From Candidatus Uhrbacteria bacterium (GTDB lineage: Bacteria; Patescibacteriota; Patescibacteriia; UBA9934): a DNA stretch of 64,000 bases. Position numbers and translations under genes: made by a program. The DNA is taken from assembly GCA_018664485.1 (NCBI GenBank), contig JABJOE010000007.1, positions 4,353-68,352 on the forward strand, given 5' to 3'. Positions 1 to 64,000 of the stretch are shown here, one piece after another. The stretch's first letter is position 1, and the number at the start of each line of letters is the position of its first letter. The notes below the pieces were generated by a model. The model saw only the letters and a program-made list of their open reading frames with translations, was not told where the DNA came from and did not search any database.

Positions 1-192
1 TAAGAGCGACCATGCGGTCTCGACCTTTGAACTCCTTTCCACGGTGTGTGACTGATCAAAAACGTGATGGAAATAATCATCTACGTTTTATTCCAGACAC
101 ACACACTTTTTGTGTGTTAATTCGGAACACTGATGCGTTCCTGTCTTTATTGACCTTCCGAGTCAACAGAGACAGATACACATCATAGTGCA

Positions 193-1374
193 CTACTCTA
201 TCGACTCATCTTTTAACTTGATCTCAAGTTCTCCGTTATCGTTAATCTCAACCTCTACCTGCTGCGCCTCATCAGTGGGTTCATCTTTGATCTCGTAAAC
301 TTCCACACTCTCATTTTCTTCAGTCTCATCAATAGATTCTTCTTCGTCTAACTCAGGATTCAAGATTGCAAATTCAATTTCAGCTATCTGCGCTTCCAAG
401 TTAAGCAAAATTTCATCAGCTTCACGCAAAATTTCAAATGCGCTTCGGTATCCGTCAGATGCCGCCAAGTCCATAGCGCGTGCAACTGAATCCGTAGCGG
501 AATCAACTTCGAAATTCATTGAGCGTAAATCATTACCGTTAAGTACGGTAGATGGATCATCTACGTTCTTCAATGCCTGCTCGATAACTGCGATTCGTCC
601 AGCGTCAAATGTCTGACGAGATACTAGAGCGATGTATTCATTTTTAAATGACTGCTCTAATGCTAACTTTGACTCTTCTGTTTCTCCAGCTTCGTGAGCA
701 TCAACAATTGTACCTACAGCTGAATCAGAAACTTCACGAGCGACCTTCTTTGACTCATCAACATCATCAATAGTTTCTTCAGCACCCTCAAGAGAAGTCA
801 AACTGTCATTAAGGTCACCAACTTTTTGATCAATCACACTTGCGATTGCAATGGTCTCAACATTTCCATCCTCTCTCAATATAAGAAGCTCTTCTTGAGC
901 ACCCTGCAACTCATCACGGAAAGCTTCCATTGCTTGCGACACCAATACGCTATCACCGCGAGACTGCAAAACTGCCACCTCCTCTAAACGACGTTGCGCA
1001 AACTCGGTGTGAAGCACTGCTCGACGTTCAGTAGACGATACCGCTAACTGCGCTCGCTCTGTCACCAGCTTCAACCCGTAAAGAGTATCCCCTGGCAAAC
1101 TTGCCGATGCAGCATGTGCAGTCGTGAACCATCCTCCAAATAACAGGACAAAAACAAGCGCTCCAGCTGTAACTGGGCGCGTAAACATACGAATCGCATT
1201 CCAACCGTAGTAAGAAGCAACTCCTTCCTGATTTTCTACCTCAACAACCTGAGGTCTATCACCACCAATGGCAGCCATAAGAACCTCACGTCCACGATCT
1301 TTCGTGTCCGAACTCACCCACCCTGCCTGAGGGTGATCTTTGAGAGAGTTCAATTGTTTAGTTAGTTTTGACAC
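193..1374 (-). CDS. DUF5667-like membrane protein encoded immediately downstream of the ECF sigma factor gene (putative anti-sigma/sigma-associated); one TM helix, highly acidic C-terminal half
   Basis: The ORF stop-start abuts the sigma gene, with a 2-nt gap. There is one TM segment (GALVFVLLFGGWFTTAHA). The 'GDTLYGLKLVTERAQLAV' region resembles DUF5667 proteins, which pair with ECF sigma factors. The C-terminus is very acidic. Confidence 0.5.
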   Translation of the reverse strand: MSKLTKQLNSLKDHPQAGWVSSDTKDRGREVLMAAIGGDRPQVVEVENQEGVASYYGWNAIRMFTRPVTAGALVFVLLFGGWFTTAHAASASLPGDTLYGLKLVTERAQLAVSSTERRAVLHTEFAQRRLEEVAVLQSRGDSVLVSQAMEAFRDELQGAQEELLILREDGNVETIAIASVIDQKVGDLNDSLTSLEGAEETIDDVDESKKVAREVSDSAVGTIVDAHEAGETEESKLALEQSFKNEYIALVSRQTFDAGRIAVIEQALKNVDDPSTVLNGNDLRSMNFEVDSATDSVARAMDLAASDGYRSAFEILREADEILLNLEAQIAEIEFAILNPELDEEESIDETEENESVEVYEIKDEPTDEAQQVEVEINDNGELEIKLKDESIE

Positions 1375-1376
1375 AG

Positions 1377-1928
1377 CTATTTTTTCGTTTCTATAACACG
1401 CTCCAGCGCCTTCTTCGCGCGGTGCAAAAGTACTCGCACATTGTTTGGAGTTTTTTCTAATGCTTGGGCAATCTCCTTCACGCTCATCTCATCCATATAT
1501 CTCATCATAAGAGCGTCTCTATATTCCTCTTTGATCAGCTGCATTGCTGAGAGAAGTTCCGCACGATCTTCATCGAGCTCCATCTGCTCAGATGCTATTG
1601 GTTTCTTGTCCACTACCAGATGAGCATTTTCCATTGTTGCTGACTCTCCAAGCCTCTCTTTTGCTCTATAATGGTCAACGACCACGTTACGGGCTATGCG
1701 GTAGAATAAGGCACTTGGCTTTTCGATCATGCTGGAAGTCGCATACTCCCATCCTCTTAAAAATACTTCCGCTGTGAGGTCCTCTGCATCCTGTGAGCTT
1801 TTCACACGGAATGCTACAAAACGCCTAATGCGTGCGACATACACTTCGTACAATTCTCCGTACGCTTGCGTGTCGCGAAACCGATAGACGCGAAAAAGCA
1901 GAAATTTGTGACGGTTATGCATGCTCAT
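1377..1928 (-). CDS. RNA polymerase ECF-type sigma-70 family sigma factor
   Basis: Sigma-70 region 2 (DLTAEVFLRGWEY) and region 4 HTH (MSVKEIAQALEKTPNNVRVLLHRAKKAL) are recognisable, and the length of about 180 aa is typical of ECF sigmas. Confidence 0.8.
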   Translation of the reverse strand: MSMHNRHKFLLFRVYRFRDTQAYGELYEVYVARIRRFVAFRVKSSQDAEDLTAEVFLRGWEYATSSMIEKPSALFYRIARNVVVDHYRAKERLGESATMENAHLVVDKKPIASEQMELDEDRAELLSAMQLIKEEYRDALMMRYMDEMSVKEIAQALEKTPNNVRVLLHRAKKALERVIETKK

Positions 1929-1971
1929 TTAATATGTCGGAAAAAAGGCTAAATCATTACAGTTGGAGTAT

Positions 1972-2000
1972 AAAATAGCAAATATTCGCCAATTTGTCAA
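1972..2000 (-). promoter_or_regulatory. sigma-70-like promoter for the sigma/DUF5667 operon (-35 TTGACA, 17-nt spacer, -10 TATTTT on the minus strand)
   Basis: The reverse complement of 1972-2000 reads TTGACA-aattggcgaatatttgc-TATTTT, about 40 nt upstream of the 1928 start codon. Confidence 0.45.
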
Positions 2001-2008
2001 TACTAAGC

Positions 2009-2046
2009 TTGACAATCAGTTTCTTTTTGTCTACTCTAGAGTAGAC
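2009..2046 (+). promoter_or_regulatory. TTGACA -35 box followed by a perfect 18-bp palindrome GTCTACTCtaGAGTAGAC (2029-2046), a likely operator 17 nt upstream of the HTH gene start
   Basis: The perfect inverted repeat 8-2-8 was read directly from the sequence. It overlaps the expected -10 region of the divergent promoter. Confidence 0.5.
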
Positions 2047-2062
2047 ATTTGATATCAAATTT

Positions 2063-2377
2063 ATGGCTATTACACCTTCAGTTAGGCTATCTGTCTCGGA
2101 AGCGGCGAAACTCTTTGGAGTTAGCACCCGCACTATCCGTAGATCTATAGCAAAAAATGACATAAGCTACATTGTGGTTCAGGGTCGATATAAGATCGAT
2201 TTTGAATCTCTTTTGAAATGGTCTCAATCAAGTACTACGGTTCGTAAAAAAAGAGACAGCGCTGGCATTGGTCAGTTTGTCGAACGCTGGAGAATCAAGA
2301 ACACCCTATACTCCCCCAACCCACAACGTATCCCAACAGATGAAAAAGAAGATAAGGGTGACTTAAAAGATCTATAG
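2063..2377 (+). CDS. small helix-turn-helix DNA-binding protein (excisionase/MerR-like HTH)
   Basis: An N-terminal 'SVSEAAKLFGVSTRTIRRSIAKNDI' HTH motif is present. The gene is divergent from the sigma operon and sits just after the palindromic operator. Confidence 0.5.
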   Translation: MAITPSVRLSVSEAAKLFGVSTRTIRRSIAKNDISYIVVQGRYKIDFESLLKWSQSSTTVRKKRDSAGIGQFVERWRIKNTLYSPNPQRIPTDEKEDKGDLKDL

Positions 2378-2384
2378 ATATCCT

Positions 2385-4361
2385 GTGAAAAAGTGGTTTG
2401 TTAAAATCATCTGCCTGTTCGTACTGCTCAGCGGAGCCGCGGTCACAACAGCACAAGAGAACGCCATAAAAACGGCGAACTACTTCTTGCTATCTGGAAC
2501 ACATTTGGATGATGTAGAAACTCTCAAAACTCTAGCTCTATACGATCTTCTCGTAATCCCAGCAGAAGCCCAGGTTTGGAATAAGGACTTCTCAGATGAA
2601 GTGCGGGAACTTAATCCAGACATAATTCTCCTCGCCTATGTTCCAAGTGTAAGCTGGAACGAGATCTGGAGCGACTCACTACACAACGATTTGCACGATG
2701 GAATCTCTTCAAGTTACTGGCTTCAAACAAATGACGGTGACGACGTATCTATCTGGCCCGGAACCCAAGCGCTCGATCTTACCTCTGGATGGAACGGCTA
2801 CCTCGCCGAATTTGTGGCTGAAGAAATTCTAGACGACGATTATTGGGACGGTGTCTTTTACGATGAGGTGAACGATACGATCAGCTGGACAGGTGACCTC
2901 GACCTTGCAAGTGGCGAAAGTGACATAGATGAAGCATGGGTCGATGCTTACACTCAACTTTTTTCTGATACTCGTAATCGCGTTGGATCTGACAAAATAA
3001 TTATCTCAAACGGAAGTTCCGACCTTCAGCACGCTCCATATGTAAACGGCCGAATGTTCGAGTCATTCCCTACCCCCTGGGAAGGTAACGGATCTTGGCA
3101 AACAAATATTACAAATTACCTCTCGGTTGAAGAAAACGTGGCTTACGATCCTGTCATATTAATAAACAGCGACACCGATAACACTGGAGACAAAACAAAC
3201 TATCAAAGAGTTCGATTTGGACTTTCAAGTGCGCTTATGGCAAGCGGGTTCTTTGGCTTCGACTTTGGAACGCAAGAACATGCGCAGTTATGGCGCTACG
3301 ATGAATATGATGCATTCTTGGGGACTCCGAAAGATGTCGCCGTCGAAGAAGATGGCGTATGGTCACGAGAATTTACAAATGGAAAAGTTATCACCAACCC
3401 AACAAACGAAACAAAAACGATTCGTTTAGACGGTGACTTCGAAAAAATTCACGGAATTCAAGACCCTGATACAAATGACGGATCAATCATTTCTAGAATC
3501 ACGCTCTCCCCTCAAGATGGAGCGCTACTACTTCGTCCAATCGAAGAAATTGTAGACGCCGTATTCCTTAACGGTGCTTTCGCTCGAGTGTTTTCAGGGA
3601 ATGGTGATGTTAAGAGAACAGGGTTCTTCGCATACGACAGCGACCACCTCGGAGGTATCCAGGTAGTCTCATTTGATATGGACGGTGACGGAACTCTCGA
3701 AATGGTAAGTGCCGACGATAGCCAAGTATATATCTACAATACCGACGGATCTTTACATGCCAGCTTCTATCCATATACATCGGCATACGCAAGTGGGATC
3801 AACATCTCAGTTGGTGACCTTGAAAATGATGGATCCGTTGAGATCGTTACCGGAACTGAAAACGGTGGGGGTGCGCATGTTCGAATTTTCAATAAAGACG
3901 GCGTTCTGATTAACCCCGGGTTCTTCGCATACGACGAAGTTTACCGCGGAGGTGTAAACGTATCGATTGGAGATCTTGAGGGTGATGGAACTATCGAAAT
4001 TATATGTGGTGCAGGTGTAGGCGGTGGGCCACATGTTCGAATCTTCAATAAAGATGGAGTTTTGATAAACCCTGGATTCTTCGCATACGACGAAGATTTT
4101 CGTGGTGGTGTAAATGTAGCCGCTGCCGATATCGATGGTGATGGGAAGAATGAGATCGTTACTGGGCCAGGATTAGGTGGTGACCCGGAGGTTCGGGTGT
4201 ATGATAAAGATGGAAACCTCCTGCAAGATCCATTCTTTGCAACAGACTCAAACGACCACGTAGGAATTGAAGTGTCGGCTGCAGATCTGGATGGAGATGG
4301 AATTGATGAAATTATAGCTTTCACACAAGACGTATTTACTCTTTCGGGCTTCGGCTTCTAG
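2385..4361 (+). CDS. secreted protein: N-terminal glycoside-hydrolase-like TIM-barrel region (GH114/GHL-like) fused to C-terminal FG-GAP repeats (beta-propeller)
   Basis: A signal peptide is present (MKKWFVKIICLFVLLSGAAVTTAQE). There are at least four repeats of the type 'GDLEGDGTIEI..G.GGGPHVRIFNKDGVLINPGFFAYDE', which is the FG-GAP (PF01839) pattern. The N-terminal half resembles polysaccharide-hydrolase TIM barrels, with weak confidence on the family. Confidence 0.6.
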   Translation: MKKWFVKIICLFVLLSGAAVTTAQENAIKTANYFLLSGTHLDDVETLKTLALYDLLVIPAEAQVWNKDFSDEVRELNPDIILLAYVPSVSWNEIWSDSLHNDLHDGISSSYWLQTNDGDDVSIWPGTQALDLTSGWNGYLAEFVAEEILDDDYWDGVFYDEVNDTISWTGDLDLASGESDIDEAWVDAYTQLFSDTRNRVGSDKIIISNGSSDLQHAPYVNGRMFESFPTPWEGNGSWQTNITNYLSVEENVAYDPVILINSDTDNTGDKTNYQRVRFGLSSALMASGFFGFDFGTQEHAQLWRYDEYDAFLGTPKDVAVEEDGVWSREFTNGKVITNPTNETKTIRLDGDFEKIHGIQDPDTNDGSIISRITLSPQDGALLLRPIEEIVDAVFLNGAFARVFSGNGDVKRTGFFAYDSDHLGGIQVVSFDMDGDGTLEMVSADDSQVYIYNTDGSLHASFYPYTSAYASGINISVGDLENDGSVEIVTGTENGGGAHVRIFNKDGVLINPGFFAYDEVYRGGVNVSIGDLEGDGTIEIICGAGVGGGPHVRIFNKDGVLINPGFFAYDEDFRGGVNVAAADIDGDGKNEIVTGPGLGGDPEVRVYDKDGNLLQDPFFATDSNDHVGIEVSAADLDGDGIDEIIAFTQDVFTLSGFGF

Positions 4362-4371
4362 GACACTACAT

Positions 4372-6189
4372 ATGGCTGACAAAAATCCAAAACTAATCTG
4401 CAAGCCAACGGGCAAGGGTAAGAAGAGTAATCTTCTTGTATGTACCTTGAATATTGGAACGCAAGCCAGCCGACACGTGTCAGAGCCTATTGAGATGCTC
4501 ATGAAGGGTACGTATCACAAAGAACGTGAGTCGCTTCATAAATGGCTCGACATTCTAGGCTTTGCCATCATTGCAGCTACATTACTAACTCTAGCTTGGA
4601 TGTTGATTCCAAGGTTTACACCCGAACTAATTACGGTGGACGCCGACATTGCTCCAAGCGAAGTTATTACAGGTGGAGCGTCTACTCTGACATTTAGATT
4701 TGAAAATAAAAGCAACGACACGCTCGTTGACACGAATGTTCTATTCACATTCCCCGAGCACTTTGCGCTTGATGTAATTGAAAGTGAAGATGCGCAAGAG
4801 ATTGGACATCAAACATTCGACCTTGGCGATATTGCTCCGGGTGGCTATGGATTTATTCATGTAAGTGGAACCATGTTTGGTGACGTTGGCGGTGAACAAA
4901 CTTTCACAACACAACTTGATTATAACTACGGTGAAGAGCAGATGACTGATACGAAAGTCATCGATCACGTATTCTCCCCTACGACCTCAACCCTCGCACT
5001 TGAACTAACTTTGCCTGAACATCTCGTAGCGTTCCAATTAGTTGAAGGGTCTATCACATATAAAAATACAGGTGACGTTTCTTTCCCAGATATGGCGATT
5101 GAGCCCGATTGGCCGGAAAGTTTCACGCTCATCTCCGCAAATCCAAGCATGCAAAGTGACGGGGCGTTCCATGTAAGTGGAATTGACCCCGGTGAAGAAG
5201 GTATTATTTCCTTTTCAGGCCGACTGGGAACGCAAGACGACTCAACGTTCTCGTTTGGACCATCGTTTATCTTTGATGACACCCAATATCAGCAAGAACG
5301 TCTGAACGACACGATCGATATCCTTCCGCCTCCACTCACTATCAGTCATGCGATTGAAGAATCCACACTGCAACCAGGAGAAAATGCCACAGTCACACTT
5401 ACATATCGAAATGATAGCGAGCACACACTGAGCGGTGTTGAACTTGGGCTTACCTCAGATGTAGATGTATTTTCAGATGATCTTATCTTCGATGACGCGC
5501 CGTCGGTAATCGAACCTGGAGATTCCGGAACACTGTCGCTCTCAGTCCCCGTACGCTCTTATATCTCTCGTTCATACCTCTCGAGCTACGAGAATATAAA
5601 CGTAACAACTCGATCAATTGCAACATTCACTTTTACGCCAAATGGTGAAACTATAGAAACGAATACAACGGGATCAAGCTTTGTATCTACACTCACTTCC
5701 CCACTCATCCTGGAATCTTTCGGACGGTATTGGACAGCAAACGGCGACCAACTTGGTCGTGGGCCAATTCCACCTATCGTTGGTGAGACAACTAAATATT
5801 GGGTCTTCTGGAACATATCTGGAACAACTAATGAACTTGCAAATCTTTCAATTGACGCAGATCTCGGACCTGGAGTAACACTCACCGGACGGCAAAGTGT
5901 ATCTGTTGGAACTTCGATCGAATCGACTAACGGATCTGTTAGTTGGTCGGTCAACACAGTAAGTCCAACCATGACTCCGGGAAATACTGTTATTGCCGCT
6001 GCGTTTGAAGTTGCGCTCACCCCAACTGCCAGTCAAGTAAACTCTGTAGCTACGCTTCTGGAACGTGCATATGTTAGTGCTAGCGACAATTGGACAGATG
6101 CTAACGTGCAAACAAGCTCAAGTAAAATTACATCTTCACTTACGGCTGATACAAAAGCAGCGCAATACGGCGGTGTAGTAGAGGAATAA
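4372..6189 (+). CDS. large membrane-anchored Thr/Ser-rich surface protein of unknown function
   Basis: There is a single N-proximal TM segment (LGFAIIAATLLTLAWMLIP) and then about 520 aa of extracytoplasmic, beta-rich, low-complexity sequence. The true start may be the internal Met near 4495. Confidence 0.45.
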   Translation: MADKNPKLICKPTGKGKKSNLLVCTLNIGTQASRHVSEPIEMLMKGTYHKERESLHKWLDILGFAIIAATLLTLAWMLIPRFTPELITVDADIAPSEVITGGASTLTFRFENKSNDTLVDTNVLFTFPEHFALDVIESEDAQEIGHQTFDLGDIAPGGYGFIHVSGTMFGDVGGEQTFTTQLDYNYGEEQMTDTKVIDHVFSPTTSTLALELTLPEHLVAFQLVEGSITYKNTGDVSFPDMAIEPDWPESFTLISANPSMQSDGAFHVSGIDPGEEGIISFSGRLGTQDDSTFSFGPSFIFDDTQYQQERLNDTIDILPPPLTISHAIEESTLQPGENATVTLTYRNDSEHTLSGVELGLTSDVDVFSDDLIFDDAPSVIEPGDSGTLSLSVPVRSYISRSYLSSYENINVTTRSIATFTFTPNGETIETNTTGSSFVSTLTSPLILESFGRYWTANGDQLGRGPIPPIVGETTKYWVFWNISGTTNELANLSIDADLGPGVTLTGRQSVSVGTSIESTNGSVSWSVNTVSPTMTPGNTVIAAAFEVALTPTASQVNSVATLLERAYVSASDNWTDANVQTSSSKITSSLTADTKAAQYGGVVEE

Positions 6190-6194
6190 ACAAA

Positions 6195-7403
6195 ATGGCC
6201 TTCAAAAAACATTCTGCAGATAACGGCGACCATCTAGATGAAGCATTTTTTGTTGAACTTCTAAAACTCCCCACCTTCCCTTTCTACAGGCTAATTAGAC
6301 AAAACGCAGAGCAAGCAAAAGAACAGCGTGCCGCGTGGCTTAACGCAGGTACACCGCCAACATTTTTATATCCGGAAACTAAAGATTTTGATGCACTTAA
6401 ATATCTAGAAGCTGTTGAAAAATGTCGTGACAGTCTCCCTGATGGCCCGGCGTACATTCGCTCGCTCTACATCAAAAAACTCAACGAGCTAAAAATGCGC
6501 GCAGCCCTCGTACTTGCCATATCACATGGCGATGACCAAACAGTAACGCATCTCTCCCGAAAACTTTTTGGAAACCTCCGTCAAGATGCTGAAGAATTGA
6601 AAAAAGAATTTTCTTGTATGCTTGACCATGCAAATATTTTTCATACCCACACAGAACCAATCAACGCCGAAATGTTCACAGCCATGACACATAAAGTTTT
6701 AGATCACTACAAAATAGATGACTGGAAAGTAGCCTTATCTGACAAATCATCAATCAAAATCACACGAGGCAGACGCGCACGAAAGCCAGTTATCTATATT
6801 CCAACCAATTTAAAGATTTCAAAAGCTCGTGCAGCTAGACTGCTAACACACGAGATCGAAGTACACGCATTGCGTACCCAAAATGGTCGTCGCTCCCCCC
6901 TCCATATTCTTCACGTTGGTCTAAATGGATATATTCGAACAGACGAAGGCCTCGCAATTTATTATCAACAAAAAATCAGCAAAGAAAAACCCCAGCACGC
7001 GCCTGGCTTTTGGGATGCGTGGACATGCGCGCTTACGCAAACTGGTTCTTTTGCCGACACCTTTGCAATAATTTCAGATGCTCGCTCACAACTGGCGGCT
7101 GCAACTGGTGCGAAAGATGCGAAAGAGGTAGGTATAGACGCTGCATGGCGCCTCTGTGTTCGCGCGTATCGTGGCATTACAGATACAAGCACGTATGGCG
7201 TCGGATTTTTGCGTGGTCATATATATCGATCAGGACTTCTTGATATTACAGAGGCCGTTGACTGGCATGGAGAAGAAATCCTTGAAAAACTTTTTATCGG
7301 AAATATCGGACTTGAACATATTTCTATTTTTGAAAACCAAGAGCTACCAGAACCGCAGTTGCCAATGCTCGTAAGTAAATCTATCGTAAGAGATTTTTCG
7401 TAG
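6195..7403 (+). CDS. DUF1704 / 'QEGLA-motif' family protein (predicted metallopeptidase-like), here with HEIEVH and DEGLA motifs
   Basis: HEIEVH (an HExxH motif) is followed by TDEGLAIYYQQ, which matches the conserved architecture of DUF1704 (flavohemoglobin expression-modulating QEGLA protein) proteins. Confidence 0.5.
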   Translation: MAFKKHSADNGDHLDEAFFVELLKLPTFPFYRLIRQNAEQAKEQRAAWLNAGTPPTFLYPETKDFDALKYLEAVEKCRDSLPDGPAYIRSLYIKKLNELKMRAALVLAISHGDDQTVTHLSRKLFGNLRQDAEELKKEFSCMLDHANIFHTHTEPINAEMFTAMTHKVLDHYKIDDWKVALSDKSSIKITRGRRARKPVIYIPTNLKISKARAARLLTHEIEVHALRTQNGRRSPLHILHVGLNGYIRTDEGLAIYYQQKISKEKPQHAPGFWDAWTCALTQTGSFADTFAIISDARSQLAAATGAKDAKEVGIDAAWRLCVRAYRGITDTSTYGVGFLRGHIYRSGLLDITEAVDWHGEEILEKLFIGNIGLEHISIFENQELPEPQLPMLVSKSIVRDFS

Positions 7404-7483
7404 AATGGTAAGCATCACCTATCTCAATAAGCTTATTAAACAAAAAAACACCCGATTGTAAAGACAGTCAGGTGCTTCTTTTT

Positions 7484-8644
7484 TTATTCTGTAACGAATG
7501 CTCCGTGGCGTTGATGAATGTGCTTCTTATAAACACCCAACGTCTCCTTTGCGATATCGTCCCAGTTATAGTCGGTTTCAACAAATCCTCGTGCGCTATG
7601 ACCAATTGAGGCCATGTGCATCTCGTCAGATAGTAGAGCGATCAATTCGGAAGCTAGATCATTAACGTCGCCTGACGCAAATGATACTCCGTGATCTTCA
7701 ACTACCTCCAAGTTTTCTGGAATGTCTGATGCTAGAACCGCTTTTCCGTAGCTCATCGCCTCGAGTACCGCGATTGGCATACCCTCGGAATAAGACGGAT
7801 GAACAATACATTTAGCACCGGCAAATAAAGCAGTTAGCACATCTCCACGCTGGAAATCTGTAAAAACAATTGAATCATCGCCCGATGCCTGTGCATGTAG
7901 ATCACGAATATATGAATCTGTAAAAGATGATCCTCCTACAATTGCCAATTTCAAATCTTTAAGTAATTCAGGTCTCTTTTCTTTCGCCACCTTCCACGCA
8001 TCAATTAAGATATGCGCTCCCTTATGCGGGACGAGGCGCGCGACCATAGCAACGTAGCCATTGGAACGCAATCCAAAAGGGCGCAAAACAACATCATTGG
8101 TTGTGACGCGTTGTGGCGTAATGCCGTTTGGAATGTAATGCGTTCTTTTGCCATACGATGATTCAATATAGTTACGAAGAACTTTACTTACACAAATAGT
8201 TTCGTGAGGACTTTTAACACACATCTTTTCTCCAGCTCGAAGAGCGAATCGTGCGACAGCTCCCCACTTTCCATGTTCTCGATCAATACAATGGAATGTT
8301 GTAATAACAACGCTTGAAGGAGAAAGTATCCGAGCAATCCATGAAAGAAGAGATGGTCCGACGCCATGAACATGAATTACATCCGGTGCGCTTATAAGGC
8401 AGGCGTGAATCAGAGAGAATAGTGTATGCGTGATCGCATCTAAATGCTTTGTGCGGATAGATGGAATACGGATAACACGCACACCGTTAAAACGATCAGA
8501 CGTTCCCGGTGAATACCAAGGACGCGCGTATGCGATCACTTCGTGACCTTCGCGCACCAAACGAGTCGAGAGATGCTCGACATGCGTTTCGATACCTCCG
8601 AACTTAGACGGAAGCCCTTTTTGTCCAATCATTACAATTTTCAT
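7484..8644 (-). CDS. glycosyltransferase family 4 (GT-B fold)
   Basis: A C-terminal EX7E-type motif is present (SYSEGMPIAVLEAMSYGKAVLASD), and the size of about 385 aa fits. Confidence 0.8.
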   Translation of the reverse strand: MKIVMIGQKGLPSKFGGIETHVEHLSTRLVREGHEVIAYARPWYSPGTSDRFNGVRVIRIPSIRTKHLDAITHTLFSLIHACLISAPDVIHVHGVGPSLLSWIARILSPSSVVITTFHCIDREHGKWGAVARFALRAGEKMCVKSPHETICVSKVLRNYIESSYGKRTHYIPNGITPQRVTTNDVVLRPFGLRSNGYVAMVARLVPHKGAHILIDAWKVAKEKRPELLKDLKLAIVGGSSFTDSYIRDLHAQASGDDSIVFTDFQRGDVLTALFAGAKCIVHPSYSEGMPIAVLEAMSYGKAVLASDIPENLEVVEDHGVSFASGDVNDLASELIALLSDEMHMASIGHSARGFVETDYNWDDIAKETLGVYKKHIHQRHGAFVTE

Positions 8645-8868
8645 ATGGGATATACGTATTTGGGTCAGCTATGGTGTTGTTTGTCTTTCATCGCACTTAA
8701 AGCTGCCCGCAGATACGTCTATTCCAAATTTGCGAACGGGATAACTTAGCAGTTTTTTGCCATTTTGTCAACCCTAAGAGCTGGCATTCTCGTACAATTT
8801 TCGAGAAAATAAAAACAAAAAAACAGCCAATATTGGCCGTTTTCTCTACATATCCACAACTATCCCAG

Positions 8869-10095
8869 CTACTCCCGCGAATCTATTACAGATTCATAGA
8901 TATCCATAATTTGAGAGCTCAGAAGTTCAGGGTCAACGATCTGGGAAGCCCTTTGATACGCAGCTTCTCCCATTGATTTTGCAAAGCCTTCATCACGTAT
9001 AAACGGCTCCAATGAATGTGCCAAAGAGTCCGCGTCCCCCGCTCTAAATACCGAACCACTAACGCCATCTTCAACCATCTCCCGCAGCCCGCCGTGATCA
9101 CCTACAATAACAGGCACTCCGCATGACATAGCCTCAATAGCAACTAGCCCAAGTACCTCATGCCAAATCGATGGCGCTACCATCACACGAGACCGTGAGC
9201 GTAGATTCTCCAGATCATCTCCAGATACAAAACCTAAAAACTTTACCTTCTGCCCTTCACCTACAAGCGCTCTCAATTCTTTCTCATACGAACCAGTTCC
9301 CGCAATACGCAACTCGACTTCAGGGAACGCTTTCATTGCCTCAATCAATGTATGTACACCTTTATAACGTTCCAGACGACCAATGTAGGCCACGTACCCA
9401 TCATCACCCTTACGCATTTCTTTTATTGGCTGCGTGAACGAATGGTGCATCACCATTTTCTTTGCGTCATAACCAACACTTACCAAAACATCAGCAATAA
9501 AATCTGAAATAACGTGATAACGATCAATACGGCGATCGTACGCACCGGTCCACTTATGAAAACGCGTTATCGCCTCCAATACGAAAGTCGCTGCAAAAGA
9601 ACCTTTGATGAAACGAGTTTTGGCAGCGGCCCACATCCCCAGATCATCCAGATCCATAGACTTGTCACGACGAGTATCCCAAAGCGAATAGTTAGCACTC
9701 ACCAAAGCGTAATCATGCACGCTCATCACCACAGGAACATTGTGACGCGCGCACGCTTTTAAAATTGATGGTGAAAGATGTGTGTGAACATTGTGAATAT
9801 GAACAATGTCCGGCCGGAAAGCATCGATCATTTTGGACATCTTCTTATATGCCTCACGCGACCAAAGCGCCCTTGCCAATTGCCTAATTGCACCAACCCC
9901 GTAGCCTACACTGCCCTCCGTATTAACTTCGCTCACAAAATAATCAGACCAAGCTGACGGTAGATTCTTTGGATAATGCATAGCGAAAGGCGCAACGGCA
10001 TGACCGGCCCTCTCTTGGGCATCCATCAAATCAAGTTGGAACCTCTCAGCCCCAGCTCGCATATAAAAGTATTTGTGTGCATGGATAATTCTCAT
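8869..10095 (-). CDS. glycosyltransferase family 4 (second copy)
   Basis: The EX7E region 'SIWHEVLGLVAIEAMSCGVPVIVGD' is present, with a GT4-like N-terminal Gly-rich region. Confidence 0.8.
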   Translation of the reverse strand: MRIIHAHKYFYMRAGAERFQLDLMDAQERAGHAVAPFAMHYPKNLPSAWSDYFVSEVNTEGSVGYGVGAIRQLARALWSREAYKKMSKMIDAFRPDIVHIHNVHTHLSPSILKACARHNVPVVMSVHDYALVSANYSLWDTRRDKSMDLDDLGMWAAAKTRFIKGSFAATFVLEAITRFHKWTGAYDRRIDRYHVISDFIADVLVSVGYDAKKMVMHHSFTQPIKEMRKGDDGYVAYIGRLERYKGVHTLIEAMKAFPEVELRIAGTGSYEKELRALVGEGQKVKFLGFVSGDDLENLRSRSRVMVAPSIWHEVLGLVAIEAMSCGVPVIVGDHGGLREMVEDGVSGSVFRAGDADSLAHSLEPFIRDEGFAKSMGEAAYQRASQIVDPELLSSQIMDIYESVIDSRE

Positions 10096-10098
10096 AAA

Positions 10099-11628
10099 CT
10101 ATTCAATCAATTTCTCACGCTTTCCAAGAACAACTACAACGCCACCCATAACCCACAGATAAGATGCCAATGTTCTGACCTCCAAGAATGTTGCAAGGAA
10201 CGCGTTAAGCACAATAGCTATCATCGCCGCTGCAACCCCCAAGGCTAACGCCCTAGTCATCGGGTCCTTTGATTTTCTCCACACACGCACACAGGTCAAG
10301 AACAACGTGACATACATCCAAATATAAATACCCAGACCGAGAGTTCCGATCTCACCCCAAAGACTGAGCCAGTTATTGTCGATATATCCTTGCGTACCGT
10401 ACACGCCAAACGGAAGCCCGAGCATTTCATATACATGAGTATTCGAAAGGGCCGCTGCCGCTCCTCCACCGAACATTCCAGGCCCATGACCAAACACTGG
10501 GGACGCCGGAATTACAGATCCAATCGTTTCGATAACCCAATAAACACGTCCCAGTCCATAATATTCACTTCGCCAACGCTCATAAGAAAAGGCTTCAAAA
10601 AATCGCTCAGTCAAATTCTGGTCCGGTACTTCAAGTAATGTATCGACAACCAATCCAGATATAGCAAGATAAATCAAAAGACCACCAATGGCGATACCAA
10701 CCCCCCACCTCACACGTTGATCACGCTTTGCCCATATAGCAATAAACAATGCACCCAATACAAAGCCAAACCAAGATGAGCGAGAGTAAGTAAACGCTAG
10801 GGCAGGAAGTGCTATCAACAACCCCCAGCCAAGCCAAGAATAACGCTTACGGAGCTTCTTTTCATACAGCATCGAAAGACCGATAAGAAGCATGAACGCC
10901 ATAAAAGTACCGAGACGATCATAGCGACCCATAGTACCAAAAATTCGCTGACCATAATCCCAAAACTGAACCGTTCCAGATGTCAGCTGAATGTCTCCAA
11001 AAGAACGACTCTCTGTCGGCAAAAGAAAAGTATCTAATCTCTCACCAAATATCGCCTGCCCATATCCGAGGGCGATTTGTACAGCTAATATAAGGAAAAG
11101 TCCCATCAACACTTTCTTAACCCACTGGGTTGACGGAGCAAGGTGTACGGTTACAAAAAATAGCAAAATGAATCGTATGATCTGCCTTATTCCAAGCAAC
11201 ATGTCAGTAACTGGAATGAAATTGATCAGTGCTGACGCAAGCGCTACAACAATCAAAATAACAAACGAAATATCTATCGGTGTAGTTTCTCTTTTTATTT
11301 GTCCGGTAAACCGTTTCCAAACCGTCGACGCTACAAGTAGATAAATAATACCTTCTGATACATACCGAGCGTATACATACAAATCGTCTGGAACCCACTT
11401 TAGTATGAATGGTTCAAATGGAAGATAGAAAAGTAATAGCGCGAGTGCCCAGGTCGGTCGCAGAAAAGCCAGAACCAACACAAGAAGGCCGGCAAGTGCA
11501 CCGAGCACCAACGACGCTGACGAATAAATCATTATCAAAAGTACACCGATCGACACGGTGAACAAAGCGATACTTGCAATACCGGCATACTCATCACTTG
11601 AACGATAGATCTCTCTGATACCTTTCAT
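10099..11628 (-). CDS. O-antigen ligase / Wzy-type polysaccharide polymerase-like polytopic membrane protein
   Basis: The protein has about 11-12 predicted TM helices, a large periplasmic loop and a 509-aa length. It lies directly downstream of two GT4 genes. Confidence 0.55.
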   Translation of the reverse strand: MKGIREIYRSSDEYAGIASIALFTVSIGVLLIMIYSSASLVLGALAGLLVLVLAFLRPTWALALLLFYLPFEPFILKWVPDDLYVYARYVSEGIIYLLVASTVWKRFTGQIKRETTPIDISFVILIVVALASALINFIPVTDMLLGIRQIIRFILLFFVTVHLAPSTQWVKKVLMGLFLILAVQIALGYGQAIFGERLDTFLLPTESRSFGDIQLTSGTVQFWDYGQRIFGTMGRYDRLGTFMAFMLLIGLSMLYEKKLRKRYSWLGWGLLIALPALAFTYSRSSWFGFVLGALFIAIWAKRDQRVRWGVGIAIGGLLIYLAISGLVVDTLLEVPDQNLTERFFEAFSYERWRSEYYGLGRVYWVIETIGSVIPASPVFGHGPGMFGGGAAAALSNTHVYEMLGLPFGVYGTQGYIDNNWLSLWGEIGTLGLGIYIWMYVTLFLTCVRVWRKSKDPMTRALALGVAAAMIAIVLNAFLATFLEVRTLASYLWVMGGVVVVLGKREKLIE

Positions 11629-11775
11629 GAGAACAGTATATCAAAAAAGAATTGATTAGCACCGTACATTCATAATGAAAATCCTGTAGATGCACAAAGG
11701 CCGGCTCACTCTCCCCCGAAGGATTGAGATAAGCCGACCAAGATAGGTGTTTGAGTTCTGCTCTAGCCGATGCTA

Positions 11776-14283
11776 TTAGCTTCCCTCACCCACAGCGCAA
11801 TGAGTTGCCAGGCCCGCGGTACTGGAAGTCCAGTTACCCGTAGCGATGATGGCATACTCAGTGGTCGTCGATGCCGCCGTCCACGATGCGCAGATGAAGT
11901 TCTCGGTACCAGCTGCGATGGACTCGTTGGCCATGTAGTCGCCCAATACATCGTACTCGGTGGCAGTCCAGATCCGAAGACCTTGACCATCCACTCCGTC
12001 ATTGACGATCACGCAGCAGATTGCGTAGTGGTGTCCCGAGGTAACCGAGAAGCCTGAGCTTCCAAGAGCCTCGTTGTCGACACCTTGTCCGATTGCAGGA
12101 TACAGCAACTCGATCGAGTAAAAGTCACCAGCTCCCGGGTAGGAAGTGTAGGTGAATTCCACGACCGAGGAGGAGGTGGTTCCAGACGAACTAGCATACG
12201 GCTCCCAATTACTCAAGCCACCCTCAAAGGTGGAGTCACCCTCTTCGTCAGGGAAGAGATTGACCGCCGCCGAGTCGAAGGTGAAGGATCCTGCATCTGT
12301 CGACACCGTCTCCCCCGCCCTGTCCCAGACACCGTCGCAGTCCTGATCCCAGGCGCTGTACGGATTGGCAGCCTCGCCAGGATTGACGAAGTCGACCTCA
12401 TCGTTGCAATCGGTTCCAGAGGAATCGACGCACGTTTCATCGACGTATCCGTCACCATCTGCGTCGGTCAAGCCGTCAGTGGCACTCCCCGAGCAATCCA
12501 TGTCCCGCGTGTCGCCGCAGTCCTCCGTTGCCGATGAGTTGACCTCATCGTCATCGTCGTCGCAGTCGGTTCCGCCGTAGGAATCATGATCCTCTCCATC
12601 GAGGTCCTGATCGTAGTCGTTTGCGCCGTCACAGTCGCTGTCCACACCGTCGTACCACGTGTCAGTGGCCGAGGTGTTGACCGCGGAGTCAGTGTCGTCG
12701 CAGTCGGTACCGGAATACGCGTCCGAGTCCTCTCCATCACTGTCCGCATCGTAGTCTGACGCACCATCACAATCCTGATCCACACCGTCGTACCACGTCT
12801 CCGTGGCGCCAGGGTTGATCGAGGAATCCGTGTCATCGCAGTCATCACCGGACGAACCGGTACATACCTCATCGATGTAGGAGTCGCCGTCAACGTCGGT
12901 CGTGCCATCAAGGGCACTACCAGAACAGTCCAAGTCCCGCGTGTCGCCGCAGTCCTCCGTTGCCGATGAGTTGACCTCATCGTCAACGTCGTCGCAGTCG
13001 GTTCCGCCGTAGGAATCATGGTCCTCTCCATCGAGGTCCTGATCGTAGTCCGATGCACCGTCACAGTCACTGTCCACACCGTCGTACCACGTCTCGGTGG
13101 CGCCAGGGTAAACAGTAGAGTCAGCGTCGTCGCAGTCGGTACCGCCATCACAGCTGTCATGGACATACGAATCAGCGTCCACATCCGTGGCACCATCACT
13201 GGCACCGCCGGAACAATCGAGATCCCGCGAATCATCGCAGTCCTCGCTGGCACCCGGGTTGACCTCAACGTCGGTGTCGTCGCAGTCGCTGTCGTCGAGC
13301 CCGTAGCCTGACGGCTGCGAGCAAGAGTCCTGACTGGCCGCCGCGTCGCCATAGCCATCCTCGTCGGTGTCTGCGAAGTAGGTCGTCCCACTACTGACAT
13401 CCCAACTCGAATCAAGTGAGTCGACGTAGCCATCACAGTCATCATCGACCGTGTTGCAGACTTCAGTCGCGCCGGGGTGAACCTCGGCGTTCCCGTCGTC
13501 GCAGTCGGTTCCGTACGGAGAGTAGCCACCCTCGACACCATCACACGATGCGATCTCCTCACCATCGAAGTCTGCGTCACCGTAGAGGTCACCATCCCCA
13601 TCGGGGTACTGGATAAGCACGATGTCGTCGACATCCTCTGCGTCGGTCAGACCGTCACAGTCGTTGTCGAGTTCATCACACACCTCAATGGCATAGAGGT
13701 TGACGCTAGGCTCGGTGTCGTCGCAGTCATCTGCATTGTCGACATAGCCGATCTCGAGCGTACACGACTCATACGGAGCGTCGGGATCACCGTAGCGATC
13801 ACCATCCACATCCGGATAGGAGGTCGTGGTCACACCTTCGTCGACCTCGCCGTCGCAGTTATTGTCCTGCTCGTCACACACCTCGATGGCGCCCGGATTG
13901 ATGTCACCGTCGTCGTCGTTGCAGTCACCGCTCTGTGCACTGAAACCCTCGGGGGTCTCGCAAGCCAGTTGCGTTGACGTATCGTCGCCGAAGCCGTCAG
14001 CATCGCTATCTTCGAAGAAGTTCGTCTGAACGTCCTCATCGGTGGCGCCGTCACAGTCGTTGTCTTTCCCGTCGCACACCTCGGTGGCATCAGGATTGAC
14101 AGCGGCGTTGCTGTCGTCGCAGTCGTCGTCGGCGTTGAAGCCATCGCCGTCGTCGTCAGCACCACTCGGCGTGTCAGTGTCCGCGATCTGGGCTCTGAAA
14201 GCCGGAAGACCATCAGCGCCATCCAGAGCGCATGCGCTCAGGAGCGCAACGAGCACCATCTGCAGGATTGATCGAAGTCTCAT
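11776..14283 (-). CDS. secreted Asp/Cys-rich repeat protein (MopE-like 'putative metal-binding' / myxococcus cysteine-rich repeats: D-x-D-G-x-x-D-C-D-D ... P-G-A-x-E-x-C-D-G-x-D-N-D-C-D-G), encoded on a high-GC island
   Basis: The likely start is the Met of MRLRSILQMVLVALLSACALDG at 14283, which has a GGAG 5 nt upstream. The longer ORF back to 14385 is probably an upstream extension. At least 12 repeats of 'DCDDxDxxVNPGATExCDGxDNDCDG' are present. GC content is about 60% against about 44% in flanking genes, and GAC/TGC/GGC codon choice is used throughout. Confidence 0.7.
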   Translation of the reverse strand: MRLRSILQMVLVALLSACALDGADGLPAFRAQIADTDTPSGADDDGDGFNADDDCDDSNAAVNPDATEVCDGKDNDCDGATDEDVQTNFFEDSDADGFGDDTSTQLACETPEGFSAQSGDCNDDDGDINPGAIEVCDEQDNNCDGEVDEGVTTTSYPDVDGDRYGDPDAPYESCTLEIGYVDNADDCDDTEPSVNLYAIEVCDELDNDCDGLTDAEDVDDIVLIQYPDGDGDLYGDADFDGEEIASCDGVEGGYSPYGTDCDDGNAEVHPGATEVCNTVDDDCDGYVDSLDSSWDVSSGTTYFADTDEDGYGDAAASQDSCSQPSGYGLDDSDCDDTDVEVNPGASEDCDDSRDLDCSGGASDGATDVDADSYVHDSCDGGTDCDDADSTVYPGATETWYDGVDSDCDGASDYDQDLDGEDHDSYGGTDCDDVDDEVNSSATEDCGDTRDLDCSGSALDGTTDVDGDSYIDEVCTGSSGDDCDDTDSSINPGATETWYDGVDQDCDGASDYDADSDGEDSDAYSGTDCDDTDSAVNTSATDTWYDGVDSDCDGANDYDQDLDGEDHDSYGGTDCDDDDDEVNSSATEDCGDTRDMDCSGSATDGLTDADGDGYVDETCVDSSGTDCNDEVDFVNPGEAANPYSAWDQDCDGVWDRAGETVSTDAGSFTFDSAAVNLFPDEEGDSTFEGGLSNWEPYASSSGTTSSSVVEFTYTSYPGAGDFYSIELLYPAIGQGVDNEALGSSGFSVTSGHHYAICCVIVNDGVDGQGLRIWTATEYDVLGDYMANESIAAGTENFICASWTAASTTTEYAIIATGNWTSSTAGLATHCAVGEGS

Positions 14284-14493
14284 GTCATCTCCTCGGAAGG
14301 GGAAAATGGGTTGGTTGCCTGGAAGTCTTTTTAGGAGCAAATCGCCCCTTAGCGCCTCCTCCCTATTTAGGGAGCAGAACGCCACAATGTACAGTGTACG
14401 CGCCTAATTGTAAAGAGCAAGTAAACAACTGCCCTCAATCCCCCGCCAGGCGTTTGACAGTATTTTCAGCAAATGATAGACTCTCGTCGTTCT

Positions 14494-14790
14494 ATGAAAG
14501 CTGACATTCACCCAACTTACCACGCAAAAGCAGCAATTTCTTGCGCTTGTGGAGCAAAATACGATACTGGATCTACCATGGAGGCGATCTCAGTTGAGTT
14601 GTGTTCTGCTTGTCATCCTTTCTATACTGGAAAGCAAAAAATCGTTGATACGGCTCGTCGAGTTGAAAAATTCGTTAAACGAACCGAAAAGAAGGACAAT
14701 ACAGCACTTGATCATAAGGCAAAGGCAGAAAAGAAAGCTGCTCGTGCTAAAAAGCGTGCTGACAAAAAAGCAAAGGCTGATCAGGAATAG
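14494..14790 (+). CDS. rpmE: 50S ribosomal protein L31 with Lys/Ala-rich C-terminal extension
   Basis: [10 protein letters not shown]...[13 protein letters not shown] is the canonical L31 sequence. The tail is [19 protein letters not shown]. The ORF track start at 14473 is probably upstream of the true Met. Confidence 0.85.
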
Positions 14791-14934
14791 TGATTTTACT
14801 TTCAAAAGGCGTCCGCTAAATGCGGGCGTTTTGCGTTAAAGAAATACTCACTCCCCCGCCATTATCTAATTGAACGCACAAAGATCGCTCACAACTCGGC
14901 AAAACACTATTTTCAAGGTAAGATCTTAATAGCT

Positions 14935-16008
14935 ATGGACATCAAATCACTTCTCACAAAAAAAAGAGAACAAGTTAAAAATCTTGAATCCGATCTAATG
15001 GATCCGGCCGTTATTAGTGATCGAAAAAAACTAGAAGAAACTAACCGGTCTTACCACCGAGAAAAAAAGCTACTTGATCTTCTTGATGAGTACGAGCAAA
15101 AGCAGAAACATCTTGAAGTAGCACGAGAAACCCTTAAAGAAGATGACAAAGAAATGCGTGCACTTGCGCAAGAGGAAATTACAGAATTTGAAACAGCTCT
15201 TCCAGGCCTCGAAAAACAAATTCAGCTAGCCCTTGTTCCACGCGATCCGGTTGATGAGAATGATGCCATCGTAGAGATTCGTGCAGGCGCAGGTGGGGAC
15301 GAAGCGTCTTTGTTTGCAGGTGATCTGTACAAGATGTACAACCTCTACTCTGAAATGCATGGACGAAAGATTCAACTAATATCAAAAAGCCAAAACGACT
15401 TGGGCGGGTTTAAAGAAGTTGTTTTTGAAATTCAAGGAGACGGTGCGTACGGTGAAATGAAGTATGAATCTGGAGTGCATCGTGTTCAGCGCGTTCCAGA
15501 AACAGAAAAACAAGGTCGTATCCATACGTCTACCGCAACAGTTGCTGTTCTTCCAAAAATTGAAGAGGAAGAGTTCCATCTTGACCCCAAAGACTTGGAT
15601 ATTGAAGCTACAACCTCAACTGGTGCTGGAGGACAGTCAGTAAACACAACATATTCGGCTATTCGAATCATCCACAAACCTACAGGTATCCTCGTGTACT
15701 GTCAGGAAGAACGTTCACAACGACAAAATAAAGACCGAGCACTCGATATTATGCGTGCCCGCGTGTATGCCAAAGAACAAGAGGAAAAACAGGCAGAACT
15801 TGACGCTAATCGTCGAGACCAAATTGGTTCTGGAGATCGATCAGAGAAAATTAGAACATACAACTTCCCGCAAGATCGTGTAACAGACCATCGTATTAAA
15901 GAGTCATGGCACAACCTGCCGGGTATTCTAACTGGAGAGATTGAAGAAATTCTAACAGCGCTACAACTAGCAGACACACAAAAACGAAACGAAGAAGCAA
16001 TCAAATGA
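14935..16008 (+). CDS. prfA: peptide chain release factor 1
   Basis: The GGQ motif ([17 protein letters not shown]) and the RF1-type P-x-T tripeptide region ([14 protein letters not shown]) are both present. Confidence 0.9.
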
Positions 16009-16886
16009 CAATACTCGAAGCCCTCAACTGGGGACAAGAACAATTGAAACAGACAGCACACGAAAAGCGAGAATCCTGTGAACCTATGGGAGACTCCCAG
16101 CTGCTACTTGCGGCATGTCTTTCAAAACCGACAGCTTTTTTATTTTCTCATTTTGAAGACCCCCTTTCACAAACCATTATTGAAAAATACCAACGTTTCA
16201 TTGCACGACGAAAACGGCACGAGCCTATCGCTTACATTTTACAGACCGCACATTTCTACGGGCGCCCATTCCACGTAAATCCTTTTGTTTTAATACCTCG
16301 TCCTGAAACAGAATCTATAATCGATTTAGCAAAAGAAATCCTTCAAGACACATCTACCATAATTGACGTAGGTACCGGGTCAGGAGCAATTGCTGTCACA
16401 CTTGCAGCGGAGTTTAATCAGCCAGTTATTGCAATCGACATAGATCCGCAAGCACTTAGCGTTGCCAAGAGAAATGCTGATCGAGCCAATGTCGGCCACC
16501 TTCTATCTTTCATGCACGGTGACCTTCTTGAACCGCTTGCAATGTCTGGTATACGCGAAACAAATCAGCCCCACACTCTAATCACTGCAAACCTCCCCTA
16601 TCTCACTCAAACTCAGTTTAAGCTTACAGACCCAGATGTACAGACATACGAGCCTAAGCACGCTCTTGTTGGGGGACTAGATGGCCTTGAGCACTATGAT
16701 CGGCTATTTGCACAGCTGGCTATGATGCGTGATCGGCTCACGAAAACCGTAGACATCATTATCGAAATTGATCCATCACAAAGCAATCCGTTGGCACAGA
16801 TCATTCGATCTCACTTCCCTGAGGCGAATGCTGAGATCATCGTTGACCTTACAAAAAAAGATCGCTTTGTACACGTTTCAATATAA
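16005..16886 (+). CDS. prmC: release-factor glutamine N5-methyltransferase (PrmC/HemK)
   Basis: The SAM-binding motif [11 protein letters not shown] is present. Motif IV reads NLPY where NPPY would be canonical. The gene overlaps prfA by 4 nt (ATGA), consistent with translational coupling. Confidence 0.85.
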
Positions 16887-16892
16887 ATAGCT

Positions 16893-16927
16893 CCTACAAA
16901 TTGACATTGTAGGGCTCTTTTTTTATC
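16893..16927 (+). terminator. rho-independent terminator after prmC
   Basis: The hairpin cctacaa-attgaca-ttgtagg is followed by TTTTTTT. Confidence 0.5.
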
Positions 16928-17116
16928 CTTAAACTACACCATCTCTTTTGGTGCAATTCCACCCTGGAACGCCATGCCCACCCTGTGCATCTTCTTCACC
17001 GTCCTCGCCCTGATCGTCTGGTAGGTCAACGCCGACCACAACTCGTCCCGCAGCGCCCCTCGTGGTGTTGCGGTTCGTTTTTTTATTCAAAAAAGACGGC
17101 CGAAGCCGCCTCTTTC

Positions 17117-18202
17117 TTACTTATATTCAACCTGTGACAGATCATCCACTATCTCTATCCATGTCACTCCAGGATGCATTTCAACCTCCCCGCCATTTAG
17201 ATAGAACGTAATGCGGCCGCCGTCCTCCATCCTCCACTCAACTAAATCAACGTTACCCATGCGGAATAGCAAAGCGTTACCGCGACTAAATGTATCAATA
17301 GATTTTCGGCCAATATTATCAATCGTTCTTATATCCATTGCGAGCACCGCTACTGTGTCTGACCAGATATTTGCCCCATCCTCCATCCGTGTTGGAGATC
17401 CGTATGTGTAACGAAGATATGATTCTTCATCAATATCATATTCCCAGTCAACGTCATATACAACGCCATCTGCAAAATCGATCTCAACCAGTAACACAGG
17501 TTCTTCCGCAGGCTCAACCTCACCATAGATCCACTGGTCATAATCAAGTGGCTGTAGATCCAGTCGATCGCTCGCTTCGATCAAAAGCTCAATAGTTGTA
17601 AACACATTGTGAGGTGCGAAGCGAGTTCCGTTTTCACGCCAGAAATAATCTCCAAACCAGAACTGGTTAATGTCTAATGTATCTCCATCCAGAATCTGCT
17701 CCAGCGCGTCAGGAGAGCCTCCAACATGCCCATAGAGAGCCTGCAAGCTATCTGCCCAATCAACATAGTAAGGGCGTGCTGAACGAACAGGTCCAATCTT
17801 ATCTACTTCATCCTCATCCGAAAACAGTACCAGGAAACGAGGAATGCCAGCCTCAACCGGAGCCTCTATAACCATGAAAGCCTGATCCAAACCAGACAAT
17901 GGCCAAGCGTCAGCAGAGTTCTCTACCATCACTCCAATCACTTGTGGAAGTGATTCGTAAGCCTCTTGTATCACCTCACCCGTTAACGGATGACGAATAG
18001 GCTCATCAACTAATATCTCCTCCACAATTTCGGCAACTGGTCCTGGAAGCGAAGACAAGAATGTCCATCCAGCAATAGCGCCTACCACTACAAGAACAAC
18101 GAGCGCTATCCACATCTCATCGATGCGAACGCTAGACAACAAAGAAGCGAGCCCCTTGCGAGACTCGATCTTCTTTTCGTTGTTCGGTTTTTTATTTTGC
18201 AT
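17117..18202 (-). CDS. membrane-anchored secreted protein of unknown function (possibly DUF3048-like)
   Basis: The preferred start is the Met of MQNKKPNNEKK (18202) rather than the 440-aa track ORF, which would overlap rplY by about 250 nt. An N-terminal TM helix (IALVVLVVVGAIAGWTFL) is present. The weak PLSGL..EAPVEAGIPRF motifs recall DUF3048. Confidence 0.4.
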   Translation of the reverse strand: MQNKKPNNEKKIESRKGLASLLSSVRIDEMWIALVVLVVVGAIAGWTFLSSLPGPVAEIVEEILVDEPIRHPLTGEVIQEAYESLPQVIGVMVENSADAWPLSGLDQAFMVIEAPVEAGIPRFLVLFSDEDEVDKIGPVRSARPYYVDWADSLQALYGHVGGSPDALEQILDGDTLDINQFWFGDYFWRENGTRFAPHNVFTTIELLIEASDRLDLQPLDYDQWIYGEVEPAEEPVLLVEIDFADGVVYDVDWEYDIDEESYLRYTYGSPTRMEDGANIWSDTVAVLAMDIRTIDNIGRKSIDTFSRGNALLFRMGNVDLVEWRMEDGGRITFYLNGGEVEMHPGVTWIEIVDDLSQVEYK

Positions 18203-18857
18203 TTGATTCCCCCTCCTTCTTGTCGTCACCTTCGGCTCCAGCAGCTTCGTTACCGTCAGCACCATCTTCAATTGGAGCATCAAGTTCGTCGATAGCTTCA
18301 GCCTGTCGTGGCATCTGAACGATTGCGATTGTTTGCTTTGGATCTGTTGTAATTTCCATTCCTTCCGGAACAACGATGTCAGACACATGTAGAGCATCTT
18401 CAAATGTTGCAAGTGGAGCAATGTCGAGAACGAATTCACGAACCAATGCGCTCGGCAACGCTTCTACGTCCACCTCGTCAATTGCTTGCACAAGTGTTCC
18501 ACTCATATCCTTTACGGCAAGTGATACACCCTCCAATCGAACGCTCACAGATGTCTGCACCTTCTCGTTCATGTTGATACGACGGAAGTCAGCATGTGTG
18601 ATGTACTCAGTAAGTGGATCTCGTTGTAACTCCTGGATCAACACGTTATGAGCGGTACCGTCAACATCTACAGACACCACAGTACTCACTCCAGCCTTTG
18701 CGTATAGTCGCTCAAGGTCGGATCGATCAAGAGAAAGATTTGTTGGCTCGATTTCAAACCCATACATAACAGCAGGAACTTCCCCTTCTAAACGTAGTGA
18801 GTTTGTCTTGCGGCCCATGATTTCTCGGGCCTTAGCAGCTATCGTATTATCAGACAT
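18192..18857 (-). CDS. rplY: 50S ribosomal protein L25 / general stress protein Ctc
   Basis: MSDNTIAAKAREIMGRK...LRLEGEVPAVMYG is typical of L25/Ctc, and an acidic C-terminal tail is present. The start was chosen at the internal Met. Confidence 0.8.
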   Translation of the reverse strand: MSDNTIAAKAREIMGRKTNSLRLEGEVPAVMYGFEIEPTNLSLDRSDLERLYAKAGVSTVVSVDVDGTAHNVLIQELQRDPLTEYITHADFRRINMNEKVQTSVSVRLEGVSLAVKDMSGTLVQAIDEVDVEALPSALVREFVLDIAPLATFEDALHVSDIVVPEGMEITTDPKQTIAIVQMPRQAEAIDELDAPIEDGADGNEAAGAEGDDKKEGESNAK

Positions 18858-18955
18858 ATGAAATTTTTGCCCTTTCGGGTCTTTTCTTTGGAATAACGGC
18901 ACTATTGAACCGCATTTAGCCTATCCTGTCAACCTTTATAGAAATAGACAATCTT

Positions 18956-19330
18956 CTACTTTGAGAACAATTCCTGACTCCATGCAATGTCTAGCGCCTC
19001 ATGAGCCTCCATAACGTCGCCAATACTTACGATTTCCTTCCCATGGAAGAGTTTAGCGTCCTCAAATGAGCAGTCTGTCATCAGCCCAGAGCACATAACC
19101 CCCTCTTTTTGACGTAATACAGAAAAGAGCATTGAATGCTTACATTTATCGCAAGTGAGGTGAAATAGAGTCTGCTCCTTAGCCTTCCTCAAAATACGTA
19201 CATTTTGATAAATATACGCAGTTTTACAGGTCGGGCAAGCGCCTACAATACCCATTGGGTCATTTTCGTGTGAGTGCATGTCGTGAGAATTTAAATATGT
19301 TTTTTGATTGATGTAGATATGCGTTGACAA
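18956..19330 (-). CDS. hypothetical Cys-rich (CxxC...CxxC) zinc-ribbon-like protein
   Basis: The sequence contains CPTCK ... CDKCKH. There is no confident family match. The true start may be the Met of MHSHEND (about 19282). Confidence 0.35.
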   Translation of the reverse strand: MSTHIYINQKTYLNSHDMHSHENDPMGIVGACPTCKTAYIYQNVRILRKAKEQTLFHLTCDKCKHSMLFSVLRQKEGVMCSGLMTDCSFEDAKLFHGKEIVSIGDVMEAHEALDIAWSQELFSK

Positions 19331-19340
19331 AGCATGTCAG

Positions 19341-19378
19341 GCCCCGCAACATTGAAGTGTCCAAAGATATCCGCAGAC
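19341..19378. repeat. copy 1 of a ~38-bp direct repeat (GCCCCGCAACAYYGAAGTG(G)TCCAAAGATATCCG)
   Basis: It is near-identical to 19521-19558 (about 34 of 38 positions). It lies in the 230-bp gap between the SEDS gene stop and the zinc-ribbon gene start. Confidence 0.6.
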
Positions 19379-19520
19379 TATTACAAGCTGCCATGTTCTC
19401 GACTCATTCGGAAGAATGTTTAGGCGAGACTAGCGAAGGACGGATATATTTGAGATCAATTCTAGGAGCGGGGAAAACGGTGAGGAGCCGTACTAATACG
19501 TACGGTAACGAACCGTAGGG

Positions 19521-19558
19521 GCCCCGCAACACCGAAGTGGTCCAAAGATATCCGTCCC
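19521..19558. repeat. copy 2 of the ~38-bp direct repeat
   Basis: See copy 1. The repeats flank about 140 bp of non-coding sequence. Confidence 0.6.
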
Positions 19559-19560
19559 TA

Positions 19561-20685
19561 CTATACCAGATTTATTTTGTCTCCTGGGCGTAAATGCACA
19601 ACTATACTCTGCACTATACCAATCAAAATCATCGATATTAAAAGTGAAGTTCCACCGGCACTCACAAGAGGTAGCGCCACTCCGGTTGTCGGCAGTACAG
19701 CAAGGTTCACACCGATATTTACAACAGACTGAACAACGAAAATAGCAAAAATACCAATCGCTAAAAAGCTTGTAAAGTTATCACGTGCCTGTCGGGCGGC
19801 TGTCAGCATCCTCCACAGCAACACACCAATTGCAGCGAACACCACCATCACACCAATGAACCCTAGTTCCTCTGCGATGACTGCAAAAATAAAGTCAGTC
19901 TGACTCTCTGGCAAAAACTGTAACTGACTCTGAGATCCAAAACCAAGTCCACGTCCGAACAATTGCCCTGAACCAATAGCAATCTTTGCCTGTGCAATGT
20001 TATACCCGCTACCAAGTGGATCCAATGTTGGGTCTAGAAAAACCTGCAATCGTAGACGCTGATAATCGGCAAGTGCAAACATCCATGCAACCCAACCTAA
20101 CAACGCTCCTGCAAATGTGATTATTACAGCGTGATGAACCCGCAGTCCAGCGAAGAACATCACAATCATCCACATACCAATCAACAAAATAGCACTACCA
20201 AGATCCGGCTGCGCAATCGTAAGAACCGTTGGTGCAGCAACCAAAAAACCACTCCCAAATATCTCCTTCCATCCAAAACGGCGACGAGCATGCTCTCCAA
20301 AATATCGAGCTAACTGCACGGCGAGTGCCACCTTCATAAACTCAACGGGCTGAAATGAAACTCCGGCGACAATAAACCAACCTGTCGTTCCGTTGAGCTC
20401 TGTTCCAAAAAACAAAACTAAAACCATCAAAGCGACCCCAACCAAATACAGTGCCCTCCCCCAGCTGCGTAAGAATAGATGATTGAAATTAGCTATAACA
20501 ATCATTACTACTGTAGACACTAGGAAAATCGCTGCATGTTTTTTAACCAGGGCAAACTCTAACGTCTCACGAGATAACTCAACAGAATAAATCGCGGCAA
20601 GCCCAAAAGCGAACAAAACAAAGGTCGCAAGCAAAAGCAACCAGTCAAAACGCTGAAATTCTCGAAAAAACCGACTCGCAATCAT
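19561..20685 (-). CDS. SEDS-family peptidoglycan glycosyltransferase (FtsW/RodA/SpoVE)
   Basis: The protein has 10 TM helices, a large extracytoplasmic loop and conserved SEDS motifs (e.g. GSGYNIAQAKIAIGSGQLFGRG). Confidence 0.85.
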   Translation of the reverse strand: MIASRFFREFQRFDWLLLLATFVLFAFGLAAIYSVELSRETLEFALVKKHAAIFLVSTVVMIVIANFNHLFLRSWGRALYLVGVALMVLVLFFGTELNGTTGWFIVAGVSFQPVEFMKVALAVQLARYFGEHARRRFGWKEIFGSGFLVAAPTVLTIAQPDLGSAILLIGMWMIVMFFAGLRVHHAVIITFAGALLGWVAWMFALADYQRLRLQVFLDPTLDPLGSGYNIAQAKIAIGSGQLFGRGLGFGSQSQLQFLPESQTDFIFAVIAEELGFIGVMVVFAAIGVLLWRMLTAARQARDNFTSFLAIGIFAIFVVQSVVNIGVNLAVLPTTGVALPLVSAGGTSLLISMILIGIVQSIVVHLRPGDKINLV

Positions 20686-20720
20686 ACACGAGTCAGCTTA
20701 TCAAAGTGATAGATTCAAGG

Positions 20721-21674
20721 CTACCTTTCGATACCATCTCTACTGTCCAAGTCATCCCCTCCCTGCTGATCCATGTAAACATCCTCATCAAAGTAATCAA
20801 TAACCGGATAAATCCGTAAATCCTGTGCACTGGTCGGAGCACGCCCAAACCAATTAACTGTCACCTCTCGTATCTCCCCAGCTTCAAAACCTGCGATAGT
20901 GGCTTGATTAACTCCAACAACCGTCCCTCCACGTTCAAGCACGATCCAAAATGGAGTTGACCAATAATTGTACGGGGTATCATTCTCTACCGTGAACATT
21001 GATCGCACGACACTATCTTCTTCTAAAACTATTTTATCTCCATATTCTGATGATGACAGAACAAAATTCTCATGCTCATCCATCCAAGAGTTTATATCAG
21101 CAACCTCGTGTGTATCAACGCGCTGCCAAACTACATCCTCTACAATCAGCTCAGCTTGCGACGGCGAATTCTCAAGAGCAACACTCAACTGAATAAGTGG
21201 ACGCGATTCACTTGGTAGAACGAATCCCGATTCCATATCAGTCACCTCACCATCCTCCGTCTCGAATCCATATTTAAATGTCGCGTACCAATCTTCATTC
21301 CCGTTTTCAATCTCAGAATAAAAATCATATTTACCATCATCAAATGTGATAGCGATAGCATTACTCGTCAGAAGAGCGAACGGAGCGCGCTCCAACGATT
21401 CATCGTGCAAGGAACCAATCTCATTAAACACCTCGGCTACCGATTGCCTATCTGCAAACTGACCAGAAACCAAATACCCAAACACGAAAAATAAAAACAA
21501 TAAAACCAAGATGAGATCAAACAATGCCCATATACCGAGAGCCAAACGTCCAACGATCGGACGAGCATCTATCATCCGAACATTTCGCTGATAATCCTTC
21601 TCTGCCTCCGAAACTTTACGCTGTGCCTCTTGCAGCTGCGTATCGATTGGTGGCTGTTCTTCTTTTTTAGCCAT
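20721..21674 (-). CDS. hypothetical membrane-anchored acidic protein (co-directional with and upstream of the SEDS gene)
   Basis: There is an N-terminal TM helix (LALGIWALFDLILVLLFLFFVFGYLV) followed by an acidic extracytoplasmic domain. No family was recognised. Confidence 0.4.
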   Translation of the reverse strand: MAKKEEQPPIDTQLQEAQRKVSEAEKDYQRNVRMIDARPIVGRLALGIWALFDLILVLLFLFFVFGYLVSGQFADRQSVAEVFNEIGSLHDESLERAPFALLTSNAIAITFDDGKYDFYSEIENGNEDWYATFKYGFETEDGEVTDMESGFVLPSESRPLIQLSVALENSPSQAELIVEDVVWQRVDTHEVADINSWMDEHENFVLSSSEYGDKIVLEEDSVVRSMFTVENDTPYNYWSTPFWIVLERGGTVVGVNQATIAGFEAGEIREVTVNWFGRAPTSAQDLRIYPVIDYFDEDVYMDQQGGDDLDSRDGIER

Positions 21675-21947
21675 AATATTTTAAGTATAGCAAACCATTA
21701 CAAAACGTGGTAAAGTGTCGCCGTTATCATGAATAATAATACCTCACGATAGCACGTTGAAACTAGTCTAGTTTTCCACAAATCGCTGACTGTCTTCACT
21801 ATTGTGCTTCGGCGCAATGTCTGTAGCTACTCAATGATTTGTTGAAAAACATCCTCGACCTTGGCAATTATTAAGGTCGTACCTGACCAAATGTAGAGCT
21901 GAATAAATTGTTCAACGGCTCTTTGACTCTAGAAATACTCATCGCGG

Positions 21948-23999
21948 ATGTATCATTACACTATGCCAAAAAACACAACAAAAAAACCAGCCAAGAACGG
22001 AAAGGCGAAAGAATATAGCGCCAAATCCATTACAGTACTTGAAGGACTAGAACCGGTTCGTAAACGTCCAGGAATGTACATCGGATCAACTGGACCTACG
22101 GGTCTGCACCACATGATCTGGGAGGTTGTCGACAACTCGTTCGATGAGGTTATGGCCGGGCATGCAACAAAGGTTGTAATCCGCATGCAGCCTGACAGCT
22201 GGATTCAAGTTGAAGATGATGGTCGTGGAATCCCTGTCGACATTCACAAAAAGCACAAAGTTTCAGCTTTGGAACTTGTTCTTACAAAACTTCACGCCGG
22301 TGGAAAATTCGGTGGAGAAGAAAGTGGGTACAAAATCTCCGGTGGTCTTCATGGTGTTGGTGTTTCAGTTGTAAACGCCCTATCCACTGAATTACAGGCA
22401 GAAATTCACCGAGATGGATTCACTTGGCATCAGGTTTACAAAAAAGGAAAACCTCAAGGAAAGATCGAGAAAGGAAAAAAGAGCAAACGAAATGCAACTA
22501 TTATTCGGTTTCATCCTGATGATTCAATTTTTGAAACAATCGACTTTGATCACCAAACTGTAATAGACCACCTGCGTCAGCAAACATATCTAACGGCTGG
22601 AGTAGAGGTTGAAATTATCGATGAACGCGGTGACACACCAAAGAACTACGGTTTCTACTTTGAAGGAGGAGTGTCTTCATACGTTCGACATCTCAATAAA
22701 AAGAAAGAAGCAAAACACCCAAGCGTTTTTTACGTAAACAAGTCATACGAAAGTGTGCAGGTGGAACTCGGAGTTCAGTACACTCATGAATATCACGAAG
22801 GAGTTCACTGTTTTGCAAACAACATCACCAACCCCGACGGTGGTACCCACCTTGCCGGTTTCCGCTCTGCCCTCACCCGTTCGCTCAACAACTACGCACG
22901 TGAAAAAGGTTATCTGAAAGAAAAGGACTCAAACCTTACCGGTGAAGATACTCGGGAAGGACTTACGGCTGTTATCAGTATCAAGTTAGCTGAACCTCAA
23001 TTTGAAGGTCAGACAAAAGGAAAGCTTGGAAACCCAGAAGCACGTACGGCCGTGGAATCAGTGTTCGGTGAAGCGTTCAAAGTATTCCTTGAGGAGCATC
23101 CAAAAGACGCAGAGGAAATCATTGGAAAATGTCTTCTCTCGGCTCGAGCACGTGCGGCTGCTCGTGCGGCCCGCGAAACCGTTCTTCGTAAAGGAGCGTT
23201 TGAAGGCCTCATGCTTCCAGGAAAACTCTCAGACTGTTCAAGTAAAGATCCGAGCGTGTCAGAAATCTTCATCGTTGAGGGAGATTCAGCTGGTGGATCC
23301 GCAAAACAAGGACGTGAGCGAAAGTACCAGGCCATCCTTCCACTTCGAGGAAAGATCCTGAACACTGAACGAGCACGATTAGACAAACTACTCACCAACA
23401 ACGAGGTGAAGAACCTAATCATTGCCCTTGGTACAAACATCGGAGAAGGCTTTGACATCACAGGTCTACGATACGATCGCGTAATCATCATGACTGACGC
23501 GGACGTAGACGGAGCCCACATCCGAACATTGCTGCTGACATTATTCTTCCGCTACTTCCCAGAACTTATCCGCGAAGGCCACGTGTACATTGCAATGCCT
23601 CCCCTGTATCGAGTGCAGGTTGGTAAGCAAGCTGAGTACGCTTTCTCTGACGAAGAAAAGGAAGAGATCATTGAAAAGTTCATAAAGAACTCAACTAAAG
23701 GAAAGGCTGCTGCGGCCAAAAAAGAAAGTGCAGAGGATAGTGAAACGATTGAAGCTGAAGTCGTTGAAACGTCAGGTGTAAAGGTAAATATTCAGCGATA
23801 CAAGGGACTTGGTGAAATGAACCCCGGACAGCTCTGGGAAACAACTATGGACCCCGCAACTCGCGTCATGAAGCAGGTAACGATCGACGACGCCGAAGTT
23901 GCAAACGAAACATTTGAGACTCTAATGGGAGCAGAAGTAGCTCCTCGCAAAAAGTTCATCCAATCCAACGCAAAAGAGGTTGTGAACTTGGACGTCTAA
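21948..23999 (+). CDS. gyrB: DNA gyrase subunit B
   Basis: The GHKL ATPase motifs (GLHHMIWEVVDNSFDE, GGLHGVGVSVVNALS), the TOPRIM region (EGDSAGGSAKQGRERKYQAILPLRGKILN) and the C-terminal tail are all present. Confidence 0.9.
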   Translation: MYHYTMPKNTTKKPAKNGKAKEYSAKSITVLEGLEPVRKRPGMYIGSTGPTGLHHMIWEVVDNSFDEVMAGHATKVVIRMQPDSWIQVEDDGRGIPVDIHKKHKVSALELVLTKLHAGGKFGGEESGYKISGGLHGVGVSVVNALSTELQAEIHRDGFTWHQVYKKGKPQGKIEKGKKSKRNATIIRFHPDDSIFETIDFDHQTVIDHLRQQTYLTAGVEVEIIDERGDTPKNYGFYFEGGVSSYVRHLNKKKEAKHPSVFYVNKSYESVQVELGVQYTHEYHEGVHCFANNITNPDGGTHLAGFRSALTRSLNNYAREKGYLKEKDSNLTGEDTREGLTAVISIKLAEPQFEGQTKGKLGNPEARTAVESVFGEAFKVFLEEHPKDAEEIIGKCLLSARARAAARAARETVLRKGAFEGLMLPGKLSDCSSKDPSVSEIFIVEGDSAGGSAKQGRERKYQAILPLRGKILNTERARLDKLLTNNEVKNLIIALGTNIGEGFDITGLRYDRVIIMTDADVDGAHIRTLLLTLFFRYFPELIREGHVYIAMPPLYRVQVGKQAEYAFSDEEKEEIIEKFIKNSTKGKAAAAKKESAEDSETIEAEVVETSGVKVNIQRYKGLGEMNPGQLWETTMDPATRVMKQVTIDDAEVANETFETLMGAEVAPRKKFIQSNAKEVVNLDV

Positions 24000-24017
24000 T
24001 AACATACCAATCCATGA

Positions 24018-24048
24018 CCTCGCCGTTTATCCGGCGGGGTTGTTGATT
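24018..24048 (+). terminator. terminator hairpin after gyrB
   Basis: cctcgccg-tttatc-cggcgggg is followed by a T-rich tract. Confidence 0.4.
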
Positions 24049-24056
24049 ACAATCCC

Positions 24057-24085
24057 TTGACTTTATCGAAAAAAAAGAGTATATT
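24057..24085 (+). promoter_or_regulatory. sigma-70 promoter for secE-nusG (TTGACT-17-TATATT)
   Basis: TTGACT lies at 24057-24062, the 17-nt spacer follows, and TATATT lies at 24080-24085, about 45 nt upstream of the secE ATG. Confidence 0.5.
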
Positions 24086-24130
24086 TTTCGCATCGGCCCC
24101 CAACAGGGCTTTTTAAAAATCTTCAATTAT

Positions 24131-24337
24131 ATGGCATCTAAGACAAAAAAGAAGGCAAACCTCCTTAGCTACCTTCGGGAGTCAAAGGAAGAGCTCAACA
24201 AAGTTACGTGGCCAACACAGAAGGAAACAGTGCGCTACTCAATCATCGTAATTGTAGCCAGCCTTGCGATCGCCGTGTATTTCGGAGTTATCGATTATCT
24301 ATTAAACCTAGGGCTCGAAGCCCTATTGTCACTCTAG
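24131..24337 (+). CDS. secE: preprotein translocase subunit SecE
   Basis: A 68-aa protein with a single TM helix lies immediately upstream of nusG, and the KETVRYSIIV motif is conserved. Confidence 0.8.
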   Translation: MASKTKKKANLLSYLRESKEELNKVTWPTQKETVRYSIIVIVASLAIAVYFGVIDYLLNLGLEALLSL

Positions 24338-24341
24338 TTTT

Positions 24342-24887
24342 ATGGCAAAACAAACCTCGGCATACGGCCGGCGCTGGTACGCAATCCACACATATTCTGG
24401 ATATGAGGAGAACGTATCGGAAGGACTCCACCAACGTTTAGAAACAATGGACGTAGAAGATCAAATTTTTGCAGTCCTCGTTCCAAAAGAAAAGAAGATC
24501 AAAATCAAAAACGGAAAACGTAAAGTTGTCGAAGAGAAAATCTTCCCTGGATACGTGCTCGTTGAGATGATCGTTACTGACCAATCTTGGTACGTGGTTC
24601 GAAACACGCCAAACGTAACAGGATTCATCGGAGCTGGAACTACCCCTACCCCGATTGCAGAAGAAGAAATGGAATCACTCATGAAACGAATGGGTGTTGA
24701 GGAGCCAGAGTTTACTGTTGATATCGCAAAGGGTGATGCCGTTAACATTACCGACGGACCATTCAAAGGTCAGCAAGGTAAAGTTAGTGAGGTTGACGCT
24801 CAGCGCGGAAAGGTAAAGGTTCTCGTTTCAATGTTTGGACGAGAGACTCCAGTGGAGCTGGACTTCCTCCAGGTCAAAAAAATCTAG
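24342..24887 (+). CDS. nusG: transcription termination/antitermination factor NusG
   Basis: The NGN domain (YAIHTYSGYEENV) and the C-terminal KOW domain (GDAVNITDGPFKGQQGKVSEV) are both present. Confidence 0.9.
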   Translation: MAKQTSAYGRRWYAIHTYSGYEENVSEGLHQRLETMDVEDQIFAVLVPKEKKIKIKNGKRKVVEEKIFPGYVLVEMIVTDQSWYVVRNTPNVTGFIGAGTTPTPIAEEEMESLMKRMGVEEPEFTVDIAKGDAVNITDGPFKGQQGKVSEVDAQRGKVKVLVSMFGRETPVELDFLQVKKI

Positions 24888-25030
24888 AAGAATCTACTAA
24901 TCTGGCGCATAGCTGTGTCGAAATCTACGTTTGTAGCTTAACGTACGTATTAGTACGTCTGCGCCACAAGCCTCAATTTCTCCTTGCTCTGCATCCAGCT
25001 GAATAAATTCTCTGCGAATACATCAAACAT

Positions 25031-25077
25031 AAAAACCGCCTGCCCGGCTCCGCCGTGGCCTTAGGGCGGTTTTTTGA
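25031..25077 (+). terminator. rho-independent terminator downstream of nusG
   Basis: aaaaccgcc...ggcggtttttt forms a long GC-rich hairpin with a U-tract. Confidence 0.5.
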
Positions 25078-25263
25078 ATAATACGCATATATTAAGCCGA
25101 AATGAGCAGTATCTATATGAGCATGAAAGACAGGCTCCAAATAGCACCAAAAACTATTGACAAAATAGGCACTTAAAGCTAATATTCGCGCACTAATAAA
25201 CGAGGTGGTTGCCTTTACAGGAATCCACTAGAGCCCTTAACTGGGTAATAAACACTGACTCGT

Positions 25264-25686
25264 ATGGCAAAGAAGATTTTAACAATCGTTAAGGTTCAAG
25301 CTATCGGAGGAGCGGCAACGCCTGCCCCACCACTTGGACCAACACTTTCTCAGCACGGAGTAAACATCCAGCAGTTCGTAAACGACTTCAACAACGCAAC
25401 TCAAGATCGCCGAGGTGACGTTGTTCCTGCTGTGATTACAATCTATGAGGATCGTTCATTCGACTTCATCCTAAAGACCCCTCCAGCATCCGCTCTCATC
25501 AAGAAGGCGGCAAAAATCAAAAAGGGATCTGGAAAACCAAATACTGACAAGGTTGGTACAATTACAAAGGATCAGCTGCGTGAAATCGCTGAAATCAAAA
25601 TCCCTGACCTCAACACAAACGATGTTGAAGCAGCAATGAAGATTGTTGCGGGGACTTGTAAGCAAATGGGAGTCGAGGTTCGATAA
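25264..25686 (+). CDS. rplK: 50S ribosomal protein L11
   Basis: [35 protein letters not shown] is the canonical L11 N-terminus. Confidence 0.9.
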
Positions 25687-25752
25687 GTGATGAAGTGTGC
25701 GCTATACTAAACGCATACATCACTAACAGATCCACCGTAAACAATTCTGTAT

Positions 25753-26187
25753 ATGAAAGAAGTTACCTCGTTCATCGTTCGCCTGTACTTTGCAGTAATC
25801 TCAGCAGTCACCTTCTTCACTCTAATGTTCTCATCTGTAGGACTGATTGAAACGGGACTGAAAACATGGGTCTTCCCATCTGCAGATGTGCCAAGTTGGC
25901 TCGAGACATGCTCAGACGCTGGTATCAAGTCCGAGAGAATCTACATGACAGATTCTGAAGTTACTGACGAAGAGCTTGTAATACAGTGTGAAGCTCGAAA
26001 TGAACAGTCGTGGGAAAGCCACGGTCGAGACAAAGCGAGTAGAGCGGTTGATAACCTCGCGCTTCTCATCGTGAGCGTTCCACTATTCCTTCTACACTTC
26101 CGCTTCCTGTACCGAGATTGGCAACGTCTACAAGGACATAAGCCAAAAGCGAAGCACAAAAAAGAAGACAATCATAAAAAACACTAA
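25753..26187 (+). CDS. hypothetical 2-TM membrane protein inserted between rplK and rplA
   Basis: It has two hydrophobic helices and a Lys/His-rich tail, with normal GC. It occupies the position where L11 and L1 are normally adjacent. Confidence 0.4.
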   Translation: MKEVTSFIVRLYFAVISAVTFFTLMFSSVGLIETGLKTWVFPSADVPSWLETCSDAGIKSERIYMTDSEVTDEELVIQCEARNEQSWESHGRDKASRAVDNLALLIVSVPLFLLHFRFLYRDWQRLQGHKPKAKHKKEDNHKKH

Positions 26188-26231
26188 TACTAATCGTGGG
26201 AGCCTCCGGGCGCTTGAACCACTAAACGCGT

Positions 26232-26921
26232 ATGAAGCATTCAAAACGATTCAAAGAAGTAGCTAAGGCGGTTGAGACAGATAAGCACTACCCTCTTACT
26301 GAGGCGATTGCTCTTGCAAAGACCAATGCAACAGCAAAGTTCGATGAAACAATCGAGATCTGTATGAATCTCGGAATTGATCCGAAGCAGAGTGATCAGC
26401 AGATCCGTCCAACAGTTGTACTACCTCACGGAACTGGAAAAAACGTACGTGTTGCAGCATTCGTAGACTCTGCAAACGAAACAGCTGCAAAGGAAGCTGG
26501 TGCTGATATTATCGGAACTGAAGAGGTTATCGATAAAATCGTAAAGAAAGGTATCATCGACTTTGACGTAGCCGTTGCAGTCCCTACTATGATGGTAAAG
26601 CTCGCAAAGGCTGCTCGAGTACTTGGACCACGTGGGCTAATGCCAAACCCTAAGACTGATACAGTCGGGATGGACATTGCAAAGATGGTTAAAGAGCAGA
26701 AAGGTGGAAAAGTTTCTTTCAAACTTGATAACACCTCAAACATTCACTTGATCGTTGGAAAAGCGTCATTTGAAGAAAAGCAGCTTATGGAAAATACTTC
26801 TGTGGTCGTTGAGGCGATCAAGAAGGCGAAGCCAGCCGCTGCAAAGGGTATCTACATCAAGTCAGCTACAATCACCTCAAGCATGGGGCCAGCTGTACGA
26901 ATTGATACTTCAACCCTCTAA
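26232..26921 (+). CDS. rplA: 50S ribosomal protein L1
   Basis: The sequence includes KRFKEVAKAVETDKHYPLTEAIALAK...IRPTVVLPHGTGKNVRVAAF. Confidence 0.9.
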   Translation: MKHSKRFKEVAKAVETDKHYPLTEAIALAKTNATAKFDETIEICMNLGIDPKQSDQQIRPTVVLPHGTGKNVRVAAFVDSANETAAKEAGADIIGTEEVIDKIVKKGIIDFDVAVAVPTMMVKLAKAARVLGPRGLMPNPKTDTVGMDIAKMVKEQKGGKVSFKLDNTSNIHLIVGKASFEEKQLMENTSVVVEAIKKAKPAAAKGIYIKSATITSSMGPAVRIDTSTL

Positions 26922-26945
26922 ACTAGACTCCAATTTAGACGCAAA

Positions 26946-26972
26946 AACAGGGCTTTTCCGGCCCTTTTTTGC
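26946..26972 (+). terminator. rho-independent terminator after rplA
   Basis: agggc-ttttccg-gccct is followed by TTTTT. Confidence 0.5.
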
Positions 26973-26982
26973 TATCTAGAGG

Positions 26983-27011
26983 TTGACAAAAGTGCTAAAA
27001 TATGCTATTAT
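26983..27011 (+). promoter_or_regulatory. near-consensus sigma-70 promoter (TTGACA-17-TATTAT)
   Basis: TTGACA lies at 26983-26988 and TATTAT at 27006-27011. It sits about 110 nt upstream of the GC-rich ORF at 27122. Confidence 0.55.
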
Positions 27012-27121
27012 ATAAGGGTTAAGTGGTTCCCCGACTATCTGGAATCCGCCCAAGATGTACGGGTTAATGCACATCAAACACAGATCGTTATTCGCCTCTT
27101 CATTGAGTCAGCTAACAGTCT

Positions 27122-27601
27122 GTGTTTTGTTCTAGGCTTCTCTTAGGGCCATTCCTTGAGATGAACCTAGAACGCGTAAAAACGTTCGCAACAACAAGGA
27201 GTGCAATGCACCCCGTCTCAATTTGGCTGCTTAGCAGCCTTCCTCGCATCGTGGTCGGGTACACGAAGTTCATTCTGAGCGTACTCTCCACGCGGTCCTG
27301 GAAGCAGAGCCTAGCCGCCCTGCTGATCATCGGAATCGCAGAATTCGGTATTGGCTGGTTCGTCGGCTGGATTCCTGCCTACGAGATTGCCGTGACCTTG
27401 GTCACGGTCCCCTTCCTCATGGATCTGATCCTTCGCCTGGTGAACCGCCAAGTGATGCTCGGTCACATCGAGCAAGGAAGTGTGGACAACGCGATTGAGC
27501 AGGCCCTCGACCTTCTCGCCGCATTGGCACTTCTCGAGTCCAAGAAAGGACTTGCAAAGACTTCTGGATCCTCCAAGGTTGTCCAGAAAGCCGCGGTCTG
27601 A
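27122..27601 (+). CDS. hypothetical membrane protein encoded on a GC-rich (~56%) cassette with its own promoter and terminator
   Basis: It has two or three TM helices, and its codons are GC3-rich (ctg, gcc, ggc, atc), unlike neighbouring genes. An alternative start is MNLERV at about 27160. Confidence 0.4.
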   Translation: MFCSRLLLGPFLEMNLERVKTFATTRSAMHPVSIWLLSSLPRIVVGYTKFILSVLSTRSWKQSLAALLIIGIAEFGIGWFVGWIPAYEIAVTLVTVPFLMDLILRLVNRQVMLGHIEQGSVDNAIEQALDLLAALALLESKKGLAKTSGSSKVVQKAAV

Positions 27602-27625
27602 TCATCAACCTCAACAATCAGTACG

Positions 27626-27663
27626 GCCCGTCTCCTCTGGAGCGGGCCGTGTTTGTTTCTTGC
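27626..27663 (+). terminator. rho-independent terminator (cggcccg...cgggccg + U-tract)
   Basis: A perfect 7-bp GC stem is followed by tgtttgtttctt. Confidence 0.55.
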
Positions 27664-27696
27664 TCAGCCCCCGTCCACATGTTAAGATTTTCGCGT

Positions 27697-28350
27697 ATGA
27701 TTTTGACCCGACAAGACATCCTAGACCGCATTAAAAAGAACGATCTCGGCTTTTCTCCGAACCTCGACCAATTCCAACTTCAGCCACATGCGGTCGACCT
27801 GCGACTTGGATACAAATTTCTCATTCCAAAAAACTGGGTCCTCACAGACGAAGGACGTAAAGCTCTAAAAGTCTCTATTGAGCAAGATGGTTTTCACCAC
27901 GAACAGTTCGAAGAAGTTATTTTAAAACCAGGACAATATTTCGATCTACTGCCAAACGAATTCGTGATCGGAACAAGTCTCGAGAATATCGAAATGAATG
28001 CGCCGGATCTTATGGCGATTCTTTTCCCTCGTACTTCCACAAACCGTCGCGGAATCAACCTTTCTCTTTCTGGAATAATCGACACCGGTTATCACGGTAA
28101 TCTTATCTTCCCAATGAAGAACGAAGCTGGTGACCAAGTATTACGGCTATATCCCGGTGAGCGTGTTTGCCAAGTTGTGTTTGAAGAATTGAAGCAGCCA
28201 CTATCACAAGAAGAAGCTAATCTGCACGGAATGAGTCAAGCGAAATATTCCCACTCAGGTGAGCCAAAATTTAAAATAGATAAATCCGACGAAACAGAAC
28301 TCCTCACAAAGGGAGATCTTGATGAGTTGAAGAAACGTTTTAGCATATGA
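27697..28350 (+). CDS. dcd: dCTP deaminase-family protein (dUTPase-like fold)
   Basis: MILTRQDILDRIK..., PHAVDLRLGY and the C-terminal GYHGNLIFPMKNEAGDQVLRLYPGERVCQVVF follow the dCTP deaminase pattern. The start was moved to the Met at 27697. Confidence 0.75.
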   Translation: MILTRQDILDRIKKNDLGFSPNLDQFQLQPHAVDLRLGYKFLIPKNWVLTDEGRKALKVSIEQDGFHHEQFEEVILKPGQYFDLLPNEFVIGTSLENIEMNAPDLMAILFPRTSTNRRGINLSLSGIIDTGYHGNLIFPMKNEAGDQVLRLYPGERVCQVVFEELKQPLSQEEANLHGMSQAKYSHSGEPKFKIDKSDETELLTKGDLDELKKRFSI

Positions 28351-28898
28351 AGTATCCAACAAAACAGGCCTTCCGACCCGCCTGGGATGACTACTTCATG
28401 AGCATGGCATACATGGCCGCCGAACGATCTACATGTGACAGACTCCGCTCTGGCGCGATCCTTGTAAAGGACAAGCGCGTTATCGGCAGTGGTTACAATG
28501 GATCACCTCCCAAAATGGAACACTGCGATGATGTCGGCCACCTAATGCACGAAGGACATTGCATTAGAACTCTTCATGCAGAAGAAAATACTTTACTCCA
28601 AGCTGCCCGTCTTGGAACTTCAACAAACGGATCTACAATATACTCAATATATTCACCTTGCTATCACTGTCTTAAAAAGTTGATTGCAGGTGGCGTTAAA
28701 CGTATCGTTGCAGCACATGTTTATCGTGATACACGCGTCTCAGATGCATGCGTCGAGGCTGGCGTAATGTATGACCGATATACTCCCAACGGTGAGTGGC
28801 TCGACTACCTTGTAGAACTTTATAAAATATTACCTCGAGAGAAAACCTCCGAAGTTAAGTCTAGTGACACCGGTGAAAAAAACTACGAAAGCGAGTAG
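28347..28898 (+). CDS. dCMP deaminase (cytidine/deoxycytidylate deaminase zinc-binding family)
   Basis: The HAEENTLLQAA...PCYHCLKKLIAGGVKRIV zinc-binding motifs (H-A-E and PC..C) are present. The gene overlaps dcd by 4 nt. Confidence 0.8.
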   Translation: MKYPTKQAFRPAWDDYFMSMAYMAAERSTCDRLRSGAILVKDKRVIGSGYNGSPPKMEHCDDVGHLMHEGHCIRTLHAEENTLLQAARLGTSTNGSTIYSIYSPCYHCLKKLIAGGVKRIVAAHVYRDTRVSDACVEAGVMYDRYTPNGEWLDYLVELYKILPREKTSEVKSSDTGEKNYESE

Positions 28899-29389
28899 TA
28901 CAACAATACAGACTGATCCCCTATTTTTTCAACCGACTCAAGTTTTGTATCAATGCGATCAAAATCGGTCGCCAAATTTTTTCCATTTCCAAATAAAATC
29001 GGTTCAACCGTCACGTACAGATCGGTCAGTAATCCTTCTTTGAGAAATAGTGAGTATATCTCTCCCCCACCAATAACTGCGACCTCCTCAAACCCCCTAC
29101 CTTTCAAATCTTCCAAAATAAGTTGTGGAGACTGATCGGTAAATTCAATAGCACCGGTAATACCTTCATATTTTGAAGGTTCTTTTGTCATTACAATCAT
29201 CAATCGTTCCGCTAGCGGCTTTCCGATCGTCTCATAAGTTTTACGACCTACAATAACAACTCCGGCATTTTTCGTTACACGTTTAAAAACCTTTAAATCA
29301 TCTTTTGATGCCCAGTCCAATGACCGCTGACTTGGACGTTGAGCAATCATGCCGTTAATAGAGATCGCGGCAATACCAACAACTTTCAT
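28883..29389 (-). CDS. dihydrofolate reductase-like protein (RibD C-terminal/DHFR-family)
   Basis: AISINGMIA...VIVGRKTYETIGKPLAERLMIVMT...VIGGGEIYSLFL is the DHFR-fold pattern, but the canonical FolA LPW motif is absent. Confidence 0.55.
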   Translation of the reverse strand: MKVVGIAAISINGMIAQRPSQRSLDWASKDDLKVFKRVTKNAGVVIVGRKTYETIGKPLAERLMIVMTKEPSKYEGITGAIEFTDQSPQLILEDLKGRGFEEVAVIGGGEIYSLFLKEGLLTDLYVTVEPILFGNGKNLATDFDRIDTKLESVEKIGDQSVLLYYSLS

Positions 29390-29463
29390 ACATATTTATT
29401 TTATTCACAATCGTCGTCTACATAATATACCTGCATACGAAATGTATACAGGTATTATTATTT

Positions 29464-31272
29464 TTATACGTCCAGTCCGCGCTCTATTGCCTTTTGAGAC
29501 TGCCGAGCCTCAGCATCAGCGCGAGCCCAATGATATTGATTGTGGTTAACAAATTTCAGCATATCCGTCTGATTCAGCCACGGAGCCTTCTCACGGAGAG
29601 CTATATCGATCTTCTGACAGACACGACGATAGTTTGGATGCCCCTGCGCTACCGTACGGAGCTCAAGCAAATGCTGAGCTTCACGCAGATTCATTCCAAT
29701 TGAAAAACGAATATTGTGACCAAATAGTACTACGTATTCAGCAACTTTCGGCCCTAGAGTCTGCTCAATCTGATCATACAAATCGCTCACCTCACGTTCA
29801 AGTGCGATACATGCATCTTTCATTCCGATAATATCAACGTCCTCTGGAATAACAAATCCCAAATGTGGATTTGGACGCTGCCACTGTAAAGTACACATTC
29901 GGTGACGATGTAGGTCTCGGAAAACTCCAAAGTCGCAAACCATTTCTGTAAAAATCGGATACCCATGTTCAAAACCACGAACAGCACGATCACGCCTAAT
30001 CTCACGACTTCCAACTGCATTGTGAAGAAGCTTATAGAATGTTTCGTCAGGCAAAGCCACGATCAACGACATTAATGCTTGATAATCAGTACGTGCATAC
30101 GGGAAATATGCTGCAGCCAACATATGTTCTGCACCAACACGATCACGAGTGATTACGTTTGGCGTATTCATCACAACCACTTCTTCGCGCGACCCTCCCC
30201 ACACAAGTGCCTCGGGAAGATACGTTCGCATATCCTCCACCATCTGGCGATCGACATCCATCCAAAACTTCACACCACCACGGTCAGCACGCTTAACGTA
30301 CTTTGGAATGACCTTGTTCAAGGTGTCGTGCAGACGGTTTGCAATATCTTTAAATTCATTTCGCCCTTCCGAATACAGCCGCTTCAATAAATGCTCAAAA
30401 GTACGACCGTTAGCCACCATGGCCACATTCGTCAAAGTCGCAGCAGGCAAGAAAATTCGTGCCGTATCACAAGCGCGAGTGCGAATATCAAATGTATATG
30501 ATCGTTTGAAGGCCTTACGTTGCTTGTCGTCATCCAACTGATCAAATCTGTACTTGGTGTCATCATTCGGCTTTAGAGCGTACTCGACCTCCTCAATGGG
30601 CTTGAGGCCCTTGTAATACTCCTGGAGCTTGTGCGCCAAATCGACATACAACTCAAAACAACGATCCATCACATCTATGTACTTTCCAGCCAGAGGTGAA
30701 TTCATGATCGCTGGATCACGATAGTAGTACCAGTTATCAGTAATAGGATCTTTTTCCGTGTACAAAACGTATCGACTGGACTGCTCAATATATGCTCCCA
30801 ATCGTCTATCTTCGATCATCTTTGTAGCAACGTTTGAAACTGAGTTGAAAAGTACTGTCGAGAATTCCAACTCCTGCACCGAATCATCTCCGTACTGAAT
30901 CAAAATTCGCTCAATCAATCTATCCAACTTTCCTTCCCGCAATCCACCAATCTCCACACCGAGTTCTTTTGCTTCTTTTTCGTCCGTTACAAGAAACTCT
31001 TTTACCAAAACATCAATGATGGTTCCTGGAATTCGACTCTGTCGTGCAAGCATCGCTCCTACCAATCCTGAAAGCTTACGTCCGTCGATTGCCGTAATGT
31101 TACTTTCCGGTGAAAGAAAGAACGGTCGAGCCATCTCAAACACTTTCTCTAAAATAAATGAACGATACGGCAACGTCTGCCCATCCCCCATACAGACCAC
31201 TCGCTCTCCGGTTTCTTGATCCACAAAAACAGCACAACGATCATTTAGTTCTAGATTCTCGATTGGTTGCAT
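29464..31272 (-). CDS. thyX: tandem-domain flavin-dependent thymidylate synthase ThyX-like protein (two Thy1 repeats fused in one 602-aa chain)
   Basis: The C-terminal repeat carries the ThyX signature RHR (FRDLHRHRMCTLQWQ) and NLREAQHLLELRTVAQ. The N-terminal repeat has a degenerate RR..SSRY (EDRRLGAYIEQSSRYV) and NGRTFEHLLKRL. Confidence 0.55.
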   Translation of the reverse strand: MQPIENLELNDRCAVFVDQETGERVVCMGDGQTLPYRSFILEKVFEMARPFFLSPESNITAIDGRKLSGLVGAMLARQSRIPGTIIDVLVKEFLVTDEKEAKELGVEIGGLREGKLDRLIERILIQYGDDSVQELEFSTVLFNSVSNVATKMIEDRRLGAYIEQSSRYVLYTEKDPITDNWYYYRDPAIMNSPLAGKYIDVMDRCFELYVDLAHKLQEYYKGLKPIEEVEYALKPNDDTKYRFDQLDDDKQRKAFKRSYTFDIRTRACDTARIFLPAATLTNVAMVANGRTFEHLLKRLYSEGRNEFKDIANRLHDTLNKVIPKYVKRADRGGVKFWMDVDRQMVEDMRTYLPEALVWGGSREEVVVMNTPNVITRDRVGAEHMLAAAYFPYARTDYQALMSLIVALPDETFYKLLHNAVGSREIRRDRAVRGFEHGYPIFTEMVCDFGVFRDLHRHRMCTLQWQRPNPHLGFVIPEDVDIIGMKDACIALEREVSDLYDQIEQTLGPKVAEYVVLFGHNIRFSIGMNLREAQHLLELRTVAQGHPNYRRVCQKIDIALREKAPWLNQTDMLKFVNHNQYHWARADAEARQSQKAIERGLDV

Positions 31273-31600
31273 AGAGGAGGTTTATTCTAGTTACGTTTTG
31301 TGGTGTATGAAGATAGGTTCGTATGATGTCGGCGCCGGAACCGCCAGGCGGAGCCTGGTCCGGCTACGCCGGATACTTCACGATACAGTGTCGAGGAGCG
31401 GAGCCGCTATATGTAATTACGCTCTGTGTTGGATGTAATGTCTGTGCGCAGGATGTCGGCGCCGGAGCCGTACCTAATGTACGGTGACCAGATGACAGGC
31501 TCCTGTAAACAGGCAGTGCGCCATCACGGAGAGTAATTAAGAAAGAAAGAGGCTATCGTGCAAGCATGGCGCGCGACAACCTCCCCAGTGGGAATGACTC
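31273..31600 (-). ncRNA. GC-rich ~320-nt 5' leader/structured RNA upstream of thyX containing two copies of GATGTCGGCGCCGGA(A/G)CCG; the promoter TTGAAG-17-TAAAGT on the minus strand (plus coordinates 31603-31637) is included in the finding span 31273-31668
   Basis: The -35 and -10 were read on the minus strand. There is no sustained ORF. The two repeat copies would fall in different reading frames, which argues for RNA-level rather than protein-level conservation. Confidence 0.3.
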
Positions 31601-31686
31601 CCAACAACACTTTAGGGAATCGAGCCGAGTCCTTCAACTTTACTTGTGGATGAGTCTAAATTTTCGCTGTGCTAAAATGCGCTCAT

Positions 31687-32118
31687 ATGAATATTCGCTT
31701 TCGCCGCGTCCATAAAGACGCCACAATTCCCGCGTACAAAACACCAGGTGCCGTTGCCTTTGACCTCGCTATAGTTGAGGACGTATCGATTGAGCCACGT
31801 AGCTTTATAATGGCTAGGACCGGTCTTGTAATTGAAGTGCCGGAGGGTCATGCCCTCATCCTCGCATCTCGATCATCCAATCCAGGAAAAAAAGGAATTG
31901 ATCTTGCAAACAGTATCGGTGTCATCGATCAGGATTATTCAGGACCTAAAGATGAGATCCATCTGCTTCTGGAAAATATTACAGACGAGACAGTAACCCT
32001 TTCCGCTGGCGACCGTGTATCACAAGGAATGATCATTCCTGTGATCCGCCCAACGTTTGAGGAAGCTGATGAACTCGCGCTTGAGAGTCGTGGAGGCTTT
32101 GGAACGACGGGTGCGTAA
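31687..32118 (+). CDS. dut: dUTP diphosphatase (dUTPase)
   Basis: The GVIDQDYSG and ESRGGFGTTG motifs are present. A TGcTAAAAT extended -10 lies immediately upstream, so the start was taken at MNIRF (31687). Confidence 0.85.
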   Translation: MNIRFRRVHKDATIPAYKTPGAVAFDLAIVEDVSIEPRSFIMARTGLVIEVPEGHALILASRSSNPGKKGIDLANSIGVIDQDYSGPKDEIHLLLENITDETVTLSAGDRVSQGMIIPVIRPTFEEADELALESRGGFGTTGA

Positions 32119-32176
32119 ACTACCCCACCACAGGACTCAATAACAAATAGATAGAAAGCTGGTATAATTAAAGTGC

Positions 32177-32842
32177 ATGAAGGGTCGGCTTATCGTAATT
32201 GATGGAACAGATGGATCTGGAAAAGCTACCCAGACTCAGCTTTTAGTGGACCGCTTTAAAGCTGAAAACCTTCCAGTCGAGACAATCTCCTTTCCCCAGT
32301 ACGGGACAAAGAGTGCCGGCTCGGTTGAAGAGTATTTAAGTGGAAAATACGGAAGTGCCTACGAGGTCACTGGATATCAAGCGTCTGTACTATTTGCAGT
32401 TGATAGATTCGACGCTTCATTTCAAATAAGAAAATGGCTCGAAGATGGCATCAACGTAATAACAGATCGATACGTTGGTGCAAATATGGGACACCAAGGG
32501 TCAAAGATAACCGACCCAGATAAACGGAAAGACTTCTTTGCCTGGGAAATGGAATTTGAACATGAACTGATGGGAATTCCAAAGCCAGATATAAATCTCA
32601 TATTACATGTACCATCGGAAACCGCTCAAACGCTCATGGAAGGTCGTGAGCTTAAAAGCAATCTAGACAAAGACATTCATGAAGAGAATGCTCAACATCT
32701 AAAAGATGCCGAGCAAGCATATCTAGACATGACAAAACAATTCGATTCGTTCCAACTTATAGACTGCGTAGAAAATGGAGAATTGTTAGACCGCGAAAAT
32801 ATTCATAAAAAAATCTGGGGCGCTATCAAAAACTATATCTAA
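32177..32842 (+). CDS. tmk: thymidylate (dTMP) kinase
   Basis: The P-loop LIVIDGTDGSGKATQ and DRY-like motif ITDRYVGANMGHQ are present. Confidence 0.85.
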   Translation: MKGRLIVIDGTDGSGKATQTQLLVDRFKAENLPVETISFPQYGTKSAGSVEEYLSGKYGSAYEVTGYQASVLFAVDRFDASFQIRKWLEDGINVITDRYVGANMGHQGSKITDPDKRKDFFAWEMEFEHELMGIPKPDINLILHVPSETAQTLMEGRELKSNLDKDIHEENAQHLKDAEQAYLDMTKQFDSFQLIDCVENGELLDRENIHKKIWGAIKNYI

Positions 32843-32845
32843 ACT

Positions 32846-33730
32846 ATGGCAAAACTCATTTCCATCGGACAAATCATCGACCGCACCTGGGAGATCTACT
32901 CCACAAACTTCAAATCACTCATGAAGATCTCAATGTGGGCGTTCCTTGTTGGTATCTTCGTTATTATACGACTTCTACTACTCCCAAGCGGAGAGACTGC
33001 AGCGATCCAAGAGATAATGGGAACCAACCCTGAACAGACTCTCATCATCGGTTTTGCTATCGCAGTCGCTATTTCTATATTCGCTATCCCAATTACATCA
33101 ATCTGGGTCTACATGAACCTAGTTCGCGGAGTCGACAACAGTATCGCGAAGAAAAAATACTCTACAAAAGAACTTGGCCGACAGTCATGGCGTGATTTCC
33201 TCCCATACCTATGGGTGATGATCCTTAAAAATATCGCAAACGTTCTTCCGATCCTACTGATCGTTCCAGGAGCTATCCTGCTCATTCTGTCACTGATGTA
33301 TAACGGAGTTGCTATCAATTCAATTGGCCTACTTCTCACATTCCTTGGAACTGTAGCAGCACTCGTCATGGTAATTTGGCTTGGAGTGCGCCTTACATTT
33401 GCTGGATACGCAATGCTTCTTGACGGTAAGGGTGGACTCACTTCGCTCAAAGAATCTTTCCGCGTAACAGAAGGTCGTTTCTGGGCATCTCTGTGGCGAA
33501 TTATTATTCCAAAGCTCGTATTTGGTTCCGGAGTATTGGTTGCAGAGATTCTACTCGGACTTATTCTTCCGCTCCTTGTTGGAAGCCTCTACAACCTCGG
33601 TCCTACTTTCGGACTTTACGCTGGCCTAACAATTACAGTAGCGCTTACAACTGGACTCCGAGTTCTATACCCACCTCTTTTCATCATCGCTGATGAACTT
33701 CTATATGGTAGCCTCAAGCAAACAAGATAG
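32846..33730 (+). CDS. polytopic membrane protein of unknown function (paralog 1 of a tandem pair)
   Basis: It has about 6 TM helices and a similar architecture and length to the next ORF. Confidence 0.45.
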   Translation: MAKLISIGQIIDRTWEIYSTNFKSLMKISMWAFLVGIFVIIRLLLLPSGETAAIQEIMGTNPEQTLIIGFAIAVAISIFAIPITSIWVYMNLVRGVDNSIAKKKYSTKELGRQSWRDFLPYLWVMILKNIANVLPILLIVPGAILLILSLMYNGVAINSIGLLLTFLGTVAALVMVIWLGVRLTFAGYAMLLDGKGGLTSLKESFRVTEGRFWASLWRIIIPKLVFGSGVLVAEILLGLILPLLVGSLYNLGPTFGLYAGLTITVALTTGLRVLYPPLFIIADELLYGSLKQTR

Positions 33731-34469
33731 TCATAGCTCAAAGCGGAATGAGCCCATTGGCGTAGCTAACCTAGTTCGGGATAGCTGGCACCTATACCTA
33801 CGCCACGCGCGAACCTTCATTGGATACAGTGCGTGGCTTTTGGTTCCAATGGCAATCTCCGTATTGCTCTCACTCGCTTTTGGTTCCACCGACACAATGG
33901 ACATTGCCCAAGCGGTGAACGGAACTCTTGGACTTGTAATTGGTACTTGGCTCACAATTGTTTTTATAAAAATCATCCCGCTGCTTCGTGATAAAAAACG
34001 ACTTCGACCTCGTGCTATTAGCAAGCAAGCCTGGAAACTTTTCATCCCCTATCTTTTCCTCTCGGTAATCATCAATGTTCTAACGGGAATAGGTATCGTA
34101 CTTTTCTTAATCCCCGGGTTCATCGTGATCGCACGATTAAGCTATGCGCAGATTCTGATAGTCCGTAAAAAGATCGACCCACTTGCTGCCATCAAAGAAA
34201 GTGTGAAGCTGACAAAAGGAAAAACATGGGTACTGATTCGACGGCTCGTTGGAGGTATAGTAATGATCGGCCTTCCCTACGCGCTCCTGTCGATATTCAT
34301 CGCCGTTGCCTTTGCGAGCATGCGCAGCCTCGATCTCTTAACATTTTTCACGCAAACACAACCAACTCTACTTGAAATCGTTTCTTTCCAGCTTTTAGAC
34401 ATTCTATTTATCCCAATCTTCCTTATATACTGGGTATCAATGTTTCGAGATATTGAGCAAAAAGCCTAA
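33693..34469 (+). CDS. polytopic membrane protein of unknown function (paralog 2)
   Basis: It has about 6 TM helices with N-terminal 'W..Y...F' and TM-pattern similarity to the previous ORF. The start probably lies downstream of the 33693 overlap. Confidence 0.45.
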   Translation: MNFYMVASSKQDSHSSKRNEPIGVANLVRDSWHLYLRHARTFIGYSAWLLVPMAISVLLSLAFGSTDTMDIAQAVNGTLGLVIGTWLTIVFIKIIPLLRDKKRLRPRAISKQAWKLFIPYLFLSVIINVLTGIGIVLFLIPGFIVIARLSYAQILIVRKKIDPLAAIKESVKLTKGKTWVLIRRLVGGIVMIGLPYALLSIFIAVAFASMRSLDLLTFFTQTQPTLLEIVSFQLLDILFIPIFLIYWVSMFRDIEQKA

Positions 34470-34599
34470 TAAGCCCGGGTTGATTAATACCGAATCTGCT
34501 GCTAAACTGCCCCAGAATGCATAAAGGGACATATTTCTGAGCACCCTTATAATCTGACAGGATCTACATCTAAAACAGCACAAACGCGCAAATCCTAAT

Positions 34600-36090
34600 A
34601 TGAAGCTAGAAGTAATCATCGGCCTGGAAACCCACATTCAGCTAAAAACAAAAAGTAAGCTTTTTTGTGGTTGCTCAAATCACGAAAGTAACACTCCGAA
34701 CGCTAACGTATGCCCGGTCTGTGTTGGGCATCCGGGTACCCTTCCCGTTCCAAACGAGCAGGCAGTTCGCTGGGCTGTACTTTTAGGTCTAGCGCTTGGC
34801 GGTGAGATCACTCCTCATTCAAAGTTTGACCGTAAACATTACTTCTACCCTGACCTTCCAAAAGCTTATCAGATTTCTCAGTTTGATTTACCGATCATGC
34901 ATGACGGATCTATAGACCTGGATGTGCCCGGTGAAGACAAACCTGTAACTATTCGAATCGAGCGACTTCACCTTGAGGAAGATGCTGCAAAAAACATTCA
35001 CGGGGACGACGGAAAATCTTACGTTGACTTCAACCGTGGTGGAACGCCACTCTGTGAGATCGTGAGTCGACCTGACATCTCGAGTGCCGCGCAAGCGAAA
35101 GCGTACATGCAAGAGCTTCGGATTATCGCGCGTACACTTGGTGTATCTGACGGGAACATGGAAAAAGGTCACCTGCGATGTGATGTCAACATTTCACTCC
35201 GACCAGAAGGTGAAGAAGTTCTATATACAAAAACAGAAATTAAAAACGTAAACTCTTTTAAAGCAGTTGAGCGTGTAATTGAATACGAGATCAAACGTCA
35301 GACCCATCTATGGGAAGCTGGCAACCCCCCTTCCGTTTTGACGACTCGCGGTTGGAATGATGCAAAACAAATTACTGAAGAGCAGCGAGTTAAAGAAGAT
35401 GCTGCAGACTACCGCTATTTCCCAGAACCGGATATCCCACCGATGGATCTGCGAGACATGGCGACAGATGCAAAGCGTCGACTACCAGAATTACCTCGTG
35501 CTAAACGAAAACGATTTGTTGAAGAATACGGATTCAAAATAGGAGATGTCCGAATGATGGTGGACGATCCGAAGCTTGCTGAGTTCACAGAGCAGGCAAT
35601 GAGCGAGCTCGCAGCATGGCTCACGGCAAAGCCTGAGTTAGACGACGAGAACATCCTAGAATATAGAAAGAAGCTTGCGAAACTCACAGCTGGTTGGTTG
35701 CTAAACAAGCTGATGGGACTTCTCGGAGAACGTAAGGGTGATATTCGCACAATGAAAGTCAATCCTGAAAACTTCGCTGAGTTCATCACGATGATCGCTG
35801 ACGGAAAGCTCACTGGAAGACGAGGACTTGAAGTTCTCGGTAAGATGTTGGAAACCGGTGGAGACCCTTCAAACATTGTGGAAGATCTCGGAGCACAACG
35901 ACTAGATGATGTAACGGCGCTCGCAACGATTGTGGAGACCGTTATTGAAGAAAACTCATCTGAGGTTGAACGCTATCGCGGTGGTGAAACGAAACTGATA
36001 AAGTTCTTCGTAGGGCAAGTCATGAAAGCGTCTCGCGGAAACGCAGACCCTCAAACATCGGAGAAGATTTTGAAAGACAAGTTGAAGTAA
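34600..36090 (+). CDS. gatB: aspartyl/glutamyl-tRNA(Asn/Gln) amidotransferase subunit B
   Basis: MKLEVIIGLETHIQL...CGCS is the hallmark GatB N-terminus, and a C-terminal GatB/YqeY domain is present. Confidence 0.9.
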   Translation: MKLEVIIGLETHIQLKTKSKLFCGCSNHESNTPNANVCPVCVGHPGTLPVPNEQAVRWAVLLGLALGGEITPHSKFDRKHYFYPDLPKAYQISQFDLPIMHDGSIDLDVPGEDKPVTIRIERLHLEEDAAKNIHGDDGKSYVDFNRGGTPLCEIVSRPDISSAAQAKAYMQELRIIARTLGVSDGNMEKGHLRCDVNISLRPEGEEVLYTKTEIKNVNSFKAVERVIEYEIKRQTHLWEAGNPPSVLTTRGWNDAKQITEEQRVKEDAADYRYFPEPDIPPMDLRDMATDAKRRLPELPRAKRKRFVEEYGFKIGDVRMMVDDPKLAEFTEQAMSELAAWLTAKPELDDENILEYRKKLAKLTAGWLLNKLMGLLGERKGDIRTMKVNPENFAEFITMIADGKLTGRRGLEVLGKMLETGGDPSNIVEDLGAQRLDDVTALATIVETVIEENSSEVERYRGGETKLIKFFVGQVMKASRGNADPQTSEKILKDKLK

Positions 36091-36091
36091 T

Positions 36092-36496
36092 ATGCGTCGT
36101 GTTGCACTAATCACATTGATCGACAGGCATGGTAACTATCTTCTTCAACATCGTGATGAAGGTATAAAGACCCTTCCAGGCTATTGGGCATTCTTCGGTG
36201 GAAAAATTGAAGAAAACGAAACACCAGAAGAGGCGATGTATCGAGAAACAAAAGAGGAACTAGGAATATCTTTAGTAGATCCAAAGTTCGTACTCGAAAC
36301 AACATTTTATGATAAGTACGTACCAAAAGGAAAGAAATGGGTATGGATTGCGTACGCCGAAAAACAAACTCAAATTGTATTAGGTGAAGGCCAGGGATAC
36401 GGTTACTTCACGCTTGATGAGATTCGAAAAATGAAAGTAATCGATCATGATATAGAAACATTCGAAGCGATACATGAATTTGTAAACAAAAACTAA
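36092..36496 (+). CDS. NUDIX hydrolase
   Basis: The Nudix box GGKIEENETPEEAMYRETKEELGI is present. Confidence 0.8.
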   Translation: MRRVALITLIDRHGNYLLQHRDEGIKTLPGYWAFFGGKIEENETPEEAMYRETKEELGISLVDPKFVLETTFYDKYVPKGKKWVWIAYAEKQTQIVLGEGQGYGYFTLDEIRKMKVIDHDIETFEAIHEFVNKN

Positions 36497-36506
36497 AGTA
36501 AATAAA

Positions 36507-36530
36507 GCAGCCCGCAAGGGCTGTTTTATT
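36507..36530 (+). terminator. rho-independent terminator after the NUDIX gene
   Basis: cagccc-gcaa-gggctg is followed by TTTTATT. Confidence 0.5.
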
Positions 36531-36611
36531 ATTGACAAGCGTTTGCTGAACTGATAGATTCTTATCTGACCTTACTTCACCTTCACCGAAAGGAGTTCGA
36601 CATGGATCCAT

Positions 36612-36695
36612 ACATAATCGCCCTCGTATTCTGTTTCGGACCTACGATCGCAACAATACTCTGGCTACTCCTAGATGACGACTAAACGAGCAAAG
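36612..36695 (+). CDS. candidate 27-aa hydrophobic small peptide (MDPYIIALVFCFGPTIATILWLLLDDD) with strong RBS
   Basis: AAAGGAG lies 7 nt upstream of the ATG, whereas most genes in this window lack a Shine-Dalgarno sequence. The peptide has a single TM-like helix with an acidic tail. It sits between two terminators. Confidence 0.3.
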
Positions 36696-36741
36696 CGCTC
36701 AACAGATCTCGCCCATCCCTCCGTAGATGGGCTTTTGTGCT

Positions 36742-37536
36742 TTATAGAAAATCATTCACTTCCTCCATGGCCTCTTTAAATCCTTCTACCCATACGATTC
36801 GATCATCGCGCTTGAACCATGTCGTCTGTCGCTTCGCGTAATGACGCGTCTCCAACTTGACGACTGCAATTGCATCACGCAGTTTTAAATATCCGTCAAA
36901 GAAAGCACAGATCTGCCTGTAACCGATTCCGGTCATCGCCTTTGTCTCACAGCCATACTTATCGCGAAGTCCGCGCACCTCATCAACTAGACCTTCTGCA
37001 ATCATCTTATCAACTCGCGCGTCGATGCGATCGTACACAACTTCTCGGTCAATCATGATTCCCAGTTGCAATGCATCATACTTCGGCTCCCCCATTGTTT
37101 TTTCAAACGTGAAGTTATCAATCACTCCTTGAACATATAAACCAGTTCCTCCAACAAGCATCGGAACATTCCCACGTTTTAAAATCTCTTCGATTTTTTT
37201 CTCTGCATATTCTTTAAAGTCGGCTGCCGTGAAGTGCTCATCTGGATTCACAAGATCAAGCCCCCAATGTGGAATACCCTCAACCGTAAGCGACTTCTCA
37301 CTAAACAACTCTGAGATATTCTTATTCTTTTGCCCCTGCCTCTCAATAGCTAAATCACTCTTCGATTTTTCCCCCACAGGCTTAGCGGTCCCTATATCCA
37401 TTCCGCGGTAGACAGTGCGTGAATCTGCGGCGATGATCTCACCACCGATCTCTTTTGCTATTTGGATACCCAAACTAGACTTCCCGCTGGCGGTAAGGCC
37501 TACAACAGCTAGTATTTTTGGCAATTTCTTAGACAT
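36742..37536 (-). CDS. miaA: tRNA dimethylallyltransferase (IPP transferase)
   Basis: The P-loop GLTASGKSSLGIQIA...IIAADSRTVYRGMDIGTAKP is present. Confidence 0.85.
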   Translation of the reverse strand: MSKKLPKILAVVGLTASGKSSLGIQIAKEIGGEIIAADSRTVYRGMDIGTAKPVGEKSKSDLAIERQGQKNKNISELFSEKSLTVEGIPHWGLDLVNPDEHFTAADFKEYAEKKIEEILKRGNVPMLVGGTGLYVQGVIDNFTFEKTMGEPKYDALQLGIMIDREVVYDRIDARVDKMIAEGLVDEVRGLRDKYGCETKAMTGIGYRQICAFFDGYLKLRDAIAVVKLETRHYAKRQTTWFKRDDRIVWVEGFKEAMEEVNDFL

Positions 37537-37648
37537 TTGCGCGAATGTTAGCAGTTTTCACTATTTTAATCAACAACACCATAGACAGATCGGCGAATAG
37601 CAGCGTAAGATATATACAATAGACAAATTAAGATAATAACAAACAAAT

Positions 37649-37918
37649 ATGAGTATTTTCGATAGATTCAGACCTCGCAGCAAGGAAGAGGTATTAAAAC
37701 AACGTGTTACAGATACAGCACTCGAACAAGCTCGACAAGCGAGAGATGGAGCGAATGAAGAGGCTTCTAACGCTGAAGCAGCTCCTGAAGTGCCCTACAC
37801 GGAAGTTGGAGGACGAGGTCAAAGTAAAGAAGATGTACTTCGACAACGCGCTACAGATGTTGCACTAGAGCAGAACCAAGCAGCGGCAGAAGAAGCGGCT
37901 GCAAAAAGAGCTGCTTAA
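37649..37918 (+). CDS. hypothetical small protein with internal tandem repeat (SKEEVLKQRVTDTALEQ / SKEDVLRQRATDVALEQ)
   Basis: The direct repeat of about 17 aa was read from the translation. The protein is low-complexity and Ala/Glu-rich. Confidence 0.4.
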   Translation: MSIFDRFRPRSKEEVLKQRVTDTALEQARQARDGANEEASNAEAAPEVPYTEVGGRGQSKEDVLRQRATDVALEQNQAAAEEAAAKRAA

Positions 37919-37977
37919 ACCATACATTTAAAAGATCGCCCGTAAGGACGATCTTTTAGTTTGAGCTAAATCAATTT

Positions 37978-39723
37978 CTACAAAGGTAACTTTGAGGCAT
38001 CGACTGCTCGAGTAATGATATCCCCCACAGGAATAATCATATCCTCTTCTTGTCCAAAAACATTCACATTGAAGTCTCCGCCGGCAACCTCCTTCTCACC
38101 AACAACTATAGTCCAAGGCACCTTCATCATTGCGGCAGATCGGATCTTCTTTCCAACGCCTTCGTTGCTGTCATCCAATTCTACTCGTAAGTCCTCGGCT
38201 TCGAGCTTCACTCGCAACTCCTGCGCGAATCCTACGAACTCATCACTCACAGGCACGATACGAATCTGCTCAGGCGCGAGCCACAACGGGAACGCTCCAG
38301 CGTAATGCTCGATCATCACAGCCATGAACCGCTCAAGTGATCCTGAGATCGCACGGTGAATCATTACAGGCCGAACACGTTCGTTATTCTCATCAATATA
38401 CTCAAGCTCAAAACGCTCAGGTAGATTGAAGTCCAGCTGAATTGTTGCTAACTGCCACTCTCGGCCAATAGCATCCGTTGCAATGAAGTCGATCTTCGGC
38501 CCATAGAACGCAGCATCCCCCACAGCAACCTCATACTCCTCTCCAATATCTTCGAGCAGCCCCTTCAATAGACCCTCGGATTTTTCCCACACTTCTTTAC
38601 CACCAAGATATTTATCTGGCTTTGCAGGATCGTGCGCTGAAAGATTAATCTTTAACGGCATATCAAACGCCGCATAGAACTTTGTAATAATCTCATAGAT
38701 CTTCTGAGACTCTTCCTGAACCTGATCCAAGCGACAGAAAACGTGCGCGTCGTCCTGAGTAATAGATCTAACACGTGAAAGCCCCTGTAATTGACCAGTA
38801 TTCTCATCTCGATACACTGCAGTCACCTCACTGAAACGAAGTGGCAAATCACGATAACTACGCATCTTCGACGCAAAGATCTGTGTGTGATGTGGGCAGT
38901 TCATCGGCTTCATTACAAATGCCTGATCAGTCTTCTTACTTGAAATGTGAAAAATATCATCTGCGAATTTATCCCAATGACCGGACGTCTTATAAAGCTC
39001 GGCCTTCGCCATGTGAGGGATAGTAACGCGTGAATATCCGTGCGGTTTCATAAGTCGCCACACAAATTCAGAAAGACGTTCACGAATAACGGTCCCGCGT
39101 GGAGTGAACAACGGAAGTCCAGGTCCAACCAATTCAGAGAATGCAAACAAATCCAATTCCTGACCAAGCTTACGATGATCACGCTTCTTCGCCTCTTGAA
39201 GCATCATCAAGTGTTCCTTAAGCTTAGGCTTATTTTCAAATGCAACACCGTAAATTCGTGTAAGCATTTTGTTCTTTTCATCCCCACGCCAATAAGCACC
39301 GGCAACGCTCATCAACTTAAAGCTAGTCGGGTCGATCTCTTTAGCCTGCGCAACGTGAGGTCCCTTACACAAGTTTTCAAAGTCCCCTGACTTATAGAAG
39401 CTTACTGACTCCTCCCCCCTTTCTTTCAACTCGGTAATCAGCTCAACCTTGTAAGGATCATCTTTGTACTCTTTAAGTGCTGATTCAAAATCAACATCGT
39501 GCTGCTCGAACGCAACATCTTTGTTAATGATCTTTCGCATCCGTTTCTCGATATCTTTAAAGATCTCTTCGGAAATCGATTCAGGTAAATCGTAATCCTG
39601 ATAAAAACCGTTTTCGATCACCGGACCAACACCAAGGCCGGCATCCGGATATAACTCCAACACAGCCATCGTCATGATATGCGAAAGCGAATGTCTATTT
39701 TTAAATAATTGATCTTCAGTCAT
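37978..39723 (-). CDS. thrS: threonine--tRNA ligase (short form lacking N-terminal TGS/editing extension)
   Basis: The class II aaRS core and ThrRS-specific motifs are present (HRAISGSLERFMAVMIEHYAGAFPLWLAP), together with a C-terminal anticodon-binding domain. Confidence 0.9.
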   Translation of the reverse strand: MTEDQLFKNRHSLSHIMTMAVLELYPDAGLGVGPVIENGFYQDYDLPESISEEIFKDIEKRMRKIINKDVAFEQHDVDFESALKEYKDDPYKVELITELKERGEESVSFYKSGDFENLCKGPHVAQAKEIDPTSFKLMSVAGAYWRGDEKNKMLTRIYGVAFENKPKLKEHLMMLQEAKKRDHRKLGQELDLFAFSELVGPGLPLFTPRGTVIRERLSEFVWRLMKPHGYSRVTIPHMAKAELYKTSGHWDKFADDIFHISSKKTDQAFVMKPMNCPHHTQIFASKMRSYRDLPLRFSEVTAVYRDENTGQLQGLSRVRSITQDDAHVFCRLDQVQEESQKIYEIITKFYAAFDMPLKINLSAHDPAKPDKYLGGKEVWEKSEGLLKGLLEDIGEEYEVAVGDAAFYGPKIDFIATDAIGREWQLATIQLDFNLPERFELEYIDENNERVRPVMIHRAISGSLERFMAVMIEHYAGAFPLWLAPEQIRIVPVSDEFVGFAQELRVKLEAEDLRVELDDSNEGVGKKIRSAAMMKVPWTIVVGEKEVAGGDFNVNVFGQEEDMIIPVGDIITRAVDASKLPL

Positions 39724-40010
39724 ACTATATTGTGATAAGTAATTCGATTACATCAGCTCTGTAATCCACACAAAATGGAATAAGCTTGGTGTCTAAATAA
39801 AAAACGAGACAAACCCAATTCAATGGATTGCCTCGGGATCCAGCATATACCGGATGGTTCCACCCGAGTTGATCTATGCTCATTGCACAGAACCACTCTT
39901 TATACACGCGACAGGCGTGCGCTGGCTGCTCCTGGGTTGGTTAAGCCCTATCGTTACAGCCCAATTACATTACTACAAAATAGCCTGGAAAGCAATATAA
40001 TCGCCAGATA
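39724..40010 (-). promoter_or_regulatory. candidate T-box leader for thrS: T-box-like motif CUCGGGUGGAACCAUCCGG (minus strand, plus coordinates 39850-39868) followed by terminator hairpin + U-tract (39796-39835)
   Basis: Read on the minus strand, GGGUGGAACC resembles the T-box consensus AGGGUGGNACCGCG. The 5' part CUCGGG can alternatively pair with the 5' arm (CCCGAG) of the downstream terminator cgaggcaa...uugucucg-UUUUUUAUUU. An AACCA candidate specifier loop with a Thr ACC codon lies upstream. Confidence 0.35.
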
Positions 40011-40070
40011 GCGCGTCCACTATTACAGCAAACGCGCTATTGGATCTCTCGATAAAACTGTTCTGCAAGC

Positions 40071-40328
40071 CTATTCTACACCCTCTAAAATATCAAGCAT
40101 ACTCTTTGCGTCTAGTCGACGTTGATCTGGAATTGAACCTTCTGGTGCACCAGCGATGCTCCGCAAGCTATCCATAACCTCAGCTCGATCCTCCGGGTTC
40201 TCAGTCAATCTCTGCAACTCTACACCTAACGCATCCTGATCCAGTGCAAGAATATCTTTCTTAGCTTCGAAAAACTCTTGACCGGGTTTTACTTCCATTT
40301 CCATAAAATTGGTTTTAATAATCAACAA
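40071..40328 (-). CDS. hypothetical small acidic protein
   Basis: The ORF is co-directional with and overlaps the stop of the upstream gene by 14 nt. No family was recognised. Confidence 0.3.
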   Translation of the reverse strand: MLIIKTNFMEMEVKPGQEFFEAKKDILALDQDALGVELQRLTENPEDRAEVMDSLRSIAGAPEGSIPDQRRLDAKSMLDILEGVE

Positions 40329-41490
40329 TTATCTTAATATGATCTTCAAGAGTTGGAATGCGCTGCAGCCAGAATGGTGTAAAGCGAATAGAAATTTCAT
40401 CTATCAATTCTGAAGTTTCCAAAATTGTCTCCGCCTCCCCCGTCGTTCTACCAAGTAATCGTTCAGCGTCTAAAATGTCACTTGCAGTTGAAATGATTGC
40501 TGTACCATCAATGTAAACACGCAAGCTTGCCTGCTCCGCTGACGCATCCACCGACCGTACCTCAATAACATAACCATCACTTACTTCCGCAAGCTCATAG
40601 TCCTCACCTACCTGTCCCTGCAATAGAGCACTTGCGTACTGCAAAATGGTCTCCTCATCGTAGAAAAGTCCTGTAACTTGCACGCTCATTGAAGCTTCAA
40701 ACGACCCTGATTCTGACCCAACTTCAGCATCAACCGACTGTGTCAGAATTTCAACATCAACGTAAGCTCCATCAAATACATCTGTGTTAATACCAGACGC
40801 CAGTGCCAAAACTGCTTCATCGCGAGCGCGCGTCTCCAATGAAGCATAAGCATCTTGTATATGTGCCTCGCTCAACGCCTGAACATATTGAATGCCTCCA
40901 GTCATTGTATCCACGCTCACCGCGTATACCAATTCCTGAACAGAGACCGACAGTCCTGGAATTCTAAATTGCGTTGCTCCGACCTCGCCGCCTAGCCCTG
41001 GTTCATCTGCATGCGCCATCGTTGTCGCCTCTCCATAAGCTGGAACATTCACAGCTTCATCAATTCGGAAGAGAACGCCATCCTGCGACAAAAGTCGCGT
41101 AGTTGCAACCAAAGCCTGATCAGAACCTGTTTCGTTAATAAGCGTTACCAACCCACCAGCTTTTGCCTCAGATGCCGCAGCTCCTTCTTCTGGAAGTTCA
41201 AACGTATCTGACAGCTCTACATTTTGCTGGCGTACATACCCGCTGACCTGACCGCTTGTTCTAGCTTCGGGCACAACCTCCATACTCACCTCGTGACTCA
41301 CCACCTGCGCATTTGGTGTAACACGGATCGTAGCTGAGGAAATAGACAAATACAGAACAAAAAGAAGTAGCAAAAATGAAATTACTACAAACAATATAGA
41401 AATCCTCTGATAAACACGAAGCGATCGTGATAGAGGCTTATTCGCTACTTTCGATTTTCTCTTTTTTGTACGCTTTTTTTGTGGGACCAT
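40315..41490 (-). CDS. hypothetical membrane-anchored protein (N-terminal TM, Ala/Val/Ser-rich ectodomain), in operon downstream of dnaE
   Basis: A basic N-terminus is followed by a TM helix (ISILFVVISFLLLLFVLYLSI). The gene lies 15 nt downstream of the dnaE stop. Confidence 0.4.
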   Translation of the reverse strand: MVPQKKRTKKRKSKVANKPLSRSLRVYQRISILFVVISFLLLLFVLYLSISSATIRVTPNAQVVSHEVSMEVVPEARTSGQVSGYVRQQNVELSDTFELPEEGAAASEAKAGGLVTLINETGSDQALVATTRLLSQDGVLFRIDEAVNVPAYGEATTMAHADEPGLGGEVGATQFRIPGLSVSVQELVYAVSVDTMTGGIQYVQALSEAHIQDAYASLETRARDEAVLALASGINTDVFDGAYVDVEILTQSVDAEVGSESGSFEASMSVQVTGLFYDEETILQYASALLQGQVGEDYELAEVSDGYVIEVRSVDASAEQASLRVYIDGTAIISTASDILDAERLLGRTTGEAETILETSELIDEISIRFTPFWLQRIPTLEDHIKIIVDY

Positions 41491-41505
41491 ATTGTATTCA
41501 TTATA

Positions 41506-44500
41506 CTACCGTACGTTCCCAGCTCCAACAATCTCAGCAATTTCGTCCAAAACCTTAGTCTCACGACGAACACTGTACTCAGTCGCTACCCTCCGTGCCC
41601 GAGACCCAGAGGTCACCAGAAGATACACCGGATCAGCTCCCGGATTGTCTACAAAAATGCTTCGGAGCTTGGTAATCATGTCGTGAGTCGGCTTTTCTGG
41701 AATTGTTATAAAAATACCTTCGTCTTTCGCTTCATCCATCCACGTGTCTTCTTCCTGCTTCTCCGTAGGCCAATTTCCACGTTTCAAATAATCGACAACT
41801 TCAGGGATATCATCCTGTGTAAACCTATGTAGCTGATCACAAAGCAGCGACCACTCCATAACATCATTACGCTCACGTGCAGCGACCTTCCCCTGAATCA
41901 ACGCAAGAGACCCTTCGACTAACTTGGATTGTACCTCACTATACATCTTTGGAAATACAACAATCTCCGCGGAGCCCGACCCATCCTCTAGGCGAACAAA
42001 AGCCATCGGTTCCTGTTTTTTCTTTGTAAGAATCTTCTTAACGCTTACGATCACTCCCCCAACACAAACTATCTCATCTTTCGCGCGTGAAGACAGAGTT
42101 GCAGCTTTTACAACTAGCCCATCGAGAGCGTCGTCCACAAGACTTGCAGGATGCGATGACACGTAAATACCGAGCAGCTCTCGCTCCCATGCAAGTAACT
42201 GCTCCTGATTCATCGGTTCTACTTCACGAAGTACAAAACGCTGAGTTTCCATAGTAGGTGACAAATCAAACATCGATGTCTGATTCTGAATCTTGTCTTT
42301 TTGAGCCTGTCGGTTGAACAACAAAATCTGATCTATGTTAGCAACTATTTGGCTTCTATCACCAAAACTATCCAATGCACCAGACTTAGCTAATGCATCA
42401 AGTGATTTTTTATTTAGTTGTTTTGAATCAAGTCGGCTAGCGAAATCTGCTAAATCTTCATAAAGCCCATTTTCTTTACGCTCGACCTGAATCGACTTTC
42501 CAACTTCGTATCCAACGTTTTTGATGGCAGACAACCCCCAACGAATATTTCCGGTTTCAGGAACAACAGCAAACCCAGGATATGACTCATTCACATCCGG
42601 TGACAACACTTTAATTCCAATACGCTTACACTCCTCAACCTCAATTGTAATTCGATCAATGGTGTTAATGTCTGAGTTCATCACGGCTGCCATAAACTCT
42701 GACGGATAACGAGCCTTCAAGTAGGCTGTTCGGTAAGCGATCAAAGCGTAGCAAGCAGCGTGAGACTTGTTAAAAGCATAGTCGGCAAATCCCTCCCAAT
42801 CCTTCCAAATCTTTGCAGCGATCGATTTCTTAACACCGTTTTTTACACAACCATCAATAAACGAGTCGTACATCTTAGCAAGAACATCTCGTTTTTTCTT
42901 TCCCATCGCTTTTCGCAAAAAGTCCGCCTCACCAGCCGTGAACCCTGCGAGCGCACGTGAGATTTTCATGATCTGCTCCTGATAGATCGTCACACCGTAT
43001 GTCTCCTTCAAAATCTCTTCCATGAGCGGATGATCGTACACCACTTTCTCGCGACCATTCTTTCTGTTGATGTACATCGGAACCATTCCGGCAGACAGAG
43101 GACCTGGACGATATAGCGAAACCATCGCGACGATATCTTCAAATTCAGTAGGCTTCAGCTCCTTGATATAACGACGCATTCCGTCTGACTCCAGCTGGAA
43201 CACACCAATCGTATCTCCACGACCAAGTAGATCAAAAGTTTTCTGATCATCGAGCGGGATCGTATCGATATCGATCGTATCGTTGTGAACCGCTTTAATA
43301 ATCTCCAAAGCATTTTCAATAATTGTCAGGTTTGAAAGCCCCAAAAAGTCCATTTTAACGAGCCCGACCGATTCTGCAGAATCCAACGAATACTGAGTAA
43401 TCAATGCTGTGTCTTCACGCTGCCCTTCTTTAAGAGGTACGCGGTCGATAAGCGGCAAATCTCCAATAACAAAACCACAGGCGTGCTGACTGGTGTGGCG
43501 TGGGTTACCCTCAAACTTTTTTGCAAGTTCAACAACTCTGCGAGCCATCGGATTACCCTTAAGTAGATCCGCCAAATCCGGATGCTCAACCTGTGCTATA
43601 GCAAGTGGAATGTGGCGACCCTGCACCGGCTGTGGTACTGCTTTTGCAATTATATCGGCTTCATCATACGAAAGTCCCAGAACACGAGCAGCATCACGAA
43701 CAGCCGCACGCGGCATAAGTTTTCCAAAAGTAATAATTCCAGCAACACGATCCTCTCCGTACTTATCCTGCACGTACTTAAGCACCTCCGATCGTCTGGA
43801 GTCCGCAAAGTCCATGTCGACGTCAGGCATCGAAACACGGTCTGGGTTTAAGAATCGCTCAAACAGAAGTCCATATTTCAACGGATCCAAATCTGTAATT
43901 CGCATCGCGTAGGACATTATCGACCCGGCAGCCGAACCACGCCCAGGACCAACCAAAATTCCCTGATCCTTAGCCCAAGTAACAAAATCGGCAACAATAA
44001 TAAAGTACGAACTGTAGCCCATTCGCTTAATAGTCTCATACTCAAACTCAAATCGCTCCATCACCTCCGGCGTGATCTCAGCGTAACGCTCCTTCAATCC
44101 CTTAAGCGCCAAGTCACGCATGTATTCGTTGTCGGACTTTCCCTCTGGCATTGGAAATATTGGGAGATAGTTATTCCCAAGATCCATTTTAAAGTTCACC
44201 GAGTCGGCAATCTTTTTTGTATTTGAAAGAGCTTCCGGGACATCACTGAACGCTTCGATAATCTCCTTTGGATCACTCATCGATAAATCTGTGTCCGATA
44301 CGCTTGTACGACGAAACTCCTCAAGCGTACGGCTACGCTGGATACAGAGCTGCGCTTCATACCCTTCCCGATCCTCCGGGTTTAGATAGAATATATTTTT
44401 TGTACAAACCATCTGCGCTCCGACTTCTTTTGCAAACGCCTTTAGCATGTCGTTCGCCTCAACTTGCCGTGGGAAGTCTGGATGATGAACGAGCTCGAGA

Positions 44501-45021
44501 TATACGTATTCCTTTCCAAAAATTTCCTGGAAAATTTCTAAAGTTTCTTTTGCTTTTTTAGTGTCCCCTCCTAAAAGTAATTCTGGAATTTCACCTGCAA
44601 CACCACCTGTCAAAACAGTAATCCCTTCGCCATGTTCGCGAAGAAAGTCTTTATCGATTCGAGGCTTGTAATAGAAACCGTCAATGAATCCTGATGTCGA
44701 TATCTTCAGCAGATTCTTGTACCCAACGTCATTGCGAGCGATAAGTGTTAGTCGATGATTCTTCTTATCAATTGCGGCACGCTTGTCAGTCATCTTGTCG
44801 AGTGCCACAAAAACATCTAAACCGATAATAGGCTTAATCTCGGCCGCTTCACATTTCTGATAAAACTCGACAGCACCGTATAGAGCCGCGTTATCAGTCA
44901 AAGCTAAAGCTGTCGCACCCTGCGATTTTGCACGCTCAACAAGCGCTTTTGGGCTTGGGAGAGCCTCAAGAAGCGAATAATGCGAATGCACGTGGAGATG
45001 TACGAAGTCCTTGGGGTCCAT
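41506..45021 (-). CDS. dnaE: DNA polymerase III alpha subunit
   Basis: The N-terminal PHP domain (FVHLHVHSHYSLLEAL), the polymerase core and the OB-fold are all present in a 1171-aa protein. Confidence 0.9.
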   Translation of the reverse strand: MDPKDFVHLHVHSHYSLLEALPSPKALVERAKSQGATALALTDNAALYGAVEFYQKCEAAEIKPIIGLDVFVALDKMTDKRAAIDKKNHRLTLIARNDVGYKNLLKISTSGFIDGFYYKPRIDKDFLREHGEGITVLTGGVAGEIPELLLGGDTKKAKETLEIFQEIFGKEYVYLELVHHPDFPRQVEANDMLKAFAKEVGAQMVCTKNIFYLNPEDREGYEAQLCIQRSRTLEEFRRTSVSDTDLSMSDPKEIIEAFSDVPEALSNTKKIADSVNFKMDLGNNYLPIFPMPEGKSDNEYMRDLALKGLKERYAEITPEVMERFEFEYETIKRMGYSSYFIIVADFVTWAKDQGILVGPGRGSAAGSIMSYAMRITDLDPLKYGLLFERFLNPDRVSMPDVDMDFADSRRSEVLKYVQDKYGEDRVAGIITFGKLMPRAAVRDAARVLGLSYDEADIIAKAVPQPVQGRHIPLAIAQVEHPDLADLLKGNPMARRVVELAKKFEGNPRHTSQHACGFVIGDLPLIDRVPLKEGQREDTALITQYSLDSAESVGLVKMDFLGLSNLTIIENALEIIKAVHNDTIDIDTIPLDDQKTFDLLGRGDTIGVFQLESDGMRRYIKELKPTEFEDIVAMVSLYRPGPLSAGMVPMYINRKNGREKVVYDHPLMEEILKETYGVTIYQEQIMKISRALAGFTAGEADFLRKAMGKKKRDVLAKMYDSFIDGCVKNGVKKSIAAKIWKDWEGFADYAFNKSHAACYALIAYRTAYLKARYPSEFMAAVMNSDINTIDRITIEVEECKRIGIKVLSPDVNESYPGFAVVPETGNIRWGLSAIKNVGYEVGKSIQVERKENGLYEDLADFASRLDSKQLNKKSLDALAKSGALDSFGDRSQIVANIDQILLFNRQAQKDKIQNQTSMFDLSPTMETQRFVLREVEPMNQEQLLAWERELLGIYVSSHPASLVDDALDGLVVKAATLSSRAKDEIVCVGGVIVSVKKILTKKKQEPMAFVRLEDGSGSAEIVVFPKMYSEVQSKLVEGSLALIQGKVAARERNDVMEWSLLCDQLHRFTQDDIPEVVDYLKRGNWPTEKQEEDTWMDEAKDEGIFITIPEKPTHDMITKLRSIFVDNPGADPVYLLVTSGSRARRVATEYSVRRETKVLDEIAEIVGAGNVR

Positions 45022-45077
45022 AGAGGAATCTTACCAGAAAGTATGAATCTCATGAAGTCCTTGGTTTTACCCAATCA

Positions 45078-45106
45078 TTGACACTTTGTGTTAAATAGGC
45101 TACTAT
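45078..45106 (+). promoter_or_regulatory. sigma-70 promoter (TTGACA-17-TACTAT) driving the GC-rich non-coding transcript
   Basis: TTGACA lies at 45078-45083 and TACTAT at 45101-45106. Confidence 0.45.
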
Positions 45107-45112
45107 TTCGGG

Positions 45113-45428
45113 TCTTCGGACACTCGACCATCAACGAAGGATCCCTCGTGAACCCACTCGACTACATCAACCCCCTGAGGGTAATGCTCTTGGGACATCC
45201 CGTGAGCCGACGGCGCCACTGGTTGTCAAAGAGTTTCGAGAGACTCGTCATCCGACCTCGCCGCGAACGTCCTCCGGTCCCCTTCGCAAACGATACGTTC
45301 TGGTAGACGGCGCAACGCCGTCGCTAACCGTGCCGCCCCAAGTCGCCTGACTTGTCGGGCGGCTTCGTGCTTAAAGAGGTGTCATCATTTAAACCAAAAG
45401 AAGCCCTTGCGGGCTCCTTTATTTTGCA
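45113..45428 (+). ncRNA. promoter/terminator-bounded GC-rich (~58%) structured RNA, candidate RNase P RNA (rnpB-like)
   Basis: There is no convincing ORF. GGGUAAUGC resembles the GGUAACGCC region of RNase P. UUGUCGGGCGGCUUCG near the 3' end resembles CR-IV ACAGAACCCGGCUUAUCG. GAAGGAUCCC is a possible P4 5' strand pairing with GGGC..CUUC. It ends in the terminator gaagccc-ttgc-gggctcc-TTTATTTT. Confidence 0.35.
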
Positions 45429-45431
45429 AAA

Positions 45432-45698
45432 CTATTTCTTTTTCGGCTTTACGACATTCTCGGCAGCCTTGCGAACATACCCACTCATCTTGCTTAAGTG
45501 ACCACTCCCCTTCTCTACCTTCATCTTCATTGCCTGTAATGCCTGTTCAACTTTTTCAATTGAAAAGCGTACCTCTTGCAAAACATCATTAAGCGATCTT
45601 AGCATCATTGCAAGATGGTATATAAACCAGCAAACAAATGCGGTAACCCACAGTACGCAAAATGCGATTACTATCAGTAAAATATCAGCAGCCTCCAT
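45432..45698 (-). CDS. hypothetical small membrane protein (single N-terminal TM, coiled-coil, Lys-rich tail)
   Basis: MEAADILLIVIAFCVLWVTAFVCWFIYHL is the TM helix. It ends with KPKKK. Confidence 0.4.
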   Translation of the reverse strand: MEAADILLIVIAFCVLWVTAFVCWFIYHLAMMLRSLNDVLQEVRFSIEKVEQALQAMKMKVEKGSGHLSKMSGYVRKAAENVVKPKKK

Positions 45699-45843
45699 AC
45701 ATAGAATTTAGTCATTCGGTCTATTTTCGACTCATGGGTCCCGTTAGCCAGCGTCAACGTACTATTTTGTACGCCTCCTTGACTGCCACCCCTTCATCGA
45801 AACTAGCCTCTAATGACTAAATTCTATCATATTAAGTGACAAA

Positions 45844-45871
45844 CAAAAAAAGGGCCACTCGGCCCTTTTTA
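45844..45871. terminator. bidirectional rho-independent terminator (A-tract/gggcc-actc-ggccc/T-tract)
   Basis: aaaaaaagggccactcggcccttttt lies just downstream of the stop of the minus-strand gene at 45876. Confidence 0.5.
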
Positions 45872-45875
45872 TAAT

Positions 45876-46268
45876 TTACTTGATTGTAAATAAATCTTTC
45901 AGCTTCTTTGGCCACCCGTAGTAAAGCAGCAATGCCAACGGCGCTCCCCAGTTAGCTGATCGCTCGATCAAATCCCAGAATGGATCAGGACCGATTGGCC
46001 AACGAAGAAGTGCAGTGAACGCTCCCCAGATGAAAGCCCACAACAATACTCCTCGCAACGGTTTTACAAGCACCGCAAGAGCTACAAGCAAGTCCACGAT
46101 TCCGACAATAAGTAAGATCGTCACCATGGTCTCCTCACTCGTAATTCCAAACGGTTCAAAATACTTAAACCACCCTTCCTTACCTTGGAGTGCGAACACT
46201 CCGTGACCAATGAACTCTCCAGCGATAGCTACACGGAGAACCCATTCAAACATCTCTTTCTTTTTCAT
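45876..46268 (-). CDS. small polytopic membrane protein (DoxX-like?)
   Basis: It is 130 aa with 3-4 TM helices. The family assignment is tentative. Confidence 0.35.
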   Translation of the reverse strand: MKKKEMFEWVLRVAIAGEFIGHGVFALQGKEGWFKYFEPFGITSEETMVTILLIVGIVDLLVALAVLVKPLRGVLLWAFIWGAFTALLRWPIGPDPFWDLIERSANWGAPLALLLYYGWPKKLKDLFTIK

Positions 46269-46302
46269 AATAATGATGAAAAATTATACCTCAAGTATAC
46301 GC

Positions 46303-48669
46303 CTATCTAATAATTCCAGAAAACTGTCCTGTGAGGATAGCTTCAACGCGTCCCATAGCACCGTCAGCGTCCTGGGACTCAAGCGTCTTTGAGTCTGATC
46401 GTAAATGCATTGAAAGAGTTACGCTCTTCTTACCCTCATCAATCCCTTTACCGCGATACACCTCAACTAATTTAACACTTCGTATAAGTTCATCAGCACC
46501 CTCAACCGCTACAACAAGATCACCATACGCCAAACCGGCATCTACAATCACAGCAATATCACGATCGATTCCAGGGAATTCTGGGATAGGCTCATAACGG
46601 CGAGTCACTTCCATGCCATGTACCAAAGTTTGGAAATCAAGCATGGCACACATGACATCTTTATCTATTCCAAATGCTTGTGTGTATTTTGATGCTACCT
46701 GACCTATTCGTCCAACATCACGTCCGTCAACAAGAATCTTGGCGCTACGAGTTGAATGCCAGTGACCGTCATCGGCAACACGCTCAAAAGTAAACGTTAT
46801 ACCAGCCATATCAGCCAGACTCATAAGTCCACCTTTGATCTGCAAGAAAGCGTTCTCAACATCGTCAGCACCGTAGTGAGCCACTACAAGTTCGGTGCGC
46901 TCTTCTGGCAAATCGTCTTTCTGTGGAACGTATACTCGTTGCAATTCAAATACCATACCGACCGCACGTTCACCCTGATTGCGCTCAATGCTCCGCAACA
47001 ACGACGGCATAAGTGACGGTCGCATATGTGTTAGATCAGCAGTCAACGGATTGTGTATCTGAACAGCTGATGCTGGATCAAGATCGTAGGCAATAATATC
47101 TTGCGCACTAATCATCGAATAACCGTAAAGCTCTGTATACCCGAATCCAACCAAAAGTTTCTTTGTACGCATCTCCCAAACAAGAGCCGGATCCTCTGGA
47201 GTTGTTGGAGGTGGTGAATCTGGAAGTTCGGCCGGCATATTGTGATAGCCGTACAAACGCGCGATCTCCTCAGTTAGATCAACCTCTTCCTCAATATCAT
47301 GGTCTCTCCAAAATGGAACGATAACGCTATATGTACCATTAGTCTCATCAACTTTAAATCCAACACGCTCGAGTAAGTCGATCATTTTCTCGTTTGATAA
47401 ATCAACACCCATCAAATCTCGTGCCTTCTGCGGACGAAAAGGAAACACGAGTGGTTCATACGCGCTAGATCGTTCATCGATAATCTCACTTGCAACAGCA
47501 CCTCCAGCCAACTCAAGCGTAAGCTCAATAGCTCGCGCCAATGCAGCTTCGGGAGCTTCAGACGAAAGACCTTTTTCAAATAATAACTGAGAATCTGAAT
47601 ACAGATGATGCCGACGAGCAGTCTTTCGAACTGACAAACCGTCAAAGGTCGCTGACTCGAAAACTATTGTAGTGGTTCCATCCCACGTTCCGGTATCAGA
47701 CCCTCCCATCACACCTGCGACGGCGATAGGCTTATCCGAGTCCGCAATCACTAAATCTTCCGCGGCCAGCTCGTATGTCTCGTCATCCAACGCCTTGATC
47801 TTCTCTCCCTTTTTCGCGCGACGGACAACTATTTTTCCGTCTTTTAGTTTCTCATAATCAAAAGCGTGCATTGGCTGACCAAACTCATGAAGAACATAGT
47901 TTGTAATGTCTACAATATTATTGATTGGTCGATGACCCGATAGTAGCAACTTCGTTTGCAGCCACGCTGGCGACGGTGCAACCTTCACGCCATCAATCAC
48001 GACAGCCATATAACGTGAGCATCCTTCCGTATCTAGTACGTCTACTTTTATCTCTTTTCCGCTCCCCGCTTCCGGAAGTGTCGGTGGAGTGAATGTAAAC
48101 GGGATTCCCATAGCGGCTCCTGCTTCGCGAGCAAGCCCAACTATCCCCATTGAGTCAACACGGTTCGATGTAATCTCAACATCGAAAATTGTGTCGTCAA
48201 TTATATCAAGCGCCTCATCAAGAGGTGTTCCGTTCTTCATACCTTCCTCGAAAAACCGAATACTCATACCTTTATCACACAGACCCAGCTCCTGATCCAA
48301 GCACAACATACCTTCAGAAACCTCTCCTCGAATCTTCGACTTTTTAATCTCAAGTCCGCCTGGTAATACCATTGGGGCAACAGCAACCGGTATTTTATAC
48401 CCAACCTCCATCACAACCTTAGACCCAAAGACAAGTGCGATTGGATCATCCTTACCAATATCTACTTTTGCTAAATTGAGAGAATCTGCATTGGCATGCT
48501 TCTCAATTGAAAGAATTTCTCCAACAACAATTCCATCAAAAGCACCTTTCATGGATTTTGTGTAATCAACCGGAAACGACTTTGCAGTCACTTCTTTTGA
48601 AAAACGTTTAGGCTCAAAGTCCTCTCCAAGATATTCCTTTAACCATTTGTAACTTGCTTCAATATCCAT
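46303..48669 (-). CDS. pheT: phenylalanine--tRNA ligase beta subunit
   Basis: The N-terminal tRNA-binding domain, the B3/B4 and B5 domains and a C-terminal FDX-ACB-like region are present. The gene is adjacent to pheS. Confidence 0.9.
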   Translation of the reverse strand: MDIEASYKWLKEYLGEDFEPKRFSKEVTAKSFPVDYTKSMKGAFDGIVVGEILSIEKHANADSLNLAKVDIGKDDPIALVFGSKVVMEVGYKIPVAVAPMVLPGGLEIKKSKIRGEVSEGMLCLDQELGLCDKGMSIRFFEEGMKNGTPLDEALDIIDDTIFDVEITSNRVDSMGIVGLAREAGAAMGIPFTFTPPTLPEAGSGKEIKVDVLDTEGCSRYMAVVIDGVKVAPSPAWLQTKLLLSGHRPINNIVDITNYVLHEFGQPMHAFDYEKLKDGKIVVRRAKKGEKIKALDDETYELAAEDLVIADSDKPIAVAGVMGGSDTGTWDGTTTIVFESATFDGLSVRKTARRHHLYSDSQLLFEKGLSSEAPEAALARAIELTLELAGGAVASEIIDERSSAYEPLVFPFRPQKARDLMGVDLSNEKMIDLLERVGFKVDETNGTYSVIVPFWRDHDIEEEVDLTEEIARLYGYHNMPAELPDSPPPTTPEDPALVWEMRTKKLLVGFGYTELYGYSMISAQDIIAYDLDPASAVQIHNPLTADLTHMRPSLMPSLLRSIERNQGERAVGMVFELQRVYVPQKDDLPEERTELVVAHYGADDVENAFLQIKGGLMSLADMAGITFTFERVADDGHWHSTRSAKILVDGRDVGRIGQVASKYTQAFGIDKDVMCAMLDFQTLVHGMEVTRRYEPIPEFPGIDRDIAVIVDAGLAYGDLVVAVEGADELIRSVKLVEVYRGKGIDEGKKSVTLSMHLRSDSKTLESQDADGAMGRVEAILTGQFSGIIR

Positions 48670-48672
48670 AAT

Positions 48673-49740
48673 CTAAAATTGTTCGAGGAATCGTAAATCG
48701 TTTCGGTATAGCACTCGGATATCGTCAATGTTAATGTCTGATTTCATCACCATGGTTCGCTCAACACCCCAACCGAATGCGAATCCTGAGTAAACATCGG
48801 GGTCCAATCCACCAGCACGCAATACATTCGGGTGAACCATTCCAGCACCACCAAGCTCTACCCAACCCTCCTTACAAATCTTACATTTCATTCCTTCATT
48901 TTCGCCCGACCCCAGACAAACTCCACAAGTGATATCCAACTCCATCGACGGTTCAGTGAATCGGAAATGGAATGGACGTAACCGAACTTCTCGCTCTGGT
49001 CCGAAAAACTCTTTTACAAAATAATCAAAGACTCCCTTGAGATGCGTGATAGTAACACCCTTATCAATCATCAATCCCTCGAACTGATGAAACATTGGAG
49101 TGTGTGAAGCGTCTGACTGTCGTCGATATGTTTTATTGATGTTGATCATCCGGATTGGCAACTGTTTCTTTTCCATTTCACGTACCTGTCCGTTTGAAGT
49201 GTGCGGTGTCAAAACCACCTTCCCTTTTTTACCTTCCTGCACAGTGCCACCGTCACCAATAAAAAACGTCTCCCACTCATCACGAGCCGGATGCGTCTTT
49301 GGCATATTTAGAGATTCGAAAGCATAATAATCCCAATCAACTTCCGGATGACGAGTACTAACAAAACCAAGTCGTTTAAAAATTGTACTCACCTCATCTA
49401 TAGCTTGGGTAACTAAATGCAGATGCCCACCGGGTGGACGTACTCCAGGCTGTGTCACATCGATCCAATCTGTCTGCTGACGTGCAACATCCTCGGATGC
49501 ATTCATGGCACTACTAACTTCCGTAAATGCTAGCTCTAATGTTTTTTTAACATCATTACCAAGCTGTCCTACTTCGCGTCGAACATCTTCTGCCATTGAA
49601 GGCAACTGCTTCATCAACTGTGAGAGCTTTCCTTTTCGGCCGAGATATTCGACTCGAAGGTCTTCTAGTCCCAACGAATCAGACACATCTTCAAGCGCCT
49701 TGAGAAATTCATTCTTTATATTGTCTAAATCATTCTTCAT
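48673..49740 (-). CDS. pheS: phenylalanine--tRNA ligase alpha subunit
   Basis: The class II motifs FHFRFTEPSMELD and GFAFGWGVERTMVM are present. Confidence 0.9.
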   Translation of the reverse strand: MKNDLDNIKNEFLKALEDVSDSLGLEDLRVEYLGRKGKLSQLMKQLPSMAEDVRREVGQLGNDVKKTLELAFTEVSSAMNASEDVARQQTDWIDVTQPGVRPPGGHLHLVTQAIDEVSTIFKRLGFVSTRHPEVDWDYYAFESLNMPKTHPARDEWETFFIGDGGTVQEGKKGKVVLTPHTSNGQVREMEKKQLPIRMININKTYRRQSDASHTPMFHQFEGLMIDKGVTITHLKGVFDYFVKEFFGPEREVRLRPFHFRFTEPSMELDITCGVCLGSGENEGMKCKICKEGWVELGGAGMVHPNVLRAGGLDPDVYSGFAFGWGVERTMVMKSDINIDDIRVLYRNDLRFLEQF

Positions 49741-50819
49741 AAAAGATTGAGTATGTCTTGGAATGTAACAAAGAGAATAAGGCCAATTAGGATCAGGAAT
49801 CCAATATTATGTACCATAGCCTCTATCTTTTCGTCTACTGGCTTTCGGCGAATTCCCTCAATGATAACAAAGAGGATACGACCTCCGTCAAGCGCCGGGA
49901 ATGGAAGAATATTGATGATTGCAAGGTTGATAGAGAGTATCGCTGCAAACTGGAGCAGACTTATAATCCCCTGCGCCGCCACTTCTCCCGTAATCACCGC
50001 AATGCCGATCGGTCCAGCTAACTCTACATCGGGACTATCTTCTCCGATAAATCCCTGAATGATAGTACCGAACGCTACAAAAATTTCTTTCGTGTAATAA
50101 ACCGTTGTCTCAGCCCCCTTCAATGGTGCTACATACCAAGGGTATCGGAGAGTTCCAGTTTGGACTAAAGCGACCCCTACCCCCATCTGATCAATCTGCT
50201 CAAGATAGCTTGGAGCTACTTCAATTTGCTGCGAAACATCATCTCGTACGATCAGGAAGTTGATCATCTCGTTTGGATCCGCATCTTGCAGATACGCACG
50301 TGCAGTCTCGCCGTCATCGAAAGTTTCACCATTGATAGTTACAACACGATCTCCAGCTTCGAGCCCCGAGAGTGTCGCCGGTGAGTCCTCTAGTACCTGC
50401 GTGATGAGAAGTTCGGTGTCTGACACGATTGCTGCCCCTCCCAAATCTCCCTCAATTATTGTCGGCACACCTACCCCAAACGCTACGCTCAACAGTACGG
50501 CAGCCGCAACCATGTTCATAAATACTCCCGCAAACAATACTGCAAAGCGAGCCGGCAGAGACTTAGTTGCAAAACTATCTTTGTCACCCCGATGCTCTCC
50601 ACCCTCACCCTTTAATTTTACAAATCCACCGATTGGAATCCAGTTGAGCGACCATACCATTCCGTCCTTACCTTTCCAGGTATATGCCTGCGGCGGAAAT
50701 CCGAGCCCAAACTCTTCAACCTTAGCGCCGATGCGCTTTGCCATAAAATAATGCCCCCATTCATGCACGAGCACGAGTACTGACAAGATGAGTAGAAATA
50801 TAATAATTGTCCAAAACAT
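49737..50819 (-). CDS. rseP: RIP site-2 metalloprotease RseP (M50 family, PDZ-containing)
   Basis: HEWGHYFMAKRIG (an HExxH motif), a PDZ region (GLEAGDRVVTING) and a C-terminal LDGG motif are present. Confidence 0.85.
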   Translation of the reverse strand: MFWTIIIFLLILSVLVLVHEWGHYFMAKRIGAKVEEFGLGFPPQAYTWKGKDGMVWSLNWIPIGGFVKLKGEGGEHRGDKDSFATKSLPARFAVLFAGVFMNMVAAAVLLSVAFGVGVPTIIEGDLGGAAIVSDTELLITQVLEDSPATLSGLEAGDRVVTINGETFDDGETARAYLQDADPNEMINFLIVRDDVSQQIEVAPSYLEQIDQMGVGVALVQTGTLRYPWYVAPLKGAETTVYYTKEIFVAFGTIIQGFIGEDSPDVELAGPIGIAVITGEVAAQGIISLLQFAAILSINLAIINILPFPALDGGRILFVIIEGIRRKPVDEKIEAMVHNIGFLILIGLILFVTFQDILNLL

Positions 50820-50863
50820 GAGGATATTCTAGCCCACTGATACAACTTAGTACAGCCGGATAT

Positions 50864-51601
50864 TTAAATAGTGGCCTTTTGAAATGTCACCGGAGAGCCG
50901 AAAAAATCAGCAGCTCTACGCGACACCTCTATCGGATCATCTGTTGTGAAAAACTGAAGCGCACTATCACCATCAGTCTGCGCTGGCCGGTTGTGATCTT
51001 TGAGCCAATTTGCAACCATATCTCCCTGATCCACAACGGTAACGTCGCTAGGCAAAATTTCAGCTAACAAATCGTGGAAGTATGGATAATGAGTACATGC
51101 CAAAACGACAGTGTTCAGCTCTCGACCTTCGATAAGGGTATTTACATCACGAGTAACTACCTCTTTTGCACCTTCAGACTTCGGATTACCCTTCTCTATA
51201 AACAACGTCCATGCTGGGCAGGAATGCTGATATGCAACAACATCACTATACACACCTGAGGTAACTGTAGCTGTAGTTGCCAACAACCCAATGTCTTCTT
51301 TATCGCGAGTACTGAGCCAATCGCGAGTTGGTTCGATTATCCCAATAACGCGATCGTCATCTAAATAATCTAGTGCAACTGCCGACGCTGTATTACAGGC
51401 AAGCAGAACCTGATCACAACCTTGCGCAAACAACCAGTCAACACACTCCTTAGTATACTGCTCAATCTCATTAACAGGCCTGTCGCCATAAGGTGACCGT
51501 GCATGATCGCCCAAATACATCATAGAGACATGTGGAAATGCCTTGCTTAATGTTTGGGCTACAGTAAGTCCGCCTGAGCCTGAATCAAATACACCCAACA
51601 T
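50864..51601 (-). CDS. murI: glutamate racemase
   Basis: VFDSGSGGLTVA, CNTASA and CTHYP are the catalytic Cys motifs. Confidence 0.85.
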   Translation of the reverse strand: MLGVFDSGSGGLTVAQTLSKAFPHVSMMYLGDHARSPYGDRPVNEIEQYTKECVDWLFAQGCDQVLLACNTASAVALDYLDDDRVIGIIEPTRDWLSTRDKEDIGLLATTATVTSGVYSDVVAYQHSCPAWTLFIEKGNPKSEGAKEVVTRDVNTLIEGRELNTVVLACTHYPYFHDLLAEILPSDVTVVDQGDMVANWLKDHNRPAQTDGDSALQFFTTDDPIEVSRRAADFFGSPVTFQKATI

Positions 51602-51602
51602 G

Positions 51603-52382
51603 CTACATCTTTGCTAACGCACCTCTTAAAATCGCTTTCACTTCTTCAGGTCCCTCGACTTGAATCGACTCAATTCCAGTTCGCTTCACGGGTTCATCAT
51701 TACCACCCGGATACAATGCGTCACCAATGAACACCATGTCACTAATTTGGAAACCAAGATGTTCCTTCATCTTCTCAACTCCATATCCTTTATCGATTCC
51801 CAAATTTGTAACGTCGATAGATGTTTTTCCTGGAACCTTGATGGCAAATTCTGGAAGTAATGGCTTCATAACCTCTACGATCTCCACACGCATATCCAAA
51901 TCAGAACCCCTCCAAGCAAGCTTCTCTTCAATCGGAGCCTTCTGACCAAGTGCTGAGAAAGTAACCTGAGTTCCACGGTCTTCAATCAACTCACCGTAAA
52001 TCTTTTCTGGTTGAACATAGCCAACCTCCTTAAATGCAGTCTCAAATGCATCCATGATCTTTTTGACAGACTCGGGACCGATACCGTCAGCATAAACTTC
52101 ATTCCACTTCCCTTCCTCATAACGAATAAATACTGCACCAGATGTTGGGAACAAATGTAATTTTGAAAAAAGTTCATCGGACGATCCGAGCTTTCCAAGT
52201 AAAAATCGATCATACTCCTTAAAAGCACTCCCGCTAATGATTGCAACGTCTCTCTTTTCTAAAAGTTCTTTGATAATCCCAACCATCTCATCATCAACTT
52301 CAACCTTAGATCTATTTAGCGTCCCGTCAAAATCAAAAACAAAAAGTTTCTTTCCTGAAATATCTGACTTTAAAACATCCAT
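51603..52382 (-). CDS. HAD-superfamily hydrolase (Cof/IIB-type)
   Basis: HAD motif I FVFDFDGTL is present, together with the C-terminal GDALYPGGNDEP motif. Confidence 0.6.
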   Translation of the reverse strand: MDVLKSDISGKKLFVFDFDGTLNRSKVEVDDEMVGIIKELLEKRDVAIISGSAFKEYDRFLLGKLGSSDELFSKLHLFPTSGAVFIRYEEGKWNEVYADGIGPESVKKIMDAFETAFKEVGYVQPEKIYGELIEDRGTQVTFSALGQKAPIEEKLAWRGSDLDMRVEIVEVMKPLLPEFAIKVPGKTSIDVTNLGIDKGYGVEKMKEHLGFQISDMVFIGDALYPGGNDEPVKRTGIESIQVEGPEEVKAILRGALAKM

Positions 52383-52480
52383 ATTGACACTATAATTAAA
52401 TAAACGTAGCCTTATACTATACTTTATAGCTATTAAAGGTTAGGACTATAGTAGGTCAAAACCGTCATTTACTACAAATT

Positions 52481-53032
52481 ATGATCGCAATCTACATTAT
52501 AATCGGTGCCGTTGTTCTAATAGCACTGTGGTTGATCGCTGTTTTCAACGGTCTAATCAAGCTCCGAAACCGCGTTGACGAAGCCTGGTCTGATATCGAA
52601 GTACAGCTAAAACGACGATACGACCTCATTCCAAACCTGGTAAACGCAGTAAAAGGATACGCAAAGCACGAAAAAGGAGTATTTGAGAATGTTACTGAGG
52701 CTCGCTCAGGTGCAATGCAGGCAAAAACGCCAGCACAGCACGCAAAGGCAGAGAATTTTCTTACCGAAACACTCAAGTCTCTATTTGCAGTTTCTGAAAA
52801 CTATCCAGATTTGAAAGCTTCAGACAACTTCCTACACTTACAAAAGGAGTTGGTTGACGCAGAAGATAAGATTCAAGCAGCTCGACGCTTCTACAACGGA
52901 AACGTACGTGACTTCAACACAAAGAAGCAGGTATTCCCTTCAAACCTCGTCGCCGGTTCACTAGGCTTCAAGGACTATGAGTTCTTCGATGCTCCAGAAG
53001 AAGCGAAGGCTACACCAGAAGTTAAGTTCTAG
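52481..53032 (+). CDS. lemA: LemA family membrane protein
   Basis: An N-terminal TM helix and the LemA signature RNRVDEAWSDIEVQLKRRYDLIPNLV are present. The gene is paired with htpX. Confidence 0.8.
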   Translation: MIAIYIIIGAVVLIALWLIAVFNGLIKLRNRVDEAWSDIEVQLKRRYDLIPNLVNAVKGYAKHEKGVFENVTEARSGAMQAKTPAQHAKAENFLTETLKSLFAVSENYPDLKASDNFLHLQKELVDAEDKIQAARRFYNGNVRDFNTKKQVFPSNLVAGSLGFKDYEFFDAPEEAKATPEVKF

Positions 53033-53073
53033 TACAGGCATAGGACGTAATCATGACGAATTAGTACCTATCT

Positions 53074-53973
53074 ATGTATTCGCAGATCGATGCAAATAAA
53101 AGGAAAACCTGGGTCTTAGTGACCCTGTTTTCTGTTTTGATAATGCTGATCTTTGTAGGGGCAGGTGCCTCCGCAGGCGCTGAAGTTGTACCGTCTATAA
53201 TCTTCGGTTTCATATTCTCAGTCATCTACTCTCTAATTGCCTTTTACGTTTCTGGAAAAACTGTACTTCTGGCACACAGAGCAAAAGAGATCGACAAAGA
53301 AACATCTGCAGACCTATATCGCATGGTGGAGAACATGGCGATAACGGCAGGACTCCCAATGCCAAAAATATTTGTAATAGATGACCCTTCGCCAAATGCA
53401 TTTGCATCAGGACGAGACCCCGAGCACGCAGCTATCACATTTACTACTGGAATTCTAAGCATCCTTAACAAAGCCGAGCTCGAAGGCGTGATAGCTCACG
53501 AGTTCTCCCATATTAAAAACTATGACATTCGCGTGATGACGATAGTCGTAGTACTCGTCGGTCTAGTTATTTTATTGTCTGACATAATGCTGCATGTTGG
53601 GATGCATCGCGGAGGTCGAAAGAACGTTCCATGGCCTGCGATACTAATCGCAATCGCCCTTGCGATTCTCTCGCCGCTAATCGCACAGCTCATTAAGCTT
53701 GCAGTCTCACGCGCTCGTGAATATCTTGCAGATGCGTCAGGTGCGCTACTCACTCGCCATCCAGACGGACTAGCATCAGCACTGGAGAAAATGCGCGACA
53801 ATACAACACCTTTAAAGAGTGCCAACCACGCGACTGCCCACCTCTTCATCTCAAGTCCATTTGGAGAGATTGGAGAGAAGGGTAAAAAATCCAATAGCTG
53901 GTACCAAAAACTATTTGCCACTCACCCACCGATCGATGACAGAATCTCAAAATTAAGAGAGATGGGACGATAG
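53074..53973 (+). CDS. htpX: zinc metalloprotease HtpX (M48)
   Basis: HEFSHIKNYD (HExxH) and the downstream E of EYLADASGA are present. There are 4 TM helices. Confidence 0.85.
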   Translation: MYSQIDANKRKTWVLVTLFSVLIMLIFVGAGASAGAEVVPSIIFGFIFSVIYSLIAFYVSGKTVLLAHRAKEIDKETSADLYRMVENMAITAGLPMPKIFVIDDPSPNAFASGRDPEHAAITFTTGILSILNKAELEGVIAHEFSHIKNYDIRVMTIVVVLVGLVILLSDIMLHVGMHRGGRKNVPWPAILIAIALAILSPLIAQLIKLAVSRAREYLADASGALLTRHPDGLASALEKMRDNTTPLKSANHATAHLFISSPFGEIGEKGKKSNSWYQKLFATHPPIDDRISKLREMGR

Positions 53974-54014
53974 ACATAAACCATTTCGATGGACCTACAA
54001 CTCTTGGAGAAAAC

Positions 54015-54242
54015 ATGAGACCTATTCGTAGCTATCTAGTTCGCAGAGCCCGAACCGAACACCACTGCGACCGCTGCTGCCACCCGATACGCGTCGGTCA
54101 GTCATACGAAGCAGATGTATTTGGCGGCAGAACCATCATTGTCATGAAAATACATCTCGACGACCCACAGTGCGACCTACCGACAGAGCCCGCATACGAA
54201 GGCGCGCTCACCCGTCGCGAACCAGCTCGATTGGCTGCATAG
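54015..54242 (+). CDS. hypothetical small Cys-containing protein (HHCDRCCH...PQCD), GC-rich ORF immediately upstream of clpC-like gene
   Basis: It is 75 aa with 4 Cys and about 55% GC. Its coding status is uncertain. Confidence 0.25.
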   Translation: MRPIRSYLVRRARTEHHCDRCCHPIRVGQSYEADVFGGRTIIVMKIHLDDPQCDLPTEPAYEGALTRREPARLAA

Positions 54243-54281
54243 TCAAGAGGGGTCTGCGCATGTTTTCTCCCTCCATCAAAG

Positions 54282-56558
54282 TTGTTTATGGATATAGTTT
54301 CTAAATTTACTACTCATCTGAAGGACGTTCTCACACGCTCGCTTTGTTTTACTGTTGATAATAATGGAAATGACGTTCAGCCTGAGCACTTTTTGTGGGC
54401 CCTATACAAGCAACAGGGTTCAGTCGCGTCACACATACTTGAAAAAGCAGGCGTAACGGAAGCTGCTATTGAGCAACTCGCCCTATCCGCAAGTAAAAGT
54501 AATCCGTCGATATCATCAAAAGTCCCCCCACTGAGCTCGCAAGCACGAAAAACAATCGAGAAAGCGGTTTTAACAGCAAATATTTACGACCACAGACATG
54601 TAGGTACAGAACATCTTCTCACAAGCCTTCTTCAACTCACCCATTCTCCTTTGCAAGATTTTTTTACAGATCAGTCCATAGAAACGGACTCGCTACTTCG
54701 ACATGTGTCGATGCTTCTCAAAACAACTACCCTCTTCCCTGAGCTCGACCGACTAGTGCCACCGACAAGCCTTCTTCCACAACCAGACAAACTTCATGGC
54801 GAATTTCCAGGTGAAAACCTAGAAGAAGAGGAAGAGGCATCTGCACTAGAGGATTTTGCCCACGAACTTACAACACCAGAAGCTCTTAAGCGTGTCACAC
54901 CAGTTATTGGACGTGAGCACGAGATTGAGCGCATGACGCATATTCTTTCACGACGAACAAAGAGTAATCCGATTCTTATCGGTGAGCCTGGTGTTGGTAA
55001 AACGGCAATCGTCGAGGGCCTCGCCCGCAAAATTGTAGAGAAAAAAATTGACGGGGCATTAGCTGGAAAACGTATTTTCCAAGTTGATCTTGCAAGTCTT
55101 ATCGCCGGCACAATGTATCGCGGTGAATTCGAGGCAAGACTACGTTCTTTGATTGACGAAGTCTCACAAACTAATGACATCATTTTATTTATCGATGAAG
55201 TCCACACGATCATGGGAGCCGGGTCTGCCTCCGGATCACTCGATGCTGCAAATATTCTAAAGCTGGCACTCGCCCGCGGGACAATCCGATGTATTGGCGC
55301 AACTACTCCAGCTGAATATAAAAAATTCATTGAGTCTGATGGAGCTGTGGAACGCCGATTTCAGAAGGTCCTGGTTGACGAGCCCACGATTGATCAAACT
55401 CGCATCATTCTTGAAGGCATCCAGCCAACATACGAGCAGTTTCATAATGTTCGCTTCAATACTGAGGCGGTTGAGGCTATTCTCACTCTCGCACAACGCT
55501 ACCTGACCACAGAACACTTCCCCGACAAGGCGATTGATCTCATGGACGAAACTGGAGCTTCGATGGGTGCTCGTGGAAAAGGAGACACACCCATCACAGC
55601 CACGGAAGATAATGTTCGAGAAACAGTAATGCGCATTCGAGGCATCACGCCCGAAGACTTGGCAGCACAAGAAAAACAAAAAGTCGACGACCTACGCCGC
55701 AAACTCAGCTTGAAAATTATCGGACAAGATCGCGTAATAGATGAAGTGGCGCGCGTTATTACTCGCCCACGATGGCGTGAGAGTGTTCGGCCTAGAGCAT
55801 CGTTCTTATTTGCCGGCCCTTCTGGTGTTGGTAAAACGGAACTCGCTAAAATAATGGCGAAAACCATTCTTCCCCACAAGGATAGTCTGCTTCGTTTAGA
55901 TATGTCCGAATACAGAGAGGCGTATAGCGCGAGTAAGCTCCTTGGATCCCCCGCCGGATACGTTGGGTACCGTGACACAAATGTTCTAACAGATCATCTC
56001 AAGCATCATCCAGCATCGCTGATTTTATTCGATGAGATGGAAAAAGCTCACCCAGATATCCAACATCTTCTTCTGCAAATTCTAGAAGAAGGAGAGATCC
56101 GAGATGCTACCGGAAAGATGATCTCATTTACACAATCAATAATCGTGATCACGACAAATGTCGGACAGGAACGCTTTGAGCGCGGCACACTTGGATTTAG
56201 CAGCGACGACACCTGGAGCAAGCAAGATGTTAGAGCCGACTTGGACAATATTTTCAAAATAGAATTACTAAACCGGCTTGATCGGGTCTGCCTATTCTCA
56301 CCTTTGAGCACAAAGCATTCAACAGCAATAATTAAGCAACAGCTAGCGCCGATCCTCGAGCACTTAAAAGAGACCGGACTCGCAATTGACATCGATACTT
56401 CCGTTTACAAATACATACGAGATCGCGTTTCAAAAAAAGAAGGCGCACGCGGATTATTGCGCGTAATTGAACAAGAAATCGAACCTGTACTTCTAAAAAA
56501 AGAATCAGGAACGCTTAAGGCTGGTAAATCCGGTCTACGACTACAATCAGAGCGCTAA
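54282..56558 (+). CDS. clpC: ATP-dependent Clp protease ATP-binding subunit (ClpC/ClpA-family, two AAA+ modules)
   Basis: Clp_N repeats are present at the N-terminus. Walker A motifs GEPGVGKTAIVEGLA (D1) and GPSGVGKTELAK (D2) and the sensor motifs are present. Confidence 0.85.
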   Translation: MFMDIVSKFTTHLKDVLTRSLCFTVDNNGNDVQPEHFLWALYKQQGSVASHILEKAGVTEAAIEQLALSASKSNPSISSKVPPLSSQARKTIEKAVLTANIYDHRHVGTEHLLTSLLQLTHSPLQDFFTDQSIETDSLLRHVSMLLKTTTLFPELDRLVPPTSLLPQPDKLHGEFPGENLEEEEEASALEDFAHELTTPEALKRVTPVIGREHEIERMTHILSRRTKSNPILIGEPGVGKTAIVEGLARKIVEKKIDGALAGKRIFQVDLASLIAGTMYRGEFEARLRSLIDEVSQTNDIILFIDEVHTIMGAGSASGSLDAANILKLALARGTIRCIGATTPAEYKKFIESDGAVERRFQKVLVDEPTIDQTRIILEGIQPTYEQFHNVRFNTEAVEAILTLAQRYLTTEHFPDKAIDLMDETGASMGARGKGDTPITATEDNVRETVMRIRGITPEDLAAQEKQKVDDLRRKLSLKIIGQDRVIDEVARVITRPRWRESVRPRASFLFAGPSGVGKTELAKIMAKTILPHKDSLLRLDMSEYREAYSASKLLGSPAGYVGYRDTNVLTDHLKHHPASLILFDEMEKAHPDIQHLLLQILEEGEIRDATGKMISFTQSIIVITTNVGQERFERGTLGFSSDDTWSKQDVRADLDNIFKIELLNRLDRVCLFSPLSTKHSTAIIKQQLAPILEHLKETGLAIDIDTSVYKYIRDRVSKKEGARGLLRVIEQEIEPVLLKKESGTLKAGKSGLRLQSER

Positions 56559-56576
56559 AACCTGTATACTGTAGTC

Positions 56577-57536
56577 ATGGGCGCAACTGCACTTGACGTA
56601 AACTACGCCGCGGGAAATCGACGATCGCAAATGAGATCACGAAACCCGTCACAAGCAAAGCCACGACCACGTGGCCAAGTTATTGACGCCTCATCACGAT
56701 TTACGTCTAACCGAACTCGGAAGCAGGCCGGACGGAACCCGTCTATCTCCGCAGATGTCATTCCACTTAACGCCGCACGGATCCCCGACAAAAAGAATGC
56801 CACCAAAGAACAGGCGCATAAGCGCAAGATGGCATCAAACCGGCATATGGACAAAATGCGTGCCCAGCACTTCGGCCTTCCAAAAGAGCTTGATGACTAT
56901 TCAAGTGACTTGACCGGAGGAGAAATGGACCAAGTTAAGGGATGGTATGGAGATGAGCTTAGAGGTATGGGAATGGACCGACTACTTGAAAAACAACAAG
57001 CTGGAGGACAAGGGTTAGTGCGCAATGCCGTAAACAGAAAAATTGAAAAGCTTAAAGAGCAAGCAAAGGAAAAGGTTAAGAAAAAAGCTAAAGAGGCTTT
57101 CAAAAAAGCGCTTAAAAAAACATTTGCATCTGGTACGAAGAAAACAGTTTGGAGTGCTATCGACCAGGGAGCTGTAGTCGAAGTTGAGGGTGTCGCTATT
57201 GAGACATGGTTCAGCTCAGGTGCCCTTCTAACCTCGTATCAAGGACTGACCGGCGCGCTACACGGTGGAAAACCCTTCATTCCAGAAGGGACAGTTATAT
57301 CCTGGCTAGAACCGCCTCCACTCTCGCACCCATCTGGAAAAGCACCACAAAATGCAGCAGAAAGCCTCGGAATGATGATACAGCTGTATGACCTATTCAT
57401 GTGGCTTCTTATTCCTATATATTGGTTTGCTGTTGTCGCCGTTATTCTTCTTATGCATTTAGCCGTTGCATACACTACATTTATGGTCCTTATGCCAATT
57501 GTAGGGTTCGCTTATCTATTATCTCTCGTTACCTAA
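56577..57536 (+). CDS. hypothetical protein: basic disordered N-terminus, Lys-rich coiled region, two C-terminal TM helices
   Basis: No family was recognised. The start is uncertain, with several in-frame Met. Confidence 0.35.
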   Translation: MGATALDVNYAAGNRRSQMRSRNPSQAKPRPRGQVIDASSRFTSNRTRKQAGRNPSISADVIPLNAARIPDKKNATKEQAHKRKMASNRHMDKMRAQHFGLPKELDDYSSDLTGGEMDQVKGWYGDELRGMGMDRLLEKQQAGGQGLVRNAVNRKIEKLKEQAKEKVKKKAKEAFKKALKKTFASGTKKTVWSAIDQGAVVEVEGVAIETWFSSGALLTSYQGLTGALHGGKPFIPEGTVISWLEPPPLSHPSGKAPQNAAESLGMMIQLYDLFMWLLIPIYWFAVVAVILLMHLAVAYTTFMVLMPIVGFAYLLSLVT

Positions 57537-57539
57537 AAT

Positions 57540-58751
57540 ATGTATTTGTCTCCACGTTCTAAATTTCTACTAATCCTCGTCGGCTTCATCGGTACAGTCA
57601 TTCTAATCGGATGGCTTATTGTAGCTCTTCTATTTCGTGGCAGCCCTGTAATCGAAGAAGAAATTGAAGATGACACTACGCAAGATGAAGATGGTCGTCT
57701 TTCGCTAGCAGACGAAATTGAACAGAGAGAATCACAAGATGAAGACAGTGCAACCGGCCAGTTACCCTCATCAGTTGCAGACGGTGGAGAAACATTCACG
57801 CAGAGGCTTACATCATCTGCTATCACAGAGCCAACTATCATCGGAGATACAATTCTTTTCTATGATCCTCGCGATGGACTGTTTTACATGATCGATAGCA
57901 GTGGAGAGCTTATAGCTATAACCGACCAATCATTTGCGGGAGCAGAGACAGTCACAATTGCCAACTCCGGAACCAAGGCAGCGCTCGAATTCCCTGACGG
58001 CTCAAACATTATCTATGACTTAGAGAGCGGTGAGCAGACTACCCTACCGAGTCACTGGGAAGAATTCGAATTCTCAGAAGATGGAGAAGAGGTAGCAAAC
58101 AAAAGTCTTACCGTTGACTCTAATTCAAACGCACTTATCGTAAGCAGTAGTGAAGGCTCACAAACTCAAGTAGTTGCCGGTCTTGGAAAGAACGAAGCAA
58201 AAGTAACCGTAAGTGTGTCTCCAAACAACAACGTTGTAGCATTTTCCGAAACAGGAGAAACACAATCTGGATTCGGCCGAGCACAAATCTATCTTATCGA
58301 CTACAACGGTGAAGCTATGGGCAGCTTAATCGTTGAAGGTGGAAACTTCTCAGCGATCTGGTCTCCAAGCGGAAACGATATTCTCTACTCAGTGTCACTC
58401 GCATCTGCCGGAGATACACCATCACTCTGGTACACGAATGCTACCGGGTCGGTTGGGTCAGACCGAGAGCGAATTGATTTAAATACATGGGTTGAAAAAT
58501 GTACATTTAAAGACGAGGCAACCATCATATGTGCAGCACCTCGAGAAGTGACAGCAGGATCTGGCCTTGATCACCGACTCATTGATGGTACTGATGATGT
58601 TTATGAGGTAACGCTTGCTACTGGTCGCGTTAAGCTACTTGCATCCCCAGTGCTCGATATTCAGATGGAAAACTTGAGCGTGAGTGACGACGAATCAATT
58701 CTCTATTTCACAGACAGTCTTGGGCGACTTAACTTTATGCGATTAAAATAA
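57540..58751 (+). CDS. membrane-anchored protein with TolB/PD40-like beta-propeller repeats
   Basis: An N-terminal TM helix (LLILVGFIGTVILIGWLIVALLF) is present. The repeated segments 'ALEFPDGSNIIYD', 'VSVSPNNNVVAFSETGE' and 'IWSPSGNDILYSV' resemble PD40 blades. Confidence 0.4.
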   Translation: MYLSPRSKFLLILVGFIGTVILIGWLIVALLFRGSPVIEEEIEDDTTQDEDGRLSLADEIEQRESQDEDSATGQLPSSVADGGETFTQRLTSSAITEPTIIGDTILFYDPRDGLFYMIDSSGELIAITDQSFAGAETVTIANSGTKAALEFPDGSNIIYDLESGEQTTLPSHWEEFEFSEDGEEVANKSLTVDSNSNALIVSSSEGSQTQVVAGLGKNEAKVTVSVSPNNNVVAFSETGETQSGFGRAQIYLIDYNGEAMGSLIVEGGNFSAIWSPSGNDILYSVSLASAGDTPSLWYTNATGSVGSDRERIDLNTWVEKCTFKDEATIICAAPREVTAGSGLDHRLIDGTDDVYEVTLATGRVKLLASPVLDIQMENLSVSDDESILYFTDSLGRLNFMRLK

Positions 58752-58761
58752 ACAGCTCCGT

Positions 58762-59418
58762 ATGGTGGAACGCACGCCTCTCATTTTCCTCATTTTTGCA
58801 GGACTAATCTTCATGGTCTTCGTCATGATGCTTATTTCTGTACTCCCACATCAGACAGTCGTTTTTACAGATGAAGAGGATGAAATATCTGAAGGGATAC
58901 AGGAATATGACCCCGTATTAGGGGACAAAAATGCGCCTATCGTCATCACGCATTATAGTGATTTTCTTTGCGAGTCCTGTGCCGAAACCGCAACTTCCCT
59001 TTCAAATATTGTAGAAGACTATCCAGATGAGATAGCTATCGTCTGGAAGGATTTTCCAAATGTATCAGCTCACCCACTTGCGCCCGGCGCGTCAATCGCG
59101 GCCCGCTGTGCCGGTGAACAAGGAGAGTTCTGGGCTTATCACGACCTTCTGTTCACCTACCAACGAGACATCACAACCGAAACAGCAGCTGAATATTACA
59201 TGCTTATATCTGAAGAACTCGACCTAGGTTCGTGGAGGTTCAATCGCTGTGTAAACAAACAACAAACTTTTGAAGACCTCGAAGCGTCCTATGCCGACGC
59301 CAATGCCTTGGAGTTGACAGCGTCCCCTACAATTACAGTAAACGACGAACGATTCTCCGGATCCATGTCAGAAAATGAAATTCGATCGGTTATATTGAAC
59401 CTTGAACTTACTTTCTAA
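58762..59418 (+). CDS. DsbA-like thiol:disulfide oxidoreductase (thioredoxin fold, CxxC = CESC), membrane-anchored
   Basis: An N-terminal TM helix is present. HYSDFLCESCAETA is the active site. The gene is directly upstream of two Cys-rich secreted proteins. Confidence 0.65.
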   Translation: MVERTPLIFLIFAGLIFMVFVMMLISVLPHQTVVFTDEEDEISEGIQEYDPVLGDKNAPIVITHYSDFLCESCAETATSLSNIVEDYPDEIAIVWKDFPNVSAHPLAPGASIAARCAGEQGEFWAYHDLLFTYQRDITTETAAEYYMLISEELDLGSWRFNRCVNKQQTFEDLEASYADANALELTASPTITVNDERFSGSMSENEIRSVILNLELTF

Positions 59419-60686
59419 TGCGAATCTTCCTACTCACACTACTCCTTCTTATCGTACCGACTTTTGCGTTTGGGGAAGAGCTTTCGGATTGTGATACAGA
59501 TACCGTTCAATGCATTTGTACCCCTGAAGATCTAGAACCAGCAGCGTACCCGTCACCAATAACCGAAACAGAAGACTGTCAAAGTTACTGTTCACTCGTC
59601 CAATCAATTCACCCGGAAGTAACAGGCTACTCAGTTCAATGCTCTATCAGTGGGTCTATTACCACCATTGGTCAAGGAAATTCTGATGGGATCATGAACG
59701 ATGGTTTCAACAACTATTACTATGAAGATCCTCAATTGGGTGTTGAAATTCCTGGCCTTGAATTCTCGGGAGCATACCAAGACGACGATACCTTCGTAAG
59801 TAACTATCTGGGTGAATACGTCGCCGCTGTATACGCCTGGCTTATTCCAACAGCCTCCCTACTAGTTGTCCTTGTTATAATGGTTGGAGGATTGCAATGG
59901 ATGCTCGCGCGCGGTGACTCGGGGCGAATAGGAAAAGCTAAAGAGCGAATCAAGAACGCTGTGACAGGACTAATCCTACTTATGGGTGCCTATACCTTTA
60001 CATATATTGTAGACCCTTCCCTTTCAAGCTTCGATCCATTCACAACAAACCTAGTTGCACAAAAACTTGAAGAAGATACTTCAGGTGCTGGTGAAGGTAT
60101 CTCAGGTGGTGCTATTGCTGCTGACTGTGAAGAAGCTGTTACAAACGCACTGGGATCCGGTGCCTGTACCATGTCGGAATCCCTAGGTTCTCCAACGGGT
60201 GACGTCGTTTCATGTAACTACCACTTTGTAGACAAAAGTTATAACTGGGCTAACATAAACTCTCTAGACTATGTCGGACAGTGGGACTCATCAGTCTACG
60301 CACCTTTTACCGGAACTGTCACTCACTTCTTCGACTCAGCAGGAAACGCTTGCGGAAACGGTATCAAGCTGTCCGGATCAGGTGGTGCTGTATACCTCTG
60401 TCACTTGAAAGACTGGGGTGGAACAACAAGTGGACAATCTGTGAGTAAGGGTGATGTTATTGGGCATGTCGGTGGACGATGCTGCGCAGGTGAAAACCCA
60501 CCGAGCGATTGGTCGGCAGCATCATACTGCACATATACCGGAACAGAGTGTTCAACCGGAAACTCACAGGAGAGTTGTGATTGCCAAGCGTGGGAACAAT
60601 CTGGAAACACGACCGGAGGACATGTACACTTAACATATATCTCAGGCGGAAATATGATTGCCTGTTTTGATGAATCAAACTACTAG
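59418..60686 (+). CDS. secreted Cys-rich protein, paralog A: signal peptide + 8-Cys N-domain + pilin/holin-like double-TM hairpin (…GGLQWMLARGDSGRIGKAKERIKNAVTGLILLMG…) + C-terminal M23 (LytM)-like peptidase domain carrying a ~45-aa Cys-rich insertion
   Basis: The M23-like motifs are YHFVD, GNGIKLSGSGGAVYLCHLKD, GDVIGHVGG and GGHVHLTYI. The insertion RCCAGENPPSDWSAASYCTYTGTECSTGNSQESCDCQAW lies between the last two motifs. The N-terminal and hairpin regions are shared with the next ORF. Confidence 0.5.
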   Translation: MRIFLLTLLLLIVPTFAFGEELSDCDTDTVQCICTPEDLEPAAYPSPITETEDCQSYCSLVQSIHPEVTGYSVQCSISGSITTIGQGNSDGIMNDGFNNYYYEDPQLGVEIPGLEFSGAYQDDDTFVSNYLGEYVAAVYAWLIPTASLLVVLVIMVGGLQWMLARGDSGRIGKAKERIKNAVTGLILLMGAYTFTYIVDPSLSSFDPFTTNLVAQKLEEDTSGAGEGISGGAIAADCEEAVTNALGSGACTMSESLGSPTGDVVSCNYHFVDKSYNWANINSLDYVGQWDSSVYAPFTGTVTHFFDSAGNACGNGIKLSGSGGAVYLCHLKDWGGTTSGQSVSKGDVIGHVGGRCCAGENPPSDWSAASYCTYTGTECSTGNSQESCDCQAWEQSGNTTGGHVHLTYISGGNMIACFDESNY

Positions 60687-60694
60687 ATAATCCT

Positions 60695-61921
60695 ATGCGT
60701 CGTCTACTAATCATTTTATTATTCCCACTTCTATTGCCGACAGCTGTACTGGCTGGCGATTTTGATAGTTGTGACGATACCCCCGTCTGCACCTGTGAGC
60801 CGACAGACTCATATCCTGCAGATTCTGCTGACATTGAAAGTATCGACGATTGCCAAGACCATTGCACTTACTCAGAATCGTTAGATGAAACTATCACTGG
60901 ATATAGCATTCAATGCACAGTCAGTGGAGCTACAACAGTGCTAAGTCAAGGAGAACTTGAATCCATTGACGAAGCGCTTACAGAAATCACGGAAACGTCA
61001 GATCCGGTACTTGGTGTTGAAATTCCAGGCCTTGAATTCTCACCAGCATATACAGACGGAGAGTCCGTTGTAAGTAACTATATTGGAGAATATATTGAAG
61101 CAGTTTACATTTGGATCGTGCCAGTCGCCTCCCTACTTGCCGTACTGGTACTGATGATTGCAGGCATGCAGTACATGCTTGCACGCGGAGACTCCGGGCG
61201 GATTGCAAAAGCAAAAGAACGTGTTAAAAATGCAATTACCGGTGTAGTGCTACTACTTGGGATAGTAACTATGGCGAGCATGGTAGACCCATCTGTCCTC
61301 ACATACGACAGCCTAAAATTATCCTATATTGATGCTGAACAATACGTAGATGAATCGCCTGATACATCCGGATCGGTGGACTTCGGATCAGTATATATCC
61401 CGCCATCAAGCCAAATGCTATGTGACCCACAATATTCTATAAGCGAGATCGCCATGTCAACTGTAGGCTGGGTAACGTATCGATATGGTGGAAAAGGAAC
61501 TGCGCCACCCTATACTGCAGAAACAAAAATAGATCCAAGCGGACGGCCATACAGTGAGTACTGTCCTGACGAAACGCTATGTCTTGATTGTTCTGGATAT
61601 GCTGATTTCATTCGCCAATGTGCCGGTCTCGCTGCCGCAAGTGAATCCGGAGGGACAGCCGCTATATTTGATACTGCAAATGGCGCTGTAGAAATTGATA
61701 CTTGGGATCCGGATGGTACAGTAAACGGGACAGCACTTGTCCCAGGTGACATGATCGGATATCCATCTAGCCACGTCTTGATCTACATCGGAGACGGTAA
61801 CATTGCCGACTCACATGGTTCGGGACGAGAGCCTGGTGAAGCGATTGGAGTGTATGAATTATCATATGGGGTAAACCTCTATCTGTCACAGGGAAAAACT
61901 CCGCTAGTCAGACGAAGGTAA
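60695..61921 (+). CDS. secreted Cys-rich protein, paralog B: same signal peptide/Cys-domain/double-TM hairpin (…AGMQYMLARGDSGRIAKAKERVKNAITGVVLLLG…) + C-terminal NlpC/P60-type cysteine peptidase domain
   Basis: The NlpC/P60 catalytic-Cys context is CLDCSGYADFIRQCAG, and the His context is SHVLIYIGDGNIADSHG. There is about 30-nt near-identity with paralog A around GGTGTTGAAATTCC(A/T)GGCCTTGAATTCTC, encoding LGVEIPGLEFS. Confidence 0.55.
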   Translation: MRRLLIILLFPLLLPTAVLAGDFDSCDDTPVCTCEPTDSYPADSADIESIDDCQDHCTYSESLDETITGYSIQCTVSGATTVLSQGELESIDEALTEITETSDPVLGVEIPGLEFSPAYTDGESVVSNYIGEYIEAVYIWIVPVASLLAVLVLMIAGMQYMLARGDSGRIAKAKERVKNAITGVVLLLGIVTMASMVDPSVLTYDSLKLSYIDAEQYVDESPDTSGSVDFGSVYIPPSSQMLCDPQYSISEIAMSTVGWVTYRYGGKGTAPPYTAETKIDPSGRPYSEYCPDETLCLDCSGYADFIRQCAGLAAASESGGTAAIFDTANGAVEIDTWDPDGTVNGTALVPGDMIGYPSSHVLIYIGDGNIADSHGSGREPGEAIGVYELSYGVNLYLSQGKTPLVRRR

Positions 61922-61934
61922 ATAGATATATTTT

Positions 61935-63215
61935 ATGCTGAATTGTTCAAATTGTGATGCTCAGTATTCGCGCTGGCAAGGACGATGTACGGAATGCGCG
62001 AAGTGGGGCACGATAGCAGACGACACCGGTGGAACTTCAACGAAAAGTAAAAAAGGGGGTGCCACAGCGGCGCCTCTTGTTGATCTTGGAAAAGCTGACG
62101 TCGCTCCTACTGCCCGCGTATCAACTAAGATCCCTGAATGCGATCGTGTGCTTTCAGGGGGCCTTGTGGCTGGATCTGTCACGCTACTTGCCGGTGAACC
62201 CGGTGTCGGTAAGTCAACGCTTGTAGCGCAACTTGCGGCTTCTTTTGCGTCGGATAAAGCTTGTGCGTATTACGTATCGGGTGAAGAGTCCCAAGGACAG
62301 ATTGCAATGCGTCTCAAACGACTTGAGCTAGAACCAAAAAATATAGCTTTCTCAAACTCTGTAGAAATCGATCGAGTTATCGCTACAGCAAAGAAGCTCA
62401 AACCAGCTCTTCTTATAGTTGACTCCATTCAAACTGCCCTACCCCAAGGAGTTGATTCAACCCCTGGAACACCGACTTCTGTACGGGCAGCGACTTCGCA
62501 GTTAATAAGCTATGCCAAAGCGAGCAATGTACCGGTGATTATTATCGGGCAGGTTACAAAAGATGGATCTGTTGCAGGACCTAAAACGCTCGAACATTTA
62601 GTGGACACCGTACTGTCTTTGGAGGGTGATCGAGATAGTTCGTATCGTATACTGCGCGCCGGTAAGCACCGTTTCGGAGGAACGGATGAAATTGGCTTCT
62701 TTGAAATGTCTGGCAAAGGCATGACGTCAATCGATAATCCTTCTGCACGATTCTTGGAAGAACGAACGTCGACTCCTGGGTCTGTCGTTACATGCCTAAT
62801 GGAAGGTACTCGTCCGATACTTGTTGAGATACAAGCACTTGTAGAAAAAAGTACATTCGCAAACCCAATTCGCCGAACATCCGGATATGACGCGACACGA
62901 TTACAGATGCTCATAGCTATTATCAACAAGCGAACAAAGCACAATGTTGGAAACCAGGATGTCTACGTTAATGTTGTGGGTGGAATCAAAATAAAAGAGC
63001 ACGCCGCCGACCTTGCTGTCTGCGCCGCGATCATATCGTCCGTTACCGACAAAGCATTGAGCAAAGAAATTGCCGTCTTTGGCGAGCTTGGACTTGGGGG
63101 TGAAGTCAGGTCAGTGCCTTATTTGGAAAAACGTGTAAAAGAAGCTGATCGACTTGGTTTCAAAAGACCGCTATCTCCAAAGAACATTAAACAGCTCAGC
63201 GAGTTTTCACTGTAA
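61935..63215 (+). CDS. radA: DNA repair protein RadA/Sms
   Basis: The N-terminal C4 zinc finger (CSNCDAQYSRWQGRCTEC), Walker A GEPGVGKST, a KNRFG-type motif (KHRFG) and a C-terminal Lon-like domain are present. Confidence 0.9.
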   Translation: MLNCSNCDAQYSRWQGRCTECAKWGTIADDTGGTSTKSKKGGATAAPLVDLGKADVAPTARVSTKIPECDRVLSGGLVAGSVTLLAGEPGVGKSTLVAQLAASFASDKACAYYVSGEESQGQIAMRLKRLELEPKNIAFSNSVEIDRVIATAKKLKPALLIVDSIQTALPQGVDSTPGTPTSVRAATSQLISYAKASNVPVIIIGQVTKDGSVAGPKTLEHLVDTVLSLEGDRDSSYRILRAGKHRFGGTDEIGFFEMSGKGMTSIDNPSARFLEERTSTPGSVVTCLMEGTRPILVEIQALVEKSTFANPIRRTSGYDATRLQMLIAIINKRTKHNVGNQDVYVNVVGGIKIKEHAADLAVCAAIISSVTDKALSKEIAVFGELGLGGEVRSVPYLEKRVKEADRLGFKRPLSPKNIKQLSEFSL

Positions 63216-63277
63216 TAAAATAAGTCGCTCCCTATTTTTGCGGAACGACTTATTTAATAATCGCTTCAATAACCTTC

Positions 63278-64000
63278 CTATTCAAAGTGAATTTCGTCTA
63301 CGTATTCTAAAACGCGTTGTTTCAAAAGTGGCCACATGTTCAAATCTGGATCTTCGTCGAGTATATCCTTCGCTTCATCTCGAGCGGCAGCGATCAAGTC
63401 AACGTCAGCGTATGATCCAAGCTTAAACGCTTCAAACCCTGACTGAGATGTTCCAAAAATATTTCCAGGACCACGCAATCGTAAATCCTGATCGGCAAGC
63501 ATAAAACCGTTCTGAGTCTGCACTACGGCCTGGAGCCGTTTTTTTGCAAGATCAGAAAGTTCGCCAGACGGATGTAGGAAACAGAAACTTTCATACTCTC
63601 CTCGCCCTACTCGTCCACGCAACTGGTGAAGCTGAGCCAACCCAAACCGCTCAGCACCCTCAATAAACATTACCGTAGCATTTGGAACATCCACTCCAAC
63701 TTCCACAACGGTCGTAGAGATAACCATATCCAAATCGCCAGACACGAACTTCGCCATGATCTCATCCTTTTCTTTTGATTTTAGCTTTCCATGAAGCATT
63801 CCAATGTTGTAAGCAGCAAACGGCTTTGCGTTATACAAACTATAAACTTCATTCACTGACTGCACACCAAGCGCATCAGACTCCTCAATAAGCGGACATA
63901 CAACAAAAACCTGTCTACCCTCATCCATTTCATCTCGCATCTTCTCGTAGAACTCTTCTTCTTTATTTGGGAGCACAATTCGTGTTTCGATCGCCTTACG
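63278..64000 (-). CDS. recG: ATP-dependent DNA helicase RecG, C-terminal portion (gene continues beyond window end)
   Basis: The helicase C-terminal motifs TTVVEVGVDVPNATVMFIEGAERFGLAQLHQLRGRVGRG are present. The ORF is open at the window edge. Confidence 0.8.
   Translation of the reverse strand, partial: RKAIETRIVLPNKEEEFYEKMRDEMDEGRQVFVVCPLIEESDALGVQSVNEVYSLYNAKPFAAYNIGMLHGKLKSKEKDEIMAKFVSGDLDMVISTTVVEVGVDVPNATVMFIEGAERFGLAQLHQLRGRVGRGEYESFCFLHPSGELSDLAKKRLQAVVQTQNGFMLADQDLRLRGPGNIFGTSQSGFEAFKLGSYADVDLIAAARDEAKDILDEDPDLNMWPLLKQRVLEYVDEIHFE

Follow-up and report, generated by a model that had tools for sequence, protein, structure and literature searches.

A GC-rich lipoprotein gene of Candidatus Uhrbacteria belongs to a clade-wide cassette with a host-scaled GC excess at synonymous sites

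Does a sharp jump in GC content at a single gene of a Candidatus Uhrbacteria contig mark an arrival from a high-GC donor, a mistake of assembly, or a property of a resident gene? In the window (the whole stretch of 64,000 nucleotides analyzed here, or 64 kb), a coding sequence on the reverse strand (11776..14283, stop codon included) encodes an 835-aa acidic, Cys-rich lipoprotein with a GC of 0.590 and a GC3 of 0.675, while the 38 other long ORFs of the window range from 0.41 to 0.48 in GC and from 0.31 to 0.47 in GC3. Windows of 1 kb reach 0.585 and 0.595 GC at the gene versus 0.40-0.49 elsewhere, and the gene is the only compositional outlier in the 64 kb. A preliminary description had reported this jump (about 60% versus about 44%), a preference for GAC, TGC, GGC and GTC codons, and spurious long ORFs around the gene; all three were borne out, the last as five shadow ORFs of 121-388 aa on both strands.

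We calculated the composition expected from the gene's own amino acids combined with the synonymous usage of the host. The expected GC was 0.49 and the expected GC3 0.376 (simulation sd 0.016, z = 18), so that amino-acid composition accounts for only about 4 of the 14 GC points and was rejected as the source of the high GC; codon context was rejected as well, since conditioning also on the next base gave an expected GC3 of only 0.371. The outlier status proposed in the preliminary description therefore stands at synonymous sites after this control (z ~ 18). Along the gene, GC3 is 0.57 in the signal peptide, 0.69 in the repeats and 0.66 in the C-terminal domain, and GC is back at the host level at both ends of the ORF. 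Two further candidates were rejected: general translational selection, because the genes of the ribosomal proteins L11, L1 and L31 and of NusG have a GC3 of only 0.31-0.45, and repeat-driven ectopic conversion alone, because the nonrepetitive C-terminal domain is equally GC3-rich and the repeats are weak at the DNA level (a main tandem array of 138 nt x 1.8 copies with a 79% match, and a minor 27-nt x 2 array).

The longest ORF at the locus (11776..14385, reverse strand) begins with GTG and would encode 869 aa. The ATG at 14283, which has a Shine-Dalgarno-like GAGGAG (14289..14294, reverse strand) 5 nt upstream, gives 835 aa, one residue fewer than first described, and the encoded protein is 100% identical to NCBI protein HON52_02890 of Ca. 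Uhrbacteria (P0001). A promoter-like TTTACA-17-TACATT (14386..14414, reverse strand) about 100 nt upstream of the ATG is a consensus match only and not significant as a single match, the promoter scan being at chance level (2 sites versus 1.8 expected). Between the stop codon and the next start lies an AT-rich spacer of 147 nt (11629..11775, reverse strand), with GC back at the host level, in which we found an imperfect hairpin and no clear terminator, the terminator scan also being at chance level. The genes that follow on the same strand encode a Wzy_C-family membrane protein resembling O-antigen ligases/polymerases (10099..11628, GC3 0.414), a GT4 glycosyltransferase within the conserved arrangement (8869..10095) and a second GT4 glycosyltransferase (7484..8644), confirming the Wzy-like/GT4/GT4 neighborhood first proposed. 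The gene is thus flanked by rpmE/prfA/prmC and by Wzy_C/GT4; no integrase, tRNA or transposase was found flanking it, and a tRNA scan of the 64-kb window found none. A search of NCBIfam with the lipoprotein and the Wzy/GT4 proteins returned nothing above cut-offs, and Rfam had no match between 11 and 28.5 kb.

The Wzy_C gene, immediately downstream on the same strand, is a conserved anchor with orthologs in 80 loci. These 80 related species-representative loci were our comparison set, and 54 of them, with at least 3 kb of sequence upstream of Wzy, were informative. Across the 80 genomes, the slot directly upstream of Wzy_C-GT4, on the same strand, usually holds one to five secreted Asp/Cys-rich genes. 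MopE-type ORFs are present in 39 of the 54 informative loci (directly adjacent to Wzy in 29), and in most of the remaining loci further GC-rich genes for secreted proteins or lipoproteins fill the slot, whose content varies among MopE-type genes, poly-Asp lipoproteins and others; at two loci (L024, L034) the cassette is missing. Strong GC3 outliers numbered 119 among 897 ORFs, with 118 located upstream of Wzy and 117 on its strand. L003, the closest relative, has an ortholog that shares the C-terminal domain (69.5% identity) immediately upstream of Wzy. A second locus holds orthologs in other lineages, and Uhrbacteria of ~60-65% GC (L001, L023, L064) carry the same gene types. These data show the window gene to be this genome's representative of a cassette for secreted proteins and lipoproteins that is conserved across the Uhrbacteria clade. 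A literature search found no prior report of such a compositional pattern in CPR or Uhrbacteria.

The excess has a regular form across hosts. GC3 of MopE-type genes was above that of the host in 41 of 41 loci (mean +0.31, p = 9e-13), over a range of host GC3 from 0.33 to 0.90. On the logit scale, the slope of cassette against host was 1.09 +/- 0.20 for GC3 and 0.96 +/- 0.16 at four-fold sites, with a delta-logit GC3 offset of 1.67 that is uncorrelated with host GC (r = 0.07); the window gene, at 1.1, lies at the low end of the distribution. For example, two orthologs that are 56% identical (L062 and L074) have a GC3 of 0.67 and 0.91 in hosts with a GC3 of 0.33 and 0.55, respectively. The boundary with Wzy is sharp: in 33 loci, where the intervening spacer has a median of ~97 nt, the last 50 island codons have a GC3 of 0.82 versus 0.51 in the first 50 Wzy codons, which do not differ from the rest of Wzy (0.508 vs 0.50; difference 0.003, p = 0.78, n = 33). 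NNY, NNR and four-fold codons all show the shift, and at residues invariant in the motif GC-ending codons are overrepresented (Cys OR 1.82, Gly OR 1.55, Asp MH-OR 1.46). Spacers inside the cassette exceed host spacers by +0.077 GC, about as in truly GC-rich Uhrbacteria, values that imprecise start codons may contaminate, and remain far below the GC3 of the cassette (0.51 vs 0.83). The island genes also match the 3-1 dinucleotide signature of their own host (r 0.31 vs -0.01, permutation p = 2e-4). An excess intrinsic to the PF11617 family was rejected, because MopE genes in non-CPR genomes (Flavobacteriales and two other non-CPR loci) match their hosts. In every genome examined, a constant shift toward GC at synonymous sites therefore sets apart the cassette genes and virtually no others, on top of the base composition of each host and with ORF-sharp boundaries.

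The cassette genes have passed mainly vertically along with their flanks, but their proteins diverge much faster. The more alike two Wzy proteins are, the more alike are the islands (rho 0.37), and the top island matches fall in the closest Wzy pairs, with island proteins only 43-67% identical where Wzy is 92-93% identical. Some island pairs (L062/L074) are more alike than their Wzy distance predicts, indicating some exchange of cassettes or sorting of paralogs. As the excess is clade-wide, host-scaled and ORF-sharp, and as the genes carry the signature of their own host, we infer a resident, fast-evolving surface-protein cassette, whose GC jump would be an equilibrium property rather than the scar of a recent transfer or an artefact of assembly.

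Our overall reading, to which we give a probability of roughly two in three, is that this resident cassette is under a persistent, gene-delimited GC-ward force, preferably selection at the codon level. The most likely cause would be selection on the synonymous sites of the cassette ORFs, through translational accuracy or efficiency or at the mRNA level. We prefer such a force to GC-biased gene conversion (gBGC) because no gradient extends into the adjacent Wzy gene, because GC3 is as high in the nonrepetitive domain as in the repeats, and because invariant motif residues favor GC-ending codons. Several observations speak against it: the mild enrichment of the cassette spacers is not predicted by a purely codon-level force; the Akashi-type enrichment is modest and could stem from a nucleotide context that is fixed in the motifs; codon selection as strong as S ~ 1.7 would be unusual for a small-genome symbiont whose ribosomal genes show none; and a shift of all codon classes resembles a bias of mutation or conversion more than it does tRNA-specific optimization. 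A more specific proposal, which we advance only tentatively, is that one small genome holds two synonymous-codon regimes, with a "codon dialect" of surface genes maintained by constant, ORF-delimited selection (S ~ 1.7 in logit units). If true, the rest of the genome, ribosomal genes included, would lie outside the GC-rich usage, which might gate expression of the surface repertoire, mRNA stability or translational accuracy, or might depend on the tRNA-modification deficits of reduced symbionts; it would also offer a strong, local GC-ward force in bacteria that is directly measurable.

The alternative that survives best, although improbable, is gBGC itself, acting at a recombination hot spot: under diversifying selection, surface-antigen genes recombine often between strains, and GC-biased repair of heteroduplexes would raise local GC. 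The generality of the shift across NNY, NNR and four-fold codons, the mildly raised cassette spacers (+0.077) and the very fast protein evolution are all consistent with it, as is the constant logit offset, which a constant conversion coefficient predicts, and the many contigs that break in the cassette (25 of 79 end within 3 kb upstream of Wzy) fit strain heterogeneity. However, recombination anchored in conserved flanks should also convert the first 50 codons of Wzy, where we saw no gradient, the spacers stay far below the GC3 of the cassette, and conversion does not predict the enrichment of GC-ending codons at invariant residues. Moreover, +0.3 GC3 is far beyond the effects reported in bacteria; those of Lassalle et al. 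2015 are said to be far smaller.

A rather unlikely scenario is recurrent replacement, in which the slot is refilled from a pool of GC-rich Uhrbacteria or of their mobile elements without time to ameliorate. Uhrbacteria of ~60-65% GC with the same gene types do exist, the content of the slot is variable down to the two loci without a cassette, other lineages have orthologs at a second locus, and sharp boundaries fit a cassette unit. Against it, cassette GC3 tracks the host with a logit slope of ~1 and not 0, the dinucleotide signature is that of the own host, similarity scales with Wzy identity and peaks in sister genomes, an ortholog occupies this very site in the closest relative, and the window gene has no integrase, tRNA or transposase at its flanks; the GC richness of the pool would still need its own explanation.

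The transfer suggested in the preliminary description, a single recent acquisition from a high-GC donor such as Myxococcota, is very improbable and already contradicted. Generic high-GC bacteria do have a similar codon usage, Myxococcota are rich in PF11617 repeats, and the gene is the sole outlier in 64 kb. Nevertheless, the top non-self match is only 44% identical and sits on a CPR-sized contig, the C-terminal domain occurs in only six clusters, with CPR-like context at the recovered loci, and no mobility genes lie nearby. A high-GC donor does not account for an excess that is clade-wide at a fixed syntenic position and scales with host GC3 at a logit slope of ~1, nor does foreign origin agree with an own-host signature and a divergence that tracks the flanking Wzy. 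Among the hallmarks of genomic islands we found atypical composition; the closest relative does carry an ortholog at this site and most of the 54 informative loci have the cassette, the composition depends on the host, and flanking tRNA, integrase or transposase genes are missing. The chimeric or mis-binned contig also suggested there, for which the abrupt change at both gene ends and the frequent breaks of relatives' assemblies at the cassette might speak, is scarcely credible, since junctions of GC-rich gene, short spacer and Wzy recur with the same contrast at the same syntenic site in more than 40 independent assemblies from different groups and assemblers, the closest relative included, the boundaries are ORF ends with an RBS and a spacer between, the DNA-level repeats are diverged (79% match), and the contig has 197 kb in its NCBI record.

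The protein itself suggests what such a cassette may do. It contains 21.8% Asp and 41 Cys, with a net charge of about -221. The signal peptide first described is of the lipoprotein type (aa 1-18, MRLRSILQMVLVALLSAC; 14230..14283, reverse strand; regex match), with a positive n-region, a hydrophobic h-region and a lipobox of the form [LVI][ASTVI][GAS]C, here LSAC at residues 15-18, so that Cys18 is the predicted lipidated residue; orthologs P0031 and P0121-P0125 have equivalent lipobox N-termini. The repeat region (aa 43-649; 12337..14157, reverse strand) combines PF11617 cores with DxDxDG-type loops and contains 36 Cys. The PF11617 profile matched at 250.4 bits (cut-off 27) in eight stretches, in agreement with the secreted Asp/Cys-rich tandem-repeat protein with a "MopE" motif first proposed; at least 12 repeats had been claimed, and the motif count (C[DN]D..x..PGA.E.C..D.DC[DS]G) gives 10 regular cores plus 1 degenerate. 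Interleaved with these cores in the repeat region are DxDxD[GSE]-type loops, of which the whole protein has 18 matches, and the invariant C/D/E/P columns are common to 49 homologous segments. The fold predicted for a two-module segment (aa 86-215; mean pLDDT 96.2) consists of small hairpins and loops with little regular secondary structure, and a search of solved structures, MopE included, found none matching the repeats by sequence or by fold. The C-terminal domain (aa 650-835, 4 Cys; 11779..12336, reverse strand) is nonrepetitive, predicted all-beta and rich in Ser and Thr (23%), as had been described, with a length of 186 aa instead of about 170. We tentatively consider it a beta-jelly-roll (CBM4/22-like) binding domain, from a structure model of low confidence (mean pLDDT 52.7); Pfam gave no family for it even at E<=10, hence no CBM4/9/22 profile match. 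An exhaustive search placed this orphan domain in only six cluster representatives, each time C-terminal to MopE repeats, and the loci recovered with it (L003, L087/L088 and the 986-kb contig of P0031) have a CPR-like context; a word-index homolog search with the domain gave no match and missed its own protein too.

From this anatomy, we propose that the protein would be anchored in the membrane through lipidated Cys18 and that ~11 small modules would form an extended, very acidic stalk. Each module, as modeled, may comprise a short beta-hairpin, DxDxDG-type loops binding Ca2+ and two to four Cys in disulfides that would stiffen the stalk, at whose tip the 186-aa beta-sandwich would be presented, probably as a lectin-like domain for carbohydrate or another surface ligand. 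Such a protein could act as an adhesin or receptor of the episymbiotic CPR cell, and its glycosylation, or the building of the surrounding glycan layer, may be the task of the neighboring Wzy_C/GT4 enzymes.

A sharp GC island in this clade is thus no evidence for horizontal transfer or mis-binning, and the very genes likeliest to mediate host contact will be flagged or dropped by HGT finders that rely on composition and by software for binning or decontamination. In an episymbiont lineage that is uncultured, the cassette marks out a surface-protein locus, both conserved and fast-evolving, that is coupled to Wzy_C/GT4 and whose genes are candidates for adhesins or receptors in host recognition. 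It also touches the long-standing question of why bacterial GC lies above mutational equilibrium, through selection or biased gene conversion: a large, constant, ORF-sharp GC-ward force beside unaffected neighbors, replicated across hosts, is a natural experiment in which population genomics could separate the explanations.

Among known systems, the closest are the PF11617 repeat proteins ("MopE-related protein" in NCBI) known from Myxococcota, Bacteroidota and other groups, which share the ~30-aa Cys/Asp tandem motif and yielded 7,688 matches to the window protein. Elsewhere these proteins are secreted and modular, with repeats often joined to lectin, fibrinogen, FG-GAP or T9SS domains, whereas the window protein is set apart by its N-terminal lipobox anchor, by an orphan C-terminal domain found in six protein clusters, by a fixed site upstream of Wzy_C in Uhrbacteria and by a large synonymous GC excess missing in non-CPR members. 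MopE/CorA of methanotrophs shares the short C.DG.DN.CDG motif, from which the Pfam family takes its name; the copper-binding MopE is represented by PDB 2VOV (Helland et al. 2008). PF11617 spans only a short motif of MopE (PMC6189053). "MopE-like" consequently holds for this motif and not for homology to copper-binding MopE, of which sequence and fold comparison found nothing beyond the motif. MopE has a His/His/kynurenine copper site; the window protein, with no alignment to MopE on which that site could be placed, has just 7 His and 10 Trp among its 835 residues.

Asp-rich loops interleaved with Cys, as in TSP3/DxDxDG repeats, also occur in the window protein (18 loops; 36 Cys in the repeat region), and TSP3 repeats are ascribed to bacterial OmpA by Dai et al. 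2017, as cited in PMC12045341. Pfam TSP_3 gave no match, PF11617 being the only family at E<=0.01, and solved TSP3 structures gave no structural match to the repeats. In TraA of Myxococcus xanthus, a Cys-rich repeat region serves as a stiff "presentation stalk" that displays a beta-rich recognition domain (PMC12045341). TraA, which is polymorphic and fast-evolving, is a lipid-anchored surface protein with a long Cys-rich stalk, the architecture that we propose for the window protein. Its order of recognition domain, stalk and C-terminal anchor is mirrored in the window protein (N-terminal anchor, stalk, C-terminal domain), beside which, unlike in the TraA system, no TraB partner was seen.

Surface loci of atypical GC are familiar from the low-GC O-antigen and capsule clusters of enterobacteria and the GC-rich PE_PGRS genes of mycobacteria. 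Gene transfer agent (GTA) clusters are GC-elevated as well (PMC7360931). Like the cassette, these are surface or secreted gene sets that depart from genome GC clade-wide, so that atypical GC in them is not evidence of recent transfer. The departure of the cassette, however, is upward and mostly synonymous, while that of PGRS and GTA genes lies in amino-acid content, and unlike in those loci it is ORF-sharp and logit-constant across hosts of GC3 0.33 to 0.90.

At its synonymous sites, the GC-rich MopE-type lipoprotein gene of the window is subject to a GC-ward shift that is clade-wide, ORF-sharp and constant. Within the longest ORF of the flagged interval (11776..14385, minus strand; GTG start, 869 aa), an ATG lies at 14283, 5 nt after a GAGGAG, and the product starting there (11776..14283; 835 aa) is identical to the NCBI protein HON52_02890, from a 'Candidatus Uhrbacteria bacterium' MAG (196,885-bp contig). 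Its GC content is 0.590 and its GC3 0.675, with respect to 0.41–0.48 and 0.31–0.47 in the 38 other window ORFs of at least 200 aa, and the GC maximum among the remaining 1-kb windows of the 64 kb is 0.494. GC3 is high along the whole gene (signal peptide 0.57, repeats 0.69, C-terminal domain 0.66), and GC is back to host values at both ends of the ORF. From its own amino-acid sequence and host synonymous usage, we calculated an expected GC of 0.49 and GC3 of 0.376 (sd 0.016, z = 18), or a GC3 of 0.371 when the next base was also conditioned; the GC anomaly reported in the preliminary description is thus real and persists after controlling for amino-acid composition.

Downstream, on the same strand, lie the genes for a Wzy_C protein and then two GT4 glycosyltransferases, while rpmE, prfA and prmC are upstream and divergent. 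No tRNA, integrase or transposase was found beside the gene by inspection of its flanks and a tRNA scan of the window. Elsewhere in the window, a 159-aa GTG-start ORF (27122-27601, plus strand; GC3 0.66) that encodes a hydrophobic segment takes the place between rplA (L1) and a dCTP-deaminase-like gene where rplJ/rplL might be expected. An Rfam search around it gave no match; the ORF may be spurious, or it may be another small gene with high GC3. A MATCAP-domain protein (microtubule-associated tyrosine carboxypeptidase, PF08014; 6195-7403, plus strand; 91 bits) adjoins the glycan genes of this CPR genome, and a 602-aa protein (29464-31272, minus strand) carries two Thy1 (ThyX) stretches, being far longer than a typical ThyX.

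A Wzy alignment was used to scan species-representative genomes, giving 80 loci, nearly all from Uhrbacteria or Patescibacteria MAGs; the survey was confined to their 21-kb neighbourhoods, and ORFs were called mechanically with the first ATG as start. In 54 loci the contig reaches 3 kb or more beyond Wzy on the upstream side. MopE-type ORFs, defined by the PF11617 motif, were present in 39 of these and directly adjacent to Wzy on the same strand in 29, and in most of the remaining loci the slot is filled by other GC-rich genes whose products have a signal peptide or lipobox. Strong GC3 outliers (at least host median + 0.25) amounted to 119 among the 897 ORFs of the loci; 118 of them are upstream of Wzy and 117 on its strand. 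The sole one downstream in any locus (4942-5817 of L003; 291 aa, GC3 0.93) belongs to the closest relative, whose Wzy is 82% identical to that of the window. The contig of this relative starts within a gene orthologous to that of the window; the ortholog lies directly upstream of Wzy and has the same C-terminal domain (69.5% identity over 187 aa) and a GC3 of 0.88 vs 0.58 for the L003 Wzy. Since genes of this type keep their position and their GC contrast throughout the clade, L003 included, the suggestion of a chimeric or mis-assembled contig is not supported.

The same arrangement was found on a Patescibacteria contig, L002, where three MopE-type genes (about 60–62% GC) are followed by a 444-aa gene of unknown function, Wzy_C and GT4, all at 44–47% GC, and GC dips back towards the host level in the intergenic gaps. 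Identity to the window proteins is 50% for Wzy and 33% for GT4, indicating that the two genomes are deeply diverged. An IS110-family transposase (L002, 15204-15953) lies immediately past the GT4 gene. Small cassette lipoproteins built mainly from low-complexity (Asp-Ala)n or (Asp-Thr)n runs (L050, 3083-3904; L002, 2596-3255) are GC3-rich too (0.75–0.85). In two of the 54 informative loci, L024 (5819-11530) and L034 (8176-11512), a GC-rich cassette is missing upstream of Wzy; with the order prmC-prfA-(gap)-GT-Wzy, compared with prmC-prfA-rpmE-MopE-Wzy in the window, L024 resembles a natural 'empty site' version of the arrangement. Contigs end less than 3 kb upstream of Wzy in 25 of 79 cases, and those of L003 (1-689) and L004 (1-670) start inside GC-rich cassette genes. 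As assemblies break systematically in the cassette, its genes are probably under-represented in MAGs.

We compared the GC3 of MopE-type ORFs, picked by motif and not by GC, with that of the host, represented by Wzy and the downstream genes. MopE-type GC3 was higher in 41 of 41 loci (mean difference +0.31, range 0.08–0.49, Wilcoxon p = 9e-13). A fixed donor predicts a slope of 0 in the logit regression of island on host, and complete amelioration an offset of 0; we obtained slopes of 1.09 +/- 0.20 for GC3 and 0.96 +/- 0.16 for four-fold sites, and an offset of 1.67 (sd 0.66; 1.10 for the window gene) that showed no correlation with host GC (r = 0.07, p = 0.64). Under an unvarying GC-ward coefficient, a mutation-selection (or conversion)-drift equilibrium gives just this combination, a slope of 1 and a constant offset. 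All codon classes are affected: from host to cassette, the C-fraction of NNY codons rises from 0.37 to 0.75 and the G-fraction of NNR codons from 0.36 to 0.73, and four-fold sites lose A (0.27 to 0.08) and gain C (0.21 to 0.49).

The cassette genes are most probably resident rather than imported. In GC-normalised dinucleotide bias at codon junctions, cassettes correlate with their own hosts (mean r 0.31) and not with other hosts (-0.01); ranked among 34 hosts, the own host comes at a median of 5.5 (permutation p = 2e-4). The more alike two Wzy proteins are, the more alike are the cassette proteins (rho 0.37; median normalised score up from 0.18 to 0.46), and the closest genome pairs give the best cassette matches; cassette proteins nonetheless diverge much faster than Wzy (67% vs 93% identity in one pair, 43% vs 92% in another). 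The orthologs of L062 and L074, 56% identical, have GC3 of 0.67 and 0.91 in hosts of 0.33 and 0.55, so that the offset was kept while base composition moved with the host. The varying content of the slot, and a few pairs that resemble each other more than expected, make it probable that cassettes are sometimes exchanged or paralogs sorted, but exchange alone cannot create the offset. Together with the tracking of host composition and the ortholog in the closest relative, the own-host signature speaks against the foreign origin proposed earlier.

The shift goes with the gene and not with the Wzy locus, as the orthologs P0121 and P0031 sit in another conserved context (RRF-GlyRS-M16-TIM-TPR), where P0121 still has a GC3 of 0.92 vs 0.46–0.61 in its neighbours. 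At L087, two further genes (13535-14797 and 433-1077) reach GC3 of 0.90 and 0.96 vs 0.46–0.61 in neighbours; neither matches a Pfam family or shows an obvious signal peptide, so the GC-rich class may extend beyond secreted proteins. About 6 kb away from this second MopE locus, a probable integrated mobile element occupies 18199-22268; this low-GC block (0.39–0.45) includes a serine recombinase, Bro-N, a Phage_CRI-like protein and an aminoglycoside-resistance-like gene.

In the cassette gene next to Wzy, GC3 is 0.82 over the final 50 codons; past a short spacer it drops to 0.51 in the first 50 codons of Wzy, which do not differ measurably from the remainder of that gene (difference 0.003, p = 0.78; 33 loci). 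Cassette spacers have a GC of 0.51, host spacers 0.44 and cassette coding sequence 0.65, and the non-repetitive domain is as high in GC3 as the repeats. This step, the spacer values and the GC3-rich non-repeat domain go against a diffuse regional process. GC-ending codons are commoner at invariant motif residues than at the same amino acids elsewhere (Cys OR 1.82, Gly OR 1.55; Asp, stratified OR 1.46), which favours a codon-level component. Ordinary translational selection is disfavoured, because the L11, L1, L31 and NusG genes show no GC-rich codon preference and the shift covers all codon classes and not just a tRNA-specific subset. On these grounds, we rank three candidate explanations: gene-delimited selection on synonymous sites as the likeliest, with the enrichment at invariant residues in its favour, biased gene conversion second and recurrent replacement of the cassette third. 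A GC excess intrinsic to the protein family was rejected, as MopE genes are no higher than host values in the three non-CPR genomes used as controls (Flavobacteriales, 0.41–0.43 vs 0.38–0.44; another 44%-GC genome, 0.40 vs about 0.40; Bacteroidota, 0.53 vs 0.67). Our literature search found no report of a clade-wide GC-ward synonymous shift in CPR or Uhrbacteria.

The preliminary description of the protein was broadly right, with corrections to its size (835 and not 836 aa) and repeat number (about 11 modules and not 12 or more). The signal peptide is of the lipoprotein type (lipobox LSAC, Cys18), and the protein contains 21.8% Asp, one Lys and 41 Cys and has a net charge of about -221, with ten regular and one degenerate PF11617 core motifs, 18 DxDxDG-like loops and a non-repetitive C-terminal domain of 186 aa (23% Ser+Thr). 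In other family members, PF11617 repeats are paired with C-type lectin, fibrinogen or FG-GAP domains. In Myxococcus TraA, a lipid-anchored protein, the Cys-rich repeat region is thought to be a presentation stalk for a recognition domain (PMC12045341). These pairings, the TraA precedent and the anatomy of the window protein suggest a putative adhesin or receptor, in which a membrane-anchored acidic stalk, stiffened by Ca2+ and disulfides, would present a lectin-like tip; the adjacent Wzy_C/GT4 products may glycosylate it or build a glycan around it. The window gene is a new member of an already known kind of repeat protein; what appears to be unreported is its compositional regime.

Follow-up and report, generated by a model that had tools for sequence, protein, structure and literature searches.

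A conserved hairpin and a species-specific repeat insertion in the thyX–dut spacer of a Candidatus Uhrbacteria genome

The spacer between the divergent genes thyX and dut of a Candidatus Uhrbacteria bacterium is probably a composite, in which an old regulatory module consisting of a promoter and a hairpin has been joined by a recent repeat insertion. The spacer lies in a stretch of 64,000 nt (64 kb), hereafter the window, spans 414 nt (31273–31686) and is intergenic, in agreement with the initial annotation, which called it non-coding. It can be divided into three components, a distal promoter followed by a 43-nt hairpin, a GC-rich repeat part (31539–31285) and a proximal promoter (Table 1). 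The genes around it form a cluster for dTMP synthesis (dCMP deaminase, folA, thyX, dut and tmk). The thyX product is 100% identical to an NCBI protein assigned to Candidatus Uhrbacteria, and thyX is presumed to be the gene under control of the leader element. The spacer holds no riboswitch, tmRNA, SRP RNA or coding remnant.

Table 1 Features of the thyX–dut spacer and its flanks, in window coordinates
Feature	Position	Strand	Description
thyX	29464–31272	−	tandem-domain flavin-dependent thymidylate synthase, 602 aa; Pfam Thy1 in two stretches, E 8e-31
Internal thyX site	31031–31073	−	codons G-L-V-G-A-M-L-A-R-Q-S, core CGAUGCUUG; stem lost in the window
Proximal promoter-like site	31284–31311	−	TTCATA-16-TAGAAT, in the outer end of E1'
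E1'	31285–31411	+	decayed second repeat copy, in tandem with E1; 3' arm degenerated
E1	31414–31539	+	intact dispersed long-hairpin repeat, 126 nt, ~50 bp
thyX leader hairpin	31545–31587	− (thyX-sense)	43 nt; arms 31583–31572 and 31560–31549
Mini uORF	31553–31567	−	from the loop AUG: AUG CUU GCA CGA UAG, MLAR and stop
Distal thyX promoter	31609–31637	−	−35 TTGAAG 31637–31632, 17-nt spacer, −10 TAAAGT 31614–31609
ATCCACA box	31645–31651	−	window form of the conserved (C)TGTCCACA box
dut (dUTPase)	31687–32118	+	−10 box TAAAAT 31673–31678, 8 nt ahead of the ATG

Related thyX loci were collected by an alignment-based scan of genome contigs, and the hairpin motif was found in 13 distinct species, in which it can be aligned without gaps. 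Its loop, which reads CGCCAUGCUUG in the window (31571–31561), is invariant across the relatives (NNCCAUGCUUG) and has a 9-nt core, CCAUGCUUG, that contains an AUG; the sequence GGAGG lies in the lower 5' arm in the window (31584–31580) and in most relatives. Over the 13 species 92.9% of the cells in the stem are paired, compared with 68.7% in shuffled alignments (0 of 500 shuffles as high), and when the 3' partner was shifted by 1–3 columns as a sliding control only 33–58% were paired. Compensatory changes in which both sides are altered occur in 10 of the 12 hairpin pairs, the covariation score is 0.811 versus 0.310, and RNAalifold independently predicts the same helix. The signal is strand specific: the sense alignment includes 27 G:U cells, pairing drops to 78.8% in the antisense alignment, and the fold z-score of the window hairpin is −2.86 on the minus strand versus −0.99 on the plus strand.

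We also built a covariance model, R1, which was trained on leader copies only and searched over 452 kb of thyX loci, where it gave exactly one match per locus. Its sole match in the 64-kb window is the hairpin itself (31587–31545, 45.9 bits). Real leaders score 41–52 bits, and none of 80 viral loci with a chance occurrence of the loop and closing pairs exceeds 24.8 bits. In relatives the leader hairpin lies 12–84 nt upstream of a thyX start codon without a Shine-Dalgarno (SD) sequence, and it is found at, or within ~20 nt of, the predicted 5' end of the transcript. The 43-nt hairpin thus keeps its position and shows compensatory pairs, as expected of a conserved cis-regulatory mRNA structure, and it is matched by no Rfam family, either in the 64-kb window at gathering score or over 31100–31800 at E ≤ 10.

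The distal promoter had been described in the initial annotation as a good minus-strand promoter. Its boxes are present, and a TTGnnn-16/17-TAnnnT promoter is kept upstream of the hairpin in 14 of 14 hairpin-bearing relatives, but the window version scores 8/12, below the threshold of our promoter scan. The predicted transcription start is near 31602. The ATCCACA box is located 7–9 nt upstream of the −35, and the (C)TGTCCACA box is found at an unchanged relative position in each of the 14 loci with a leader hairpin; loci with an internal hairpin (see below) carry it as ATCCAC. The box may serve the divergent genes dut and thyX as an operator; dut itself looks like a leaderless-type gene. In our proposal the distal promoter would start a thyX-sense transcript with the 43-nt hairpin as its 5' end. 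The earlier idea of a cis-regulatory RNA with its own promoter therefore survives for the hairpin at the 5' end of the proposed leader and fails for the GC-rich body and its duplicated motif.

A hairpin in a divergent promoter region could also act in another way, as a DNA operator palindrome or cruciform for the dut and thyX promoters or as an intrinsic attenuator, and a U-rich tract (UCUUUCUUUCUU) does follow the window hairpin, as it does in some relatives. We consider this very improbable. The stem varies and the loop is fixed, which is the reverse of an operator palindrome, and the 27 G:U cells would become A·C mismatches on the other strand. No intrinsic terminator or attenuator was called in 31100–31900, the 10 nt that follow the hairpin contain 4 U on average and no consistent run, and the same element is found inside the ORF in other species.

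In those species, which form a sister set, the hairpin lies within thyX, 220 nt into the ORF, at codons for AMLA. In species outside its training set, R1 matches this internal coding site (L017, 36.9 bits; L027, 31.2 bits; L029, 27.8 bits), and resampling of synonymous codons places the observed internal stems at P 0.0003–0.04 in most loci, showing that the internal hairpin is built from synonymous codon choices; the alignment of internal-type loci was selected for pairing and varies little. At the corresponding site of the window 6 of 11 positions pair and the covariance model finds no match, and the local similarity to the leader copy is higher than in any of 2,000 shuffles (score 30). The exact internal CCATGCTTG is kept in 3 of 13 leader-type loci and in 14 of 16 of the internal type (Fisher p 7e-4). 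With one copy per locus, in either position, the relatives amount to a clean natural experiment on whether an mRNA element can act independently of its position. A recent origin of the leader hairpin as a duplicate or gene-conversion partner of the internal site of the same species was rejected, as flank similarity is 5.0 within species versus 4.86 with other species (permutation p 0.41). The leader and internal copies share only the loop core, so that an origin by duplication is unproven.

There is about an even chance, in our judgement, that the hairpin serves a hypothetical trans-acting factor, most simply a protein, as its recognition site on the thyX mRNA. Such a factor would read the invariant loop, which the stem would only present, and its binding would set the translation or the stability of the thyX message. 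This model would explain how the element can work both in a 5' UTR and within an ORF. ThyX itself is a candidate for the binding factor, albeit an unlikely one, and a literature search returned no report of ThyX binding RNA.

A different reading, which dispenses with the trans-acting factor, is that the hairpin marks a site of ribosome entry, with GGAGG as the SD sequence, the loop AUG as the start of a uORF and translational coupling to the SD-less thyX AUG, the stem merely tuning access or protecting the 5' end. Several observations fit. GGAGG precedes the loop AUG by 9–15 nt in 10 of 15 leaders despite a genome that otherwise has no SD enrichment, the thyX AUG never has an SD sequence, and the hairpin is placed close to the predicted 5' end. 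The uORFs of the relatives are short (3–14 codons, with 75 in L002) and either end 9–57 nt before the thyX AUG or run on in frame; only in L001, L012 and L090 does the loop AUG share the reading frame of thyX. Ribosome entry, however, leaves unexplained both the invariance of all nine loop nucleotides and the hairpin that synonymous codons maintain inside a leaderless-looking thyX. Moreover, four leader-type loci have no GGAGG, and the window uORF stops 280 nt upstream of thyX. We therefore regard this reading, taken as a whole, as possible but rather unlikely.

Other potential partners of the loop and of the start-codon region were considered. No complement of the loop in cis (GCAAGCAUGG) occurs at a conserved position in the loci, one-mismatch matches being confined to L016 and L023, and the other CCATGCTTGC-like sites of the window are in coding DNA and have no stems. 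Pairing of GGGGAGGUU with AACCUCCUC by the thyX AUG would yield −15.5 kcal/mol, a value equalled by 6.6% of arbitrary 22-nt windows. CTTGCRC was dismissed as a −35 box of the proximal promoter on account of its inconsistent spacing across species. The CCUCCU directly before the thyX AUG, to which the initial annotation had drawn attention, is present but is not peculiar to thyX, as TCCT or CCTC occurs in the final 10 nt before the start codon in 6 of 43 window genes versus a background of 4.4%.

Between the hairpin and the thyX AUG, ~255 nt have been inserted in this species only. The insert (31285–31539) is similar to no related locus, including that of the closest species (81% ThyX identity), and is identical in five conspecific contigs. 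Leader hairpin and internal site are separated by 260 nt in L001, L005 and L045, compared with 510 nt in the window. The comparison of homologous loci that the initial annotation had recommended turned out against the GC-rich body and its duplicated motif: both are missing from every such locus in other species, an outcome that the annotation had itself named as a refutation, and since both are invariant within the species there is no covariation to read there. At 53.9% GC the insert is among the top 5% of windows, but its description as GC-rich sequence in a low-GC genome was overstated, given a window mean of 45.7% (sd 4.4). The motif, GATGTCGGCGCCGGARCCG, is indeed duplicated, occurring exactly twice in 64 kb versus 0.01 expected. 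Its copies start 127 nt apart (31325 and 31452) rather than ~160 nt, and because 127 mod 3 = 1 they do lie in different reading frames. The repeat is longer than first described, extending over 27 nt (85% identical) and 57 nt (75% identical), and the motif is the inner 5' arm of two repeat copies, E1 and E1'.

E1 is the most stable 135-nt window of the 64 kb, and E1 and a further copy, E3, are the two most stable. Its fold reaches −62 kcal/mol (z −6.69) on the plus strand, which is antisense to thyX and contains eight G:U pairs, and −42.6 kcal/mol (z −3.24) on the minus strand. The apex, GGAGCCGUAC-CUAAU-GUACGGUGAC, is found also in E2, E3 and E4, and the motif copy at 31452–31470 forms the inner 5' arm. 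The 5' arm of E1' (31288–31343) is 75% identical to that of E1 and includes the other motif copy (31325–31343), and the two units align with a similarity score of 58 (0 of 2,000 shuffles as high). The tip of E1' differs, consisting of CCAGGC-GGA-GCCUGG (31344–31358) followed by UCCGGC-UAC-GCCGGA (31359–31373), and E1' has no significant fold on either strand (z −0.6 and −0.8). Two other accounts of the repeated sequence were rejected. The units are not supported as diverged copies of the leader hairpin (p 0.05–0.34), and the duplicated motif is not a widespread virus, phage or plasmid element, its 19-mer matches being chance matches in GC-rich coding DNA with dissimilar flanks.

The initial annotation had raised the possibility that the whole ~320-nt leader senses the folate or pyrimidine state, and in its riboswitch-like form, with the two repeats as tandem aptamer-like units, the proposal has some attractions: the fold of the thyX-sense leader is somewhat more stable than those of shuffled sequences (z −2.69), each unit combines a small hairpin with a conserved motif, and the neighbouring genes serve dTMP synthesis. 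We nevertheless hold it to be extremely unlikely. The body is missing from all other species, the first unit is a dispersed repeat that is 19 kcal/mol more stable on the opposite strand, and the second is not significantly structured (z −0.6). As the initial annotation had anticipated, no known RNA class was recognized: the Rfam search of the 64-kb window was empty at gathering score, and ARAGORN found no tRNA or tmRNA. At E ≤ 10 over 31100–31800 the only Rfam match was a spurious one to mir-370 (18 bits versus a gathering score of 70), which sits on the small hairpin of E1'. Rfam and ARAGORN together rule out a tmRNA, SRP RNA, 6S RNA, RNase P RNA or riboswitch (THF, THF-II or ZTP).

We see next to no chance that the spacer is what remains of a decayed gene or that it codes for a small protein. 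A 54-aa ORF (31323–31487, plus strand) is annotated by gene callers in three assemblies, but among 5.8 billion proteins its sole match is itself. Ten stop-free six-frame pieces all stay below the Pfam cut-off, the best being UvrB at E 0.05 and 13.9 bits versus 27; the two repeat copies are in different frames; and the exact 19-mer matches in viral contigs and plasmids are due to chance.

Members of the E family were counted within the 64-kb window of a roughly 1-Mb genome, and at least three lie outside the spacer (19432–19563, 24886–25014 and 45695–45833). The apex pattern CGTACN{3,9}GTACG occurs five times in the 64 kb versus 0.15 expected; the fifth match, at 1847, is in coding DNA that forms no long hairpin and was discarded as a family member. 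The four long hairpins measure 126–139 nt with 42–50 bp and have z-scores of −6.6 to −8.1. Their apices (~25 nt) align significantly across members and their arms do not, except in the tandem pair E1/E1'. Apex-only sharing is unusual for a recently mobile element. Small, non-coding, folded into a hairpin over the whole element and present at several unrelated positions, the family is MITE/REPIN-like in these respects; it does not show the whole-length similarity of such repeats. Neither a target-site duplication nor, within the window, a transposase was identified for the family, whose ends read TAATTA and AGAATTTA. In ~95 related loci the apex pattern is missing, the exceptions being L002, with a remnant, and L017, with a short hairpin. 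The ~277-nt insert in the L002 leader was rejected as the same element: its apex is E2-like (p ~0.003), but it forms no long hairpin (z above 0), shows no further similarity and can be a remnant at best.

The strand preference of these repeats raises the question of whether they are small RNA genes with an apex-defined orientation, which in the spacer would give a ~130-nt plus-strand RNA antisense to the thyX leader that could act on thyX. All four hairpins are more stable on the apex-defined strand, with 22 G:U pairs versus 4 A·C oppositions (p 5e-4), their stems differ between copies and are all still paired, and the conserved apex is flanked by tandem purine oppositions (GGAG / UGAC) reminiscent of protein-binding motifs. 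On the other hand, no plus-strand promoter is predicted upstream of E1, nor is one predicted beside E2, E3 or E4 in their own orientation. The orientation of the copies relative to flanking genes is mixed, three of the four adjoin gene ends or terminators, as do REP/MITE-type repeats, and the apex pattern is, with the exceptions above, missing from the related loci. We judge small RNA genes to be quite unlikely. A more far-reaching scheme would make the CCAUGCUUG-loop hairpin an operator by which ThyX, or another dTMP–folate enzyme, represses its own mRNA when substrates are scarce, the operator having been relocated between coding sequence and 5' UTR, so that ThyX would have its own counterpart of ThyA/TS autoregulation, and would make the E family a new class of strand-specific structured elements of CPR bacteria with a protein-recognised apex, distinct from ordinary MITEs; as a whole it is speculative and improbable.

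The insertion also affects how thyX may be transcribed. The −10 box of the promoter-like site in E1' ends 11 nt before the thyX ATG, and this site is the only one that the promoter scan reports. A −10 box matching at least 5 of 6 positions and ending 5–12 nt before the start codon is found in 10 of 43 window genes, including thyX and dut, versus a background of 2%. Given this proximal promoter, which is of the kind usual in the genome, the 320-nt leader may not belong to the main thyX mRNA. From sequence evidence, we consider it an evenly balanced proposition that the insertion uncoupled thyX from its ancestral leader, and that the gene would now be transcribed mainly from the proximal promoter into a nearly leaderless mRNA, as many other genes of this genome are. 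The window hairpin is still intact (45.9 bits), so this uncoupling is not proven. For genome scanning the spacer carries a caution, as what is conserved there is not its most eye-catching part, the GC-rich repeated motif, which is a repeat insertion, but 43 nt at the edge of it.

The spacer can be compared with several known systems. In Pelagibacter a GC-rich tmRNA lies next to thyX (PMC2704228). Like such thyX-adjacent RNAs and the folate and nucleotide riboswitches (THF, THF-II/folE, ZTP and 2'-dG), our element is in the leader of a one-carbon/dTMP gene within a relatively GC-rich spacer; unlike them, it has no covariance-model match and no ARAGORN tmRNA call, and the leader body is not conserved. 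Rfam describes no regulatory RNA for thyX, and none was found in a literature search. Small palindromic intergenic repeats of bacteria (MITEs, ERIC/IRU, Correia elements and REP doublets/REPINs), the general properties of which are the subject of a review (PMC3184786), resemble E1–E4, which are non-coding, near-perfect hairpins of 125–135 nt with inverted ends, are present in multiple intergenic copies, often by gene ends or terminators, and can carry outward-facing promoter-like boxes. Classical MITEs are alike over their whole length, whereas the E copies share only the ~25-nt apex and have unrelated arms that are paired with a G:U strand bias. The family indicates that even ~1-Mb CPR genomes hold dispersed structured repeats able to enter regulatory leaders and bring promoters with them.

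The operator of the MS2 coat protein and the leaders bound by ribosomal proteins are short hairpins with a fixed loop that lie by, or include, the start codon at the regulated site. The thyX hairpin resembles them in its fixed loop, its covarying stem, and its start codon with an SD-like GGAGG, and differs in being found also 220 nt into the ORF and in belonging to a lineage where SD sequences are hardly used. Human thymidylate synthase (TS), in its ligand-free form, represses translation by binding its own mRNA at a stem-loop whose apical loop holds the start codon (site 1) and at a second site within the coding region (PMC4274661). The ThyX fold is unrelated to that of ThyA, the loop AUG in most cases opens a uORF, there is one site per mRNA rather than two, and the thyX element is known from its sequence, whereas protein binding is known for human TS. 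The likeness lies in a gene for dTMP synthesis, an AUG in an invariant hairpin loop and an element that can occupy either the 5' end or the coding sequence. The hairpin offers a testable handle on the control of dTMP synthesis in uncultured Uhrbacteria, which seemingly do without ordinary SD-based translational control.

The flagged region is a 414-nt spacer that separates thyX, a 602-aa tandem-domain ThyX ORF (29464-31272, minus strand) whose product is 100% identical to a Candidatus Uhrbacteria protein (NCBI naming) on a 986-kb contig, from the divergent dUTPase gene dut (plus strand, ATG at 31687). A dTMP-synthesis cluster of dCMP deaminase, folA, thyX, dut and tmk encloses the spacer. We collected related loci from ThyX homologues by encoding-contig look-ups, a genome scan and a metagenome scan. 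The divergent dut/thyX order is kept among these relatives but spacer length is not: most species have ~60-170 nt, and lengths of 414-422 nt are confined to the window species and the species of locus L002. The initial annotation proposed that the spacer encodes a functional leader or small RNA, and its observation is largely real. The functional interpretation is right only for the first ~90 nt, which consist of a promoter and a 43-nt hairpin conserved at homologous loci, while the GC-rich repeated part consists of inserted dispersed hairpin repeats and is not a conserved sensor.

The 43-nt element lies on the thyX-sense strand and is common to every relative whose spacer exceeds ~100 nt. It consists of an 11-nt loop, NNCCAUGCUUG, with closing stems of 10-14 bp whose sequence is species-specific. 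Candidate leader sites were located via the loop sequence, and a stem was present at every such site in the leader region except an extra half-copy in L002, although the stem of L012 is weaker. In the ungapped leader-hairpin alignment of 13 distinct species, 92.9% of cells are paired compared to 68.7% for shuffled controls (none of 500 reached the observed value), two-sided changes occur at 10 of 12 pairs, and the covariation score is 0.811 versus 0.310. Sliding the 3' partner by 1-3 columns lowers the pairing to 33-58%, and RNAalifold independently predicts the identical helix. The helix is also strand-specific, with 27 G:U cells in the thyX sense and only 78.8% pairing on the opposite strand. 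Taken together, the covariation indicates that the element forms a real RNA helix. A covariance model (CM) built from this alignment recovered the L091 hairpin, which has a 12-nt loop. In L002 a second, unpaired GCATGCTTGCGCA copy (2621-2633), located 62 nt ahead of the hairpin loop, overlaps the distal thyX promoter at its -35 box, TTGCGC.

Table. Coordinates of features in the window and of hairpins within thyX of other loci.
Feature	Coordinates	Strand	Remarks
thyX leader hairpin	31587-31545	-	sole CM match in 64 kb, 45.9 bits
(C)TGTCCACA(G) box	31645-31651	-	7-9 nt upstream of distal -35; between dut and thyX
Distal promoter TTGAAG-17-TAAAGT	31637-31609	-	missed by promoter scan
Proximal promoter TTCATA-16-TAGAAT	31311-31284	-	sole site reported by promoter scan
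E1	31414-31539		one long hairpin, ~50 bp
E1'	31285-31411		no significant structure, z -0.6 and -0.8
E2	45695-45833	-	-54.7 kcal/mol, z -8.1
E3	19432-19563	+	-61 kcal/mol, z -6.9
E4	~24886-25014	-	-49.9 kcal/mol, z -6.6
Internal hairpins (others also present)	L010 2670-2712; L011 2685-2727; L017 2673-2715; L027 1243-1285; L029 2637-2679

Every leader-hairpin loop contains an AUG, which is preceded 9-15 nt upstream by GGAGG in 10 of 15 leaders and is in frame with thyX in three species. The uORFs that start there have 3-14 codons and end 9-57 nt before thyX; that of L092 overlaps the thyX start by 8 nt. In L095, folA separates dut from thyX; here the hairpin (581-623) lies 37 nt before the folA start, and thus would head a folA-thyX operon. 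The leader hairpin was tried as a terminator, which neither the terminator scan nor the U content of its tail supports.

In every leader-type locus, that is, one with the hairpin upstream of thyX, a (C)TGTCCACA box is followed after 7-9 nt by TTGnnn, a 16-17-nt spacer and TAnnnT. The distal -10 box ends 4-27 nt ahead of the hairpin base, so that the hairpin falls at or close to the transcript's 5' end. The promoter called in the initial annotation is the window's version of this arrangement and, although the promoter scan missed it, is supported by its conserved position across the relatives. The (C)TGTCCACA(G) box occurs at the same relative position in L001, L002, L005, L012, L038, L044, L045, L048 and L090-L095, and short-spacer species carry it as ATCCAC. 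It may serve the divergent dut/thyX pair as an operator. The proximal promoter lies in the outer end of E1', with its -10 ending 11 nt before the thyX ATG, a geometry that matches other genes of the window. Indeed, strong -10 boxes end 5-12 nt before the start codon of 10 of 43 genes, compared to a 2% background, which suggests that leaderless or near-leaderless mRNAs are common in this genome. SD-like 4-mers are found at 4 of 42 long ORFs, equal to the 9.8% background, so that the genome is without SD enrichment. The CCUCCU noted directly before the thyX AUG is present; it is no anti-SD oddity, as TCCT/CCTC tracts are enriched immediately upstream of start codons in the window.

The leader hairpin and the corresponding site within thyX are 260 nt apart in L001, L005 and L045 versus 510 nt in the window, and the extra ~250 nt show no similarity to any related locus. 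This insert is identical in five same-species contigs from different samples. The sole variation among them is outside the insert, in L081, where GA is deleted from the 3' arm of the conserved hairpin (~822, window ~31556). The stem is weaker as a result and the uORF grows to 13 codons; either a polymorphism or an error of assembly could account for the deletion. No coding signal was found in the insert. At 53.9% GC compared to 45.7% for the window it falls in the top 5% of windows, GC-rich as noted but not extreme. It contains E1, which folds to -62 kcal/mol on the plus strand (z -6.69) compared to -42.6 on the thyX-sense strand (z -3.24) and is separated by 5 nt from the U-rich tail that follows the thyX hairpin, and E1'. 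The first 57 nt of E1' match the 5' arm of E1 at 75% identity; after these, the small hairpin at its tip differs from that of E1 and its 3' arm has decayed, which marks E1', as judged from its sequence, as a degenerate second copy in tandem. The duplicated motif of the initial annotation is the inner 5' arm of both copies, adjoining the conserved apex. There are exactly two occurrences of its 19-mer GATGTCGGCGCCGGARCCG in the window (0.01 expected), and the copies do lie in different frames, but they are 127 nt apart rather than ~160 nt, and the repeat extends beyond 21 nt to the 57-nt arm.

The insertion left the ancestral hairpin and its 4-codon uORF (MLAR, stop) 280 nt from the thyX AUG. 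We give even chances to thyX now being expressed mainly from the proximal promoter. The alternative is that a 330-nt leader is retained in which the 5' hairpin is still able to act; GGGGAGGUU could pair with AACCUCCUC in such a leader, but this pairing is not statistically distinctive.

Three further hairpins of 125-139 nt, E2, E3 and E4, are present in the window. They share with E1 the tip (G)GAG-N-CGUAC, 5-6 nt, GUACG-N-U-R-A-C, and CGTACN{3,9}GTACG occurs 5 times in the window compared to 0.15 expected. Significant alignment between the copies is confined to the ~25-nt apex; the arms of E2, E3 and E4 are unrelated in sequence, yet paired. Read in the apex-defined orientation, the four contain 22 G:U pairs versus 4 A.C oppositions (p 5e-4). 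For every one of them this is the more stable strand, and no other 135-nt windows of the 64 kb are as stable as E1 and E3. There is a slight chance that the family consists of small RNAs. All four are intergenic, with mixed orientation to the neighboring genes. E3 begins at a stop codon, and E2 and E4 are each ~20 nt from a terminator-like hairpin, the common flank consisting of this hairpin, TGTTTG, ~12 nt and (A/G)AGAATTTA. Among ~95 related loci the apex pattern is absent except for an insert remnant in L002 and a short hairpin in L017. L002 carries an unrelated ~277-nt insertion (2700-3000) in the same gap between hairpin and thyX AUG, which stretches the loop-AUG uORF to 75 codons. The apex in this insert (2917-2939) is E2-like (p about 0.003) but has no long hairpin, and represents a remnant at most. 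The family thus behaves like a MITE/REPIN-type repeat, although an atypical one, as conservation is limited to the tip and pairing of the stems is maintained in a strand-specific way. Neither the leader hairpin nor the E family has an Rfam match or a description that we found in literature searches. In agreement with the initial annotation, Rfam returned no match in the window at the gathering score or in the region at E<=10, and ARAGORN found no tRNA or tmRNA.

Other structured stretches were also without Rfam matches. A multibranched 135-nt window with five hairpins (45286-45420, minus strand, -57.6 kcal/mol) adjoins E2 within an unusually long 850-nt intergenic stretch (45022-45875). Three further stretches rank with the most stable windows in the 64 kb, at -51 to -56 kcal/mol: 27046-27675, which overlaps a doubtful GTG-start ORF (27122-27601), the intergenic 39796-39930 (minus strand) and 61-195 (minus strand, just 39% GC).

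The 10-mer (G)CCATGCTTGC is also found within thyX, where it covers the A-M-L-A codons of GAMLARQSR, an invariant peptide. A second set of species has a spacer of just 60-75 nt and a -10 box 8-9 nt upstream of the thyX ATG; in these, the internal site is a hairpin in the same register, with its stem formed from the G-L-x-G and A-R-Q-S codons. These CCAUGCUUG-loop hairpins of other Uhrbacteria lie over the GL(V)GAMLARQS codons, in species without a leader copy. The internal stem is maintained by synonymous codons, including a Ser UCC <-> AGC switch. The CM, trained on leaders only, matches internal sites of unseen species (L017 36.9 bits, E 3e-7; L027 and L071 31.2; L029 27.8; others 19-27), with exactly one match per thyX locus and no other in 452 kb; 80 viral loci picked for a chance loop plus closing pairs score <=24.8 bits. 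Leader-type species encode the same amino acids at the internal site but have lost the stem, with 4-9 of 11 positions pairing and no CM match. The exact core CCATGCTTG is present there in 3 of 13 leader-type versus 14 of 16 internal-type loci (Fisher p 7e-4, without phylogenetic correction). Codon choice is skewed as well: at this site Leu is CTT in 24 of 32 species versus 21% elsewhere in the gene, and Ala is GCC in 25 of 32 versus 28%. When synonymous codons are resampled, stems as observed arise with P 0.0003-0.04 at the majority of internal-type loci, while three, the GC-rich L055 and L093, and L020, give 0.10-0.28. In a neighbor-joining ThyX tree, the internal type is found on deep branches and in one clade that nests within the leader-type species; thus the internal position is probably ancestral, and there has been more than one turnover between the two states. 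The leader copy may have arisen by duplication of the internal site: in the window the two sites are significantly similar (score 30, 0 of 2,000 shuffles as high), but in cross-species comparison of flanks similarity to the own internal site is not greater than to that of other species.

An invariant 9-nt loop on a variable stem, found both in the 5' UTR and 220 nt into the ORF, is most simply read as a recognition site for a trans-acting factor, which would control translation or stability of thyX mRNA. In leader-type loci, none of which has an SD before the thyX AUG, the hairpin may instead act without a factor, by coupling its SD and uORF to thyX or as a 5' stabilizer; both readings leave the internal hairpin unexplained. 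For the recognition site, our literature search found no report of ThyX binding RNA. The nearest precedent is human thymidylate synthase of the ThyA family, to which ThyX is unrelated, and which binds its own mRNA at a start-codon hairpin and at a coding-region site (PMC4274661).

Follow-up and report, generated by a model that had tools for sequence, protein, structure and literature searches.

Candidatus Uhrbacteria bacterium carries, in positions 58762-61921 of the window (the whole stretch of 64,000 nucleotides that was analysed), a DsbA-like gene followed by two paralogous genes, A and B, which probably encode modular T4SS pilins that tether wall hydrolases of the VirB1/PrgK type, oxidised by the DsbA-like protein, to a T4SS. 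A VirB2-like pilin joined to an outward-facing wall-cutting enzyme is a widespread design, which we found described nowhere.

Gene order of the DsbA-paralog module

The open reading frames of the study region are all on the forward strand and agree exactly in coordinates with a sequence-only reading, which had reported two adjacent paralogs of common architecture behind an oxidoreductase: a DsbA-like protein (58762..59418, 218 aa), paralog A (59418..60686, 422 aa), and paralog B (60695..61921, 408 aa; NCBI HON52_03125). The first of these is a membrane-anchored DsbA-like thiol-disulfide oxidoreductase as proposed, with an N-terminal TM segment, a CESC motif at residues 70-73, and matches to PF13462 Thioredoxin_4 (82 bits) and PF01323 DSBA (28 bits). 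The stop codon of this gene and the start codon of paralog A share 1 nt (TAATG). The P0012 locus, L003, L004, and L006 show this adjacency together with the overlap, L007 and L008 show the adjacency with a gap of 1-9 nt, and an independent DsbA-pilin pair is present at a different locus in L022. The co-occurrence of DsbA with this hairpin-hydrolase family is borne out by the context survey, in which the adjacency is kept across related genomes.

Two further genes on the same strand are located upstream. The gene prop403 (57540..58751, 403 aa) encodes a protein with an N-terminal membrane anchor, which is probably a beta-propeller. A PD40-propeller gene had indeed been reported 5' of DsbA, but all of the Pfam-type matches behind this assignment are weak (PD40, E 0.32; TolB, E 8.5e-4; SGL). 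Orthologs of prop403 (400-406 aa) occupy the same position in L003-L008, L011, L014, and L021. The gene unk319 (56577..57536, 319 aa), which encodes a basic, disordered N-terminal half and C-terminal TM segments, is the fast-evolving first gene of a conserved four-gene block and has no match in Pfam, NCBIfam, or PHROG. Each type-1 locus has a counterpart of unk319 (177-345 aa) 5' of its 403-aa gene, and a comparison with the x340/x338 genes found in VirB4 operons detected no relation.

Domain architecture of paralogs A and B

Paralogs A and B share 48% identity across residues ~15-225 (E 7e-63) and have unrelated C-terminal domains. Both begin with the hydrophobic signal peptide that had been claimed for them (A, 59418..59477, aa 1-20, MRIFLLTLLLLIVPTFAFGE, hydrophobic segment 1-19; B, 60695..60754, aa 1-20, MRRLLIILLFPLLLPTAVLA-G), and an N-terminal L.LP....A pattern is conserved family-wide. 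The Cys-rich N-domain that follows (aa 21-90 in both; A, 59478..59687; B, 60755..60964) was previously credited with six to eight cysteines, while the number is exactly six in each (residues 25, 32, 34, 54, 58, and 75 in A; 26, 32, 34, 53, 57, and 74 in B); beyond this domain, A has 12 further cysteines and B has five. Profile positions C13, C15, C35, and C39 of the N-domain are invariant among 22 members. The AF2 model of the B N-domain consists of a strand (31-35), a helix (50-63), and two strands (69-76 and 79-87) at pLDDT 79-89, and the A N-domain is likewise predicted to be a small beta-alpha-beta-beta ectodomain; a sequence search of the N-domain against PDB gave no match.

The motif LGVEIPGLEFS, common to both proteins as noticed before (A, 59736..59768, aa 107-117; B, 61010..61042, aa 106-116), is an instance of the family signature P.L.V.IPGL.F preceding the hairpin, in which P105, L107, I111, and P112 are nearly invariant in 52 homologs. 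At the DNA level, 28 of 30 nt coding for GVEIPGLEFS are identical between A (59739-59768) and B (61013-61042). This near-identity had been taken to indicate recent duplication or gene conversion, a view that we reject: the overall divergence of the paralogs is approximately at the level of orthologs, a relative already has the pair, and the two genes have a longest exact run of 14 nt and 71% identity over 255 nt. The stretch is instead attributed to purifying selection on the motif.

The hairpin (A, 59805..60011, aa 130-198; B, 61079..61285, aa 129-197) comprises TM helix 1, a basic loop (MLARGDSGRIGKAKERIKNA in A, with six K/R versus two D/E), and TM helix 2, and carries MLARGDSGRI at residues 162-171 in A and 161-170 in B. 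In the AF2 model of A, the two helices span residues 130-163 and 168-198. According to PF18895 T4SS_pilin, for which A scores 33.2 bits (residues 138-197) and B 42.5 bits (curated cutoff, 26.6 bits), the hairpin is of the VirB2/TrbC pilin type, as had been suggested. In agreement, a hairpin profile matches six short pilins located beside PrgI, TraC-like, and VirB4 genes in a Saccharibacteria locus (L024; E 1e-9 to 1.5e-13), as well as a 201-aa pilin inside the VirB4 operon of L023 (E 2e-16). No VirB2 pilin characterised so far comes near the size of A and B, which are 3-4 times larger; this counts against the modular-pilin explanation and makes it doubtful that such subunits can polymerise.

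The C-terminal modules have M23 and NlpC/P60 folds. The M23/LytM-like peptidase module of A (60120..60683, aa ~235-422, 12 Cys) matches Peptidase_M23 PF01551 at residues 283-353 (30.3 bits; cutoff, 28.7), and the Foldseek matches of its AF2 model (pLDDT 66) are M23 structures, including Csd1/2 (3.7e-5), lysostaphin, LytM, ShyA, and the PrgK LytM domain 8s0u. The Cys-rich loop of about 45 aa that had been described inside this domain was recovered as an insertion at residues 354-399 (60477..60614), between GHVGGRCC (349-356) and GGHVH (400-404), and is conserved in 12/12 A-type homologs. Its flanking segments GHVGG and GxxxGxHVH are contiguous in canonical M23 enzymes; in the alignment with H. 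pylori Csd3 (4rny), chain residues 291 and 293 flank profile positions 361 and 406. Invariant residues of the module include D284, H329, H402, and H404, together with H269. In place of the first His that is canonical for the M23 HxxxD motif, every A-type member has I/V/L, and, judged by its residues, A could be a non-canonical or even inactive enzyme. For the NlpC/P60 cysteine peptidase module of B (61412..61918, aa ~240-408), the previous assignment holds in terms of fold and candidate catalytic residues, which are C299 (DCSG), H360 (SHVLIY), and D372/H374 (DSHG), but its match to the Pfam profile NLPC_P60 scores below the curated cutoff. The four other cysteines of this module could pair as two disulfides. 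The absent first His in A and the low NLPC_P60 score of B both weigh against a hydrolase function tied to a T4SS.

Linkage to T4SS genes and domain swapping in the family

It had been stated that the window contains no other T4SS genes, which is literally true; a VirB4/TraC-like/PrgI cluster begins downstream, 5.6 kb outside the window and 7.7 kb from gene B. The VirB4 protein has 640 aa (DUF87/P-loop_TraG), and the cluster is on the opposite strand to the module, with RadA, RecG, and other genes between. The same arrangement is found in the P0012 locus, L007, and L008, and the cluster stays within 6-9 kb of the module in four independent genomes. A closer association occurs in L009, where an operon beside dnaA has the order PrgI, TraC-like, VirB4, x340, a pilin-NlpC/P60 fusion, and x421. 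This fusion is orthologous to B (36% identity over hairpin and C-domain) and occupies the slot of the plain pilin in L023. Moreover, the profile of prop403 orthologs matches x421 of L009 (E 5e-8) and x510 of L023 (E 9.4e-10), two genes of VirB4 operons in other Patescibacteria, where each immediately follows the pilin gene. No VirB4 was found within 10 kb in loci of the P0024 type (between SecG and UvrA), at the pilin-SLT fusion of L019, or in L022; these cases, and the non-adjacency of the VirB4 cluster in the present genome, speak against a T4SS role.

The family comprises 292 clusters (50% identity) at E<=1e-30, and among the top 150, 138 extend for at least 150 aa past the hairpin. All C-domains that could be recognised are peptidoglycan hydrolases (C39_2, 21; C70, 13; M23, 12; NlpC/P60, 10; M15/VanY, ~7; SLT, 2; also Amidase_2, glucosaminidase, and 3D), and this repertoire spans peptide, amide, and glycan bonds. 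At the same syntenic locus in different genomes, the C-domain is M23, NlpC/P60, or C39-like, and family members at other loci carry M15/VanY, SLT, Amidase_2, or glucosaminidase instead.

The earlier suggestion that a VirB1-like hydrolase and its pilin form one protein, served by DsbA, is supported by the PF18895 matches, the C-domain folds, and the synteny with DsbA and VirB4. In such a mechanism, A and B would be exported via a cleavable signal peptide, and the two-helix hairpin would be inserted with its short basic loop in the cytoplasm, so that both the N-domain (~100 aa, six cysteines) and the C-terminal enzyme (~210 aa) would lie outside the membrane. The upstream-encoded DsbA would form disulfides among the six cysteines of each N-domain, the 12 further ones in A, and the four non-catalytic ones in B, and the C-terminal modules, M23/LytM-type in A and a NlpC/P60 cysteine peptidase in B, would cut peptidoglycan peptides. 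The hairpin may dock the enzymes to the T4SS, either while part of the pilin pool in the membrane, at the VirB6 platform, or once polymerised into a pilus with outward termini, and VirB1/PrgK/CwlT-type activity would thus be delivered where the conduit must cross peptidoglycan, in the own wall and possibly in the host wall.

It is less probable, at perhaps one chance in several, that A and B are housekeeping autolysins for wall remodelling or daughter-cell separation, in which the hairpin was exapted as a plain anchor and the T4SS link was lost. The module is flanked by housekeeping genes (Clp ATPase, RadA) and belongs to a same-strand housekeeping run with LemA and M48, no promoter or terminator signal sets A and B apart, M23 and NlpC/P60 enzymes are classic hydrolases of division and elongation, and the intergenic gaps around A and B (8 and 13 nt) leave no room for an immunity gene; the family members distant from VirB4 also fit this explanation. 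However, the hairpin with its loop is the most conserved region (mean pairwise identity of 40-43%, versus 22-23% in the N- and C-domains), beyond the need of a passive anchor. Both the orthologous fusions and the prop403 homologs inside VirB4 operons, together with the maintained proximity of the VirB4 cluster, argue against a lost link, and the swapping of C-domains at one locus among close relatives is unexpected for an invariant own wall.

Comparison with known systems and implications

The PF18895 VirB2-like pilins of Patescibacteria T4SSs, among them the essential pilin array of Southlakia epibionticum, were described in 2023-2025 (PMC10633639; PMC12102498). They resemble A and B in the homologous hairpin with its GGLxY..S.GDSG...AK..I..A..GL signature, the signal peptide, the tandem paralogs of low mutual identity, and the MPF-FATA-like T4SS with PrgI and VirB4. 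In contrast, the Saccharibacteria L024 pilins (96-257 aa) end at the hairpin, whereas A and B have a hydrolase of ~210 aa after it and a six-Cys domain before it, are DsbA-coupled, and lie kilobases away from VirB4. Most Patescibacteria genomes with VirB2 homologs have no recognisable VirB1, and a 2025 survey, in which pilins and VirB1 homologs are separate entries, makes no mention of a fusion (PMC12102498). Our search of the T4SS literature found no description of pilin-hydrolase fusions; the claim of a family not yet described is thus retained for the fusions but not for the hairpin, which belongs to the known PF18895 pilins.

The VirB1-like hydrolases of monoderms, such as PrgK (pCF10), TraG (pIP501), CwlT (ICEBs1), and the Tn916 Orf14 and C. 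difficile CTn hydrolases, have a single N-terminal TM helix, while A and B are set apart by a two-helix pilin hairpin anchor after a secreted N-domain, as well as by being disulfide-rich with a dedicated DsbA. With one catalytic module each, the two genes stand in for one multidomain VirB1-like protein. PrgF of Gram-positive conjugative plasmids shares with A and B the two-TM hairpin, the short charged loop, and the monoderm T4SS, but is small and without an enzymatic module (10.64898/2025.12.18.695078). The same preprint holds that VirB2-like pilins assemble on VirB6 with both termini on the pilus exterior, and proposes a PrgF polymer on VirB6 in which the loop faces and lines the lumen while the termini point outwards; its screen covered proteins of 50-150 aa only, so modular pilins were excluded by design (10.64898/2025.12.18.695078). 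In Streptococcus sanguinis, modular type IV pilins (PilB with vWA, PilC with lectin) follow the same principle of a pilin displaying a bulky module, although they are of another filament superfamily, type 4 filaments with an N-terminal alpha-helix, and have adhesive modules rather than a VirB2-type hairpin with enzymes (PMC8179133, PMC9934059).

A and B might also be polymorphic contact-dependent wall-lytic effectors against other cells only, delivered by the N-domain and hairpin independently of T4SS or pilus biogenesis, an idea that we regard as more doubtful than that of autolysins. X-Tfes, the bacteria-killing T4SS effectors of Xanthomonadales, are substrates that occur in soluble form in the cytoplasm; they bear a C-terminal XVIPCD signal and have immunity proteins adjacent to them. 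The antibacterial T4SSs of Xanthomonadales deliver peptidoglycan hydrolases of varied bond specificity, which is a T4SS-enzyme coupling similar to that proposed for A and B (PMC6536674). Consistent with an effector role, B and its C39_2-type relatives are 55-80% identical to residue ~200 and 0-35% thereafter, with a sharp break just after TM2; the C-domain repertoire is broad, and copy number and type vary per genome at one locus. Being Sec-exported integral membrane proteins, A and B differ from X-Tfes and from known T4SS effectors, for which recognition occurs in the cytoplasm, and no immunity gene is adjacent to them or was seen in relatives. Furthermore, no hosts are known for this lineage, and some Patescibacteria have archaeal hosts without peptidoglycan. 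Finally, a phage-derived lysis cassette, superficially suggested by the order of a class II holin-like hairpin and a muralytic domain and by C-domain matches to phrog_7767 metallo-endopeptidase (8.4e-6) and phrog_1015 tail lysin (4.7e-3), is effectively refuted, since no PHROG holin family matches the hairpin, which scores as T4SS_pilin and follows a cleavable signal peptide and an extracellular N-domain, tblastn found no match in 50,697 phage records, and the locus is chromosomal, conserved across genomes, and free of nearby phage genes.

As modular T4SS pilins, these fusions may explain how the T4SS of such ultra-small bacteria gets through cell walls.

Layout of the locus and architecture of the two paralogs

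The locus carries on its plus strand an upstream gene of 319 aa (unk319, 56577-57536), a gene of 403 aa (prop403, 57540-58751), a gene encoding a DsbA-like protein of 218 aa (58762-59418), and two adjacent paralogs, A (59418-60686, 422 aa) and B (60695-61921, 408 aa), followed by the RadA gene. The spacers from unk319 through RadA are 3, 10, -1 (a TAATG overlap), 8 and 13 nt, and the positions that a sequence-only reading had assigned to DsbA, A and B are exactly those of the ORF list. The product of B is identical in sequence to HON52_03125, which is encoded on a 986-kb contig and annotated as 'hypothetical', while A was called in one NCBI assembly from an internal start as a 330-aa protein (P0022), a 'peptidoglycan DD-metalloendopeptidase family protein'. 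This shorter call lacks the signal peptide and the six-Cys N-domain, so that the architecture is hidden; the 422-aa ORF is backed by JGI and by homologs. The Rfam scan of the window returned no RNA family at gathering thresholds, and the promoter/terminator scan stayed at chance level.

Over residues ~15-225, the two paralogs are 48% identical (E 7e-63), and their remaining C-terminal parts are unrelated. Each begins with a hydrophobic signal sequence and bears six Cys within the first ~75 residues, which upholds the conserved Cys-bearing N-domain of the sequence-only reading and narrows its count of six to eight to six in each paralog. Both possess the LGVEIPGLEFS motif and a hairpin, in which two hydrophobic helices flank MLARGDSGRIxKAKERxKNAxTG, with ~100 aa before it and ~210 aa after it, the latter containing 12 Cys in A and 5 in B. 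A recent duplication or gene conversion, suggested earlier from a nearly identical 30-nt stretch, was not supported, because the stretch matches at 28 of 30 nt with a longest exact run of 14 nt between paralogs that are only 48% identical, and an A/B-type pair is already present in the related locus L006. Gene conversion as the source of this match was rejected, since it corresponds to codons of the invariant motif.

The DsbA-like protein matches PF13462 (82 bits) and PF01323 (28 bits, cutoff 25.6) and has a thioredoxin fold with CESC at residues 70-73 behind an N-terminal TM segment, as expected of the membrane-anchored CxxC oxidoreductase that had been proposed. Its position next to the pilin is conserved across genomes, and an independent DsbA-pilin pair is present in a Magasanikbacteria contig (L022). 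Based on these two observations and on its translational coupling to A, DsbA is the obvious candidate oxidant for the disulfides of A and B. For prop403, the PD40 propeller proposed earlier drew weak matches alone and is kept as a tentative assignment.

Some other genes of the window also have unusual features. Its only high-GC stretch (11776-14385, minus strand; GC 0.59 vs ~0.45) holds an 869-aa ORF with at least eight MopE-type Cys-rich 'putative metal-binding' repeats (PF11617, 249.6 bits), which adjoins a Wzy_C O-antigen-ligase-like gene and GT4 glycosyltransferases and is another disulfide-rich surface protein and possibly a further DsbA client. A 402-aa protein (6195-7403, plus strand) matches MATCAP (PF08014, 91 bits), a family named for microtubule-associated tyrosine carboxypeptidase, and its gene adjoins those of a GHL15/FG-GAP surface protein and a CARDB-like protein. 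As well, a ThyX-like protein of 602 aa (29464-31272, minus strand) has a Thy1 domain confined to residues 103-323, in two stretches, with long extensions on either side.

The hairpin and its links to VirB4 operons

Profile evidence identifies the hairpin of A and B as a genuine pilin module of the T4SS. PF18895 (T4SS_pilin) is matched at 33.2 bits by A and 42.5 bits by B, against a curated cutoff of 26.6, and by 47/52 and 104/105 family members in two Pfam scans. PF04956 (TrbC, TrbC/VirB2) gave a weak second match (E 0.17-0.73), so the TrbC/VirB2-type assignment anticipated for the hairpin holds through PF18895 rather than PF04956; NCBIfam gave a sub-threshold match to a Mycoplasma ICE pilin-like conjugal transfer protein family. 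A profile built from the motif and hairpin region of the family matched six short pilins beside PrgI, TraC-like and VirB4 genes in a Saccharibacteria contig (E 1e-9 to 1.5e-13), as well as a 201-aa pilin within the VirB4 operon of a Patescibacterium (L023; E 2e-16), and the signature common to these pilins and the family hairpin is visible by eye. Conservation within the family is also highest in the hairpin and the motif before it, at 40-43% mean pairwise identity, compared with 22-23% in the N- and C-domains. A PDB sequence search with the N-domain and hairpin profile returned nothing meaningful.

VirB2-type propilins insert as a pair of TM helices whose short charged loop lies in the cytoplasm, and their subunits are drawn out onto a VirB6 platform to form a pilus whose lumen is lined by the loop and in which both termini face outward (10.64898/2025.12.18.695078). 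The same topology, headed by a signal peptide, is predicted for A and B from hydrophobic segments and AF2 helices (129-162 and 167-197 in B), and the loop carries 6 K/R vs 2 D/E. In size, however, A (422 aa) and B (408 aa) depart from small pilins, which are roughly 50-150 aa and essentially hairpin.

According to the sequence-only reading, no other T4SS genes are encoded in the window, and indeed no T4SS ATPase or channel gene was found there. Beyond RadA on the same contig, however, RecG and a few small genes are followed by a minus-strand T4SS cluster (window-equivalent ~69603-72699; L005:16650-19844), ~5.6-8.7 kb past the window end, in the order 184-aa gene (unknown), VirB4, TraC-like, PrgI and a >649-aa gene. 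VirB4 (640 aa; DUF87/P-loop_TraG) starts at ~69.6 kb, 7.7 kb after the B stop, and the TraC-like and PrgI (VirB3-like) proteins match PF26593 and PF12666, respectively. The >649-aa gene past PrgI could, from its place in the cluster, encode a VirB6-like channel protein; no VirB6 was identified. Neither the window nor the 20-kb stretch reaching VirB4 yielded a short pilin.

A hydrolase fusion was found as a member of a VirB4 operon in one locus only, L009, where an operon beside dnaA reads PrgI-TraC-like-VirB4-x340-[535-aa pilin-NlpC/P60]-x421 (x genes are named by their length in aa). This operon is gene-by-gene orthologous to that of L023, in which the same slot is occupied by a plain pilin, and B is 36% identical to the L009 fusion over the hairpin and C-domain. 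In addition, a profile of prop403 orthologs matches x510 (E 9.4e-10) and x421 (E 5e-8), both of which come directly after the pilin in their VirB4 operons, whereas no homology of unk319 to x340 or x338 of these operons was detected. Because both the pilin fusion and prop403 have such homologs, the prop403-DsbA-pilin(s) block resembles a fragment of a T4SS operon that has been moved elsewhere.

Peptidoglycan hydrolase modules and their exchange

Paralog A carries the M23/LytM domain that had been read from its sequence, matching Peptidase_M23 (PF01551) at 30.3 bits vs a cutoff of 28.7. Its AF2 model (pLDDT 66) matched 21 PDB M23 chains at E<=1e-3 with a probability of 1.0, including Csd1/Csd2, lysostaphin, LytM and ShyA, and also the LytM domain of PrgK, an enterococcal T4SS hydrolase (E 5e-3). 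Alignment with H. pylori Csd3 showed that a Cys-rich insert of ~45 residues, likewise noticed before, parts GRVGS from GLSTGPHLH, which are contiguous in canonical M23 enzymes; the insert is kept in 12/12 A-type homologs. The zinc/catalytic residues of canonical M23 enzymes follow the pattern HxxxD ... H ... HxH. D284, H329, H402 and H404 of A are invariant in 12/12 A-type members, yet the first His of HxxxD is replaced by I/V/L (I280 in A), and thus A is likely but not certain to be catalytically competent. An invariant H269 (CNYH), 15 residues upstream of D284, might substitute for the missing His.

For paralog B, the proposed NlpC/P60 domain was borne out by a predicted papain-like fold with a Cys-His-polar catalytic triad but not by PF00877 (NLPC_P60) itself, which scored 16.8 bits (E 0.0068), below the cutoff of 23. 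Relatives of the same subfamily, such as the L009 protein (29.8 bits) and the family member P0053 (25.9 bits), exceed this cutoff.

The N-domain and hairpin profile, searched against 1.84 billion representatives, gave 292 matches at E<=1e-30, 9,981 at <=1e-10 and 52,346 at <=1e-3, and the family comprises at least 292 clusters at 50% identity. Among the best 150 members, 142 carry 80 or more residues ahead of the motif (median 6 Cys), and in 138 the hairpin is followed by 150 or more (median 228 residues, 8 Cys). A Pfam scan of 105 family members, drawn from 138 new representatives, identified as C-domains Peptidase_C39_2 (21), Peptidase_C70 (13), Peptidase_M23 (12) and NLPC_P60 (10), and more rarely M15_4/VanY/M15 (~7), SLT (2), Amidase_2, glucosaminidase and 3D (one each). 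Recognisable C-domains in these 105, and in 52 closer homologs alike, were peptidoglycan hydrolases without exception. Family proteins termed 'poly-pilins' (P0098, P0123, P0094, P0158, P0130 and P0139) contain 2-6 tandem PF18895-type hairpins per polypeptide, with six in the 552 aa of P0098.

A locus search seeded with a two-sequence alignment and strict patterns found 15 loci. The syntenic order is LemA-M48-Clp-unk-prop403-DsbA-[pilins]-RadA, and the co-occurrence of DsbA with hairpin-hydrolase proteins, which had been put forward for checking, is kept across related genomes. The C-modules at this position are M23 plus NlpC/P60 in the present genome, M23 plus C39_2 in L006, C39_2 alone in L007, M23 alone in L008 and L014, and NlpC-like alone in the genome encoding P0012, while L021 lacks DsbA and has two pilins without the N-domain (C39-like and VanY-like). 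The swap point is sharp, as B and C39_2-type proteins are 55-80% identical up to residue ~200 and 0-35% identical thereafter. Some loci (L010, L013, L014, L016 and L018) come from TPA-assembled MAGs titled 'uncultured Gammaproteobacteria bacterium', a label which is probably wrong because their gene order is that of the Uhrbacteria locus.

We also identified a third modular pilin on the same contig, P0024 (HON52_03465; L001:7389-8999), of 536 aa, with 18 Cys after the hairpin and no recognisable C-domain. It is flanked by SecG and UvrA, an arrangement kept in L015, L017, L018 and L020, whose pilins have 28-31 Cys. The ~950-aa gene beside pilins of this type was dismissed as a functional partner, since it is UvrA.

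Proposed role and significance

Given the hairpin homology, the orthologs in VirB4 operons, the topology and the coupling to DsbA, A and B are probably modular T4SS pilins, which tether M23-type and NlpC/P60-type peptidases to the T4SS. The signal peptide and the loop with six K/R would place the six-Cys N-domain and the hydrolase outside the membrane, where DsbA would be the oxidant for up to nine disulfides. By analogy with the VirB1-like hydrolases PrgK, TraG or CwlT in Gram-positive conjugation, A and B may then supply the wall-opening activity, and each contains an anchor and a hydrolase module. Candidatus Uhrbacteria belongs to the Patescibacteria (class ABY1 in a table of PMC12102498), and most Patescibacteria with VirB2-like pilins are without a recognisable VirB1 hydrolase (PMC12102498), an observation that the modular-pilin interpretation fits. 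The lack of immunity genes, together with the place of the L009 fusion in its operon, favours a VirB1-like role on the producer's own wall, while the rapid exchange of C-modules at a single locus speaks for adaptation to a foreign (host) wall.

A bolder proposal, to which we give a low probability, is that the modular proteins are the sole structural pilins of this T4SS, with a pilus sheathed outside in hydrolases and six-Cys domains; the lack of a short pilin in the window and the stretch reaching VirB4 is compatible with it. If true, it would provide a self-drilling conduit that digests first the wall of the producer and then that of the host, with an exchangeable C-module tuned to host peptidoglycan chemistry, and a physical mechanism by which the essential Patescibacteria T4SS reaches the host cytoplasm.

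Alternatively, A and B could be housekeeping autolysins that exapted the hairpin as an anchor, which would explain their housekeeping neighbours but is unlikely, as it does not account for how strongly the hairpin loop is conserved, for the orthologs in VirB4 operons or for the prop403 link. Polymorphic contact-dependent lysins, separate from T4SS biogenesis, would agree with the C-domain swapping and are rather improbable: the gaps of 8 nt (A-B) and 13 nt (B-RadA) leave no room for an immunity gene, the fusions of L006, L007 and L008 are not followed by any small gene, and the adjacent immunity gene of a polymorphic toxin or antibacterial T4SS effector is thus missing; the Sec-dependent membrane topology is also at odds with such lysins. 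A holin-endolysin remnant, to which the class II holin likeness of the hairpin had pointed, is practically excluded, since PHROGs matches fell on the C-domains alone, as lysins, phage genes are absent near the locus in the window, and tblastn against 50,697 phage records gave zero matches. A plasmid or ICE origin was likewise unsupported by tblastn of B against 72,556 plasmids (zero matches), and neither plasmids nor phages yielded any family member.

Previous studies found PF18895 pilin arrays to be essential in Southlakia epibionticum (PMC10633639) and surveyed such arrays phylum-wide in Patescibacteria (PMC12102498), so the hairpin and its T4SS link were already known. Our search of the literature on T4SS pilins and hydrolases, however, yielded no paper with fusions of VirB2-type pilins to peptidoglycan hydrolases, and the novelty claimed by the sequence-only reading holds to this extent. 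'Modular pilins' are known only from type IV pili, unlike the VirB2-type proteins described here. VirB2-like pilins are essential in Gram-positive conjugation, as found in a screen restricted to proteins of 50-150 aa (10.64898/2025.12.18.695078); surveys confined to this size, or scoring pilins and VirB1 separately, overlook a class of T4SS components.

The A/B-type fusion is genuine and widespread, and it hints at a mechanism. The passage of a monoderm T4SS through one or two thick walls is acknowledged to be an open question (10.64898/2025.12.18.695078), and the Patescibacteria T4SS, which proved essential to the epibiotic growth of the one species examined, has a role described as 'completely unknown' (PMC11665869). 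A pilin carrying its own wall hydrolase offers a concrete, testable answer to the wall-crossing question. Its interchangeable C-modules cover every peptidoglycan bond class and are well-defined enzymes for expression and assay, and the swapped modules are candidate determinants of host range.
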